Below are positions 1-39,876 of a stretch of 39,876 nucleotides of DNA, piece by piece (the stretch's first letter is position 1; each line of letters begins with the position of its first letter). The position numbers were made by a program, and so were the translations under genes. Where the stretch lies: the NCBI GenBank assembly GCA_041303845.1, contig JBFYOK010000128.1, positions 1 through 39,876 on the forward strand. The letters run 5' to 3'. The notes beneath the pieces are model-generated. The model had not been told where the DNA came from and ran no database searches. It saw only the letters and a program-made list of their open reading frames with translations. The stretch comes from Microbacteriaceae bacterium (lineage in GTDB: Bacteria; Actinomycetota; Actinomycetes; Actinomycetales; Microbacteriaceae).

Positions 1-450
1 GAGAAGACGAGCGAGAACGCGGATGGGGAAGTCAGCTGCGACATCGGCGAGGAAGTCGAACTCCTTCTTGGCAAAAGCGTTGTCGAGGGTCGTCGCGGTC
101 AGACCGCGAAGGAAGGTCTCGTATCGCGCGACGCTGTTGGGCGTGAACTCGTTCTGCAGCAGCCGACGGAGTGCGCGGTGGCGAAGCCCGTCCGAATCGA
201 TGAGGGAGCGGCGAGCCTCCTCTTGGTCCGAGTCAAGCTCTTCGAGGTTGGTGAAGTGGGTGCTTGTGAAGGTTTCTGGGTCTCGCAACACCTTGACGAT
301 GTCGTGGTACTTCATCATCGACCAGAAGCCGCTACCACCGTCAGTTTCGTCGCTCCAGTTGATGGGCGCGGTCTCGCGGAGTTCCGCAAAGAGATCCCAA
401 GGAGCGCCGTTGTCAAAAACATCGAGGTCGGCAAGTGAACGAGTTGCCAT
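1..450 (-). CDS. cytochrome P450, N-terminal 150 codons (gene continues past the window start)
   Basis: Absent from the ORF track because it runs off the window. The reverse complement translates from ATG (450..448) as MATRSLADLDVFDNGAPWDLFAELRETAPINWSDETDGGSGFWSMMKYHDIVKVLRDPETFTS...GLRHRALRRLLQNEFTP, a typical bacterial CYP N-terminus. A GAGGAG SD (rc of 458..463) lies 7 nt upstream. The + ORFs 23..493 and 178..438 are its antisense shadow. Confidence 0.85.
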   Translation of the reverse strand, partial: MATRSLADLDVFDNGAPWDLFAELRETAPINWSDETDGGSGFWSMMKYHDIVKVLRDPETFTSTHFTNLEELDSDQEEARRSLIDSDGLRHRALRRLLQNEFTPNSVARYETFLRGLTATTLDNAFAKKEFDFLADVAADFPIRVLARLL

Positions 451-466
451 TTTGTATCTCCTCATC

Positions 467-489
467 GAGATTGTTTGGATACGAACAAT
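467..489. promoter_or_regulatory. candidate operator in the P450/MarR divergent intergenic region
   Basis: Inverted repeat ATTGTT (470..475) / AACAAT (484..489). The 9-mer GAGATTGTT occurs twice, at 467..475 and 553..561, in an AT-rich spacer between divergent genes. Confidence 0.35.
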
Positions 490-569
490 ATAGACAATAA
501 TACGCGTGGCTCGTCGTGCTTCGTCAAGTCTGTCCCTCATAATCACGTCAGGGAGATTGTTGAGACGTA

Positions 570-1064
570 ATGACTGGTAGCCACACCCTCGCGGAGACAG
601 AAGCGCGCGTCGCGAACCGCCTGAGCCACATGGAACTCGACTTCGAGGCCATGGCGGTTGTCTCGAACCTCTTTCGTGCGGCCAGCGCCGTGCGCAATTA
701 CGTCGAGCGAAACGTGCTGCTTGAGAGTGGCCTCAGTTGGACCGCATTCGTCGTTCTGTGGGTCACGTGGATCTGGGAACCTGCCGAAACCCGGGAGATC
801 GCAGGTGAAGCCGGAATCTCGAAGGCCACGCTCACCGGCGTGCTCAGCACGCTCGAAAAGCGAGGACTCGCGCAACGTTCACGAAGCTCTGAAGATGGCC
901 GTCTCGTTTTGGTCACACTGACGCCCGCGGGCGAAGAACTCATGTCCGGTCTGTTCCCGAAGTTCAACCGTCAAGAAATAGAGATGGTGACGCCCGTCCC
1001 AGCCGGTCAGCGCGGTTCACTGGCCGACATGCTGCGTGCCATCACCGCAAAAATCGACGGCTAA
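570..1064 (+). CDS. MarR-family transcriptional regulator (possibly HpaR-like)
   Basis: 164 aa. Winged-helix region EIAGEAGISKATLTGVLSTLEKRGLAQRSRSSEDGRLVLVTLTPAGEE is a typical MarR signature. Divergent from the P450 gene. Confidence 0.85.
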   Translation: MTGSHTLAETEARVANRLSHMELDFEAMAVVSNLFRAASAVRNYVERNVLLESGLSWTAFVVLWVTWIWEPAETREIAGEAGISKATLTGVLSTLEKRGLAQRSRSSEDGRLVLVTLTPAGEELMSGLFPKFNRQEIEMVTPVPAGQRGSLADMLRAITAKIDG

Positions 1065-1083
1065 CCGGCGAAACGAGCGCGAT

Positions 1084-1815
1084 CTACTTCGCTGCAGTCT
1101 TCGACTTGCCGGATTCGCGCACGAAGGTCTGGAACAGTTCGAGCTGCGGCGAGTTCGAGTCGTAGTTGTCTTCGGGGTGCCACTGCACTCCGAATGCCCA
1201 CGCGGGAGCATCCATCTTGACCGCTTCGACGTAGCCCTCGGTTGACCGGCCAATGACTTCGAGCCCAGGTGCGACCTGGTCAATCATTTGGTGGTGGTAG
1301 CAACTCGCCTCGAGCGTCGGCGACGACAGGCCGAGTTCGGCGACATACGTGTCAATCGTGACGGGGGCCACATGGTGTTGGTGTGGCGAGTCCATGTGCT
1401 GAACGAGAGTTCCGCCCAGCGCGACGTTCGTGATCTGAAGCCCACGACAAATAGCAAGCACCGGGATGCCCGCGCCCAGCGCGTAGCGAACGAGCGAGAT
1501 GTCCGCCTCGTCGGCTAGGTCATCCACGTCGTAGACATGCTCGCTGGCAATCTCTTGGCCATAGGTTTTCGGATTGATGTCCGCTCCGCCAGGCATGAGC
1601 ACGCCGTCGATTCCGCGCAGGCGCTGTTCCCAGTCGGTGCCGGCGGGGCCAGCGGCTGCAATCATGGTCAGCGGCTCGCCGCCAGCGGCCCACACAGCTT
1701 CGGCGAGACGACGGGCCGTGACAATGGCCCCGTATCGAGTTGCCGACGTGGATTCAGCGAAGCGGGCGAGAATCGCGATTCGGGGGCGTTGGCCCGTGAG
1801 ATGCGACTGTGTCAT
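1084..1815 (-). CDS. class I glutamine amidotransferase-like / peptidase C26 gamma-glutamyl hydrolase (PuuD-like)
   Basis: 243 aa. Contains LMPGGADINP, the nucleophile-elbow motif LAICRGLQ, and WHPE near the C-terminus. Confidence 0.8.
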   Translation of the reverse strand: MTQSHLTGQRPRIAILARFAESTSATRYGAIVTARRLAEAVWAAGGEPLTMIAAAGPAGTDWEQRLRGIDGVLMPGGADINPKTYGQEIASEHVYDVDDLADEADISLVRYALGAGIPVLAICRGLQITNVALGGTLVQHMDSPHQHHVAPVTIDTYVAELGLSSPTLEASCYHHQMIDQVAPGLEVIGRSTEGYVEAVKMDAPAWAFGVQWHPEDNYDSNSPQLELFQTFVRESGKSKTAAK

Positions 1816-1872
1816 GAGGAGCCTCCCGAAAAATAGGCACGTCTGAGGAGTTGACTTTCACATCGTACCGAT

Positions 1873-1894
1873 AATCATTAGTATACGAATGATT
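1873..1894. promoter_or_regulatory. AT-rich 22-bp near-palindrome upstream of hpaE (candidate operator)
   Basis: AATCATTAGTATACGAATGATT is self-complementary except for one symmetric mismatch pair, with a GTATAC core. It lies 33 nt upstream of the hpaE ATG. A TTGACT hexamer sits at 1851..1856. Confidence 0.4.
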
Positions 1895-1926
1895 CTTTAT
1901 TCACGACGTTGTGAGGTCCTTTCTAC

Positions 1927-3390
1927 ATGAGCACGATTAGCGTTGCCGGTGCTGACATCGACACTCGCCACTTCATCGGTGGAGCGCGAGTGGCGTCAGC
2001 CGAGACCTACACGAACACGTCTCCCATCGACGGCACGTTCTTGGGCGAGATTTCGCGCGGAGGCGCTGTTGAAGTCGAACAAGCCGTCGCAGCTGCGCGC
2101 GCTGCCTTCCCGGCATGGGCTGCACTGGGGCCGCAGGGTCGTGGCGAACTTCTTCACAAACTTGCCGACCTCGTGGAAGAGAACAACGAAACGCTCTCTC
2201 AGCTCGAGACGATGGATAACGGATCGCTTCTGCGCTCTCACCGACGGGGCGTGATGCCTCGTGTGGCGATGAACATTCGATTCTTCGCAGACTGGGCAAT
2301 GAACGAGCTGCACCACGAACCGTTCGAGACACGTGGACACACCAACAACGTGAGCTGGGACCCGTCGGGAGTCGCGGCACTCATCACGCCCTGGAATGCA
2401 CCACTCATGTTGGCCACATGGAAGATTGGCCCGGCGCTCGCCGCGGGCGACACGGTCATCTTGAAGCCGGCCGAGTGGACGCCGCTCAGCGCATCCTTCT
2501 TTGCCGACTTGACCGTGAAGGCGGGAATCCCTGCGGGCGTTTTCAACGTCGTGCAGGGTTACGGAGCTGAGGCCGGTGCTGCACTGGTCGCGCATCCGGG
2601 TATCTCACGCATTTCATTCACCGGCTCCGTGCCGACGGCCAAGATCATTGCTCGCTCCGCTGCGGACAATCTCACACCGTGCTCGTTCGAGCTCGGTGGA
2701 AAGAGCCCGATGATTGTGCTGGGAGACGCCGATCTCGATATGGCTGCCGAAATCGCGGTCGAGCAGTATGACAACGCTGGCCAGGTTTGCCTGTCGGGTA
2801 CTCGCATTTTTGTGCATGAATCGGTTGCCGAGCAGTTCGCAGCAAAGTTTGCCGAGCGGGCGGCCAAGATCAAGCAGGGCGACCCACGCGATGAAGACAC
2901 CGACATCGGCCCGCAGATTCACCAGGTGCACTTTGATCGAATCAAAGGGTTCGTCGACCGCGCGGCAGCAGAGGGTCAGAGCATTGTCTGGGGTGGAAAG
3001 CCGAACGACGAACTCGGGGGTCTTTACTTCACACCAACTTTGGTGATGGAGCCGACCCCGGGATCAGAGGTTGTCAGCCAAGAGATCTTCGGGCCTGTGC
3101 TGACGATGATGACGTTCAGCACAGATGAAGAGGTCATCGAACGAGCAAACGGCACCGAGTTCGGCCTTGCCGCCGTTGTCGTCTCTGGCAACAAAGCTCA
3201 CGCGAAGAAGATTACGGATGTGCTCGTCGCAGGAACCATCTGGGTGAACTGCTTCTTCGTGCGCGACCTGCGTGCTCCGTTCGGTGGCTCGAAAAAGTCG
3301 GGCATCGGGCGCGACGGCGGCACGTGGTCATTTGATTTCTACGCCGATGTCAAGAACACCGTCGTATCTCCAAACGGATGGAAGGAATAG
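1927..3390 (+). CDS. hpaE: 5-carboxymethyl-2-hydroxymuconate semialdehyde dehydrogenase
   Basis: 487 aa aldehyde dehydrogenase. The C-terminus IWVNCFFVRDLRAPFGGSKKSGIGRDGGTWSFDFYADVKN closely matches my recollection of E. coli HpaE (FVRDLRHAFGGVKPSGTGREGGEYSFEVFAEMKN). ELGGKSP and GQVCLSG catalytic motifs are present. Confidence 0.85.
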   Translation: MSTISVAGADIDTRHFIGGARVASAETYTNTSPIDGTFLGEISRGGAVEVEQAVAAARAAFPAWAALGPQGRGELLHKLADLVEENNETLSQLETMDNGSLLRSHRRGVMPRVAMNIRFFADWAMNELHHEPFETRGHTNNVSWDPSGVAALITPWNAPLMLATWKIGPALAAGDTVILKPAEWTPLSASFFADLTVKAGIPAGVFNVVQGYGAEAGAALVAHPGISRISFTGSVPTAKIIARSAADNLTPCSFELGGKSPMIVLGDADLDMAAEIAVEQYDNAGQVCLSGTRIFVHESVAEQFAAKFAERAAKIKQGDPRDEDTDIGPQIHQVHFDRIKGFVDRAAAEGQSIVWGGKPNDELGGLYFTPTLVMEPTPGSEVVSQEIFGPVLTMMTFSTDEEVIERANGTEFGLAAVVVSGNKAHAKKITDVLVAGTIWVNCFFVRDLRAPFGGSKKSGIGRDGGTWSFDFYADVKNTVVSPNGWKE

Positions 3391-3392
3391 CA

Positions 3393-4298
3393 ATGGGTGA
3401 AGTTGTCGGAGCAGCACTGTTGGCGCACGTCCCAACAATCATGTTGCCCAAAGAGATTCGTTACGAACTCAACGAAGGCAAAGAGATTTCCCTCGTTCCG
3501 GGGCTTCACCGACTTCGCGAAGAGGTCATGGAAAAGCTCGACTACGACACCGTTGTCGTGCTCGACAGCCACTGGGCCACGACGGTCGAATTCGTCATCA
3601 CCTCGCATGATCACCGCGAGGGTTTCTACACCTCAGAAGAGTTGCCACGTGGCATGAGTGGCGTTCCCTATGCGTTCCGTGGCGATCGCGAGCTCGCAGA
3701 ATCCGTCGCGAAGTACGACGAGAAAAACGGCACTTGGATCACCCCCATCGACGACCCACACCTGCCGGTGTTCTACGCAACCATCAACCTTTGGGACTAC
3801 CTGGGTAAGGGACTCGACAAGCGTTGGGTCAGCATCTCTGTGTGCCAGACCGCAACCACGGAAGACTTCTTGCGTGCCGGCCGTGCACTCGGCGAAGCGA
3901 TTCGTGACAGCGACCGCAAGGTGCTGTTGCTCGCATCGGGCGCGCTGTCGCACACGTTCTACCCCTTGCGTGAATTGCGTTCACACGAGGCCAGCGATCC
4001 CAAGCACATCTTCTCACCAGAGGCCCGCGCCGCAGATGAAGAGCGCATCGAGTGGTTCAAGGCAGGCGATCACGCGCGCGTGCTCGAGACGATGCCGGAG
4101 TTCAAGAAGTACAAGCCCGAGGCGAACTTCTCGCACTACTTGACCATGATTGGCGCAATCGGCGAAGAGGCTGTGACGTCGAAGGGCGAGATGTACTCCG
4201 AGTACGAGAACTCGGTGGGCACCGGTCAGGTGCACATCTACTTCCCGAAGCCTGAAGGCGGCTTCCCTGCGCCGAAAGACGTGGTGCTCGCACGATGA
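3393..4298 (+). CDS. hpaD: 3,4-dihydroxyphenylacetate (homoprotocatechuate) 2,3-dioxygenase, LigB/class III extradiol type
   Basis: The ORF track starts at 3378. I prefer ATG 3393, preceded by GGAAGGA and lying just after the hpaE stop. DSHW, ASGALSH and SVGTGQVHIYFP match the HpaD/HpcB motifs DTHW, ASGSLSH and SSGTGQVN. Confidence 0.85.
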   Translation: MGEVVGAALLAHVPTIMLPKEIRYELNEGKEISLVPGLHRLREEVMEKLDYDTVVVLDSHWATTVEFVITSHDHREGFYTSEELPRGMSGVPYAFRGDRELAESVAKYDEKNGTWITPIDDPHLPVFYATINLWDYLGKGLDKRWVSISVCQTATTEDFLRAGRALGEAIRDSDRKVLLLASGALSHTFYPLRELRSHEASDPKHIFSPEARAADEERIEWFKAGDHARVLETMPEFKKYKPEANFSHYLTMIGAIGEEAVTSKGEMYSEYENSVGTGQVHIYFPKPEGGFPAPKDVVLAR

Positions 4299-5173
4299 CC
4301 GAATACCGCCGCATCCTGCTCGATGGCTACCCGGTGCAGGTCGTTCGCGAGGGAGAGACGCTCGTCGCGCCAGACGGGCGACGCATTGCGATTGAGGATG
4401 CGCAACACCTTGCCCCCGCGGAGCCGACGAAGATCATCGCTGTGCACCTGAACTACGACAGTCGCACGAAGGAGTTCATGACGAAACTCCCGTCTGCCCC
4501 GACGTACTTTCACAAGCCCATCACTGCCCTCAACTCGCACAAGGGCGCGATTGTTCGCCCGGCCGGTTGCAAGTGGCTCAACTACGAGGGTGAAATCGTC
4601 ATCGTGATTGGCAAGACCTGCCGCAACATTTCGCCAGCGGAAGCTGGCGAGTACATCGCCGGGTACACCGTCGGCAACGATTACGGACTGCACGATTTTC
4701 GCGACACGGATGCGGGTTCGATGTTGCGCGTCAAGGGCTCCGACACGCTCGCACCCGTCGGCCCCGGGCTGGTCACCGACTGGGACTTCACCAACAAGAT
4801 GATTCGCACATACGTGAACGGTGAAGTGAAGCAAGAAGACAACACCGACAACATGGAGTGGGACATGCACTACCTCGTTGCCGACATTGCGCGCACGATC
4901 ACCTTGGTTCCGGGAGACATGTTGTTCTCGGGCACGCCCGCTTTCTCGCGCCCAGTGTTCCCGGGCGACATCGTTGAGGTCGAAGTTGAAGGCCTCGGCC
5001 GCTTGACCAACCACATCGTCGAAGGCCCCACCCCGATTCGCACGGATGTTGGTGCCCAACCCACCGAAAGTGAAGAGGTCGTTTCGACGGCTCTCGGTGG
5101 AGACTGGGAGTTCCGAGGAATCCGTACTCCATCCAAAGATCTCTACCCATCGACCGTTGAGGAGAAAAACTAA
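4295..5173 (+). CDS. fumarylacetoacetate hydrolase (FAH) family isomerase/decarboxylase of the hpa pathway (HpaG-like, single domain)
   Basis: 292 aa. FAH motifs YEGEIVIVIG, NDYGLHD and KGSDTLAPVGP. ATGA start/stop overlap with hpaD at 4295..4298. Confidence 0.8.
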   Translation: MTEYRRILLDGYPVQVVREGETLVAPDGRRIAIEDAQHLAPAEPTKIIAVHLNYDSRTKEFMTKLPSAPTYFHKPITALNSHKGAIVRPAGCKWLNYEGEIVIVIGKTCRNISPAEAGEYIAGYTVGNDYGLHDFRDTDAGSMLRVKGSDTLAPVGPGLVTDWDFTNKMIRTYVNGEVKQEDNTDNMEWDMHYLVADIARTITLVPGDMLFSGTPAFSRPVFPGDIVEVEVEGLGRLTNHIVEGPTPIRTDVGAQPTESEEVVSTALGGDWEFRGIRTPSKDLYPSTVEEKN

Positions 5174-5364
5174 TGCTCAAGATTCATGTTGACATGAACA
5201 AGTGCCAGCACTACGGCCAGTGTGTCTTCGACGCTCCGAACGTGTTTCGTCTGAATGAGGATGACAAGCTCGAATACGAGCACACGGCTGACGACAGCGA
5301 ACGCGACAACATCCAGCTCGCCATCGACATCTGCCCGATGCAGGCCATTTCGTTCGTCGAGTAA
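5173..5364 (+). CDS. small [3Fe-4S]-type ferredoxin (P450 redox partner type)
   Basis: 63 aa. Cluster motif C-QH-Y-GQ-C ... C-P (CxxYxxC(x)nCP). TAATG stop/start overlap with the FAH gene at 5171..5175. Confidence 0.85.
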   Translation: MLKIHVDMNKCQHYGQCVFDAPNVFRLNEDDKLEYEHTADDSERDNIQLAIDICPMQAISFVE

Positions 5365-5385
5365 CTCACCGAACGCGAGACACAC

Positions 5386-6612
5386 GTGTCAAACCCCGTC
5401 GTCATCGTCGGCGCTTCAATGGGTGGGCTGCGCGCAGCCGAAACCTTGAGGAAGAGCGGATACTCAGGGCCACTGGTCGTCATCGGTGACGAGCCTCACG
5501 CCCCGTACAACCGCCCGCCGCTGTCGAAGGAGGTTCTCGCCGAAGACGTCAGCCACGCTGCGGTGGCTTTCCCTCTCGCCGAGATACTCGATGACGTCCA
5601 ATGGGTGCTGGGGCGTGCTGTTGTCTCGACCGACCTTTCCGCGCAGAACGTGACCCTCGATGACGGCACCACGATTGACTACAGCTCGTTGATTATCGCG
5701 ACCGGGTTGCGTCCGCGCCGGCTCAACCTGCCCGGTCAGCCAACTCACGGTGTGCACGCGATTCGCACACTCGATGATGCAATGCGTCTGCGCAGCGAGC
5801 TCGTTCCCGGAGCTCGAGTTGTCGTATTCGGTGCGGGATTCATCGGATGCGAGACGGCCGCCACTGCCACAAAACTCGGCTGCCAGGTGACGGTTGTCGG
5901 CAAGGGAAGCATCCCCATGCTGCGACCACTCGGCCAGCAACTCGCCGAAGACGTTCAGCGTCGCAACGAAGACCGTGGCGTGACGTTCATTTCGAACGCA
6001 TGCCTCGTGCAGATTTTGTCCGATGAAGCGAGTGACCGCGTCACGGGCGTCGTGCTCGACAACGGACAGACGCTCGACTGCGATGTCGTGATTGAGGCGC
6101 TGGGTTCGTTGCCGAACACGGAATTTCTCGCCGGAAACGACATTGACATCGAATCCGGGGTTCACGTCAACGACACGTTGCACGCATTGCGGGAGAACGG
6201 AGAGGCGTGGGAGAACGTGTACGCAATCGGAGACGTCGCCCGATTCCCCATCCCACAGTTTGATTCTCAGACGCGTCGCGTTGAGCACTGGAACATCCCG
6301 ACCGAAATGGCCCGAAAGGTCGGCAAGCAGGTTGCGCTCGCGCACGGTGATGACGTGGATGCGCATCGAGATGAACTCGCAAAACCCTTCGCGCCCATCC
6401 CGAGCTTTTGGAGTGACCAGTTCGACGTGAGCCTTCTCGCCTATGGGTTGCTCGATCAGGGTGACGAAGTCAAGCTTCTCGAGGGTGACGTCGGCGCCGA
6501 CTGCATCTACGGCTATTTCAAGGGTGACGCCATGGTGGGTGTCTGCGGAATTGGTATGCGCTCAAAGGTGATGGGCTACCGCAACAAAGTTGGTCTCAAC
6601 TTCGCGCAGTAG
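5386..6612 (+). CDS. FAD-dependent NAD(P)H:ferredoxin reductase (putidaredoxin-reductase-like)
   Basis: 408 aa with a GTG start. N-terminal FAD fold VVIVGASMGGLRAAE, a second dinucleotide fold VVVFGAGFIGCE, and the YAIGDVA motif. Confidence 0.85.
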   Translation: MSNPVVIVGASMGGLRAAETLRKSGYSGPLVVIGDEPHAPYNRPPLSKEVLAEDVSHAAVAFPLAEILDDVQWVLGRAVVSTDLSAQNVTLDDGTTIDYSSLIIATGLRPRRLNLPGQPTHGVHAIRTLDDAMRLRSELVPGARVVVFGAGFIGCETAATATKLGCQVTVVGKGSIPMLRPLGQQLAEDVQRRNEDRGVTFISNACLVQILSDEASDRVTGVVLDNGQTLDCDVVIEALGSLPNTEFLAGNDIDIESGVHVNDTLHALRENGEAWENVYAIGDVARFPIPQFDSQTRRVEHWNIPTEMARKVGKQVALAHGDDVDAHRDELAKPFAPIPSFWSDQFDVSLLAYGLLDQGDEVKLLEGDVGADCIYGYFKGDAMVGVCGIGMRSKVMGYRNKVGLNFAQ

Positions 6613-6630
6613 CCCACCGGCCACGATCCT

Positions 6631-7434
6631 CTAGCTAACGAACAGCGGAACAAGCGCTCCTGAGAACACCTGCCACGCGAGCACGCTCTTGGCAACCAAG
6701 CTGAGCGTGATGTACATGCGCTCGCCGCGCAGGTAGTTTCGCCATCCGCCAACCTGGTGGTACTGCAGAGCCTGGTTGATGGCGAAGGTGTTGAAGAACA
6801 CGAACAGCGACACGATGATGCCGATGACGAATCCGGGGACCTCGGCAGCGTTCGTTGAACCGGGCTGCAGTGTGAGGATTGCGATGATGATCCAGGGGAC
6901 GATACCCGTCATCGAGCCGAAGATGAACGGCAGGAACTTCTTGTTTCCCGGTGTCTCGTACTTTTCTTGCAGTGCACCGAACATGATCATGGATGCGTTG
7001 ACCGCAAAGATTGCGAACAGCGCACCGACATCGGTCACGCCTGTGAGCTGGGCGATGAGCCAAATCATGACGGACGAACTGAGCGAGTACTCGGTCCAAC
7101 GGAAGTAGTTGTGGTTCTGCTTCAGACCAGCTGCATAGCGGTTGAAGACACCTGGCCACGAAATCAAGAAGTGGAAGAACGCCGACAAAAAGAGGAAGGC
7201 AACCACACCGAGTCCGAGGTTGACGTCGAACAACGTGACGCGTTCGACGGGGACGTCGACACCGGGAGGGCCGGTCATGTAGTCGACGGTTACGGGGAAT
7301 GCAACCTGAGTACTGAGCTTTGTCAGCACAAACAGGAATGCGGCACCCTGAATGAAGTGAATCGCACCAGCAACAATGTTGTAGACGCGAAGTCGTTTGA
7401 TTTGCTCGTCATCGGAGCGGATTTTGCGTGCCAT
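6631..7434 (-). CDS. heliorhodopsin (retinal-binding seven-helix photoreceptor)
   Basis: Near-collinear match, from memory, to heliorhodopsin 48C12: YNIVAGAIHFIQ, LSAFFHFLIS, FRWTEYSLSSSVMIWLIAQ, FAVNASMIMFGALQEKY, GIVPWI, VPGFVIGIIVSLFVFFN, NYLRGERMYITLSLVAKSVLAWQVFSG. The Schiff-base Lys codon is at 6688..6690. I chose the start at the internal Met (codon 7434..7432, MARKIRSDDEQIKRL). The ORF track extends 28 codons further, to 7518. Confidence 0.9.
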   Translation of the reverse strand: MARKIRSDDEQIKRLRVYNIVAGAIHFIQGAAFLFVLTKLSTQVAFPVTVDYMTGPPGVDVPVERVTLFDVNLGLGVVAFLFLSAFFHFLISWPGVFNRYAAGLKQNHNYFRWTEYSLSSSVMIWLIAQLTGVTDVGALFAIFAVNASMIMFGALQEKYETPGNKKFLPFIFGSMTGIVPWIIIAILTLQPGSTNAAEVPGFVIGIIVSLFVFFNTFAINQALQYHQVGGWRNYLRGERMYITLSLVAKSVLAWQVFSGALVPLFVS

Positions 7435-7479
7435 GGGGCATCTCTTTTCTGGCACCACAGTGTCGGTGCCCTTCTGGTT

Positions 7480-7508
7480 AGTTTGACTGAGCCACGGGGT
7501 ACCGTCAA
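7480..7508 (-). promoter_or_regulatory. candidate promoter for the heliorhodopsin gene
   Basis: On the minus strand, TTGACG (rc of 7503..7508), a 17-nt spacer, then CAAACT (rc of 7480..7485). The predicted 5' UTR contains the GGCACC/GGTGCC hairpin (7451..7470). The -10 match is weak. Confidence 0.25.
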
Positions 7509-7558
7509 TGACCGCCACACCCCAGCGCGCGGGTTCGCATAATGTGAGGAGTGACGAA

Positions 7559-7756
7559 ATGAAGAGTGAGGAACTCGCAATGTCAGAGTCTGTCTCAGGT
7601 AAATCACCCGCCGACGGCGAACGCCCCGCTGCATATCAGCGGACCGGCGCGCCCGGTAAGGGGTCGCCAGAATACGAGGCGATGGATCAGCTTGCAAAGC
7701 TCTTTGAGGCTCAGGTTGAGGAGCTCCGAGGGGACGAAGCGCCCAAGCAGCACTAG
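7559..7756 (+). CDS. hypothetical small hydrophilic protein (65 aa), divergent from heliorhodopsin
   Basis: ATG 7559 is preceded by GAGGAG at 7-nt spacing. The ORF track starts it at 7508. Sequence: MKSEELAMSESVSGKSPADGERPAAYQRTGAPGKGSPEYEAMDQLAKLFEAQVEELRGDEAPKQH. No family recognised. The C-terminal segment looks helical and amphipathic. Confidence 0.5.
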   Translation: MKSEELAMSESVSGKSPADGERPAAYQRTGAPGKGSPEYEAMDQLAKLFEAQVEELRGDEAPKQH

Positions 7757-7830
7757 GCCTGAACTGCTCGACGCACATCCTGTGCGAGTCGGTATTGTGA
7801 GAAAGGCCCAGATTTCACGAAGGAGTGGCA

Positions 7831-9201
7831 ATGAGCACGTACGTCGTAACTAATCCTGCAACTGGTGAAAAGAGCGCACCTTTCGCGCAAGCCACCGATG
7901 CAGACATCGCGAAGGCCGTCAGCCTCGCACACGAGACGCACCAGTCGTGGTCTAAGTCCACGAGTGTTTCCGAGCGTTCCGCTCTCATTGAGAAGGTTGC
8001 GGAACTGCACCGCGAACGACGCGAACACCTAGCCGAAATCATCGTGCGCGAGATGGGTAAGCCTCTCGCGCAGGCTCTCGGAGAGGTCGACTTCACCGCA
8101 GACATCTACTCGTTTTATGCGACCAACGGAGAGCGCTTTCTCGCCGATGAGCAGATTGCCGAGTTCGAAGGAGATGGAGAGGCGTTCATCCGCCGCTCAT
8201 CGCTCGGCGCGCTGCTCGGCATCATGCCGTGGAACTTCCCGTATTACCAGGTCGCACGATTTGCTGGCCCGAACCTCGTTCTCGGTAACACGATTCTGTT
8301 GAAGCACGCGTCACAGTGCCCGGAGTCTGCTGGAGCGATGGAGAAGATTTTCATCGACGCTGGCTTCCCAATCGGCGCGTACCAGAATCTTTACGCTGAC
8401 AGCAAGCAGATTGCGACGATTATCGCTGACCCACATGTTCAGGGCGTTTCGCTGACCGGGTCAGAGCGCGCTGGTGCGGCCGTCGCCGAACTTGCCGGCC
8501 GCCACTTGAAGAAGGTTGTTCTTGAGCTCGGTGGTTCCGACCCCTTTATCTTGCTCAGCACCGATGACATGGACTCGGCTGTCGAGTCTGCGGTTGCCGC
8601 TCGAAACGATAACAACGGCCAAGCGTGTAACGCCGGCAAGCGCTTCATCGTCATCGAGAGCCACTACGACGAATTCTTGGCCAAGTTCACGGCTGCACTG
8701 TTGGCTTCTGTTCCCGGTGACCCAATGGATGACGATACGTACCTCGGACCACTCTCGTCGGCCGGTGCCGCAGACGGACTGCAGGAGCAGGTCGATCGCG
8801 CGCTCTCGCAGGGAGCGACGGTTGCCGCCCGCGGTGACCGCAACGGAAACTACTTCTCGAGCGTCGTGCTGACTGGCATCACCTCGAAGATGGATGCGCA
8901 CCACGAGGAATTCTTCGGACCGGTTGCATTGGTGTACAAGGTGAAAGACGAGGCGGAAGCTGTGGCGCTCGCCAACGACACTCCATTCGGCCTCGGCTCG
9001 TACGTGTTCTCGACGGACAAGGCGCAGGTCATGCGTGTTGCCGACCAGATTGAAGCGGGCATGGTTTACGTGAACGGCGTCGGACTCGACAGTCCGGAAC
9101 TCCCGTTTGGTGGAGTCAAGCGTTCCGGTTTCGGACGCGAGCTCGGCCGCTTCGGCATCGAAGAGTTCGTCAACCGCAAGCTCATCCGCATTCTCAAGTA
9201 G
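7831..9201 (+). CDS. NAD(P)-dependent succinate-semialdehyde dehydrogenase (Sad/YneI-like aldehyde dehydrogenase)
   Basis: LGIMPWNFPYYQV, LLKHAS, LELGGSDPFI, NNGQACNAGKRF and GGVKRSGFGRELGRFGIEEF align with my recollection of E. coli Sad/YneI. I prefer ATG 7831, with AAGGAG 6 nt upstream, over GTG 7825. Confidence 0.8.
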   Translation: MSTYVVTNPATGEKSAPFAQATDADIAKAVSLAHETHQSWSKSTSVSERSALIEKVAELHRERREHLAEIIVREMGKPLAQALGEVDFTADIYSFYATNGERFLADEQIAEFEGDGEAFIRRSSLGALLGIMPWNFPYYQVARFAGPNLVLGNTILLKHASQCPESAGAMEKIFIDAGFPIGAYQNLYADSKQIATIIADPHVQGVSLTGSERAGAAVAELAGRHLKKVVLELGGSDPFILLSTDDMDSAVESAVAARNDNNGQACNAGKRFIVIESHYDEFLAKFTAALLASVPGDPMDDDTYLGPLSSAGAADGLQEQVDRALSQGATVAARGDRNGNYFSSVVLTGITSKMDAHHEEFFGPVALVYKVKDEAEAVALANDTPFGLGSYVFSTDKAQVMRVADQIEAGMVYVNGVGLDSPELPFGGVKRSGFGRELGRFGIEEFVNRKLIRILK

Positions 9202-9210
9202 TTCAGCGTG

Positions 9211-9244
9211 AATGGCCGTTGCCTCTCCCGAGGTGACGGCCATT
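9211..9244 (+). terminator. hairpin after the succinate-semialdehyde dehydrogenase gene
   Basis: AATGGCCGT (9211..9219) pairs with ACGGCCATT (9236..9244) around a 16-nt loop. It is followed by CCTCTTC, not a clean U-tract. Confidence 0.35.
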
Positions 9245-9266
9245 CCTCTTCAGAAGGAGCCCGATT

Positions 9267-10364
9267 GTGGCGTCACAGCTCTCAATGACAGATCAGGTCC
9301 AGGGGCGTTCGGAGTCTGTAGCGCTCATAGTTGGCGGAATCTCCGCCGTCTTCGGGCTCATCGCAGGCTTGGTGTTCTTGCGGATATCCCAGATGGCGCT
9401 CTTTGGCGAGGGCTCAGTTGGATACCTGGCTGCATGGTCGTGCACGATTGTCGGCATTCCCGCGTTCGCGTTTGGGTACCTTCGGTCAGCGAAGCTCGAC
9501 AAGGTTCGAAACGCGTGGCACAAGGAGCATCCTGTGCGTGCGGCCATCAACGCCACCGCACTGACGCTCACCGGAGCTTTCGTTACCTATTTGCTTGCGG
9601 CCGGGCTCTTCTACGTTTTTCAGGCAGCATTTTCCGGCATGTTGGTGCAGCGTTCATCGGGAGTAGTCATTGTCGCTGTGACGGCCGCGGTGGCCGGGTA
9701 CATGCTCTTTACGATTGCGAGCAATGTCACAACTGAGACAGTCTCAACTCTGCTGACACTTTTCTTATTCACCGGCGTGCTCGGCAGTATGTTGACCGCA
9801 CAAGATCCGCGATGGTGGCAAGTCAACTTCAGCTTCTTGGGCTCGGGACTAGGAGACCCGCTCTCGGCAATGGCATTCAACATCACGATCACGCTGTCTG
9901 GAGTGGTGCTGACGACGATGGCGGATTACCTCACGCGAGATCTCTACGAGATTGTCGCTCTGAGCGGAATCGATCGCCCAGCCCGACGCGTCAACGTGAT
10001 TCGCGCTCTCATGATGGTGATCGGTGTGGCATTCATGTTCGTCGGCCTTTTCCCGGTCGACAAGTTGCTCATCATGCACAACATCGGCGCCCAGGGGCTC
10101 TTCATCGGCTTCGGACTTCTCGTCATTTCCGTGCCGATTCTCACCAAGGTGTTTTCTCGGAGTTTTCAGATCACGTCCGTAATCTTCTTCGTGCTCACGC
10201 TATGGTCCGTGCTGCTCTTCAAACCGTTTGGGTATTACAACCTCACCGGACTTGAAATCATTGCTATCGCGCTGGTTTTCGTGTGGCTCATTCTCTTCGT
10301 GCGCACCACGGCAGCGGTCAAGCAGGATGTTCGACGCGAGGAAGCGCAGGAGCTCGGCCTCTAG
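9267..10364 (+). CDS. polytopic integral membrane protein, unknown function
   Basis: 365 aa. GTG start with GAAGGAG 7 nt upstream. About 10 hydrophobic segments. No family recognised. Confidence 0.65.
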   Translation: MASQLSMTDQVQGRSESVALIVGGISAVFGLIAGLVFLRISQMALFGEGSVGYLAAWSCTIVGIPAFAFGYLRSAKLDKVRNAWHKEHPVRAAINATALTLTGAFVTYLLAAGLFYVFQAAFSGMLVQRSSGVVIVAVTAAVAGYMLFTIASNVTTETVSTLLTLFLFTGVLGSMLTAQDPRWWQVNFSFLGSGLGDPLSAMAFNITITLSGVVLTTMADYLTRDLYEIVALSGIDRPARRVNVIRALMMVIGVAFMFVGLFPVDKLLIMHNIGAQGLFIGFGLLVISVPILTKVFSRSFQITSVIFFVLTLWSVLLFKPFGYYNLTGLEIIAIALVFVWLILFVRTTAAVKQDVRREEAQELGL

Positions 10365-10924
10365 TCCGGAGCGCCGACTGGAGTGTTCATCGCAGCCCAC
10401 GCCCACGCCGTTGCGTCTTCGGCAGGCGGCAGGGGGTCCATGTTGATCCACTCGCGCAGAATGCCGATGAATGAACCGGCCAGGCTCGCAGCCTGAACAT
10501 TGACGGGGACTGAACTGGCCGACGGAACGCCCGGTTGAGAGAGTCCATATGTCGCAAGCTGGATGATGCGGTCCGAAAGCCTGGCCACAATGAGGGGCGA
10601 CCCGGTCGAGCTCAACACTGTTTGGTACAGGGACGCGTTCTCCTGGACATGCGCGAAGTATCTCGTGATGAGGGCGCGAGGATCTGACTCGCCCATCGCC
10701 TCGATATCGGCCTCAAGCTGCGACTGTGCCTGCTCGGCAAATCGGTCCAATGCGTCCGCCAAGAGGGTCTCTTTGTCGGCATAGTGCTGGTAAAACGTGC
10801 TTCGATTCACTCCAGCGGCGTCAGCAATCATGGAGACGGACAGCGCCGGGAAGCCTTCGGTACGACACAGTTCGAGAAGGGCATCCTGCAGGCTTTGCTG
10901 TGTTCGCGCAATCCGGGGATCCAT
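10361..10924 (-). CDS. TetR/AcrR-family transcriptional regulator
   Basis: 187 aa. N-terminal HTH FPALSVSMIADAAGVNRSTFYQHYADKETLL. Divergent from the MMPL gene. Its stop overlaps the convergent membrane-protein stop (CTAG). Confidence 0.9.
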   Translation of the reverse strand: MDPRIARTQQSLQDALLELCRTEGFPALSVSMIADAAGVNRSTFYQHYADKETLLADALDRFAEQAQSQLEADIEAMGESDPRALITRYFAHVQENASLYQTVLSSTGSPLIVARLSDRIIQLATYGLSQPGVPSASSVPVNVQAASLAGSFIGILREWINMDPLPPAEDATAWAWAAMNTPVGAPD

Positions 10925-10977
10925 TCAATCGCTTTCTGTGAAAAAGGTGTTAAACACGTGGGCCAGATTGTTGTAAC

Positions 10978-11007
10978 CGACACCTGTCCTTTATCCTACA
11001 AGTGTCG
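10978..11007. promoter_or_regulatory. candidate TetR operator
   Basis: CGACACCTGT (10978..10987) and ACAAGTGTCG (10998..11007) form a 10-bp inverted repeat with one mismatch and a 10-nt spacer. It lies in the TetR/MMPL divergent intergenic region. Confidence 0.45.
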
Positions 11008-11071
11008 TTTTTCTCCTGCTGGCCATTCCGATGATGCAATTTCCGGCAAATCACTGTCAAAGGAATGCACC

Positions 11072-13789
11072 ATGGCCTCATTGCTCTACCGTCTCGGTCA
11101 ATTTTCTGCCCGCCGCGCGTGGCTCGTACTTGTCACGTGGCTTCTCGTTTTGGTTGCCGCAGCTGCTGCGGCCTTCGGACTCGGGGGAACGTTCTCGTCA
11201 TCGATGACGCTCAATGGGACCCCGTCTCAAAGCGTGATTGATCAACTCACGGAGTCATTTCCCGACGCGTCACGAGGAAGTGCGCAGTTTGTCTTTCACA
11301 AGTCAGACGGCACAGCTTTCACAGACGCAGAGCGCGAAGCCATCGACGTCGCGTTGACAAAGACGGCCGCCCTCGAGGGAGTGGATGGTGTCATCAACCC
11401 GTTCTCGGCTCAAGCGGCTAAGGACGAAAAAATCGCGGAGCTGGTTGACGCGCAACAAAAAATCGATGCGGCACCGAAGCAACTAGCCGACGGACAGGCT
11501 GCGATTGATTCAGGCTGGGCCAAGATTGCCGAGGCAGAAAATCAACTCGCGAGCGGCCAGGCCCAGATCGCCTCGGGACTCAAGCAAGTTGCAGACACGC
11601 GGCCATCCCTCGAATCGAATAAGTCGCAGCTTCAGTCGGCGATCGCTCAGGCAACCTCGAATGGCGCACCGCAGTCTCAGATTGACCAGCTCACGGGTCA
11701 GTTGCAGCAGGTCACGTCTGGGCTTGAACAGCTCGATGAGTCCGCTGCGGCACTCGCCAGTGCTCGGGTCGCGAGTCTCGCGGGTCAGGCAGAGATTGCG
11801 GACAACAAGCAGGCCTTGACGGATGCGCAGACGGAGCTCGACATCGCTCGCGCTGATCTTCCTGGTCAAATTCAAAAAGTCACATGGGGCCAGGAACTTC
11901 TCGCAGCCGCGGACAAGTACCGCGCTGTTTCCGTCGATTCGCAGACGGCACTCGGTGGCGTGTATTTCACCACACCCTTGTCGGACGTTTCCTCCGAGAC
12001 CAAAGACGCAGTCATCGACTCGTTGTCGAAGCTCGGTCTGACGAATGTCGAAGTTGAATTCTCTAAGGAACTCGCCACGTCACTCGGAAGCATTGTTGGT
12101 CCCGGCGAGATCGTCGGACTCGTCATCGCCGGAGTCGTGCTGTTCATCATGCTCAGCACTCTCATCGCCGCCGGTCTGCCCGTCCTCACAGCACTTTTAG
12201 GTGTTGCGATTAGTGCGCTGGGAGCTTTCGCACTCTCATCGGTCATCGAAATGAACTCAACGACGCCCACGCTGGCGGTCATGCTTGGACTTGCCGTGGG
12301 CATCGACTACTCCCTGTTCGTTCTCAATCGCCACCGCCGCCAACTCAAAGCTGGCGTGCCGGTGCAGGAATCGATTGCCTTGGCCAACGGAACGTCGGGA
12401 AGTGCCGTGCTCTTCGCCGGGCTGACCGTGATTATCGCGCTCCTAGCGCTCAACCTCACGGGCATCGGATTCCTTGGCCTTATGGGAAGCATCGGAGCCA
12501 TTGCCATTGCAATCTCGGTCATCGCGGCGTTGACATTTACGCCTGCCCTGATGAAGTTTGCAGGGCTAAAGGTGCTCAGTCGAAAGGAACGCGCCCGCCT
12601 CGACCTGGACAAGACAGGATCGATTCCCGTCGTGTCCGAAAAGGCCGCCACCAAGGCAAACCGCGAAGTTTGGGCGGCGAAGCGACCTGTTTGGGCACTC
12701 GTCATCACAGTTGGAGTGCTACTCGTAACCGCGATTCCCTTTGCCTCGATGCGTCTGGGCCTCTCCGACGGATTCTCTGAGCCCGTTGAATCGACCCAGT
12801 ATCGCGCCTATGAGCTCACCAGCGAAGGCTTTGGTGCGGGACAGAACGGCCAGATTACCGCGGCCGTCTCGTTTGATCAGCCTCTGGTCGGTGATGACGT
12901 GCTCGCCACGCAAGCCGACATCGCCTCAACGCTGATGGCTGTTGAGAATGTTGAGGCCGTCGTTGCCGGATCTCCATCTCCTGACTCAAAAACCCTGGTC
13001 TTCTCTGTTGTGCCGAGTGAAGGACCGGCGACGGTGTCTACGGAGCAGGTCGTCTACGACTTGCGCGCAAAATCTGGCGCAGTCGAAGCAACTACGGGCG
13101 GAGAACTCGGAATAACGGGCCTTGCCGCGGTCAACATTGACATTTCGAAGAAGCTCGCGGATGCACTTCCTCTTTATCTCGGAACCGTTCTCGCACTGAG
13201 TGTGCTCTTGATGATTCTCGTATTCCGGTCAATCGCCGTCCCCCTTGTTGCGAGTGCCGGGTTCTTGCTTTCGGTTTTGGCCGCACTCGGCGCCGTGACC
13301 GCGGTCTACCAATGGGGCTGGTTGGGCTCTGTATTCGGGGTGCACAACCCTGGACCAATCATGAACTTCTTGCCGACAATCCTGATCGGAGTTCTGTTCG
13401 GCTTGGCCATGGACTACCAGCTCTTTATCGCCACGGGAATCCGTGAGGCATACGTGCACGGCGATTCGGCGCGAGTCGCTATCACGCGGGGCGTTCACGC
13501 CGGGCGCGCGGTCGTCATCGCTGCCGCCATCATCATGATTGCTGTCTTCGGCAGCTTCGCCTTCGCCGAGTCAACAATGATTCGACCGATGGGATTTGGC
13601 CTCGCATTCGGAGTCCTTGTGGATGCCTTCCTCGTTCGACTTCTGCTTATTCCGGCAGTGCTTCGACTGCTGGGTAAGGGCGCCTGGTGGTTGCCATCCT
13701 GGCTAGATCGCGTCCTTCCGAATGTCGACGTGGAGGGATCCTCCCTCGAACGCGGGCAACGCAAGCAGGAGGTTGTGCTCGTCGCCTAG
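11072..13789 (+). CDS. MMPL/RND-superfamily membrane transporter with a long coiled-coil insertion in the first extracytoplasmic domain
   Basis: The real start is probably ATG 11072 (MASLLYRLGQFSARRAWLVLVTW...). The ORF-track start 10784 overlaps the TetR gene. There are two blocks of about 6 TM segments with typical MMPL motifs (GLAVGIDYSLFVLNRHR, GLAMDYQLFIATGIRE). A Q/A-rich heptad-like region spans roughly 11400..11900. Confidence 0.85.
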   Translation: MASLLYRLGQFSARRAWLVLVTWLLVLVAAAAAAFGLGGTFSSSMTLNGTPSQSVIDQLTESFPDASRGSAQFVFHKSDGTAFTDAEREAIDVALTKTAALEGVDGVINPFSAQAAKDEKIAELVDAQQKIDAAPKQLADGQAAIDSGWAKIAEAENQLASGQAQIASGLKQVADTRPSLESNKSQLQSAIAQATSNGAPQSQIDQLTGQLQQVTSGLEQLDESAAALASARVASLAGQAEIADNKQALTDAQTELDIARADLPGQIQKVTWGQELLAAADKYRAVSVDSQTALGGVYFTTPLSDVSSETKDAVIDSLSKLGLTNVEVEFSKELATSLGSIVGPGEIVGLVIAGVVLFIMLSTLIAAGLPVLTALLGVAISALGAFALSSVIEMNSTTPTLAVMLGLAVGIDYSLFVLNRHRRQLKAGVPVQESIALANGTSGSAVLFAGLTVIIALLALNLTGIGFLGLMGSIGAIAIAISVIAALTFTPALMKFAGLKVLSRKERARLDLDKTGSIPVVSEKAATKANREVWAAKRPVWALVITVGVLLVTAIPFASMRLGLSDGFSEPVESTQYRAYELTSEGFGAGQNGQITAAVSFDQPLVGDDVLATQADIASTLMAVENVEAVVAGSPSPDSKTLVFSVVPSEGPATVSTEQVVYDLRAKSGAVEATTGGELGITGLAAVNIDISKKLADALPLYLGTVLALSVLLMILVFRSIAVPLVASAGFLLSVLAALGAVTAVYQWGWLGSVFGVHNPGPIMNFLPTILIGVLFGLAMDYQLFIATGIREAYVHGDSARVAITRGVHAGRAVVIAAAIIMIAVFGSFAFAESTMIRPMGFGLAFGVLVDAFLVRLLLIPAVLRLLGKGAWWLPSWLDRVLPNVDVEGSSLERGQRKQEVVLVA

Positions 13790-13842
13790 CGGAGCGAAAA
13801 AGGCGCAAAACGCCGAGTTTTCGAACCTCATCGAATCGGCAC

Positions 13843-13872
13843 TTGACAGCAGGCAAGCCGTGGCATTAGATA
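13843..13872 (+). promoter_or_regulatory. sigma-70-like promoter for the bicupin/SDR/amidohydrolase/ABC operon
   Basis: TTGACA (13843..13848), an 18-nt spacer, then TAGATA (13867..13872). About 65 nt upstream of ATG 13938. Confidence 0.5.
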
Positions 13873-13911
13873 GTGTTCATTCTCACTAAACATTCAGTGA
13901 GAATGAACACT
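13872..13911. promoter_or_regulatory. perfect 16-bp inverted repeat overlapping the -10 element and predicted start site (candidate repressor operator)
   Basis: AGTGTTCATTCTCACT (13872..13887), an 8-nt spacer, then AGTGAGAATGAACACT (13896..13911). AT-rich relative to its surroundings and has no downstream T-tract. Confidence 0.55.
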
Positions 13912-13937
13912 CAGCCACTGCTCAAAGTCAGGTAGTC

Positions 13938-14834
13938 ATGACCAAGCGTCACGTGATCAAGAAGGCCGCCCAGGCGGATTTCCGGGTCGAACTGGGCATC
14001 GCCCCAGATTCAACCGGATACTCGCGTTGGCGCGCCGTGGGTTATGACGATGGCGCGGCTCACACCGACTTCGGGCTGTCCCGACTCGCTCCAGGCGGTT
14101 CCATACCGACTCACGTTCATTCGTTTGAAGAGCAATTCAACCTCATCTCGGGTGAAGTCATTCTTGTTACCCCCGAGGCAACGGTGCACTTGGTTGCGGG
14201 CGACTACGGCGTGATTCCCATCGGGGTTCCCCACTCGTGGCACACCGTTGGAAACGAGGTCGCCGAGTGGGCAGACATTCTCTCGCCACCTCCCCGTTCG
14301 GCGCAGAACTTTGACACCTACCGTGTGGCCGACGAGTCAGCTGGGACTCCGACGAAAGTGGATGCTCGCGACCCGCGCACGCGCTCGTTCGGAAACATCA
14401 CCGAGAGTCACATGAACCCCGGGCGCCAGTCGCAGGAACTCTTGGCTGTCTCAGCCAGCATGCGCACGGCGTTGCTCGTCTACAGTGGCATCTCGCTCAA
14501 GATGATGGTCGATTCCGATCTCGGGGCGGTTGCGTCGACGATGTTCATGGTCCAGTACGAACCTGACGGTAAAGCCGGACCTCACGATCATCCGCTCGAA
14601 GAGGCCTATCTCATCATGGACGGCGAGGTCGACGCGTGGTTCGACGGGGAATACGTGCGGATGGTTCCCGGGGACATGGCCTGGGCCGGAGTGGGCTGTA
14701 TTCACGCATTCCAAGCGGTTGGTGCTCCCGTGCGTTGGCTCGAGACTCAGTCGCCGCAGATGCCTCACCGTCACGCCTACCGGTTCTCGCGTGACTGGCA
14801 GTACCTGAGCGAGAAACTTGAGGGGGAGAAGTGA
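13938..14834 (+). CDS. bicupin metalloprotein (two intact cupin metal-binding motifs), function unknown
   Basis: 298 aa. Cupin 1: GGSIPTHVHSFEEQFNLISGEV ... GDYGVIPIGVPHSWH. Cupin 2: GPHDHPLEEAYLIMDGEV ... GDMAWAGVGCIHAF. Confidence 0.75.
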   Translation: MTKRHVIKKAAQADFRVELGIAPDSTGYSRWRAVGYDDGAAHTDFGLSRLAPGGSIPTHVHSFEEQFNLISGEVILVTPEATVHLVAGDYGVIPIGVPHSWHTVGNEVAEWADILSPPPRSAQNFDTYRVADESAGTPTKVDARDPRTRSFGNITESHMNPGRQSQELLAVSASMRTALLVYSGISLKMMVDSDLGAVASTMFMVQYEPDGKAGPHDHPLEEAYLIMDGEVDAWFDGEYVRMVPGDMAWAGVGCIHAFQAVGAPVRWLETQSPQMPHRHAYRFSRDWQYLSEKLEGEK

Positions 14835-15538
14835 GCACGAAAACAACACTGATTGTCGGCGGCACGTCGGGTATCGGACTCGAACTCGCCCAGACGCTCA
14901 TCGCCCGTGGCGAGAAGGTCATCATCACCGGTCGCGAGACGGAACGCGCACAGGCTATTGCCGCAACGCTCGGTTCTTCGGCAAGCGGTCTCGGCGTAGA
15001 CCTCTCGGTGCCTGAATCAATCGCCGAATCTCTCAAGAGTGTGGGTGAGGTCAACGGCCTCGTTTTGGCAGGCATTTTGCGCGACGCCAACACCGTGCGC
15101 GACTACAACATCGATCGAGCAAAGCTGCTCGTCACACTGAAGCTGGTGGGATACACCGAGACTGTTCACACGCTGCTCGGTCGCCTTCCGGAAAATCGCG
15201 ACACAGCGATTGTTCTTTTCGGTGGACGTGCAAAGGATGCCCCGTACCCGGGTTCGACCACGGTTTCGTCAATCAACGGCGGCGTCGAAGGCCTCACGCG
15301 AACGATGGCACTCGAGCTTGCCCCCATGCGCGTCAACGCAATTCACCCCGGCATCATCGGCAACAGCCCTTTCTGGAGTGACAAGCCGGCCGGCGTTCTC
15401 GACGGATACGAATCGCGCACACCAGGCGGAGAGCTCGCGACCATGGAAGACGTGGTCGGGGCAACGCTCTTTTTGCTCGACAACAAGGGAACATCCGGAA
15501 CCAATATTTATGTCGACCGTGGCTGGCGACTGACCTAA
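14831..15538 (+). CDS. short-chain dehydrogenase/reductase-fold protein lacking the canonical Ser-Tyr-Lys triad
   Basis: 235 aa. GTGA start/stop overlap with the bicupin gene. Has the cofactor motif VGGTSGIGLELA. The expected YxxxK position reads VSSINGG (15263..15277). Confidence 0.75.
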   Translation: MSTKTTLIVGGTSGIGLELAQTLIARGEKVIITGRETERAQAIAATLGSSASGLGVDLSVPESIAESLKSVGEVNGLVLAGILRDANTVRDYNIDRAKLLVTLKLVGYTETVHTLLGRLPENRDTAIVLFGGRAKDAPYPGSTTVSSINGGVEGLTRTMALELAPMRVNAIHPGIIGNSPFWSDKPAGVLDGYESRTPGGELATMEDVVGATLFLLDNKGTSGTNIYVDRGWRLT

Positions 15539-15598
15539 GCACCACCGCACCAAACGCACCATCACCACACAACAGCAGTTGCTCAACGAGGAGGAACA

Positions 15599-17020
15599 AT
15601 GTCAACCAAGACAAAGGCAAGCGACTTCACCGCAGGTCGACCCGTCGTCTTTCGCAATGGAACCGTCATCACGGTCGACAAGCAGGGCGTGCTGTACGAC
15701 GCCGATGTGTTGATCATCAATGACGAAATCGCCGGAGTTGGGCACAAGCTCGACGTGCCGGAAGGAACCGTCGAGATTGACGCCAAGGGCGGCATCGTCA
15801 TGCCCGGCATGATCGACACGCACCGCCACATGTGGCAGACGGCGCTTCGCGGCTACGGCGGCGACTGGGCACTGACTCAGTACTTCGTCTTCTACTACCT
15901 GACCTGGGGTCACGTGTTCCGGCCAGAAGACATCAAGGCCGGAAACCTGCTCAGCGCACTCGAGTCGGTCGACCAGGGCATCACGACAACCCTCGACTGG
16001 TCGCACGCTTTGCGTACGCCGGAATACGCGGATGCAGCCGTGGAGTCGTTGAAGGAGATTCCGGGACGCTTCGTTCTCGCTTACGGAAACTACCTCGGAG
16101 CACCGTGGGAGTGGGCAAACGCACCAGAGTTCCGAAGCTGGGTCGACAACTTCAAGACGAGCGACATGCTCGGTCTTCAGCTCGCTTTCGACGTCACCGG
16201 CGCCGAGGGCTTCCCTGAGGAGTCAGCGTTCAAGGCTGCTCGTGACCTCGACCTGCGCGTCACCACGCACGCCGGTGTTTGGGGTGCAACCACCGACACA
16301 AGCATCAGTCAGATGTACGACGGTGGCTGGATGACCGACAAGGTCTGCTACGTGCACGCGTCGTCGCTCGGCAAGGAGAGCTACCAGAAGATCGCCGCCA
16401 CCGGAGGAACCGTTTCGGTTTCCACCGAGAGCGAGCAGAGTGCTGGCCAGGGCTACCCCTCGTCGTGGGAGATCAAGAAGTACGGCATCACGAGCTCACT
16501 GTCGATGGACACGAGCGTCTGGTGGAGCGCGGACTTCTTCTCGGCAATGCGTTCGACGCTCAGTGCGTTCCGTTCGCGTGACCACCTTGAGGCGCAGTCC
16601 AAGGGCGAGACTGTCACGGTCAACCGCATGACGGCAGAAGACGCCGTCTGGCAGGCGACTATGGGTGGCGCTCACTCGCTTGGCATGAGCGACAAGATCG
16701 GCTCGATCACCGTCGGCAAGAAGGCAGACGTCGTGCTGCTCAAGAACGACGAGTCGCCCGCGATGACGCCGATCCTGAACCCCTACGCTCACGTGGTCTA
16801 CCAGGCCGGCACGGCGGATGTTCACACTGTCGTCGTGAACGGAAAGGTCGTCAAGTTCGACGGCGAGCGTATCGGGCTGCCATTGGCGCCGATTCGTGAC
16901 AAGGTCGCCAACTCGGTCGAGTACGTTCGCGGACAGCTCGGGCCAGACCAGTGGAACGAGTGGATGAGCCCAGCGATTCCTGAAGACGAGCCCATCCCGA
17001 ACCCCTACACCTACGGGTAG
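15599..17020 (+). CDS. amidohydrolase-superfamily enzyme (TRZ/ATZ / cytosine-deaminase-like)
   Basis: 473 aa with a GAGGAGG SD. Metal motif PGMIDTHRHMW, with further conserved His/Asp positions (VTTHAG, YVHAS, SMDTS). Confidence 0.8.
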   Translation: MSTKTKASDFTAGRPVVFRNGTVITVDKQGVLYDADVLIINDEIAGVGHKLDVPEGTVEIDAKGGIVMPGMIDTHRHMWQTALRGYGGDWALTQYFVFYYLTWGHVFRPEDIKAGNLLSALESVDQGITTTLDWSHALRTPEYADAAVESLKEIPGRFVLAYGNYLGAPWEWANAPEFRSWVDNFKTSDMLGLQLAFDVTGAEGFPEESAFKAARDLDLRVTTHAGVWGATTDTSISQMYDGGWMTDKVCYVHASSLGKESYQKIAATGGTVSVSTESEQSAGQGYPSSWEIKKYGITSSLSMDTSVWWSADFFSAMRSTLSAFRSRDHLEAQSKGETVTVNRMTAEDAVWQATMGGAHSLGMSDKIGSITVGKKADVVLLKNDESPAMTPILNPYAHVVYQAGTADVHTVVVNGKVVKFDGERIGLPLAPIRDKVANSVEYVRGQLGPDQWNEWMSPAIPEDEPIPNPYTYG

Positions 17021-17113
17021 TAGAGGCACCCCGGCGCATCAGCGCCATCGCGCCGAGGCGCATCCTTTCTTCAACTTCACTGATGAAGAAAAACCAAACA
17101 AGAGAGGTAACAC

Positions 17114-18118
17114 ATGAACAAGAAACTACGGACAGCGTTGTCCCTAGTGGCTGTCACAGCGGTAGCCACACTCGGACTCGCAGGTTGCTCGAGCGACAGC
17201 TCGGGCGGCGACGCACCTCAGATTGCGTACATGTCGTTCGCTGTCACCAACAGCTACGACTCGCCCATGCTGGCTGCCGCTAAGGCCGTTGCAGAAGCGA
17301 ACGGTGCTGTGGTCACAGTATTCGACGCAAACAACGACCCCAACGCTCAGTACCAGCAGTTGCAGGACGTCATCACGTCCGGCAAGTACCAGGGCATCAT
17401 CACTCAGCCAATCTTCGGAACGGGTCTCACCGACCTCGTCTCGCAGGCAATTGAGGCTGGCATCAAGGTTGTCAACATGGACCAGATCCTCGGCCCAGAC
17501 TTGACGACGTTCGAGTCGCAGGTTGAGGGACTGTCGGGCAACGTTGTCTTCGTTCCTACTGAGCTCGGCACCAAGCTCGGCGAGCAGGTCGTTGCTGCGT
17601 GTGAATCGCAGAAGCTCGACCCTTGCAACGTTGGCTACATGTACAACATCAAGGCTTCGGCTCTTGACGTTGCCACGAAGGAAGCCTTCGACGCAGCTAT
17701 TGCTGGTTCCCCAGTCAAGATCGTCGGCGAGGGTGAAGGCTTCTTCACGCCGTCGTTCGCATTGAAGGCTGTTCAGGACATGCTCCAGGCTCAGCCCAAC
17801 ATCAACCTGATCGCAGGTTCTGACCAGAGCATCCAGGGAGCCGTTCAGGCTATCGACGGTGCGGGTCTGACCGGCAAGATCCTCCTGGTTGGCTTCGGCG
17901 GCAGCTCAACGGCTGTCACCGGTGTTGCTAGTGGCGCTTGGTTCGCTGATGTCGCGCAGGCTCCGGCTACGACCGGCAAGCTCGCGATGCAGCAGCTGCT
18001 CGACGCCCTCAAGAACGGCACGGTTACTCCTGGTACCAACCCGCTCGCTGGTCTGCCGAACAACGGTGTCATCACCAAGGACACGGCAAGTCAGTTCACT
18101 GGTGAGTGGATCGGCTAA
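17114..18118 (+). CDS. ABC transporter substrate-binding lipoprotein, periplasmic-binding-protein type I (sugar/ribose-like)
   Basis: 334 aa. Lipobox LGLAGCSS after a signal peptide. Sugar-binding-protein-like alternating pattern. Confidence 0.8.
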   Translation: MNKKLRTALSLVAVTAVATLGLAGCSSDSSGGDAPQIAYMSFAVTNSYDSPMLAAAKAVAEANGAVVTVFDANNDPNAQYQQLQDVITSGKYQGIITQPIFGTGLTDLVSQAIEAGIKVVNMDQILGPDLTTFESQVEGLSGNVVFVPTELGTKLGEQVVAACESQKLDPCNVGYMYNIKASALDVATKEAFDAAIAGSPVKIVGEGEGFFTPSFALKAVQDMLQAQPNINLIAGSDQSIQGAVQAIDGAGLTGKILLVGFGGSSTAVTGVASGAWFADVAQAPATTGKLAMQQLLDALKNGTVTPGTNPLAGLPNNGVITKDTASQFTGEWIG

Positions 18119-19671
18119 CCACAAAAATGCAGGCTAATCAGCCCCAGTCCGGCCTCTCGGAGTTCCACGTGGAACTCCGAGGGGTCGGCAAGGCCTTCGG
18201 CGGCACTCCCGTGCTGAAGGACATCTCTCTCGCAATCCGTCGCGGATCGGTACACGCGCTGGTTGGAGAAAACGGAGCGGGTAAGTCCACGCTCAGCAAG
18301 ATCATTTCGGGTATCTACACGCCCGATAGTGGAGAGGTCGTCGTTGACGGCGAGACCGTCCACCTGCGTCGCACCCGCGACGCTCTCAAGATTGGCATCG
18401 TCACGATTGCCCAAGAGCTTGCGCTTGTTCCGTCGCTGACGGTTGCGCAGAATGTCTTTCTCGGAAACGAGCCGACCAAGGCAGGTTTCACTAACTCGCG
18501 CGCATTGCGCAAAGCCTTCAACGAACTCACTCGCGACGTCGGATTCGAGCTAAACCCGGATGACGTTGCGGGCACCTTGCGAACCGCGGATCAGCAAAAA
18601 GTTGAGATCCTGCGTGCGCTTGCGAGTGGATCATCCTTCATCATCATGGATGAGCCGACCGCCGCACTGTCAGGCAAGGACGTCGCCCGCCTGCATGACC
18701 TCATCCGTTCGCTCGCTGCTTCGGGGTGCACGGTTCTCCTGATTTCGCACTTCTTGACGGAGGTGCTTGACCTCGCAGACGACATCACGATTTTGCGTGA
18801 TGGCGAACTGATTCGCACCGGTCCGGCGAAGAAGGAAACCGAAGACACACTCATCGCAGGCATGCTCGGACGTGAACTCAGCTCGCTGTTCCCCCAGAAG
18901 CCTGCTGAGCCTCAAGAGAGCACGACTCCGGTCTTGTCGGTGCGGGAGATGATCGCACCAGGCGTGAATCGCGTCTCTTTCGACATTCGGCCGGGCGAAA
19001 TCGTCGGGCTCGCCGGACTGGTCGGCGCAGGCCGGTCAGAAATTGCGCAGGCAGTCTTCGGCGCGACAAAGCGCGCCGGGGGAACGGTAACCGTTGACGG
19101 CACCGAGGTCGCTCAAGGTGTTCGCGCCAGCCTGAGCCGAGGAATCTTCATGATTCCCGAGTCGCGCAAAGACCAGGCCTTGTTCCTGCAGCGATCGATT
19201 CGTGAGAACGTCACGATGTCGAATCTCAGCCGATTTGCCCGCGCATTATGGATTTCACGCAAGCAAGAGCAGTCCAGCGTTTCAGACATTCTTGATCGCG
19301 TTACCGTGCGCGGTGGCGACACCCGGCTCGTTTCGGCGCTTTCCGGCGGCAATCAGCAAAAGGTTGTTTTCGGTCGGGCACTCCAATCGTCACGCCGGGT
19401 CATGATTGCTGATGAGCCAACGCGAGGTGTTGATGTGGGATCGCGCCGAGCTATTTACGACCTCATCGTTGAACAAGCTAACGCCGGTACCGGCGTGCTC
19501 GTCATCTCATCGGACGTCGAAGAGGTCATTGGTTTGTGCCATCGCGTTCTCGTCGTTCGTGGTGGGTCTGTCGTCGCACAGTTCACTGGAGACGATATGA
19601 CGGAGACGAACATCATCGGCGCCGCGTTTACTCAAGCTATTCCAACCATCCCCACCCGCTCGGGTAAGTAA
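18106..19671 (+). CDS. sugar-type ABC transporter ATP-binding protein (two fused ABC domains)
   Basis: Walker A motifs GENGAGKST and GLVGAGRSE. Signature-like motifs LSGGNQQK and ADQQKV. The start is either GTG 18106, which overlaps the SBP gene end, or ATG 18127. Confidence 0.85.
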   Translation: MDRLTTKMQANQPQSGLSEFHVELRGVGKAFGGTPVLKDISLAIRRGSVHALVGENGAGKSTLSKIISGIYTPDSGEVVVDGETVHLRRTRDALKIGIVTIAQELALVPSLTVAQNVFLGNEPTKAGFTNSRALRKAFNELTRDVGFELNPDDVAGTLRTADQQKVEILRALASGSSFIIMDEPTAALSGKDVARLHDLIRSLAASGCTVLLISHFLTEVLDLADDITILRDGELIRTGPAKKETEDTLIAGMLGRELSSLFPQKPAEPQESTTPVLSVREMIAPGVNRVSFDIRPGEIVGLAGLVGAGRSEIAQAVFGATKRAGGTVTVDGTEVAQGVRASLSRGIFMIPESRKDQALFLQRSIRENVTMSNLSRFARALWISRKQEQSSVSDILDRVTVRGGDTRLVSALSGGNQQKVVFGRALQSSRRVMIADEPTRGVDVGSRRAIYDLIVEQANAGTGVLVISSDVEEVIGLCHRVLVVRGGSVVAQFTGDDMTETNIIGAAFTQAIPTIPTRSGK

Positions 19672-19683
19672 AGGAACACAAAC

Positions 19684-20670
19684 ATGAACAAGGTTCTGAC
19701 GTCGGTCACTGATGAGGGCTTCGACGCAAAGACAGGATTCCTTCGCAACGTGCGCTGGCGTTCCTTGGCAATCGTGCTCCCGTTCTTGGTGGTGTTCATT
19801 GCTGTCTCAATCGGAAGCCCGTCGTTCCTGACGCCAATCAACTTGCTGAACATCCTCGACCAGCAGTCATCGATTTTGATTATTGCGGCCGCGGGAACAA
19901 TCGTCCTGATCACCGGTGGCATCGACCTATCGGTTGGCGCAACCTACGGACTCGCCGCGGTTGTCTCCGGAACGGTCGCCTTGACGAATGGCCCCGCACT
20001 TGGCCTCATTGCGGGCCTCGTAGTTGGAGGCATTGTTGGTCTCGTGAATGGCGTTGTGAGCACGATATTGAAAATCAATGCCTTGATTGCGACCCTCGCG
20101 ATGTCGTTCATTGCTCTCGGCGTCGCCTCGCTGGTAACCGGCGGAAACCTCATCGTTCTTTTTGAACACCCTGAGTTCGGAGCGATTGCCAAGACGAAGA
20201 TTCTTGGTGTTCAGTCGTCTATCTGGATCATGATTCTCGTCGTTGTCATTCTTGGCCTCGTGCTTGCCCGAACCACTCTCGGTCGCTACTGGTATGCGGC
20301 TGGTGGTAACGCTGAGGCAGCTCGACTCGTGGGTATCCAGGTGTCGTGGGTTCGTATCCTCGCGTTCGTCTTGAGCGGTGTGGCCGCAGGTCTCGGTGGC
20401 GTGATTGACACGTCGCGCGTCCTGAGTTCTCAGGCCAGCCCGGGAACCGCTCTGACTTTCACCGTGCTCGCGGGCATCGTGGTTGGTGGCACATCGATTC
20501 TCGGCGGCGAAGGCGCCATCTGGCGCACCGTCGTTGGCGTGCTCTTCATCGCACTCATCGGTAACGGCTTCAATTTGATGGGTGTGGATGCCCTGTTCCA
20601 GCAGATCACGCTGGGGCTCATCCTGCTTATCGCCGTCGGTATCGACGCCTGGTCACGACAGCGGCGTTAG
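19684..20670 (+). CDS. ABC transporter permease (ribose/xylose-type, about 10 TM)
   Basis: 328 aa with an AAAGGAA SD. Typical motif IDLSVGATYGLAAV. Confidence 0.85.
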   Translation: MNKVLTSVTDEGFDAKTGFLRNVRWRSLAIVLPFLVVFIAVSIGSPSFLTPINLLNILDQQSSILIIAAAGTIVLITGGIDLSVGATYGLAAVVSGTVALTNGPALGLIAGLVVGGIVGLVNGVVSTILKINALIATLAMSFIALGVASLVTGGNLIVLFEHPEFGAIAKTKILGVQSSIWIMILVVVILGLVLARTTLGRYWYAAGGNAEAARLVGIQVSWVRILAFVLSGVAAGLGGVIDTSRVLSSQASPGTALTFTVLAGIVVGGTSILGGEGAIWRTVVGVLFIALIGNGFNLMGVDALFQQITLGLILLIAVGIDAWSRQRR

Positions 20671-21278
20671 TGGTCGATTTCGTCGTGTGGCGTTTGTCCC
20701 CATAGGTACCAGACGCCCGTGACGGGCTCGTCACCGTGGTTCACGTACAGGTGCGGGATCATCGAATCGAAGTGCACCGAATCACCCGGTTGAAGTTGGT
20801 GAGTCTCGTCGCGAATGTAGAGCGTCAATTCGCCCTTGACGATGACGCCATACTCTGAGCCGACATGCTGGAGGCGTTCGGTGTGGGCACCGTGGTCTCC
20901 GGTGTGATGTTCGTAGGTGACGAGGTAACCGCTGACCGACGAAGCACCGGGCGCGTGAGCGAGGCCCTCCCAGGTGACCCCGTCGCCCATGTGCGCGACG
21001 GCATTGTCGTCGGACTTCTGAACGACGACAACGTCACTGCCGATGTGCTCTGGTGCAAGTGTCGCCGCTTGATGCACGCCGAGCACCTCGTCGAGCGACG
21101 CCTCGAGGTGAGTGACGAGTGCATACAACGTGGGAACCGATGGCTGAATGTGCCCGTTTTCAACTTGGGAGAGAAGGCTGGGAGAAACGCCGATGGCCTG
21201 GGCGACGCCCCGGAGGCTCTTGCCGCGATCTTCACGGGCGGCACGCAAGCGGGTTCCGAGGTCAACGCTGTGGGTCAT
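20667..21278 (-). CDS. XRE-family HTH regulator with a C-terminal cupin sensor domain (PuuR-like architecture)
   Basis: 203 aa. HTH SLRGVAQAIGVSPSLLSQVENGH. The C-terminal cupin carries GDSVHFDSMIPHLYVNHGDEP. AAGGAGA SD. Its stop overlaps the convergent permease stop. Confidence 0.85.
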   Translation of the reverse strand: MTHSVDLGTRLRAAREDRGKSLRGVAQAIGVSPSLLSQVENGHIQPSVPTLYALVTHLEASLDEVLGVHQAATLAPEHIGSDVVVVQKSDDNAVAHMGDGVTWEGLAHAPGASSVSGYLVTYEHHTGDHGAHTERLQHVGSEYGVIVKGELTLYIRDETHQLQPGDSVHFDSMIPHLYVNHGDEPVTGVWYLWGQTPHDEIDH

Positions 21279-21321
21279 GACCGTCGAGTCTCCTTAGCTT
21301 TTTGCCTCGCCCCCTAGTTTA

Positions 21322-21331
21322 GGTTGCAACC
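21322..21331. promoter_or_regulatory. perfect 10-bp palindrome GGTTGCAACC upstream of the XRE-cupin regulator gene
   Basis: Self-complementary decamer 44 nt upstream of the regulator start codon, within a 216-bp divergent intergenic region. Confidence 0.35.
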
Positions 21332-21494
21332 AATGGGTCGACGATTCCAAAAACGATAGTTTTGCCTAACCGACTTGCCCCGATGGGTCATCGATGGCTG
21401 TATTCTCTTTCCAGTGTTGCCTGAACCAGAAGGTGTTCAGGGCGATTTGACGGCGCGTGATTTCTGCGCCGGTTCGGTTTAGGAGAGGAAAAAC

Positions 21495-23441
21495 ATGTCC
21501 GAGGAAACCCCCCGCGAATACGGACAGGGAACTTTTGGTGAGAAGAAGATTTCGAAGCGTAAGGTGCCGTTCCGCATCCGCCTGAGTACCTTCTTTGACG
21601 CTGCCTTGGGCAGCACGAGGGGCTTCGCGCTTCTCGGACTCGCGTTCTTGGTCACTTTGGCTCTCGTCATGACAGGTCTTCAGGCGGGCGTTGCGCTCGT
21701 GCAATTCCTGAACGAAGACACGACTGACCCGAACAACTTTGTCAACGCGTTCTGGACGCAGCTCTCCCTCATTTTGACGGTGGGCGATGGTGGCACCTGG
21801 GGCGCTCGCCTCATGGGTGTGCTGAACTGGCTCATCGCAATCTCGATCAGCGCCGGTCTTATCGCGTACATCACCGCGTCGTTCATGGGTGTCTTCCAGC
21901 GACTTGGTCGCGGTCTCAGCCCGGTCTTTGAAACGAAGCACACTCTGATTCTCGGATGGTCACCTCGCGTGTTCCCCATCCTCAAGGAGCTGGCTGTTGC
22001 CAAGTCGAGTGAGCGACGCCCCACGGTCGTCATCTACTCCGACGTGCCTCGCCCACAGATGAACGACGAAATCGCCAACAACTGCGGCGACCTGGGCAAG
22101 CTACGCGTGATCACGCGTCACGGATCGTTGACCAACCCGACTGAAGTCGCTCGCGCGAACGCCGGCGAGGCAAGCTCCATCATCGTTCTTCGCGCGGACG
22201 CGGCGGGCGACGCGAGCGTCGTCACGACTGTTCTCGCGATGCGAGCAACAATCGGCGACGTGCACCCTCCGGTTGTTGCTGAAATTGAGGACGCCCACAT
22301 CGCTCGCACGATCGCAACAGCAACTGATGGACTCGTTCAGTCGGTTCAGTCGCAAGACATCATCGCTCGCGTCACGGCTCAAGCTGCCCGTCAGCCCGGT
22401 CTTGCCTCAGTCGTGCTCGACTTACTCGACTTTGCGGGCAACGAAATTTACGTTGCTGCGGTTCCCGAACTCGAGGGCAAAACCTACGGCGACGCACTCG
22501 TCGCGTTCGAGAAGTCGGCCGTCATCGGTCTCGAGACTGCCGACGGCAAGAGCGTGCTCAACCCAGCTCCGACGCAGAAGATTGCCAAGGGCACCAAGTT
22601 GGTTGTGATTGCCGAGGACGACAGCACCATCGCGTTCACCGGGGTTGCTCATTTCAAGCCGATGTCCAAGACGCCCGCTGCTTCGGCCAAAGCAAAAGCG
22701 CACCACATTCTCGTTATCGGCTGGTCTCAGATGGGCCAGGACGTTCTGTCGAACCTCGCCGACTACCTGCCAACCGGGTCGAGCATCGAGATTCTTGCTC
22801 GCAAGGAGTTCGTCGCACCTGAGGAACTCACTGGTCTGAAGTTTGGCAAGATTACGCCTTCCCTCTCCTTTGTTTCAGGACGCATCGAAGAAGTCGTTAC
22901 CATCGCCGAAAAGCGTCAGTTCGACGAAATCATCGTTCTTGGTTACCGTTCCAAGATGAGCCCCACGGATGCCGATGCTCAGACCCTGCTGACGATGCTC
23001 CAGATGAAGCACATCTTCGATGACAGCTCGAACAAGGCGAAGTCGGCACGCATCGTTGCCGAAATCCTTGACTCGAGCCTGCTGCCACTCGCACGTGCGG
23101 CGTCAACGGATGACCTCGTCGTTAGCGACGTGCTCTCGGCATTGCTCATCTCGCAGCTGAGCCAGAACCCGCGCATCGCATCCGTCATCACCGACCTATT
23201 CGATGCCGACGGCGCCGCGATTCACCTGCTGCCGGTCGAGGACTTCGCACCAAAGGGGACCTCGTTCACCTTCGGTCAGCTCGTTTCTCAGGGTCGTGCT
23301 CAGAAGTTGACGGTCATCGGCTACCGCTTTGCTGAGGAAGCCGCAGCTGAGGCAAGCACGGGCGTGATGCTCAACCCCGACAAGAGTCACACGCTCGTCG
23401 CCAAGCCTGGTGACGGTGTCGTGGTTATCCGTAACTCCTAA
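21495..23441 (+). CDS. CASTOR/POLLUX-like 2TM ion channel with tandem RCK (TrkA-N-like) domains
   Basis: 648 aa with an AGGAGAGG SD. Order is TM1, a pore helix ending in TVGDGG (21777..21794), TM2, then RCK-like Rossmann segments (HTLILGWSPRVFPILKEL and HHILVIGWSQMGQDVLSNL). Confidence 0.75.
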   Translation: MSEETPREYGQGTFGEKKISKRKVPFRIRLSTFFDAALGSTRGFALLGLAFLVTLALVMTGLQAGVALVQFLNEDTTDPNNFVNAFWTQLSLILTVGDGGTWGARLMGVLNWLIAISISAGLIAYITASFMGVFQRLGRGLSPVFETKHTLILGWSPRVFPILKELAVAKSSERRPTVVIYSDVPRPQMNDEIANNCGDLGKLRVITRHGSLTNPTEVARANAGEASSIIVLRADAAGDASVVTTVLAMRATIGDVHPPVVAEIEDAHIARTIATATDGLVQSVQSQDIIARVTAQAARQPGLASVVLDLLDFAGNEIYVAAVPELEGKTYGDALVAFEKSAVIGLETADGKSVLNPAPTQKIAKGTKLVVIAEDDSTIAFTGVAHFKPMSKTPAASAKAKAHHILVIGWSQMGQDVLSNLADYLPTGSSIEILARKEFVAPEELTGLKFGKITPSLSFVSGRIEEVVTIAEKRQFDEIIVLGYRSKMSPTDADAQTLLTMLQMKHIFDDSSNKAKSARIVAEILDSSLLPLARAASTDDLVVSDVLSALLISQLSQNPRIASVITDLFDADGAAIHLLPVEDFAPKGTSFTFGQLVSQGRAQKLTVIGYRFAEEAAAEASTGVMLNPDKSHTLVAKPGDGVVVIRNS

Positions 23442-23476
23442 TTTCGTAACTGAGCGGCGACGGGTACAGTTCATCT

Positions 23477-24919
23477 GTGCGTTCGTCCCTGTTCATTAAC
23501 GGATCGTCTCGATCAACGACCGAGGCGCTGACAGTAGTCAACCCCGCTCGTCCGAATGCGGTCGTCGGGGAGGCTGCCAGCGCTTCGGTCGCTGACGTTG
23601 ATGATGCCATCGCGTCGAGTCGTGCCGCGTGGGCTGGCTGGGCTGGTTTGAGCGCACACCAACGCGCGAGCCTCATGTCGGAGGCCGTCGGCGGGTTGCC
23701 TGACGTGCGAGACGCCGACGCGGAGCTTCTTGCCCAAGAGGTCGGCAAGATTCGCCATGAAGCGTGGGTAGATTTCCTCGTCTTCGAAATCCGCTGGAAT
23801 CTCGCCCTCACGCTTGTCGACGAAGTGGATGCGCAGTCCACGCTTGACCCGGCTCCGGGCATCCCGGTCACGACCACTATCGAGCGCCAGCCGCTCGGGG
23901 TCATCACGATCATCGTTCCGTTCAACTGGCCCGCAGCTATCTTGGCCGCGTCACTCCCGCATGCCCTGTTGGCCGGCAACACCGTTATCGTGAAGCTCCC
24001 GCCGACCGCGCCGCTTGCCGTATCGGCGATGCTGAGCCGCGTTGCCGCCAAACTGCCACCGGGCGTGCTCAACGTCATCACCGGCGAAAACCACAACGTT
24101 GAGGCACTTATCTCGGATGATCGCATTGCCAAGGTGTGCTTTACCGGCAGCGTTGCGGCGGGAAAGACCGTCATGTCGATGGCGGCACAGTCGCTGACCC
24201 GCGTCACGCTCGAACTCGGTGGCAACGATCCAGCGATTGTTCTCTCCGACGCAATCCTTGACGACACACACCTTGATCGATTGTTCGCGGCAGTTTTCGA
24301 TACAACCGGGCAAATCTGCATGAATGTCAAACGCGTGTACGTTCATGAATCGCGCCTGGATGACCTTGTCGAGGGCTTGAGCCGTCGACTCGAGTCCGTT
24401 GTGCTGGGCGACCCGCTCGTCGAATCCACGACGATGGGCCCGGTGCATTCCGCGAAGCACCAAGTCTTTGTCGAACGCTTGGTTCAGCAGGCCAAAGATG
24501 CGAACGCGGATGTTCGGGAGTTCGGGCACCTGCCAGAAGGCGAACTTGCTGCGGGCTATTTTGTTCGACCCGCACTGATCATCAACCCAGGGCCACATCT
24601 TGATGTGGTCGTGGAAGAGCAATTTGGTCCGGTACTGCCGATCATGACTTTCGTTGAAGAAGCTGAGGCCGTGGCATCCGCTAACGATACGTGGGCGGGA
24701 TTGGGTGCGTCCGTGTGGAGCGAATCGGCCAGCTCTGCTTCGCGAGTCGCCTCACAAATGCAGGCTGGTTACGTGTGGATCAATGACCACGGCGCTCCCC
24801 GCCTGGATCTCCGGGCCCCGTTCGGCGGAATGAAGTGGTCAGGTTTTGGTCGCGAACAGGGAATCACGGGAGTGCGAGAGTTTCAAGACACGCGCGCTGT
24901 GGCACGGCCCGCTGAGTAA
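23477..24919 (+). CDS. aldehyde dehydrogenase family protein
   Basis: 480 aa with a GTG start. Motifs LELGGNDPAIV, TGQICMNVKRVYV and PFGGMKWSGFGRE. Confidence 0.85.
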   Translation: MRSSLFINGSSRSTTEALTVVNPARPNAVVGEAASASVADVDDAIASSRAAWAGWAGLSAHQRASLMSEAVGGLPDVRDADAELLAQEVGKIRHEAWVDFLVFEIRWNLALTLVDEVDAQSTLDPAPGIPVTTTIERQPLGVITIIVPFNWPAAILAASLPHALLAGNTVIVKLPPTAPLAVSAMLSRVAAKLPPGVLNVITGENHNVEALISDDRIAKVCFTGSVAAGKTVMSMAAQSLTRVTLELGGNDPAIVLSDAILDDTHLDRLFAAVFDTTGQICMNVKRVYVHESRLDDLVEGLSRRLESVVLGDPLVESTTMGPVHSAKHQVFVERLVQQAKDANADVREFGHLPEGELAAGYFVRPALIINPGPHLDVVVEEQFGPVLPIMTFVEEAEAVASANDTWAGLGASVWSESASSASRVASQMQAGYVWINDHGAPRLDLRAPFGGMKWSGFGREQGITGVREFQDTRAVARPAE

Positions 24920-24931
24920 CCCAGCTCCTGT

Positions 24932-25693
24932 TTAGAGAACGCCTCGCACGCCGGCGATCGCCAGAGTGATCAGCGGAGCGACGATGAGCGCTGGAAGCAG
25001 ATTGCCGACGTTGACCTGGCGGATATTCGTCACGCGCAGCCCGATGCCGAGCATGAGGATTCCACCGGTCGCGGTGATGCTCGCGATGACAGCGCCCGAC
25101 ATGAAGGTCCCGAGTCCGACCGCGAGCAGGGTGAGCAAGCCCTGCCAGATACCAACCGGCAAAGCCGAAGCCGCAACGCCCCAGCCAAGCGCGGCAGCAA
25201 ACGCGATTGCGCTCACGCCGTCGAGCGACGCCTTTAGGGCGAGTGTCTCGATGCCGTTACCGGTCCCATCGCTCAACGCCCCCAAAATGGCCATGGGGCC
25301 GACGCAATAAATCAGCGAGGCATCAACGAAACCTTCGACAAAACGGCCTTCCTTGGCCGCAACTCCTGACGTGCGTTTGCGTTTGGCTGCACCCTGGAGC
25401 CACGTGCCGAACTGTTCGAGTCGGAGTTCGATATTCAACAGCGATCCGAGCACGCCACCGATAACGAGAGCGGCAACGACAACCAATAGCCCGACGCCTG
25501 AGCCCACTGCTTCGACAAAGTTGACATCGGTCAGGGACATGATGTTGAACCCGCCGATGACGAGCACGACGAGACCGAGAGAATCGGTCACAACCCGACT
25601 CGTGCGTTCGGGTAACCGGTTGCCGACAAGCACGCCGATTGCTCCGCCAACCACGATTGCGACGACGTTGATGATGGTGCCGAGTCCGATCAT
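24932..25693 (-). CDS. DUF554 (YqgA/YdfK-like) membrane protein
   Basis: MIGLGTIINVVAIVVGGAIGVLVGNRLPER matches the YqgA-type N-terminus. The start at ATG 25693 forms an ATGA overlap with the stop of the upstream 155-aa gene. The ORF track extends it to 25714. Confidence 0.8.
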   Translation of the reverse strand: MIGLGTIINVVAIVVGGAIGVLVGNRLPERTSRVVTDSLGLVVLVIGGFNIMSLTDVNFVEAVGSGVGLLVVVAALVIGGVLGSLLNIELRLEQFGTWLQGAAKRKRTSGVAAKEGRFVEGFVDASLIYCVGPMAILGALSDGTGNGIETLALKASLDGVSAIAFAAALGWGVAASALPVGIWQGLLTLLAVGLGTFMSGAVIASITATGGILMLGIGLRVTNIRQVNVGNLLPALIVAPLITLAIAGVRGVL

Positions 25694-26157
25694 GATGCTC
25701 CCGTGAAGTCCCACACGAAGAATGAGTATTGACCACGCTCGAGCACCAACGTTGGCGGAGTCGCGAAGTCGGAGGCCGCCGGAAAGTTGTCGGCTACACG
25801 CATGATGGGCAGACGCTGAGTGAACGACCGCGCGATGAATCGCGAGCTGGTCTGGCCCGCCATCGCGACAAGGGTCTGCGCCAGGTCAGCCGTGAAATTG
25901 AGCACGCCATCGCCGAAGATGACGTCGTAACGCAGGCTGTTCGTGGTCCAATCCTGCGTGATCACGCGCGGGTCATCCACGAAGGGTTCGGTGTCCATCG
26001 CCGCGGTGCACAGCGGCATGAGTGCCGGCGTGTTTCCCAGAAGCAAAACGGACTTTGCCGTGCCAATGAGTTCGCGATACGTCTCAATGTCGTCACCATT
26101 CGGTGCGAGCGGGTGCGGATGCTCACGACTCCAATAGTCGCGTCCAACCTCAGTCAT
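25690..26157 (-). CDS. hypothetical protein (155 aa), faintly methyltransferase-fold-like
   Basis: Translationally coupled to the DUF554 gene. The segments VLLLGNTPALMP and YDVIFGDGVLNF resemble class I methyltransferase strands, but no GxGxG SAM motif is visible. Confidence 0.55.
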   Translation of the reverse strand: MTEVGRDYWSREHPHPLAPNGDDIETYRELIGTAKSVLLLGNTPALMPLCTAAMDTEPFVDDPRVITQDWTTNSLRYDVIFGDGVLNFTADLAQTLVAMAGQTSSRFIARSFTQRLPIMRVADNFPAASDFATPPTLVLERGQYSFFVWDFTGAS

Positions 26158-26188
26158 GTGTGCCGCCCGTCCGCGTAGTCTGCATTAC

Positions 26189-27664
26189 ATGATGCCACCG
26201 GATGAGCGCGCGTTCGTGCATCCGTTCTCGTATCTTCACGATGCGTTTGTAGAGAATCCCAGCGGTCTCGCCATCAGCACGATAGGCACCGACCTCACGT
26301 ACGGGGAGGTCTACGACACCGCTCTTCGAATTGCGCGCGTGTTGCGCGACCATGGCGTTCGTCCGGGACACGTCGTGGGCGTCGCCGCGCAACCCATCAT
26401 CGACCTGGTTATTGCCGAGGCTCTTTTTCACGAGGCGTGCGTCGGCGCAGAGGTTCCCCCGGGAATGGGCGATCTCGACGAGCACATCTTTGATTGGCTG
26501 CTCGTCGTCGAGATGCGCGACGACTTCGAGCCGACGCGCCAGATTGTGCTTGACGAAGGCTTTTTCGCTCGAGTGGCACAGGCCCAACCCGCGCTCGAAC
26601 CGCTGCCGTATCCGAGTGCCTATGCCCCCTGCCGGCTCAATTTTTCCAGCGGCACGACGGGCCGCGCCAAGGCAATCCCCGTGTCAATCCGTTGCCTCGA
26701 AGACCGCAGTTTCGATCGCCGCCATCAGTGGATGCTCGACGAGCCCTACATCTGTCTCCTCGGCCTGTCGACCGGCCTCACGTTCATGACCTTCTTCGCT
26801 CAGGTGAAAGCTGCTGAGACCTTCGTCCTCGCGACGACCGGCTCGAATGCCGGCGCGGACGCTCTCGCCCAAATCACCCGATTCGGCGGTCGATGCATCA
26901 TGGGTTCGCCACACCAACTGGGGGTGCTCTTGGCGGCCGCGCAGACGTCAACGGCGAACCTTGAGTCGGTAACGACAATCATGTCGGCCGGCAGCGTCAT
27001 GCCTGACTTCATTGTCGAACAGCTGCTCCGTCGCTTCACAAACGCCCGATTCGTTTCCACCTATGCCAGCTCGGAAGCTGGTTCGGTTGCGATTCGCGAA
27101 GGAATTGGCTCAGCTGACGGTCTCGCGGGCACTCTGCTCGATGACGTCGACATCATCATCGTGGACGAATCGGGCAACGCCGTATCGCCCGGCGAGGTTG
27201 GTCACATCGGCATCAAGCGGGCCCACCAACCTCAGGAGTACCTCAACGATCCGATCACCACGGCACGCACCTTTCGCGACGGATACTTTTTCCCTGGCGA
27301 TACGGGTTACCTGCATGGCCGGGACCTTTATCTGTCGGGACGTTCGAGTGAAATCATCAACGCAGCTGGCGTAAAGGTTGACCCTGCTCGCGTCGAGTCC
27401 GTCGTGTTCGGTTTCGAGGGCGTCACCGATGCTGCGGTTTTTCCCTTTGAATCCGACCAAGGTCTGACCAAGATTGCGTTGGTTTTTGTTGCGGATGCCG
27501 AACTCGACGTCACCGCCCTACTCGCCCACCTTCGCGACCGCTTGGGGGAGTCCGCACCGAGTCATGTGGCCCGCGTGCCCCGCATTGAGCGAAACCACAT
27601 GGGCAAGGTCAATCGTGACGACCTCGCGCGGCTCTTCACCGGGCGCGTGACACTCGGAATCTGA
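26189..27664 (+). CDS. adenylate-forming enzyme (ANL superfamily; acyl/aryl-CoA ligase-like)
   Basis: Core motifs FSSGTTGRAK, YASSEAG, YFFPGDTGY, GRSSEIINAAGVKV and NHMGKVNRDDL. I chose ATG 26189 (MMPPDE...) because GTG 26156 would overlap the divergent gene's start codon. Confidence 0.85.
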   Translation: MMPPDERAFVHPFSYLHDAFVENPSGLAISTIGTDLTYGEVYDTALRIARVLRDHGVRPGHVVGVAAQPIIDLVIAEALFHEACVGAEVPPGMGDLDEHIFDWLLVVEMRDDFEPTRQIVLDEGFFARVAQAQPALEPLPYPSAYAPCRLNFSSGTTGRAKAIPVSIRCLEDRSFDRRHQWMLDEPYICLLGLSTGLTFMTFFAQVKAAETFVLATTGSNAGADALAQITRFGGRCIMGSPHQLGVLLAAAQTSTANLESVTTIMSAGSVMPDFIVEQLLRRFTNARFVSTYASSEAGSVAIREGIGSADGLAGTLLDDVDIIIVDESGNAVSPGEVGHIGIKRAHQPQEYLNDPITTARTFRDGYFFPGDTGYLHGRDLYLSGRSSEIINAAGVKVDPARVESVVFGFEGVTDAAVFPFESDQGLTKIALVFVADAELDVTALLAHLRDRLGESAPSHVARVPRIERNHMGKVNRDDLARLFTGRVTLGI

Positions 27665-27690
27665 TGGCTGAAGAACTGATGCGGGCATTA

Positions 27691-27702
27691 CTAGCGCGCT
27701 AG
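27691..27702. promoter_or_regulatory. perfect 12-bp palindrome CTAGCGCGCTAG just upstream of the LPATG-protein gene
   Basis: Self-complementary dodecamer ending 9 nt before ATG 27712. Confidence 0.25.
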
Positions 27703-27711
27703 GCTACCGAC

Positions 27712-28581
27712 ATGGAAAACACATCTTTTTTGCGCCGTAACACCGCAGCTCTCGCGGGTGTCGGCCTGATCGCCTCCCCCTTCATCGCTCTGTCGACGCC
27801 AGCGTTTGCGTCAACGGCCGACTGCACGGCCGTTGACCCGAGCGCGACCGAAGTCTTGCCCGACATTTGCGAAGTTCAATACGTCGAGTATGGTGACTTC
27901 ACCTTCACTGCCCCCAGTGGGGTTGTGAAGCTGACGGCACTGATTGTCGGCGGCGGTGGCGCTCGCCAAACCGATTCTGGCAATTACGCCGGTGGCGGCG
28001 GCGCAGTCGTTTACGTAGCCGACGTCGATGCGTCTGCTCCCCTTGACATTACGGTCGGTATTGGTGCTCAGAGCAGTTCAGATGCTGCCGGCACGGCGTC
28101 CTCGGTCAATGACGATATTGCAGCCGGTGGATTTACCGGCACCACAGACCCCAACCCACGCGGTGGCGCAAGCGGAAACGGAAACGACGGCGGACTCCTA
28201 TTTGAGACCGGTGGCGGCGGCGGTGCTGGCGCCGATGCCTCTGGTGCCACTGGTGGAGTAGGGCTCAAGGCCTCAGCGTTAGCAAACGACACGGCCATGT
28301 GGCCCGCCGTTGATGGCGAACCGTTCTATGGCGCCGGTGGTGACGTAGAACCGGCGGTCGCCGGCTACGGTGAGGCAGGCTGGGGTGCCGACGGTTCAGG
28401 CAGCCGTGACTATGGCATGGACGGGCTCGTGGTAATCCGTTGGACGATGAAGGCAGAACAACTTCCCGCAACCGGTGTCGACGCCGGTGCGTTTGCCACA
28501 TTCGCCGCAGCGTTCATGATTCCGGGTGCAGCGCTCATCGCGTTTGCCACTCGAGGTCGTCGCTCACGCGCGACCCGCTAG
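27712..28581 (+). CDS. secreted glycine-rich, sortase-anchored (LPATG) cell-surface protein
   Basis: 289 aa. Signal peptide ending PAFA-S. Poly-Gly blocks (IVGGGGAR, YAGGGGAVVYV, ETGGGGGAGADASGATGG). Carries the LPATG motif (28462..28476), then a hydrophobic stretch and an RGRRSRATR tail. Confidence 0.8.
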   Translation: MENTSFLRRNTAALAGVGLIASPFIALSTPAFASTADCTAVDPSATEVLPDICEVQYVEYGDFTFTAPSGVVKLTALIVGGGGARQTDSGNYAGGGGAVVYVADVDASAPLDITVGIGAQSSSDAAGTASSVNDDIAAGGFTGTTDPNPRGGASGNGNDGGLLFETGGGGGAGADASGATGGVGLKASALANDTAMWPAVDGEPFYGAGGDVEPAVAGYGEAGWGADGSGSRDYGMDGLVVIRWTMKAEQLPATGVDAGAFATFAAAFMIPGAALIAFATRGRRSRATR

Positions 28582-28593
28582 TTTCAGCAAGTC

Positions 28594-28624
28594 AAAAAGC
28601 CGGGGTTATCCACCCCGGCTTTTT
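28594..28624 (+). terminator. rho-independent terminator (A-tract / stem / T-tract, potentially bidirectional)
   Basis: AAAAA, stem GCCGGGGT (28599..28606), loop TATCC, stem ACCCCGGC (28612..28619), then TTTTT. Confidence 0.8.
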
Positions 28625-28667
28625 GCATGCATCGCGCGCATACCCTCATGACTCGTACACTAAAGGC

Positions 28668-29729
28668 ATGAGCTACGAAACACGCGCCTATGCCGCTTTT
28701 GACACCACGTCCCCCCTGCGCCCCCTTACGATTCTTCGCCGCGACGTCGGCGAGAACGATGTGCGCATTGATGTCGAGTTCGAGGGAATCTGCCACTCGG
28801 ACATCCACACTGTAAACGGTGACTGGGGCCCCCAGCCGTACCCGGTTGTTCCAGGTCACGAGGTGATTGGGCGCGTTGCCGAAGTTGGGGCATCCGTCAA
28901 GAAGTTTGCCGTCGGAGATCTCGTTGGTGTCGGCGTGTTCGTCGACAGCTGTGGCGAATGTGTGGGTTGCAAGGATGGCCGCGAGCAGCACTGCTCAAAT
29001 GGCCCCGTGTGGACCTACGGAACACCCGACCCCGACTTCGAAGGCCAGATGACCCACGGCGGTTACTCGCAGTCCATCGTGGTCACCGAGAAGGCCGTCA
29101 TGCGCGTGCCGGAGAACCTCGATCCCGCCGCCACGGCACCGCTGCTTTGCGCAGGAATCACGACTTACTCCCCGCTCAAGACGTGGGGTGCTGGCCCGGG
29201 CAAGCGCGTTGGCATCGTCGGAATCGGCGGCCTCGGACACCTTGGCGTCAAGTACTCTCACGCACTCGGAGCTGAAACGGTTGGTTTCACAACGAGCCCC
29301 GAGAAGGCGGATATGATTCGCGGACTCGGTGCCGACGAAGTCATCGTCTCAACCGACGAAGATGCGATGGCGAACGCGGCGGAGACCTTCGATCTGATTG
29401 TGTCTACGGTTCCGCGGTCGCACGACCTGAACCCCTACCTCCGTTTGCTCAAGGTAGATGGCACACTCGTGCTCGTCGGAGCAATTGAGCCGCTCACCGA
29501 ACCAATCGACTCGCGCTTGCTCGTCCTGAAGCGTCGTCGTCTCGCTGGATCGAACATCGGTAGCCTCGAAGAACTGCAGGAGATGCTCGACTTCTCCGGA
29601 AAGCACAACATCGTCGCCGACATTGAGCTCATCAACGCCGACTACATCAACGAAGCCTTCACGCGCGTCATCAAGAACGACGTCACGTTCCGCTTCGTCA
29701 TTGACACCGCGACAATCCCAGCGGAGTAA
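28668..29729 (+). CDS. zinc-dependent NAD(P) alcohol dehydrogenase (cinnamyl-alcohol-dehydrogenase / YahK-like)
   Basis: Start at ATG 28668 (MSYETRAYAAFDT...). The ORF-track start 28440 overlaps the previous gene and the terminator. Motifs GICHSDIH, PGHEVIGRV, CGECVGCKDGREQHC and GIVGIGGLGHLG. Confidence 0.85.
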   Translation: MSYETRAYAAFDTTSPLRPLTILRRDVGENDVRIDVEFEGICHSDIHTVNGDWGPQPYPVVPGHEVIGRVAEVGASVKKFAVGDLVGVGVFVDSCGECVGCKDGREQHCSNGPVWTYGTPDPDFEGQMTHGGYSQSIVVTEKAVMRVPENLDPAATAPLLCAGITTYSPLKTWGAGPGKRVGIVGIGGLGHLGVKYSHALGAETVGFTTSPEKADMIRGLGADEVIVSTDEDAMANAAETFDLIVSTVPRSHDLNPYLRLLKVDGTLVLVGAIEPLTEPIDSRLLVLKRRRLAGSNIGSLEELQEMLDFSGKHNIVADIELINADYINEAFTRVIKNDVTFRFVIDTATIPAE

Positions 29730-29736
29730 AGCGCGA

Positions 29737-29787
29737 ACGACCGAAGCGCCCGCCGACACACGCTAAGTGCGCGGGCGCTTCGGTCGT
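29737..29787. terminator. 17-bp perfect stem between the convergent adh and aguA genes
   Basis: ACGACCGAAGCGCCCGC (29737..29753) pairs with GCGGGCGCTTCGGTCGT (29771..29787) around a 17-nt loop. The right arm overlaps the last codons of aguA. Confidence 0.5.
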
Positions 29788-30845
29788 GCAACGGGCTGCT
29801 GTTGCGTGATGCAGTGGATGCCACCTCCGCGAGCAAAGATTGGCCTCGCATCCACGAGCACAATCTCACGGCCGGGATAAACGCGTTTGAGCACCCGCGC
29901 GGCTCGCGCATCGCCCGGGTCGTCGAAAGCGCAGAGAATGACCGCGCCATTGCACACGTAGTGGTTGATGTAGCTGTAGTCGTTCCAACTGTGGTCGTCC
30001 TCGAGCACATCGGGAGCGGGAACCGACACCACCTTTAGCTTTGGCGCGTTTGGCTTCGCTTTGGCGCGTTTGCGTGCGAGGGCCTTCAGCACTCGACGAG
30101 CTTCTTGACTGATCCAATAGTCAGGATGCTCCGCGTTGCGCTGATCGTGAAACAGAACGGTGTTGGCATCGGCAAAGCAGGCGACGATGTCGATGTGCCC
30201 ACGAGTGCCGAACTCTTCATAGTCCCGCGTGAGCCCTCGAGGGAACCACACAATCTCTCTGGATCCCAGGGTTCGGCCGAGTTCACCTTCGACGGTTTCG
30301 CGAGTCCAGCCTGGGTTTCGGTTGGGGTCGAGTTGAACGGTCTCCGTGATGAGCATTGTTGACTTGCCGTCAGTGTGGATGCCACCACCCTCGTTGATCA
30401 TGTCCGAACGGACAACAGGAACGCCTGACTTCTTGGCGACGAACTTTGCAATTGCGGCGTCCTTGTCATATTCCGACCAGGCTTGCGCGCCCCAACCGTT
30501 GAACACCCAGTCGACGGCGGCAATCGATCCGTCTTCCGTTGAACGCACAAACGTCGGACCGATGTCCCGCATCCACGCGTCATTCAATGGGGCGGTCACG
30601 ACATCCACACGGGAGTCGAGCCATTCGCGCGCAATCTTCACATCTGCTGGATCAACCACCATCGTGACGGGCTCAAATTTGATGATTGCGTTTGCGACGC
30701 TCGCCCACGCTGCGCGCGCCTCATCCTGTTCCTCTGCAGTATCGCCGAGGGTGTATCCGCTGGAAGGCCAGGCCATCCAGGTTCGCTCATGCTTCTCCCA
30801 CTCGGCGGGCATGCGCCAAGTTGGTGTGGAGGCTGAGCGAGGCAT
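29763..30845 (-). CDS. aguA: agmatine deiminase (PAD_porph / guanidino-group-modifying enzyme fold)
   Basis: RMPAEWEKHERTWMAWP at the N-terminus and GGGIHCITQQQP at the C-terminus are AguA hallmarks. I chose ATG 30845, one nt after the TAG of the upstream decarboxylase gene. The ORF track extends it to 30869. Confidence 0.85.
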   Translation of the reverse strand: MPRSASTPTWRMPAEWEKHERTWMAWPSSGYTLGDTAEEQDEARAAWASVANAIIKFEPVTMVVDPADVKIAREWLDSRVDVVTAPLNDAWMRDIGPTFVRSTEDGSIAAVDWVFNGWGAQAWSEYDKDAAIAKFVAKKSGVPVVRSDMINEGGGIHTDGKSTMLITETVQLDPNRNPGWTRETVEGELGRTLGSREIVWFPRGLTRDYEEFGTRGHIDIVACFADANTVLFHDQRNAEHPDYWISQEARRVLKALARKRAKAKPNAPKLKVVSVPAPDVLEDDHSWNDYSYINHYVCNGAVILCAFDDPGDARAARVLKRVYPGREIVLVDARPIFARGGGIHCITQQQPVARPKRPRT

Positions 30846-30846
30846 G

Positions 30847-32232
30847 CTACTTAGTTTCCATGGAATCAAGAATCTTTACTAGCGTTTCGAAATCCGTTTG
30901 TGGATTCACGATTGAGAAGCGCGTATTGGGCTCACCTTGATGAGAACTCGGAACGACAAAAGCGATGTCGGCATTGAGTAGGTTCGTCGACCAGCGCGCA
31001 TAGTCAGCTGCTGTCCAGCCATCCCGCGTGAAGACGACATTCGAGAGTTCAGGTTGTCGAACGAGTGCGAAGCCCGGCCTTCTCTCGATTTCGTCTGCTA
31101 TGCGACGGGCGAGCTGAACATTCCCCTCGACGGCCTCGCGGTAGGCACCCGCACCGTGCGTCGCCAGAGAGAACCACAGCGGAAGACCGCGGGGGCGCCG
31201 TGATAGGTGGTAGGCGTAGTCGCTGGGGTTCCAATCCCCAGTCTCCGTCAGCACGTCAAGGTATTCGGCGTGCTGCGTGTGGGCAGCTTTGCCGAGCAAC
31301 GGGTCACGATAGATCAGAGCGCAGGCATCGAACGGAGCAAAGAGCCACTTGTGCGGATCGACGATAAACGAATCGGCCAAATCAATGCCATCGAAGAGCG
31401 GCCGCGACGTTGGAGCCAGCATTCCGGCCAGTCCATATGCTCCATCAACGTGGAACCACGCCCCGTGTGCGTGAGCAACCTCGCCAATCGAGCGAAGGTG
31501 GTCGACGATGCCGAAGTTCGTGGTGCCACCGGTCGCGACGACGGCGAATACGCCATCCCAATCGGTGACGGCCGACTCCACCTCATCACCGTGCATCTTT
31601 CCCGTGGCGGTGATCGGCACGGGGATGATCTCGACGTCCATGACGCGAGCGGCCGCTTTGAGGCTCGAGTGCGCCTCGGCGCTACACGCGAAGGCCCAGC
31701 GGCGAGGCATGGGTTCACCGGCACGTTCGCGTGCGACACGTGCGGTGTGGCGGGCGGCGACCAGGGCGGACAGGTTGCCCAACGTCCCGCCCTGAACGAA
31801 TACTCCGCCTGCGCCCTCGGGCAGCCCTGCCTCGCGAGCGAGCCAGTGAAGAACCTCGTTCTCGGCGTAAACAGCACCCGCGCCTTCTGCCCATGATCCG
31901 CCGTAGATGCTTGATGCGGAAACAACCAGGTCGAAGAGAGTCGCCGCTTCGGTTGGAGCCGCTGGGATGAACGAGAGGAAACTCGGGTTGTCGACCGAAA
32001 TGCACGACGGCGCCAAGATGTCTTCAAAAAGTTTGAGTGCTGGAATTCCGCCGATGCCGTCTTCTGTCACCGTCGGCGGAACGAGAGCGGCCAACTCGGC
32101 GGGGCTCTTCGGAGCGTCCAGTGGGACCGGCTCATAATTCATGCGCCGACGCGCGTAATCAAAGACTTCCTCGCGCAGTTTCAAGGTGTCAACGTCGAGG
32201 GCGTGCATTCGCGCAGAAGGAAGATTTGTCAT
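30847..32232 (-). CDS. group II pyridoxal-phosphate-dependent amino-acid decarboxylase, substrate unknown
   Basis: The PLP-lysine motif IVDPHKWLFAPFD is present (Lys codon 31348..31350), with HVDGAYG upstream of it. The start is ATG 32232 (MTNLPSARM...) or GTG 32265. Confidence 0.8.
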   Translation of the reverse strand: MTNLPSARMHALDVDTLKLREEVFDYARRRMNYEPVPLDAPKSPAELAALVPPTVTEDGIGGIPALKLFEDILAPSCISVDNPSFLSFIPAAPTEAATLFDLVVSASSIYGGSWAEGAGAVYAENEVLHWLAREAGLPEGAGGVFVQGGTLGNLSALVAARHTARVARERAGEPMPRRWAFACSAEAHSSLKAAARVMDVEIIPVPITATGKMHGDEVESAVTDWDGVFAVVATGGTTNFGIVDHLRSIGEVAHAHGAWFHVDGAYGLAGMLAPTSRPLFDGIDLADSFIVDPHKWLFAPFDACALIYRDPLLGKAAHTQHAEYLDVLTETGDWNPSDYAYHLSRRPRGLPLWFSLATHGAGAYREAVEGNVQLARRIADEIERRPGFALVRQPELSNVVFTRDGWTAADYARWSTNLLNADIAFVVPSSHQGEPNTRFSIVNPQTDFETLVKILDSMETK

Positions 32233-32292
32233 GGCGAGAATCGAGCCTAGTCTCACACGCGACACGCCGAAAGTGACACTAGATGTTGTGGA

Positions 32293-32322
32293 ATGACATT
32301 CATGTGATTCCGGTTATATAGT
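32293..32322 (+). promoter_or_regulatory. candidate promoter for the 28-aa peptide ORF
   Basis: ATGACA (32293..32298), a 16-nt spacer, then TATATA (32315..32320; alternatively TATAGT at 32317..32322). Lies in an AT-rich patch. Confidence 0.4.
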
Positions 32323-32394
32323 GAGATTCCACCGCAAACGCGGAAGAGGCCTCAACGCCTCGACAAGATTTGACTGAAGATAAAGGAGGCGACC

Positions 32395-32481
32395 ATGGAG
32401 TTCGAAGGTAATGACACCGTAGGTGGTTACGCCGTGCCCGTCGACCCGATGGACATGCTGCAGTGCGACAGCTGCCAGTAG
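32395..32481 (+). CDS. unannotated small ORF encoding a 28-aa strongly acidic peptide with a C-terminal CxxC
   Basis: Too short for the ORF track. AAAGGAGG (32382..32389) lies 5 nt before ATG 32395. It translates to MEFEGNDTVGGYAVPVDPMDMLQCDSCQ, with 6 acidic and 0 basic residues. An in-frame stop at 32371..32373 excludes a longer N-terminus. Third-position GC is high in the distal two-thirds. An intrinsic terminator follows. Confidence 0.6.
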   Translation: MEFEGNDTVGGYAVPVDPMDMLQCDSCQ

Positions 32482-32513
32482 GCAACAGACCACACTCGTT
32501 CTGACGAGTATTG

Positions 32514-32549
32514 AAAACCCCGACTTTTCTGTCGGGGTTTTCTGCTTTT
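32514..32549 (+). terminator. rho-independent terminator after the peptide ORF, immediately before the kinase gene
   Basis: AAAACCCCGAC (32514..32524), loop TTTTCT, GTCGGGGTTTT (32531..32541), then CTGCTTTT. It is preceded by a smaller hairpin, ACTCGT/ACGAGT (32494..32509). Confidence 0.8.
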
Positions 32550-32558
32550 CGATAGCCT

Positions 32559-34376
32559 GTGTGCATGTTTGAACGGGCAGTTGCGAGCGTGCGATCTGAT
32601 ATGAATCAGGTCGCGGGCCCGCAAGCGCTGTCTTTCGTTGTCGTTTTGCCGGGGCTCATTTTGCTCACGCTCGGTACCGCGTTCGCGGACACCCAAAATC
32701 TGGACGACTACAACGAGGCATGGATTGTCGTTGCCGTGCAGGCTTTCGTTGTCGCCCTCATCGTTTTTTCAATTTTTGGGTTGCTCGCTCGATTTCTTCG
32801 CGGGCAGATTCGAGTTGCAGCCGTCTTCACTCTTTATGCCGTGACCGAAACGTCGCGAATGCTGGTCGTCGAAAGCCAAGCGCTGAATCGGGGGTTGATT
32901 CAAGAAGCGGACTGGCCCGCGCAATTGTTGACGGCAGCCCTCATTGGACCGACCATTTATGGGGTTGCCGCCCTGGCAACTAACCAGACCTTTGAATTTC
33001 GGTCAACCGTGGCGGACCTCACCGCTCGCACGGTCCTCTTGCAAACCACACTGGCGCGCACAGAAATCGATGCAAATATTGCGCGGCATGAAATCCTCAA
33101 GACAGCGAAGGATTCGATTCGCCACGCCCTCAAGATATCGATGGGCGTCAGCGGTTCGGTTGTGCCGACTGCCGCCACCATTCGTTCACTTCTTGACGTA
33201 TCGGATGACGTCGTGCGGCCACTGAGCCACAAGCTGATGTATAGCCAAGGTAGGTTCTCCGGGATTGCTCCCGAACCCGTTCGCACCAAATTGCATTTTT
33301 GGGAAGTCATCAACCTTGCCACAACGACGCGTCCCTTCAGACCCGCCGCAACGGTCTTGGTTGGCGGGATGCTTGCCATTGGCGCAGCGGTCACACAAGC
33401 CCCATACGGCCTTGGCGTGGCAGCGCTCGTCATTTTTTTGTTAGCCAGTTATGCGCTCATCGCTGTTGCTCGACGGTTTCTTTCTGCGCCACTGCGTCGA
33501 ATCCGTTTACCCACGCGGTTCGTCGTTCTGGAGGCCATATACATTGCGTTGTGTTTTCCTGCCTCGCTCGCAGTGGGGCTTCTCAATCGGCTACCTGAAG
33601 GTCTGATGGTGCCGTTCTTGCTCTACGCAACGGGCATCGGTTCCCTCGTACTTTGGTACCTCGCAACCATGTCGGGTGTGCGCAAGGGTTTTGCTGCTGT
33701 GATCGGGCAAGTGCGCGAGGTCAACCGTCAACTCGAGTGGGCAGTCGCACGTGTGAACGCACGGCTTTGGACAGACCAGAAGGAACTCTCGCGCATCCTG
33801 CACAACGAAGTTCAGGGGGTGCTCGTCTCAACCGCGTTCAAAATGCAACGCGACCTTGACGCGGGCAAAGATGTTTCCATCGATCCAATCGCGGTTCGTC
33901 AAGCAGTACTCAACTCCCTGAACAGCCCGACTGCCCAGTCGACGCCCACCCTCGAACGCGCGCTTGCTGTTGAGCAAGAGCGCTGGTCCGGCGTGTTGGA
34001 CATCAGTCTTGACATAGATGCCGGCACTTTCGACATTGTGAATCAAGATCGCGACGCGCGACGTGTCATCATCGACCTCGTTCATGAATTCATGGTCAAC
34101 GCCGTCAAGCACGGTAAGGCACGGAGCGCACAAATGTGGATGCGACCCACATCTCGCGGCACCATGGATATTTCGCTTTATAACGACGGATTACCGATGC
34201 CCGCTGACCGCAAGCCAGGACTCGGTGCGGAGCTCGCTTTTTCGGTTTCGGTTTCATTGCGATTGCCACCTCACCTCAGCGGGGTTGAACTTCGTATCGA
34301 GATTCCGTGTGACGGCACAGACACCTACGTGGGCGTCAGTTCCGCACCTGTGTTCGCGACATCGACTCATCGCTAG
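32559..34376 (+). CDS. membrane-bound sensor histidine kinase (HisKA_3-like H-box plus HATPase), no adjacent response regulator
   Basis: 605 aa. There are two blocks of about four hydrophobic segments. H-box-like ELSRILHNEVQGVL (His codon 33801..33803), N-box DLVHEFMVNAVKHGKA and G-box GLGAE. The start is uncertain (GTG 32559, ATG 32565 or ATG 32601). Confidence 0.7.
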   Translation: MCMFERAVASVRSDMNQVAGPQALSFVVVLPGLILLTLGTAFADTQNLDDYNEAWIVVAVQAFVVALIVFSIFGLLARFLRGQIRVAAVFTLYAVTETSRMLVVESQALNRGLIQEADWPAQLLTAALIGPTIYGVAALATNQTFEFRSTVADLTARTVLLQTTLARTEIDANIARHEILKTAKDSIRHALKISMGVSGSVVPTAATIRSLLDVSDDVVRPLSHKLMYSQGRFSGIAPEPVRTKLHFWEVINLATTTRPFRPAATVLVGGMLAIGAAVTQAPYGLGVAALVIFLLASYALIAVARRFLSAPLRRIRLPTRFVVLEAIYIALCFPASLAVGLLNRLPEGLMVPFLLYATGIGSLVLWYLATMSGVRKGFAAVIGQVREVNRQLEWAVARVNARLWTDQKELSRILHNEVQGVLVSTAFKMQRDLDAGKDVSIDPIAVRQAVLNSLNSPTAQSTPTLERALAVEQERWSGVLDISLDIDAGTFDIVNQDRDARRVIIDLVHEFMVNAVKHGKARSAQMWMRPTSRGTMDISLYNDGLPMPADRKPGLGAELAFSVSVSLRLPPHLSGVELRIEIPCDGTDTYVGVSSAPVFATSTHR

Positions 34377-34386
34377 GCTTGCTCGC

Positions 34387-34833
34387 ATGGCTGTGAACCC
34401 CGCAATCGAAGGACGCACACTGCCGCCGACTGATCCCTATTTGGTTGGCCGCGAAAAGATTCGCGAGTTTGCTCGCGCGGTGATGTCGACTAACCCCATC
34501 AATTTCGAGGTGGATGCTGCGCGCGCGGCTGGCCACGATGACGTTGTTGCTCCGCCAACGTTCCCGATTGTCGTCCAAGAACGCACGCTCGCACAGCTTT
34601 TGGCACTTCCAGACACGGGGATCGACTTCAGCCGCATCGTTCACGGCGATCAACGATTCACGTTCTCTCGACCTATTGTCGCGGGCGACGAGCTGACGGC
34701 TCAGCTCACGGTTGCGTCCGTCAAGAGTTTGGGCGGTCACAGCATGGTGACTGCGGTCTCAGAAATTACTGATGAGTCGGGGGCGCATGTCGTCACAGCA
34801 ACGTCGACTCTTGTGGTGCGAGGGGATGAGTGA
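34387..34833 (+). CDS. MaoC-like (R)-specific hydratase/dehydratase subunit, N-terminal-type (HadA-like)
   Basis: Start at ATG 34387 (MAVNPAIEGRTLPP...). The ORF-track start 34063 overlaps the kinase gene. Hot-dog fold pattern, and ATGA-coupled to the next gene. Confidence 0.8.
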   Translation: MAVNPAIEGRTLPPTDPYLVGREKIREFARAVMSTNPINFEVDAARAAGHDDVVAPPTFPIVVQERTLAQLLALPDTGIDFSRIVHGDQRFTFSRPIVAGDELTAQLTVASVKSLGGHSMVTAVSEITDESGAHVVTATSTLVVRGDE

Positions 34834-35255
34834 TGACACCGTCGTTTGATTCCGTTTCCGTCGGTGACGAGATTCCGACCGTTGACTACCACCTGACTCG
34901 AGACACGCTTGTGCGATATGCCGGGGCGTCGGGAGACTTCAACCCGATTCACTATCGTGACGACGTGGCAACCTCCGTCGGACTACCCGGCGTCTTGGCG
35001 CACGGCATGTTGACGATGGGAGTTGCCGTCCAAGCCACGACGAATTGGGCCGGCGATCCGGCACGCGTCGTCGACTATCAGACGCGCTTCACACGCCCCG
35101 TACTCGTTGATCCGACATCCGGTGCGGACATCTCGGTCACGGGCAAAGTAGCTGCCGTTGACACCGAAACCGGTGAAGTTCGTGTCGATCTCACGGTCAC
35201 CTTCAACGGAGAAACAGTGCTGGGCAAAGCCCAAGCGCGCGTTCGCCTGACCTAG
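34830..35255 (+). CDS. MaoC-family dehydratase, catalytic subunit type (HadB-like)
   Basis: 141 aa with the hydratase motif SGDFNPIHY. Confidence 0.85.
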   Translation: MMTPSFDSVSVGDEIPTVDYHLTRDTLVRYAGASGDFNPIHYRDDVATSVGLPGVLAHGMLTMGVAVQATTNWAGDPARVVDYQTRFTRPVLVDPTSGADISVTGKVAAVDTETGEVRVDLTVTFNGETVLGKAQARVRLT

Positions 35256-35284
35256 GCCTCAACGGAAACGACGAGGCCCTGTCC

Positions 35285-36370
35285 ATGCGATTCGCAGATC
35301 TGACCACGCTCGGCGTCGGTGGAGACATCACCGACTTTGTCGAGGCACATTCGAACGCCGAGATTTTGCATGCGGTCACGAGCGCGTGGTCCAGCGGGTT
35401 GCCGATTCTCGCCCTAGGCGGGGGCTCTAACCTTCTGGTCGGCGACGATGGTTTCGATGGGCGAGTCATCGCCATTCGAACGCGCGGCATCGATGTGAAC
35501 CATGACGGTCGATTGGTGCGCGTGCGCGTTGCCGCGGGCGAGTCATGGGATGACGTTGTGGCGTGGTCACTCGAGCAAGGGTTCGCCGGCTTCGAGGCCC
35601 TGTCGGGCATCCCTGGGTTAGTCGGTGCCGCACCCATTCAGAATATTGGCGCCTATGGGCAGGAGGTCAGCGCACTTATTTCAGGTGTGGACGTGCTTGA
35701 CCTGAACGCGGGTGAGCCACGACACATGGGTGCAAAAGAACTCGAGTTCGCCTATCGTGACTCCGTTTTCAAGCAGGGTCTCGATGCAATCGTGCTGAGC
35801 GTCGACTTCGAATTAGTGGATGCGCGTGCCACCGGACTTTCAGAACCCATCGTGTTCCCGCAGCTCGCGACCGCACTCGGCGTCGAACTCGGTGCACGAG
35901 TTCCGCTCGCACACGCTCGCGATGCCGTTCTTGGTCTTCGACGTTCCAAAGGAATGGTGCTCGACCCGAATGACTCGGACACGCGGAGTGCGGGCTCGTT
36001 TTTCGTGAACCCGATTGTGACCGAGCGCTTCGCACGGGCGTTGCCGGCGGATGCTCCGCGCTATCCGGTTGGCGAAGAAGCTCGCGATCGTGTGCTCGAG
36101 ATTGGCGCGGAAGTGCCCCCGCTCGCCGAACCGGGCCTTGTCAAGCTGAGCGCTGCGTGGCTGATTGAGAACGCGGGCATCCCGCGTGGGTTTTCGCTGC
36201 CGGGTTCGCGGGCGGCAGTGTCGAGTAAACACACGCTGGCGCTCACCAACCTCGGCGGGGCAACCTCAGAAGAGGTTGCTGGACTCGCTCGATACGTGCG
36301 CTCGCTGGTGCAGTCGCAGTTTGGCGTTCTGTTGCAACCAGAGCCCGTCTGCATTGGCGTTGAGCTCTAA
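35285..36370 (+). CDS. murB: UDP-N-acetylenolpyruvoylglucosamine reductase
   Basis: 361 aa. N-terminal FAD-binding region LTTLGVGGDITDFVEA ... LGGGSNLLVGDDGFDG, plus AAPIQNIGAYGQEV and SAGSFFVNP motifs. Confidence 0.9.
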   Translation: MRFADLTTLGVGGDITDFVEAHSNAEILHAVTSAWSSGLPILALGGGSNLLVGDDGFDGRVIAIRTRGIDVNHDGRLVRVRVAAGESWDDVVAWSLEQGFAGFEALSGIPGLVGAAPIQNIGAYGQEVSALISGVDVLDLNAGEPRHMGAKELEFAYRDSVFKQGLDAIVLSVDFELVDARATGLSEPIVFPQLATALGVELGARVPLAHARDAVLGLRRSKGMVLDPNDSDTRSAGSFFVNPIVTERFARALPADAPRYPVGEEARDRVLEIGAEVPPLAEPGLVKLSAAWLIENAGIPRGFSLPGSRAAVSSKHTLALTNLGGATSEEVAGLARYVRSLVQSQFGVLLQPEPVCIGVEL

Positions 36371-36377
36371 CTCTGCC

Positions 36378-37583
36378 TTAGCGCGTGCCGAAGAGTTTCT
36401 GCAGCCGGTGCATTCCTTCGAGAAGAGGTTCGTCTCCGAGTGCATAGCTGAAGCGCAGGAATCCGCTTGGACCAAAGGCCTCACCCGGTACGGCAGCGAC
36501 TTCTGCTTGTTCGAGAATGAGGTCAGCGAGTTCGAGTGACGAGCTCGGCGTCACTCCGCCCCACGTCTTGCCAAGCAATTCGCTGACATCGGGGTAAACG
36601 TAGAACGCACCCGTTGGCGTCGGGGTGTTGAAACCGGGGATCTTGTTGAGCTCCCCGACAATCAGCTTGCGTCGACGGTCGAATGCTCCGCGCATTTCAC
36701 CAACGCACTCTTGCGGACCCGTTAGGGCGGCGAGAGCCGCACGCTGCGAGATGTTGGACACGTTTGACGACAGGTGTGACTGCAGGTTGGCCGCGGCCTT
36801 GATGGCATCGAGTGGTCCCACCATCCATCCCAGACGCCACCCGGTCATGGCGTAGGTCTTGGCAACACCATTGACGAGGATTGTGCGGTCGGCTAGAGCG
36901 GGAACGGCGTCGACAATTGAGACTGCGGTGACACCGTCATAGGTCAGGTTCTGGTAAATCTCATCGCTGATGACCCAAAGGCCGTGCTTTTCCGCCCACT
37001 CGCCGATGGCTTTGGTTTGCTCCGGTGAATACACCGAGCCGGTCGGGTTAGACGGCGAAACGAAAAGGAGAAGCTTTGTGCGCTCCGTGCGAGCGGCCTC
37101 AAGTTGGTCAACGGTAACGAGGTAGTTCTGGTCGGCACCCGCGAAGACATCGACCTGGACGCCACCCGCAAGCTTGATTGCTTCGGGGTAGGTCGTCCAG
37201 TAGGGCGTGGGAACGAGCACTTCGTCGCCCGGATCGAGCAACGTTGCGAATGCTTGGTAGACGGCTTGCTTTCCGCCGTTTGTCACGACCACTTGCGACG
37301 GGTCGACGGCGAGACCGCTGTCGCGCAGGGTCTTCGCTGCAATGGCCTCGCGCAGCTCGGGCAATCCGGCGGCCGGGGTGTACCGGTGGTTCTTGGGATC
37401 CTTGACTGCCGCGAGAGCCGCCTCAACAATGTGTGCCGGGGTGGGGAAGTCGGGCTCGCCGGCGGCGTAGCTGATGACGGGTCGTCCGGCGGCTTGCAGG
37501 GACTTGGCTTTCGCATCCACTTTCAGCGTCGCTGATTCAACGATGGATGCGATGCGGGTTGAGATTCGCTTCAATTCAGGCAC
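36378..37583 (-). CDS. pyridoxal-phosphate-dependent aminotransferase class I (aspartate aminotransferase-like)
   Basis: 401 aa with a GTG start. Motifs [22 protein letters not shown] and [17 protein letters not shown] (PLP Lys). Confidence 0.9.
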
Positions 37584-37708
37584 GTTCCAAGTTTAGGCGC
37601 CGTGCTTGTCGCCTGCTTCGGTTTGTGGGGACATGCCCGCGTGACCTAAACTTCTCAACGGCGGTTGAAATCAGCCATGCTTTGGCATGCCTTGATACAA
37701 ACGGCTAA

Positions 37709-37781
37709 AGGGTGGTGGCTCAATTGGTAGAGCAGCGGTCTCCAAAACCGCAGGTTGCAGGTTCGAGTCCTGTCCGCCCTG
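37709..37781 (+). tRNA. tRNA-Trp (anticodon CCA)
   Basis: Hand-folded cloverleaf. Acceptor AGGGTGG/CCGCCCT, D-arm GCTC-AATTGGTA-GAGC, anticodon arm GCGGT-CTCCAAA-ACCGC, T-arm GCAGG-TTCGAGT-CCTGT and discriminator G. It sits in the conserved position upstream of secE. Confidence 0.9.
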
Positions 37782-37803
37782 CAAACCCTGAAAGGTAGAA
37801 ACA

Positions 37804-38094
37804 ATGTCACAAACAGTTGCTGACGAGCCAGGCGAAGACCTCGTCGCGCAAGCTCGGCAAGACCGTGCCTCGCGCAAGGGCCCATTTGCGCGTATGGCGT
37901 TGTTTATTCGCCAGGTCGTTGGTGAACTCAAGAAGGTCGTCACGCCGACTCGTCGTGAGCTGATCAACTACACCATCGTCGTTCTCGTCTTCGTGGCCAT
38001 CATGATGGCGCTCGTCGGCGGACTCGACTGGGTCTTCGGCTGGATCGTCGTGTTCCTTTTCGGTGACCCGGCAGCATCCACGGGAATCGGCTAA
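37804..38094 (+). CDS. secE: preprotein translocase subunit SecE
   Basis: 96 aa. Motif FIRQVVGELKKVVTPTRRELINYTIVVLVFV with a single C-terminal TM. Synteny with nusG. Confidence 0.9.
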   Translation: MSQTVADEPGEDLVAQARQDRASRKGPFARMALFIRQVVGELKKVVTPTRRELINYTIVVLVFVAIMMALVGGLDWVFGWIVVFLFGDPAASTGIG

Positions 38095-38173
38095 GCCGCA
38101 ACTGTTCGGTCAACTCGGGCGGTGTTCGCCCGTGCCACCAATGCCAACTACGAGCTAAGAAGTTCAAAGGATT

Positions 38174-38989
38174 ATGGAAAACAACAACCTGAGTGAAGCA
38201 GAGCGCGACGCACAACAGCTCGCCGCTGCTCTTGATGTTCTCGCAACATCGGTCGACGCCGCAGAGGACGACAGTGTTTCGGACACTGACGCGCCCGAAG
38301 CGACGAGCATCGACGCCGTCGACAACGCATCGGACAGCGCTGATGTCGAAAGCGACGCCGTTGAGATTGACGACCCCTACGCCGAGTACGAACGTGAGCT
38401 CAAGACGCTCCCGGGTAAGTGGTACGTCATTCACTCTTACGCTGGATTTGAGCGCAAGGTCAAGGCGAACATCGAAAACCGCAAGAAGACTCTCGGCCTC
38501 GAGGACTACATCTTCCAGTGCGAGGTTCCCATGGAAGACGTCGTCGAGATTAAGAACGGTCAGCGCAAGATGGTCACCCGCGTGCGCATCCCCGGCTATG
38601 TGCTTGTTCGTCTCGACTTGAATGAAGACAGCTGGTCGTGTGTTCGTCACACGCCTGGAGTGACGGGCTTCGTGGGCAACGCGCACAACCCGACGCCTTT
38701 GCGCTTTGCAGAGGCCTTCAACATGCTCAAGCCGCTTGTTGAGGTCAAGGACGTCAACACGGCAAAGGCCGTTCAGGCGAAGGGCGGCGTCGCCGTTGCG
38801 CGCACACCGATTGCAGAGATCGACTTTGAAATCGGCGAGACCATCATCATCAAGGAAGGCTCGTTCGCGGGCCTGCCAGGATCCATCAGCGAAATCAAGC
38901 CCGAGAGCGGCAAGCTCACGGTTCTCGTTTCGCTGTTCGAGCGTGAAACTCCGGTTGAACTGAGCTTCGACCAGGTCACCAAGCAGTAG
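38174..38989 (+). CDS. nusG: transcription termination/antitermination factor NusG (with an acidic N-terminal extension)
   Basis: 271 aa. The NGN domain starts at GKWYVIHSYAGFERKV. The KOW motif is GETIIIKEGSFAGLPGSISEI. Confidence 0.95.
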   Translation: MENNNLSEAERDAQQLAAALDVLATSVDAAEDDSVSDTDAPEATSIDAVDNASDSADVESDAVEIDDPYAEYERELKTLPGKWYVIHSYAGFERKVKANIENRKKTLGLEDYIFQCEVPMEDVVEIKNGQRKMVTRVRIPGYVLVRLDLNEDSWSCVRHTPGVTGFVGNAHNPTPLRFAEAFNMLKPLVEVKDVNTAKAVQAKGGVAVARTPIAEIDFEIGETIIIKEGSFAGLPGSISEIKPESGKLTVLVSLFERETPVELSFDQVTKQ

Positions 38990-39076
38990 CTCGAAACCAA
39001 GCCACCGCGGTGCAGATCCTCTGGATCGCGGGAGAGTGAGCCGGGCATCCGGTTCGTTCGAAAGAAAGGGAAAGAA

Positions 39077-39505
39077 ATGGCACCGAAGAAGAAAGTCACT
39101 GGTCTGATTAAGCTTCAGATCAAGGCTGGAGAAGCAAACCCCGCTCCACCCGTCGGCCCCGCATTGGGTCAGCACGGTGTGAACATTATGGAATTCTGCA
39201 AGGCGTATAACGCTGCGACAGAAGGCCAGCGCGGAAACATCATCCCCGTCGAAATCTCGGTCTACGAAGACCGTTCGTTCGACTTCATCCTGAAGACCCC
39301 TCCGGCAGCTGAGCTCATCAAGAAGGCAGCTGGTGTTGGTAAGGGTTCATCGACTCCTCACACGGTCAAGGTGGCAAAGCTCACCGACGCACAGGTGACG
39401 GCAATCGCTGAACAGAAGATGTCCGACCTCAACGCGAACGACGTTAACGCTGCCAAGCTCATCATCGCTGGCACTGCTCGTTCCATGGGCATCACGGTCG
39501 AGTAA
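39077..39505 (+). CDS. rplK: 50S ribosomal protein L11
   Basis: 142 aa. [45 protein letters not shown] is canonical uL11. Confidence 0.97.
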
Positions 39506-39519
39506 GGGGAGTAGAGAAA

Positions 39520-39876
39520 ATGGCACAGAAGTCAAAGGCTTATCGCACCGCCGCCGAGAAGATCGAGGCAGGCAAGTTCTACACCCCGACCGAGGCTGTC
39601 GCTATTGCGAAGCAGACCGGGTCGTCCAAGTTCAACTCCACGGTTGAGGTCGCCCTCAAGCTCGGTGTTGACCCTCGTAAAGCTGACCAGATGATTCGTG
39701 GAACCGTCATGCTTCCGCACGGCACGGGCAAGACCGCTCGCGTTGTTGTGTTTGCAACGGGCCCTGCAGCCGAGGCAGCGCTTGCTGCTGGCGCTGACGA
39801 GGTCGGCGGCGACGAGCTCATCGAAAAGATTGCTGCCGGATGGACCGGGTTTGACGCTGCCGTGTCGACGCCGGAA
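39520..39876 (+). CDS. rplA: 50S ribosomal protein L1 (N-terminal 119 codons; continues past the window end)
   Basis: ATG 39520. It translates to [71 protein letters not shown]..., canonical uL1. Absent from the ORF track because there is no stop in the window. Confidence 0.95.

What the first reader, a model, noticed from the sequence alone, without database searches (positions are those of the whole stretch)
6631..7518. Photoactive-looking heliorhodopsin embedded inside an aromatic-catabolism / succinate-semialdehyde locus
The protein is collinear with heliorhodopsin 48C12 as I recall it. It keeps the Schiff-base Lys (SLVAKS, codon 6688..6690), the TM3 Glu counterion (RWTEYSLSSS) and both conserved His residues (AIHFIQ, FFHFLIS). 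Heliorhodopsin function is still largely unresolved. To my recollection, only a few species-specific partner proteins have been proposed, for example glutamine synthetase and photolyase. Here the gene is convergent with the ferredoxin reductase that ends the hpa/P450 operon. It is divergent from a small ORF followed by succinate-semialdehyde dehydrogenase, the enzyme that consumes the end product of that pathway. No carotenoid or retinal biosynthesis gene (crtEBIY, blh) is in the window. A light input into this redox and catabolic module is a testable idea, but it is inference only.
Basis: partly seen in the sequence, partly recalled or inferred. Interest (0 to 1): 0.7.

Follow-up and report, generated by a model that had tools for sequence, protein, structure and literature searches.

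The report
Ordinary heliorhodopsin relocated beside catabolic genes
The gene is a textbook heliorhodopsin (a retinal-binding light sensor) of a freshwater Microbacteriaceae bacterium, but its position next to aromatic-breakdown and succinate-semialdehyde genes is a recent, lineage-specific relocation, not a conserved partnership, so the finding is ordinary.

Summary
Window 6631..7434 (-) encodes a 267-aa heliorhodopsin (Pfam PF18761 E=5.6e-96; NCBIfam HeR equivalog 346 bits against a cutoff of 100). It is 56% identical to 48C12. Of the 21 functional 48C12 residues I checked, 20 are identical, including Lys249, Glu115, His26 and His88. dN/dS is about 0.09.

I examined 80 species-representative genomes whose HeR is at least 69% identical. 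Only the two closest share the FdR / small-ORF / SSADH neighbours, and the 63 loci with both neighbours called show 45 different flanking pairs. Sister lineages with HeR 88-89% identical carry the gene about 14 kb away in window terms, and DNA homology stops at the CDS ends.

In more distant relatives the small ORF is the last gene of a co-directional hpaE-hpaD-hpaG-fdx-fdr-adh-smallORF operon with no HeR in it. In this lineage HeR therefore sits antisense in the slot of the alcohol dehydrogenase, as a derived insertion or replacement. It is transcribed alone (convergent and divergent neighbours). Its sequence shows no lineage-specific substitutions.

Verdict: a known kind of gene in an incidental context. 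Low interest.

The parts
6631..7434 (-). Heliorhodopsin CDS, 267 aa, ATG at 7434, stop codon 6631..6633
   Evidence: Pfam PF18761 E=5.6e-96. NCBIfam HeR equivalog 346 bits. 48C12 structure 6su3 E=1e-81. Homologues are 266-269 aa. dN/dS 0.089 against L083.
6688..6690 (-). Codon of Lys249, the retinal Schiff-base lysine (Lys241 of 48C12)
   Evidence: Pairwise alignment to 48C12.
7090..7092 (-). Codon of Glu115, the Schiff-base counterion (Glu107 of 48C12)
7357..7359 (-). Codon of His26 (His23 of 48C12)
7171..7173 (-). Codon of His88 (His80 of 48C12)
6613..6630 (.). 18-bp spacer between the convergent stop codons of the ferredoxin reductase and HeR. No terminator hairpin fits here.
7435..7558 (.). 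124-bp divergent intergenic region between HeR and the small ORF. It is poorly conserved, about 61-70% nt identity to L001.
   Evidence: No sigma-70-type consensus found.
7559..7756 (+). Small ORF of 65 aa (an alternative ATG lies at 7580). A real, conserved protein of unknown function. It belongs to the hpa-fdx-fdr operon family, not to HeR.
   Evidence: Frame and residues conserved with synonymous changes. 56 clusters of 50-65 aa. It is the terminal gene of hpaE-D-G-fdx-fdr-adh operons that lack HeR. No Pfam or NCBIfam hit.
7825..9201 (+). Aldehyde dehydrogenase, succinate-semialdehyde-dehydrogenase-like, below the equivalog cutoff
   Evidence: Pfam Aldedh E=7.8e-130. NCBIfam PRK09406 473 bits against a cutoff of 730.
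9210..9245 (+). Hairpin (16-nt arms, 4-nt loop) just after the aldehyde dehydrogenase stop. Probable end of the smallORF-ALDH unit.
   Evidence: Inverted repeat I7.
5386..6612 (+). Ferredoxin--NAD(P)+ reductase, convergent with HeR
   Evidence: Pfam Pyr_redox_2 and Reductase_C. NCBIfam HcaD/AndAa-like, below cutoffs.
5173..5364 (+). Small single-cluster ferredoxin
   Evidence: Pfam Fer4_13 and Fer4_15.
1927..5173 (+). hpaE-like aldehyde dehydrogenase (1927..3390), LigB/HpaD-like extradiol dioxygenase (3378..4298) and HpaG-like FAA-hydrolase-family enzyme (4295..5173)
   Evidence: All score below the NCBIfam equivalog cutoffs.
1..450 (-). 5' part of a cytochrome P450 gene running off the left end of the window, divergent from MarR (570..1064)
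   Evidence: Minus-strand translation. A full P450 sits at the same place in L081.

Best explanation
The gene encodes a canonical, selectively maintained heliorhodopsin of a freshwater Microbacteriaceae bacterium related to Aurantimicrobium. By homology it should work as 48C12 does. It is a seven-helix protein with its N-terminus in the cytoplasm. All-trans retinal is bound as a protonated Schiff base to Lys249, with Glu115 as the single counterion. After light absorption the Schiff-base proton is taken up inside the protein by the Glu115/His88/His26 water cluster and is not released. The result is a long-lived signalling state that acts through the cytoplasmic loops on a partner protein, with no ion pumping. 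The gene is a transcription unit of its own. Its place between the ferredoxin reductase and the small ORF comes from a lineage-specific relocation. HeR now sits antisense in the slot that a Zn-alcohol dehydrogenase occupies in the ancestral hpaE-hpaD-hpaG-fdx-fdr-adh-smallORF operon. The adjacency therefore carries no evidence of functional coupling. Any partner, and the retinal supply, are encoded elsewhere in the genome or, for retinal, taken up through the conserved lateral fenestration. Shown here: family membership, residue conservation, purifying selection, the stand-alone gene arrangement, non-conservation of the neighbours, and the existence of the same operon without HeR. Inferred: the photochemistry, the sensor role, and the absence of coupling.
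For: Family and residues. 20 of 21 functional 48C12 positions are identical (N16, H23, Q26, S76, H80, Y92, R104, E107, Y108, S111, E149, E230, S237, K241, W246, plus fenestration residues F162, G169, F206, N207, A210); C166 is Ser (residue lists from PMC9726877 and bioRxiv 10.1101/2025.11.27.691015). K+R count is 15 on the predicted cytoplasmic segments against 2 on the outer ones. dN/dS is 0.089. Neighbourhood: only L001 and L005 of 80 genomes share the FdR/smallORF/SSADH flanks. There are 45 distinct flanking pairs in 63 loci. In L002-L004 (HeR 88-89% identical) HeR lies between DUF554/ALDH and an XRE-cupin regulator, equivalent to window positions about 21.3-24.9 kb. DNA homology to the window is confined to the CDS. 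L084-L090 carry hpaD-hpaG-fdx-fdr-adh-smallORF co-directionally with no HeR. No residue is fixed in the window lineage and absent from the 18 sister HeRs. Literature: 61% of HeR genes stand alone in their operon, and FdR and ALDH are not among the ten recurrent operon partners (PMC11109279).
Against: The FdR<-HeR->smallORF-SSADH arrangement has been kept in at least six contigs of this lineage, across about 20% nucleotide divergence. All experimentally established HeR partners (glutamine synthetase, photolyase, ABC transporter) were found because they were encoded next to HeR. The 18-bp convergent spacer without a terminator leaves room for transcriptional interference with fdr. No experiment or expression data exist for this organism. 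The rest of its genome could not be searched.
Confidence: 0.8

Rival explanations
1. In this lineage HeR gives a light input to the neighbouring redox and catabolic module, by binding and modulating the ferredoxin reductase/P450 system or the SSADH-like dehydrogenase, as AbHeR does with glutamine synthetase.
For: The arrangement is stable within the lineage. Known HeR partners are encoded next to HeR (PMC9529153, PMC9769723, PMC11109279). An oxidative-stress link has been proposed for HeRs (PMC8612252).
Against: HeR is not co-transcribed with either neighbour; they are convergent and divergent. The adjacency occurs in only 2 of 80 related genomes. The same operon exists without HeR. HeR shows no lineage-specific substitutions. 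FdR and ALDH are not among the recurrent HeR operon partners.
Confidence: 0.07
2. HeR and the divergently transcribed 65-aa protein form a new sensor-transducer pair that shares the 124-bp control region.
For: In the window, L001 and L005 and in all four contexts of close small-ORF homologues looked up (71-98% identical), HeR lies directly opposite it. The small protein is under purifying selection and has no known family.
Against: More distant members of the same small-protein family are the last gene of hpa-fdx-fdr-adh operons with no HeR within the 3.8-10 kb retrieved (about 2.5-5 kb each side of the small ORF). The other 78 HeR loci have no such ORF. The shared intergenic region is the least conserved stretch of the locus.
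Confidence: 0.03
3. HeR works here as a light-harvesting or ion-translocating protein, with retinal plus an exogenous xanthophyll antenna, rather than as a regulator.
For: All residues of the proposed carotenoid-binding fenestration are kept: F170, S174, G177, F214, N215, A218 (bioRxiv 10.1101/2025.11.27.691015). Some viral HeRs transport protons (PMC9448325).
Against: The protein is 56% identical to 48C12, for which the cited literature reports no proton release to the bulk (PMC9726877). Transport is so far confined to viral HeRs that lack the fenestration motif.
Confidence: 0.05
4. The gene makes an apoprotein that is never photoactive, because the organism lacks retinal.
For: No crt or blh gene lies in the 40-kb window.
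Against: Strong purifying selection, dN/dS 0.089. The related Aurantimicrobium minutum lacks known retinal genes yet contains retinal and functional rhodopsin (PMC7734400). Carotenoid synthesis is functional in A. photophilum (PMC11577799). A 40-kb window is a small part of a genome.
Confidence: 0.03

Closest known systems
Heliorhodopsin 48C12 (freshwater actinobacterial fosmid; PDB 6SU3, 6UH3)
   Same: 56% identity over 249 residues with a collinear alignment. Lys, Glu, both His, the Ser76/Ser111/Ser237 trio, the Arg104-Glu149-Glu230 cluster, Trp246 and the fenestration residues are all identical.
   Different: There is a 4-residue insertion in TM1 and a 1-residue insertion in the first outer loop. 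C166 is Ser. Not characterised experimentally.
Heliorhodopsins of Aurantimicrobium, Rhodoluna and other Luna-type Microbacteriaceae (e.g. AURMO_01564 of A. photophilum)
   Same: 69-90% identical and the same length. HeR is present in 57-96% of Luna-1 genomes depending on group (PMC12422013). Transcript levels rise in the dark in A. photophilum (PMC8591293).
   Different: The genomic position differs. Those genes sit beside GH13 glucosidase, DoxX-like, MMPL, TerC, M23 peptidase and other genes, not beside fdr or SSADH.
HeR-partner operons (AbHeR-glutamine synthetase, TfHeR-photolyase, OcHeR-OmrDE ABC transporter)
   Same: The same protein family, and a plausible regulatory mode of action through cytoplasmic loops (PMC9529153, PMC9769723, PMC11109279).
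   Different: In those systems the partner is co-transcribed with HeR. Here HeR is monocistronic, and none of the ten recurrent partner families is adjacent.
Homoprotocatechuate (hpa) meta-cleavage operons with ferredoxin and ferredoxin reductase
   Same: The flanking genes are hpaE-, hpaD- and hpaG-like, followed by fdx and fdr. The pathway's end product, succinic semialdehyde, would be a substrate of an SSADH (established pathway knowledge).
   Different: All members score below the equivalog cutoffs. No hpaH, hpaI or hpaBC is in the window. Relatives have adh plus the small ORF after fdr, and no HeR.

Membership tests
Heliorhodopsin (PF18761 / NCBIfam NF038020) | Full-length match to the family profile above the curated cutoff | tested here: met
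   Pfam 321 bits against a cutoff of 26.7, profile positions 1-242 of 242. NCBIfam equivalog 346 bits against a cutoff of 100.
Heliorhodopsin (PF18761 / NCBIfam NF038020) | Schiff-base lysine in helix 7 (K241 of 48C12) | tested here: met
   Lys249, codon 6688..6690.
Heliorhodopsin (PF18761 / NCBIfam NF038020) | Single glutamate counterion in helix 3 (E107), plus His23 and His80 | tested here: met
   Glu115, His26, His88.
Heliorhodopsin (PF18761 / NCBIfam NF038020) | Inverted topology, with the N-terminus cytoplasmic | tested here: inconclusive
   The positive-inside rule gives K+R of 15 on the N-terminus and even loops against 2 on the odd loops and C-terminus. This is consistent but indirect, and no experiment exists.
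Heliorhodopsin (PF18761 / NCBIfam NF038020) | Binds all-trans retinal, has a slow photocycle and does not pump ions | not testable with these tools
   Needs expression and spectroscopy.
Type-1 microbial rhodopsins (PF01036) | Match to the bacteriorhodopsin-like profile | tested here: not met
   Only PF18761 was reported at E<=0.001.
HeR-partner regulatory operons (Cho et al. 2024 groups) | Partner gene co-transcribed with HeR from one promoter | tested here: not met
   Both neighbours are on the opposite strand: convergent with an 18-bp gap and divergent with a 124-bp gap.
HeR-partner regulatory operons (Cho et al. 2024 groups) | The adjacent gene belongs to a recurrent partner family (GS, NAD+ synthetase, photolyase, MerR, TerC, ABC transporter, SDR, alpha/beta hydrolase, DUF2177, DUF2238) | tested here: not met
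   The adjacent genes are FdR, an unclassified small ORF and an ALDH. The SDR and ABC transporter genes of the window lie 7-10 kb away.
   2 of 80 genomes, both from the same lineage. The operon is present without HeR in L084-L090.

The most novel reading that the evidence does not exclude
When HeR was inserted antisense into the hpa-fdx-fdr-(adh)-smallORF operon, it may have created a lineage-specific light-dependent control of that module. This could act by protein-protein contact with the ferredoxin reductase, the SSADH-like enzyme or the 65-aa protein. It could also act by convergent-transcription interference across the 18-bp, terminator-less spacer. If so, it would be a newly evolved HeR output caught at an early stage.
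Probability: 0.06. Interest if true: 0.55.

Novelty: already known. Interest (0 to 1): 0.13.

Why it matters
As it stands, little. Heliorhodopsins of this clade are abundant and already annotated by an NCBI equivalog model: 6,297 database proteins score at E<=1e-30, and one is 99% identical. The useful result is negative. This locus should not be used as evidence for a heliorhodopsin link to aromatic catabolism or succinate-semialdehyde metabolism. Among close relatives the gene moves as a single-gene unit between many contexts, which argues that neighbourhood-based partner prediction for HeRs needs recurrence across independent lineages. The side observation of a recurrent, probably co-transcribed HeR-DoxX pair in other Microbacteriaceae is a better lead for that open question.

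Tried and rejected
- Exact-sequence look-up of the 267-aa product found nothing. Gene callers in the collection use the 295-aa GTG start (P0001).
- The sigma-70 promoter scan of 6300..8000 found nothing, and the terminator-like hits were weak or lay inside coding sequence. This is uninformative for an actinobacterium.
- I looked for mobile-element signs around HeR. There were no meaningful direct or inverted repeats, no nearby tRNA, no Rfam element and no GC anomaly. The mechanism of relocation stays unknown.
- The 145-aa 'truncated' HeR in L081 looked like a pseudogene but is a 100-N scaffold gap.
- The 99-100% protein identity of HpaG and Fdx to L001 suggested a recent transfer. I rejected this because nucleotide identity there is only 85-92%, which fits strong purifying selection.
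- I asked whether HeR next to an ALDH is a recurring theme, since L004 has a different ALDH paralogue divergent from HeR. ALDH-family genes appear within four genes of HeR in only 6 loci and in different positions, and the window alone carries three ALDHs. I treat this as chance.
- I tested for lineage-specific substitutions in HeR that might mark a new partner. There were none.
- I considered that the small ORF might be non-coding or a relic. I rejected this because the frame is conserved, synonymous changes are present and 56 homologue clusters exist.

Full report
**1. The observation**

The minus strand carries an ORF at 6631..7518. The translation from the ATG at 7434 gives 267 aa. It matches the whole Pfam heliorhodopsin model (PF18761, E=5.6e-96, profile positions 1-242 of 242). 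It also matches the NCBIfam equivalog 'heliorhodopsin HeR' at 346 bits against a cutoff of 100. Against solved structures the best hits are 48C12 (6su3 at E=1e-81, and 6uh3), an entry named only 'Heliorhodopsin' (9ljj), and the TaHeR structures 6is6 and 7clj (E about 1e-54).

Homologues in the 5.8-billion-protein collection are almost all 266-269 aa and cover 98-100% of the 267-aa version, most of them 99-100%. The GTG at 7518 is therefore only the mechanical ORF limit, although some gene callers use it (P0001, 295 aa).

A pairwise alignment with 48C12 gives 56% identity over 249 residues.

I also mapped the residues discussed for 48C12 in PMC9726877: Asn16, Gln26, Ser76, Tyr92, Arg104, Tyr108, Ser111, Glu149, Glu230, Ser237 and Trp246. 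I did the same for the lateral fenestration / carotenoid-site residues from bioRxiv 10.1101/2025.11.27.691015: F162, C166, G169, F206, N207 and A210. Of the 21 positions, 20 are identical, and C166 is Ser.

Basic residues are distributed 15 to 2 in favour of the N-terminus and the even-numbered loops. This is what the inverted, N-terminus-inside topology of the family predicts. Against the orthologue in L083 the gene has dN=0.069 and dS=0.77, a ratio of 0.089, so it is under strong purifying selection.

**2. The surroundings**

- *Downstream of HeR, convergent.* These genes are an hpaE-like aldehyde dehydrogenase (1927..3390), a LigB/HpaD-like dioxygenase (3378..4298), an HpaG-like FAA-hydrolase-family enzyme (4295..5173), a small ferredoxin (5173..5364) and a ferredoxin reductase (5386..6612). 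The reductase stop codon lies 18 bp from the HeR stop codon. All the hpa assignments fall below the NCBIfam equivalog cutoffs.
It is not in the same transcription unit as the reductase.
- *Upstream of HeR, divergent.* After a 124-bp gap come a 65-aa ORF (7559..7756), an SSADH-like aldehyde dehydrogenase (7825..9201; best NCBIfam hit 473 bits against a cutoff of 730) and a hairpin at 9210..9245.
- *Rest of the window.* I scanned about 37 larger ORFs with Pfam. None is a carotenoid, retinal or photoreceptor gene, though several had no family at all. There is no Rfam element apart from a tRNA-Trp at 37.7 kb.
- *Transcription.* HeR is flanked on both sides by genes of the opposite strand, so it is a transcription unit of its own.

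**3. Is the neighbourhood conserved?**

The genome-collection scan returned 80 species-representative loci with HeRs 69-90% identical. All are freshwater or marine Microbacteriaceae: Aurantimicrobium, Rhodoluna, Aquiluna, Pontimonas, Cryobacterium, Leucobacter and unnamed MAGs.

- *tblastn of the window's proteins against these loci.* FdR, the small ORF and the SSADH lie beside HeR in only two loci, L001 and L005.
- *Clustering of all neighbouring ORFs.* There are 45 different left/right neighbour pairs among the 63 loci where both neighbours were called.
- *The equally close HeRs of L002, L003 and L004 (88-89% identical).* These lie between DUF554 or an ALDH paralogue and an XRE-cupin regulator. 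Orthologues of those genes are in the window at about 20.7-25.7 kb, so in window terms HeR has moved by about 14 kb. Nucleotide homology between the window and these loci starts and stops at the HeR coding sequence. With L001 and L005 it runs through both flanks.
- *More distant relatives.* These tend to have HeR near orthologues of window genes at 24-37 kb (PLP-decarboxylase, agmatine-deiminase-family, Zn-ADH, DUF554, aminotransferase). This suggests that region was the older home of the gene.

**4. The small ORF settles the direction of the change**

The small ORF is a real gene. Its frame and a core of about 45 residues are conserved with many synonymous differences. A single-sequence search found 10 clusters, and a profile search found 56 clusters of 50-65 aa. 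An exhaustive search of 1.84 billion representatives found only five hits. No Pfam or NCBIfam family matches it.

In the close homologues the context is the window's own, HeR<- ->smallORF-ALDH (L081, L082, L083 and a JGI contig). The apparent HeR truncation in L081 is a 100-N scaffold gap.

In the more distant homologues the small ORF is the last gene of a co-directional operon, hpaE-hpaD-hpaG-fdx-fdr-(Zn-ADH)-smallORF. These are L084/L085, L086, L087/L088 and L089/L090, with HpaG 89-92%, Fdx 85-94% and FdR 66-77% identical to the window's. Three different sets of genes follow the small ORF, and there is no HeR anywhere in the 3.8-10 kb retrieved for each locus.

So the ancestral unit is hpa-fdx-fdr-adh-smallORF. 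In the window lineage HeR lies antisense where the alcohol dehydrogenase used to be. SSADH is not a conserved follower of that operon either. HeR is a late arrival in the catabolic locus.

**5. Signs of a new partnership?**

I compared the five HeRs that sit in the window-type context with 18 sister HeRs in other contexts. No position is fixed in the former and absent from the latter. The intergenic region shared with the small ORF is the least conserved part of the locus, 61-70% nucleotide identity to L001 against 76-92% in the genes. I found no repeats, tRNA or composition shift that would explain how the gene moved.

**6. Comparison with what is known**

HeRs are widespread in these bacteria, present in 57-96% of Luna-1 genomes depending on group (PMC12422013). 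The A. photophilum gene is expressed, and its transcript rises in the dark together with the carotenoid genes (PMC8591293).

Cho et al. 2024 analysed 448 HeR genes. They found that 61% stand alone in their operon. [quoted passage not shown] None of these is adjacent here (PMC11109279). Bulzu et al. 2021 linked HeRs to histidine kinases, oxidative-stress genes and nitrogen or sugar metabolism, not to aromatic catabolism (PMC8612252).

The absence of retinal genes from a 40-kb window says little. A. minutum lacks all known retinal genes yet contains retinal and a working rhodopsin (PMC7734400). crtB is functional in A. photophilum (PMC11577799).

**7. Verdict**

The gene is an ordinary, intact member of a well-described family. 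It most likely acts as a stand-alone retinal photosensor or regulator with a slow photocycle, and its partner is not identifiable from this locus. The proposed light input into the hpa/P450/SSADH module is not excluded in principle. I give it about 6-7%. Novelty: already known. Interest: low.

Noticed in passing
L039, L046, L047, L049, L050, L053, L054, L055, L058, L060, L061, L076 (gene starts 4-25 bp after the HeR stop, e.g. L053:6577-6990); L069 and L071 (divergent, 269-277 bp upstream): In other Microbacteriaceae (Rhodoluna, the MWH-Ta3 group, Pontimonas) HeR is paired with a 134-144-aa DoxX-family membrane protein (Pfam DoxX 25.7 bits against a cutoff of 23.6). The pairing appears in at least three different flanking contexts and in two orientations. 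It is the most recurrent, probably co-transcribed HeR neighbour in this set. The window does not have it. No paper in the searchable library mentions heliorhodopsin together with DoxX.
   Followed up: partly
window 7559..7756; L084:5001-5168, L086:5001-5174, L089:2855-3028: A family of 50-65-aa proteins without any Pfam or NCBIfam match. The invariant core is Y..(T/S).APG.GS.EY.AMD..AK.FE.QV. It is conserved as the terminal gene of hpaE-hpaD-hpaG-fdx-fdr-adh operons in freshwater Microbacteriaceae. There are 56 clusters in 5.8 billion proteins. Its function is unknown.
   Followed up: partly
protein P0132 (246 aa, from the representative library): One homologue carries the small-ORF core at the N-terminus of a sequence that looks to me like a class I (Fe-S) fumarate hydratase; this assignment is from my reading of the sequence, not a profile search. 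It could be a fusion or a miscalled read-through. Its context could not be looked up.
   Followed up: partly
window 1..450 (-): The 5' part of a cytochrome P450 gene runs off the left edge, divergent from MarR (570..1064). The mechanical ORF list shows only a spurious plus-strand ORF (23..493) there.
   Followed up: yes
window 20667..25714 compared with L002:9108-11490 and L004:2447-6400: At the site where the sister lineages carry HeR, between the XRE-cupin regulator and DUF554 or an ALDH, the window has a Castor/Pollux-type channel protein (21495..23441) and an ALDH (23477..24919). In A. minutum MWH-Bo1 (L014) a Castor homologue lies about 2 kb from HeR. This region is rearranged repeatedly.
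   Followed up: partly
L081:7349-7452: A 100-N scaffold gap inside the HeR gene of MAG GCA_964651425.1 makes the gene caller report a 145-aa 'truncated' heliorhodopsin. This is an assembly artefact, not a pseudogene.
   Followed up: yes
window 10784..13789 (+) and 10361..10924 (-): The 1001-aa MMPL ORF from the first GTG overlaps the TetR gene by 140 bp. The orthologue in L083 is called at 861 aa, so the true start is probably further downstream.
   Followed up: no
window 4295..5364 compared with L001:3310-4376: HpaG and the ferredoxin are 99-100% identical in protein to those of L001, while HeR, FdR and the ALDH are 88-91%. Nucleotide identity there is only 85-92%, so this reflects very strong purifying selection rather than recent transfer.
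   Followed up: yes

What the first reader, a model, noticed from the sequence alone, without database searches (positions are those of the whole stretch)
32293..32549. Unannotated 28-aa acidic CxxC peptide gene with its own promoter, strong SD and terminator
MEFEGNDTVGGYAVPVDPMDMLQCDSCQ is encoded behind AAAGGAGG, the best Shine-Dalgarno in this window, within an AT-rich promoter-like patch. It is followed by two hairpins, the second a textbook intrinsic terminator that ends 10-50 nt before the next gene's possible start codons. The peptide has six acidic and no basic residues, no signal sequence, and ends in C-D-S-C-Q. A highly expressed short precursor followed by a leaky terminator and then a larger gene is the layout typical of RiPP precursors, peptide pheromones and small kinase-modulating proteins. 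Alternatively it could be a regulatory leader ORF, rich in Met, Cys and Asp codons, that controls read-through into the kinase. I do not recognise the peptide as belonging to any described family.
Basis: partly seen in the sequence, partly recalled or inferred. Interest (0 to 1): 0.7.

Follow-up and report, generated by a model that had tools for sequence, protein, structure and literature searches.

The report
Detached ribonucleotide reductase redox tail peptide
The 28-residue peptide gene is real, but it is a free-standing copy of the cysteine-bearing tail that ribonucleotide reductase, the enzyme that makes DNA building blocks, needs to recycle itself; in this bacterial family and in many of its viruses the tail is made as a separate mini-protein, and no paper I could search describes this.

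Summary
ORF 32395-32481 (MEFEGNDTVGGYAVPVDPMDMLQCDSCQ) has a sigma-70-like promoter, an AAGGAGG Shine-Dalgarno and a conserved terminator hairpin.

It is under strong protein-level selection. It is 100% identical in relatives whose neighbouring 600-aa protein is only 57-68% identical, and all 9 nucleotide differences are synonymous.

The RiPP, pheromone, kinase-partner and leader-ORF readings are not supported. The 'kinase' is a rare insertion found in a few lineages. In more than 80 other Microbacteriaceae loci the peptide gene sits directly before hadA-hadB-murB.

The peptide belongs to a large family (414 representatives at 50% identity) with the motif Y-x-V-P-x-D-P-M-D-x-L-Q-C-[DE]-S-C-Q-stop. 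Profile comparison (hhalign 98.4%, E 6e-15) shows it is homologous to the extreme C-terminal CxxC tail of one class I RNR alpha (NrdA) clade.

- 19 of 120 alpha homologues carry the tail fused.
- 101 of 120, including named Microbacteriaceae, have no cysteine tail.
- In all nine tail-less loci examined, a peptide ORF lies between nrdA and nrdB.

The window gene is a stand-alone paralogue with an nrdA-type promoter carrying NrdR-like boxes. Copies are also common in phages.

Most likely function (inferred): a trans-acting redox shuttle that re-reduces the RNR active site. NCBI names these peptides 'RNR subunit beta'.

The parts
32260..32272 (+). Conserved upstream motif CGACACGCCGAAA, shared with nrdA promoters of relatives (GACGACACGCC)
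   Evidence: Present in most of the 120 upstream regions and in the nrdA promoters of L123, L037, L047 and L129. Its function is unknown.
32276..32291 (+). NrdR-box-like element 1, ACACTAGATGTTGTGG
   Evidence: All six highly conserved NrdR-box positions (C4 A6 A8 T9 T11 G13; PMC13584703) are met. It is the only such site in the window, against a chance expectation of 0.1. A 6/6 box is present in 101 of 117 distinct upstream regions.
32290..32311 (+). [quoted passage not shown]
   Evidence: Found in 82 of 116 distinct upstream regions, always with N4; consensus GGAATGACA/TGTcATTCc. It is absent from nrdA promoters. The binding factor is unknown.
32293..32322 (+). Sigma-70-like promoter, ATGACA (-35), 18 nt, TATAGT (-10)
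   Evidence: 10 of 12 matches. TATATAGTG is almost invariant across the family.
32309..32324 (+). NrdR-box-like element 2, TCCGGTTATATAGTGA, overlapping the -10, 17 bp after box 1
   Evidence: 4 of 6 conserved positions; C4 and A6 are missing. The 17-bp spacer is constant in 99 of 101 loci. 15-17 bp is optimal for S. coelicolor NrdR (PMC12051234).
32332..32361 (+). Two small 5'-UTR hairpins (CCGC-AAAC-GCGG at 32332-32343; GAGGC-N6-GCCTC at 32346-32361)
   Evidence: Kept in five distinct relatives with compensatory changes (GAGGC/GCCTC to GAGAC/GTCTC).
32383..32389 (+). Shine-Dalgarno AAGGAGG
   Evidence: GGAGG-type sites precede nearly all family members.
32395..32481 (+). CDS of the 28-aa peptide MEFEGNDTVGGYAVPVDPMDMLQCDSCQ, a stand-alone homologue of the NrdA C-terminal CxxC tail
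   Evidence: coding signature; family size; homology to fused NrdA tails; hhalign 98.4%, E 6e-15.
32494..32509 (+). 3'-UTR hairpin 1 (ACTCGT-TCTG-ACGAGT)
   Evidence: A hairpin is present at this position in all five relatives, each with a different sequence.
32513..32552 (+). Intrinsic-terminator-like hairpin plus T-rich tail
   Evidence: The stem is kept by compensatory changes in relatives. 101 of 116 family members have a strong hairpin after the stop codon.
32553..32567 (+). Context, not part of the peptide unit: conserved TAGCCT (-10-like) 6 nt before ATG 32565 of the next gene, implying a leaderless transcript of its own
   Evidence: GATAGCCTG followed 6-7 nt later by the called ATG or GTG in L001, L002, L005 and L007. 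This is an inference; no transcription start site data are available.
32565..34376 (+).
   Evidence: No Pfam hit. Only 11 homologues. Present in only a few loci. The AlphaFold model (pLDDT 66) gives only weak partial matches to DesK and EL346 kinases.
34387..36370 (+). Context: hadA-hadB-murB, the conserved downstream neighbours of the stand-alone peptide gene in Microbacteriaceae

Best explanation
The ORF encodes a micro-protein that is the detached C-terminal redox tail of a class I ribonucleotide reductase large subunit (NrdA). The clade is the one whose alpha resembles P. aeruginosa NrdA and whose beta resembles the C. trachomatis class Ic protein.

Evolutionary route (shown):
- Ancestrally the tail (...CP-V-DP-x-E-R-L-Q-C-D-S-C-Q-stop) is fused to NrdA.
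- In Microbacteriaceae and their relatives NrdA ends without any cysteine (...RRGFGGL...).
- There the tail is translated from its own 22-35-codon gene.
- One copy sits between nrdA and nrdB, with its start codon overlapping the nrdA stop.
- A second copy, the one in this window, is a separate transcription unit before hadA-hadB-murB. It has a strong Shine-Dalgarno, a terminator, and a promoter built like the nrdA promoter, with two NrdR-like boxes flanking and overlapping the -35 and -10.

Mechanism (inferred):
- The reduced Cys-x-x-Cys of the free peptide enters the NrdA active site after each turnover and reduces the active-site disulfide.
- The oxidised peptide is then re-reduced by a thioredoxin- or glutaredoxin-type system.
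- This is what the tethered tail does in other class I RNRs.
- The conserved Tyr-x-Val-Pro-x-Asp-Pro-Met-Asp segment would dock the peptide on NrdA.
- Expression is probably co-repressed with nrdAB by NrdR when dATP is high.
For: Shown:

1. It is a real protein-coding gene under purifying selection.

2. The family is large.
- 2016 clusters at 90% identity score E<=1.
- 414 representatives at 50% identity score E<=1e-3.
- All listed hits are short (nearly all under 125 aa). In nearly all of them the motif ends the protein in C-[DE]-S-C-Q.

3. It is homologous to fused NrdA tails.
- Among 120 NrdA C-terminal homologues, 19 end in a CxxC tail: 17 in ...CP(V/I)DP(Q/M)ER(L)(Q/E)C(D/E)SCQ, and two more (P0349, P0412) after a scrambled, frameshift-like linker.
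- The other 101 have no Cys tail.
- The tail-less group includes proteins named by NCBI as Microbacterium, Amnibacterium, Galbitalea, Rhodoglobus and Microbacteriaceae.
- Peptide profile against fused-tail profile: probability 98.4%, E 6e-15, 24 columns, both anchored at the C-terminus.

4. Gene order is complementary.
- L128: fused-tail nrdA is followed directly by nrdB.
- L129, L252, L253, L046, L119 and L123: tail-less nrdA, then a peptide ORF whose ATG overlaps the nrdA stop (TGATG or ATGA), then nrdB.
- L037 and L047: the peptide start lies a few nucleotides after the nrdA stop.
- L045: only the peptide and nrdB are in the fetched stretch.
-.

5. The neighbours are a class I RNR.
- Alpha best matches 5IM3, P. 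aeruginosa NrdA (654 bits).
- Beta best matches 1SYY, C. trachomatis R2c, with Phe at the radical-Tyr position.

6. Promoter.
- Box 1 matches 6 of 6 conserved NrdR positions and box 2 matches 4 of 6, with a 17-bp spacer.
- The arrangement is conserved in 101 of 117 upstream regions.
- The same module, including the extra GACACGCC motif, precedes nrdA in L123, L037, L047 and L129.
- Box definition and spacer tolerance come from PMC13584703 and PMC12051234.

Established knowledge:
- Class I RNR alpha tails carry a consensus CXXC that re-reduces the active site and is reduced by redoxins (bioRxiv 10.1101/2022.04.23.489257; PMC5704485).
- Electron transfer between subunits has been demonstrated for a class II enzyme (PMC5704485).
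Against: - No experiment shows that a free 28-aa peptide can bind NrdA and turn over. A tethered tail has a large effective-concentration advantage.
- The window copy is not next to RNR genes, and the window contains no RNR. So I cannot show that this organism's NrdA is tail-less.
- The stand-alone paralogue could have diverged in function. It carries an extra conserved palindromic operator that nrdA promoters lack.
- Box 2 lacks C4, which is reported as critical for S. coelicolor NrdR binding, so NrdR control is not established.
- Fused tails have a third Cys (A-C-P). It is Val in the free peptides, which have an invariant Tyr instead. The chemistry or docking may therefore differ.
- 117 of 120 phage loci carry the peptide with no RNR in the fetched stretch. 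That fits boosting the host enzyme, but it fits inhibition equally well.
Confidence: 0.68

Rival explanations
1. Tail mimic acting as a regulator or inhibitor. The free peptide, especially the stand-alone and phage-borne copies, occupies the tail-docking or active-site entrance of NrdA, or titrates the redoxin. It would tune or block RNR rather than sustain turnover. Yeast Sml1 is said to interfere with the R1 C-terminal tail in a comparable way (from memory: Zhang et al. 2007 PNAS; not read here).
For: - There are two or more paralogues per genome, and the stand-alone one has an extra operator.
- 117 of 120 phage contigs carry the peptide with no RNR nearby.
- In Clavibacter phage CMP1 and Pontimonas phage phiPsal1 it lies at the end of the lysis cassette.
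Against: - The cognate NrdA has no cysteine tail of its own, so some trans supply of the Cys pair is needed.
- The Cys-x-x-Cys-Gln-stop is invariant in every copy, including phage ones. That is expected for redox chemistry and is not needed for simple occupancy.
- The strong Shine-Dalgarno and the nrdA-like promoter argue for co-production with the enzyme.
Confidence: 0.14
2. Metal or cofactor helper. The acidic CxxC peptide delivers or buffers Mn/Fe, or another thiophilic metal, for assembly of the class Ic-type NrdB cofactor.
For: - The peptide is acidic and has a CxxC.
- In some loci the gene lies immediately before nrdB, whose best structural relative is the Mn/Fe protein of C. trachomatis.
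Against: - It is homologous to the alpha-subunit tail, whose role is electron delivery.
- It has only two Cys and no His.
- Fused versions sit on alpha, not on beta.
Confidence: 0.06
3. One reading: a RiPP precursor, a peptide pheromone, or a small protein that modulates the downstream sensor kinase.
For: - It is a short acidic peptide with a strong Shine-Dalgarno, followed by a hairpin and then a membrane protein.
- The C-terminal part of that protein weakly resembles DesK- and EL346-type kinases.
Against: - The membrane protein is present in only a few lineages.
- There is no maturase, transporter or response regulator nearby.
- The peptide has no signal sequence.
- The same peptide occurs between nrdA and nrdB and in phages.
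- The C-terminus is invariant across hundreds of species, unlike variable RiPP cores.
Confidence: 0.03
4. Regulatory leader ORF. Translation of the Met/Cys/Asp-rich ORF controls formation of the terminator and hence read-through into the next gene.
For: A terminator lies between the ORF and the next gene, and hairpin 1 starts 13 nt after the stop codon.
Against: - The amino-acid sequence is conserved across different downstream genes (hadA, the membrane protein, nrdB, phage genes).
- The codon-position pattern is that of a protein under selection.
- No conserved alternative (anti-terminator) pairing appeared in the alignment fold.
- The next gene appears to have its own leaderless promoter.
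Confidence: 0.04

Closest known systems
C-terminal CXXC (or CX4C) tail of class I RNR alpha subunits (e.g. E. coli NrdA C754/C759, eukaryotic R1 CX2C)
   Same: - Homologous sequence: fused tails of the same NrdA clade end ...CPVDPQERLQCDSCQ, against ...AVPVDPMDMLQCDSCQ here.
- The Cys pair is at the extreme C-terminus.
- The context is acidic and probably disordered.
- The presumed role is shuttling electrons from a redoxin to the active site.
   Different: - Here the tail is a separate gene product of 28 aa, not part of NrdA.
- This copy is unlinked from nrdAB and has its own promoter and terminator.
- The third Cys of the fused tails is replaced by Val, and a Tyr is invariant.
- There are several paralogues per genome, and phage-borne copies.
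Split class II RNR NrdJa/NrdJb of Pseudomonas aeruginosa (PMC4520616; discussed in bioRxiv 10.1101/2022.04.23.489257)
   Same: This is a precedent for an RNR whose catalytic barrel and C-terminal cysteine-bearing part are encoded by two adjacent genes and assemble in trans.
   Different: - NrdJb is a folded protein with IscU-like and zinc-finger domains (its roughly 230-aa size is from memory).
- It is class II, not class I.
- It is not a 25-35-aa disordered peptide, and it is not known to be relocated or carried by phages.
Inter-subunit (trans) action of RNR C-terminal cysteines: S. nassauensis NrdJd CRD (PMC5704485); yeast Rnr1 CX2C (from memory)
   Same: It shows that a C-terminal Cys pair can reduce an active site on a different polypeptide.
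   Different: In those cases the tail is still covalently part of a neighbouring alpha subunit within the oligomer.
Dedicated RNR reductants encoded with or fused to RNR (NrdH redoxin; glutaredoxin fused to NrdB in Facklamia ignava, PMC6187632)
   Same: They are small thiol proteins devoted to RNR turnover and are co-regulated with nrd genes.
   Different: Those are thioredoxin-fold proteins that reduce the tail. The peptide here is the tail itself and has no thioredoxin fold.

Membership tests
C-terminal redox tail of class I RNR alpha (NrdA) | Cys-x-x-Cys pair within the last few residues of the polypeptide | tested here: met
   The peptide ends C-D-S-C-Q-stop. C, C and Q are invariant in 38 aligned family members. 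All 114 distinct genomic copies end C-x-x-C-Q-stop, as do nearly all of the 150 representatives.
C-terminal redox tail of class I RNR alpha (NrdA) | Sequence homology to tails that are demonstrably part of NrdA | tested here: met
   Seventeen NrdA homologues end ...CP(V/I)DP.ER..C(D/E)SCQ. Profile-profile comparison gives 98.4% probability, E 6e-15.
C-terminal redox tail of class I RNR alpha (NrdA) | Being covalently part of the alpha polypeptide | tested here: not met
   It is a separate ORF with its own Shine-Dalgarno, promoter and terminator. It is therefore a detached homologue of the tail, not a tail.
C-terminal redox tail of class I RNR alpha (NrdA) | The cognate alpha subunit lacks its own Cys pair (expected if the peptide replaces it) | tested here: inconclusive
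   Met in relatives: 101 of 120 alpha homologues, including named Microbacteriaceae, have no Cys tail. Every tail-less locus examined has the peptide ORF beside it. The window's own genome could not be checked because there is no RNR in the window.
C-terminal redox tail of class I RNR alpha (NrdA) | Reduces the active-site disulfide and is re-reduced by thioredoxin or glutaredoxin | not testable with these tools
   This needs an enzyme assay with synthetic peptide.
NrdR regulon | Two 16-bp partially palindromic boxes (C4 A6 A8 T9 T11 G13) about 15-17 bp apart in the promoter | tested here: inconclusive
   Box 1 matches 6 of 6. Box 2 matches 4 of 6; C4, reported as critical, is absent. The spacer is 17 bp (criteria). 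The same layout precedes nrdA in relatives. No binding data exist.
RNR subunit beta (the name NCBI gives these peptides) | Ferritin-like di-metal protein of about 320-400 aa (Pfam PF00268) | tested here: not met
   The peptide is 28 aa with no Pfam or NCBIfam hit. True beta subunits are the separate 330-aa genes downstream in L123, L129, L252 and L253. The database name is a misnomer.
RiPP precursor peptide | Conserved neighbouring maturase, protease or transporter genes | tested here: not met
   Upstream neighbours are not conserved. Downstream neighbours are hadA-hadB-murB, a membrane protein or nrdB.
Transcription-attenuation leader peptide | Fixed cis-linkage to one regulated gene, with mutually exclusive terminator and antiterminator structures | tested here: not met
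   Downstream genes differ between loci. Only independent hairpins are predicted. Selection acts on the amino-acid sequence.

The most novel reading that the evidence does not exclude
A diffusible 22-35-residue peptide is the obligatory electron-shuttling 'third subunit' of a widespread actinobacterial class I ribonucleotide reductase. Because it is free, it has become a tradable part. Genomes keep extra, separately regulated copies. Hundreds of phages and some conjugative elements carry their own copy to take control of host dNTP synthesis without encoding an RNR.
Probability: 0.4. Interest if true: 0.85.

Novelty: new variant of a known kind. Interest (0 to 1): 0.72.

Why it matters
- Class I RNR is described as an alpha2-beta2 enzyme whose alpha subunit carries its own redox tail. 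Here that essential, intrinsically disordered tail has been split off as a separate micro-gene across a whole bacterial family. It has then been duplicated, moved, and picked up by phages.
- If the peptide works in trans, RNR re-reduction becomes testable in a new way: a synthetic peptide could be titrated, labelled or mutated independently of the enzyme.
- It would explain RNR alpha subunits that appear to have no C-terminal cysteines. For class II enzymes the phylogenetic survey I read left such sequences unexplained.
- It would add a new kind of phage auxiliary gene.
- It would correct a systematic database misnomer: these peptides are named 'RNR subunit beta'.
- It is a clear example of a functional gene smaller than most gene callers' minimum length.

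Tried and rejected
- Family and structure searches with the single peptide found nothing: Pfam, NCBIfam and PDB sequence search. A PDB search with the fused-tail profile also found nothing.
I worked around this with a degenerate DNA pattern and with peptide alignments.
- I considered whether the peptide replaces ribosomal protein L33, whose gene rpmG precedes hadA in other actinobacteria (from memory). There is no L33 similarity in any locus and the peptide is acidic, so I rejected this.
- I first supposed the peptide had simply moved away from nrdAB in Microbacteriaceae. L252 and L253 show that an nrdA-coupled copy also exists there. My first DNA pattern missed it because it required GGY. The window gene is therefore a paralogue, not the only copy.
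- Rfam at a permissive threshold gave only sub-threshold hits on the terminator hairpin (rnk leader, 26 bits against a gathering score of 55). I rejected these.
- A structure prediction and fold search for the downstream 603-aa protein gave no significant match. 'Kinase' remains unproven.
- Literature searches for a split class I tail, for the motif strings CDSCQ, CESCQ and CEACQ, and for a small ORF between nrdA and nrdB found nothing relevant.
Full report
**1. What is in the window**

- Promoter: a sigma-70-like ATGACA-18-TATAGT at 32293-32322. It is the only promoter-like site found in 31500-33500.
- Shine-Dalgarno: AAGGAGG at 32383-32389, one of two in the whole window.
- ORF: 28 codons, 32395-32481, encoding MEFEGNDTVGGYAVPVDPMDMLQCDSCQ.
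- Hairpin 1: a small hairpin at 32494-32509.
- Terminator: a 12-bp GC-rich stem at 32513-32542 followed by TGCTTTTCGA.
- No Rfam family reaches threshold in or near the region.
- The peptide matches no Pfam, NCBIfam or PDB sequence.

**2. It is a real gene under strong protein-level selection**

I fetched the loci that encode homologues of the downstream 605-aa protein.

- Those proteins are only 57-68% identical to the window's.
- The peptide is 100% identical in all of them.
- Among five distinct nucleotide versions there are nine variable sites, and all nine are synonymous.
- In 114 distinct family members the entropy at codon positions 1/2/3 is 0.30/0.22/0.93.
- The last Gln and the stop codon never vary, although my search pattern did not require them.
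- Conservation collapses immediately after the stop.
- A GGAGG-type Shine-Dalgarno precedes almost every copy.
- 101 of 116 copies are followed by a strong hairpin.
- In the close relatives the terminator stem and the two 5'-UTR hairpins are kept by compensatory changes.

**3. The 'kinase' linkage is incidental**

Nearly all are Microbacteriaceae: Leifsonia, Salinibacterium, Rhodoglobus, Microcella, Pontimonas, Aurantimicrobium, Cryobacterium and others.

- In more than 80 of these loci the gene right after the peptide is hadA, followed by hadB and murB.
- The 600-aa membrane protein lies between them only in the window's clade and, as 28-31% identical relatives, in L016, L025 and L108.
- That protein has 11 homologues in 5.8 billion sequences and no Pfam domain.
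- Its AlphaFold model (pLDDT 66) has only weak, partial resemblance to DesK- and EL346-type histidine kinases.
- A conserved TAGCCT lies 6-7 nt before its called start codon in every relative. This suggests its own leaderless promoter, which is an inference.
- Upstream neighbours of the peptide gene are not conserved.
- No maturase, transporter or response regulator is associated with it.

So the RiPP, pheromone, kinase-modulator and attenuator readings lose their basis.

**4. What the peptide is**

*Database names.* An exact-sequence look-up showed that NCBI and UniRef hold many of these peptides under the name 'ribonucleotide-diphosphate reductase subunit beta'.

*Position next to RNR genes.* In loci not linked to hadA, the peptide ORF lies between a class I RNR alpha gene and a beta gene.
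- The alpha has an ATP-cone, the NLCTE motif and the TTYYL motif.
- The alpha best matches P. aeruginosa NrdA, PDB 5IM3.
- The beta best matches the class Ic protein of C. trachomatis, PDB 1SYY, with Phe at the radical-Tyr position.
- These alphas end ...RRGFGGL or ...RKGFGFGG, without any cysteine.
- The literature states that most class I alphas end in a CXXC used to re-reduce the active site.

*The fusion test.* I searched with an artificial fusion of the alpha C-terminus and the peptide.
- Of the 120 best alpha homologues, 101 have no Cys tail. These include proteins named as Microbacterium, Amnibacterium, Galbitalea, Rhodoglobus and Microbacteriaceae.
- The other 19 end in a CxxC tail. 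Seventeen carry a fused tail such as ...VDGAACPVDPQERLQCDSCQ or ...ACPVDPMERLQCESCQ; two (P0349, P0412) reach the motif through a scrambled, frameshift-like linker.
- Profile-profile comparison of free peptides with fused tails gives 98.4% probability, E 6e-15. It covers 24 columns, and both profiles end at the C-terminus.

*Gene order is complementary.*
- L128 has a fused-tail alpha directly followed by beta.
- L129, L252 (Galbitalea) and L253 (Microbacteriaceae) have a tail-less alpha whose stop codon overlaps the ATG of a peptide ORF (TGATG or ATGA), and then beta.
- Those ORFs are MMNEEYYVPVDPMDELQCDSCQ...TEYEVPVDPMDDLQCESCQ and ...LEYVVPVDPMDELQCESCQ.

The family is therefore a gene fission of the RNR alpha redox tail.

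*Status of the window copy.* Microbacteriaceae genomes can hold both an nrdA-coupled copy and a hadA-linked copy. One MAG provides both L027 and L047. So the window gene is a stand-alone paralogue, not the only copy.

*Family size.* An exhaustive profile search found 414 representatives at 50% identity with E<=1e-3. The best 150 are all short (151 aa or less), and nearly all carry the motif at their C-terminus. The word-indexed search found 2016 clusters at 90% identity with E<=1.

**5. Regulation**

The promoter region is conserved across the family far beyond what a promoter alone needs.

- ACACTAGATGTTGTGG (32276-32291) meets all six highly conserved positions of the NrdR box and is unique in the window.
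- TCCGGTTATATAGTGA (32309-32324) overlaps the -10 and meets four of six.
- The 17-bp spacer is constant in 99 of 101 loci. It lies in the optimal range measured for the actinomycete NrdR.
- The nrdA promoters of L123, L037, L047 and L129 have the same module: GACACGCC, then box 1, then a 16-17-bp spacer, then a box 2 that contains TATATAGTG.
- The peptide gene thus carries an nrdA-type promoter and is probably co-repressed by NrdR.
- Box 2 lacks the critical C4, so I rate this inconclusive.
- Unexplained: in the stand-alone copies the spacer is itself a conserved palindrome, GGAATGACA-N4-TGTCATTCC, in 82 of 116 loci. NrdR spacers are not normally conserved, and nrdA promoters lack this palindrome.

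**6. Mobile copies**

- The same motif occurs in at least 120 IMG/VR viral contigs as 20-40-codon ORFs. In 117 of the 120 fetched loci no RNR gene is present.
- Two cultured phages of Microbacteriaceae hosts carry unannotated copies whose start overlaps the stop codon of the holin gene.
  - Clavibacter phage CMP1: MGDGEYTVPQDPMDEFQCDSCQ.
  - Pontimonas phage phiPsal1: MSDPFDAIDRVDGIDVPIDPMDLLQCTSCQ.
- Extra Leifsonia paralogues lie beside a tape-measure protein, a tail-collar protein, a TrwC relaxase or a resolvase.

**7. Mechanism**

Shown:
- the homology to the NrdA tail;
- the absence of the tail from the cognate alphas in relatives;
- the overlapping stop and start codons (suggesting coupled translation) in the operon copies;
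- the nrdA-like promoter.

Inferred:
- the free peptide's Cys pair reduces the NrdA active-site disulfide after each turnover;
- the oxidised peptide is recycled by a redoxin;
- the invariant Y-x-VP-x-DPMD segment provides docking;
- the stand-alone copy raises or separately regulates supply of the peptide.

The main rival is a regulatory or inhibitory tail mimic. The data cannot exclude this for the stand-alone and phage copies.

**8. Novelty**

- The searchable literature describes class I tails as part of alpha.
- It describes split class II enzymes (NrdJa/NrdJb) and redoxins fused to NrdB.
- I found nothing on a detached class I tail peptide.
- Databases hold the sequences under a wrong name.

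I therefore class it as a new variant of a known kind.

Noticed in passing
window 32290-32311: A 22-bp palindrome, GGAATGACA-N4-TGTGATTCC, fills the spacer between the two NrdR-like boxes and overlaps the -35. It is conserved in 82 of 116 stand-alone peptide promoters but absent from nrdA promoters. This suggests a second, unknown regulator.
   Followed up: partly
L130-L249 (IMG/VR); L250 2487-2555 (Clavibacter phage CMP1, record about 36705-36773); L251 2477-2569 (Pontimonas phage phiPsal1): Phages widely encode small ORFs of the same family, usually with no RNR gene in the fetched stretch. In the two cultured phages the ORF is unannotated and its start overlaps the stop codon of the holin gene.
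   Followed up: partly
L058, L060, L124, L062, L011 (Leifsonia): Additional paralogues of the peptide lie in prophage-like or conjugative contexts: tape-measure protein, phage tail collar, a metallophosphoesterase-like gene, TrwC relaxase, resolvase.
   Followed up: partly
window 32565-34376: A roughly 603-aa multi-helix membrane protein belongs to a very rare family (11 homologues) with no Pfam domain. Its C-terminal roughly 190 aa weakly resemble DesK- and EL346-type histidine kinases. There is no response regulator nearby. It probably has a leaderless transcript from the conserved TAGCCT at 32553-32558.
   Followed up: partly
between the peptide gene and hadA in L024, L035, L048, L066, L106, L112, L122 and others: The gap between the peptide gene and hadA varies from about 0.1 kb to more than 3 kb between genera. 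This junction therefore seems to be a recurrent insertion site, and the window's membrane protein is one such insert.
   Followed up: no
window 29763-32265 (- strand); L010, L043, L072, L085, L093, L096, L099, L120: The agmatine deiminase (PAD_porph) and PLP-dependent decarboxylase pair lies divergently upstream of the peptide gene in the window. In another group of genomes it lies downstream on the same strand, in place of hadA. The linkage to the peptide recurs but is rearranged.
   Followed up: no
public databases (e.g. QDZ16959.1, WP_097059241.1, MTA81436.1): NCBI and UniRef name these 26-32-aa peptides 'ribonucleotide-diphosphate reductase subunit beta'. They have no similarity to beta subunits, so the name is a misnomer that hides what they are.
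   Followed up: yes
fused tails (alignment A3) versus free peptides (alignment A1): Fused NrdA tails carry a third invariant Cys (A-C-P-V-D-P) and E-R after DP-x. Free peptides have Val at that position, an invariant Tyr two residues earlier, and M-D instead of x-E. These are systematic changes that accompany detachment.
   Followed up: partly
L128 3960-6537; L129 4014-6597: In two assemblies (contig names suggest long-read data) nrdA is called as two overlapping ORFs (about 700 aa and about 180-200 aa). This looks like a frameshift error. Many short 'alpha' hits in the protein collection are probably such fragments.
   Followed up: no
L128 3700-3960: The fused-tail nrdA in L128 has a long, structured-looking 5' leader instead of the NrdR-box promoter seen before tail-less nrdA genes. 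It might be a B12 riboswitch as reported for the Streptomyces nrdABS operon (from memory). I did not test this.
   Followed up: no
window 10688-13789; 37709-37781: Elsewhere in the window there is an MMPL-family transporter (1033 aa ORF) and one tRNA gene. No RNR gene occurs anywhere in the window.
   Followed up: partly
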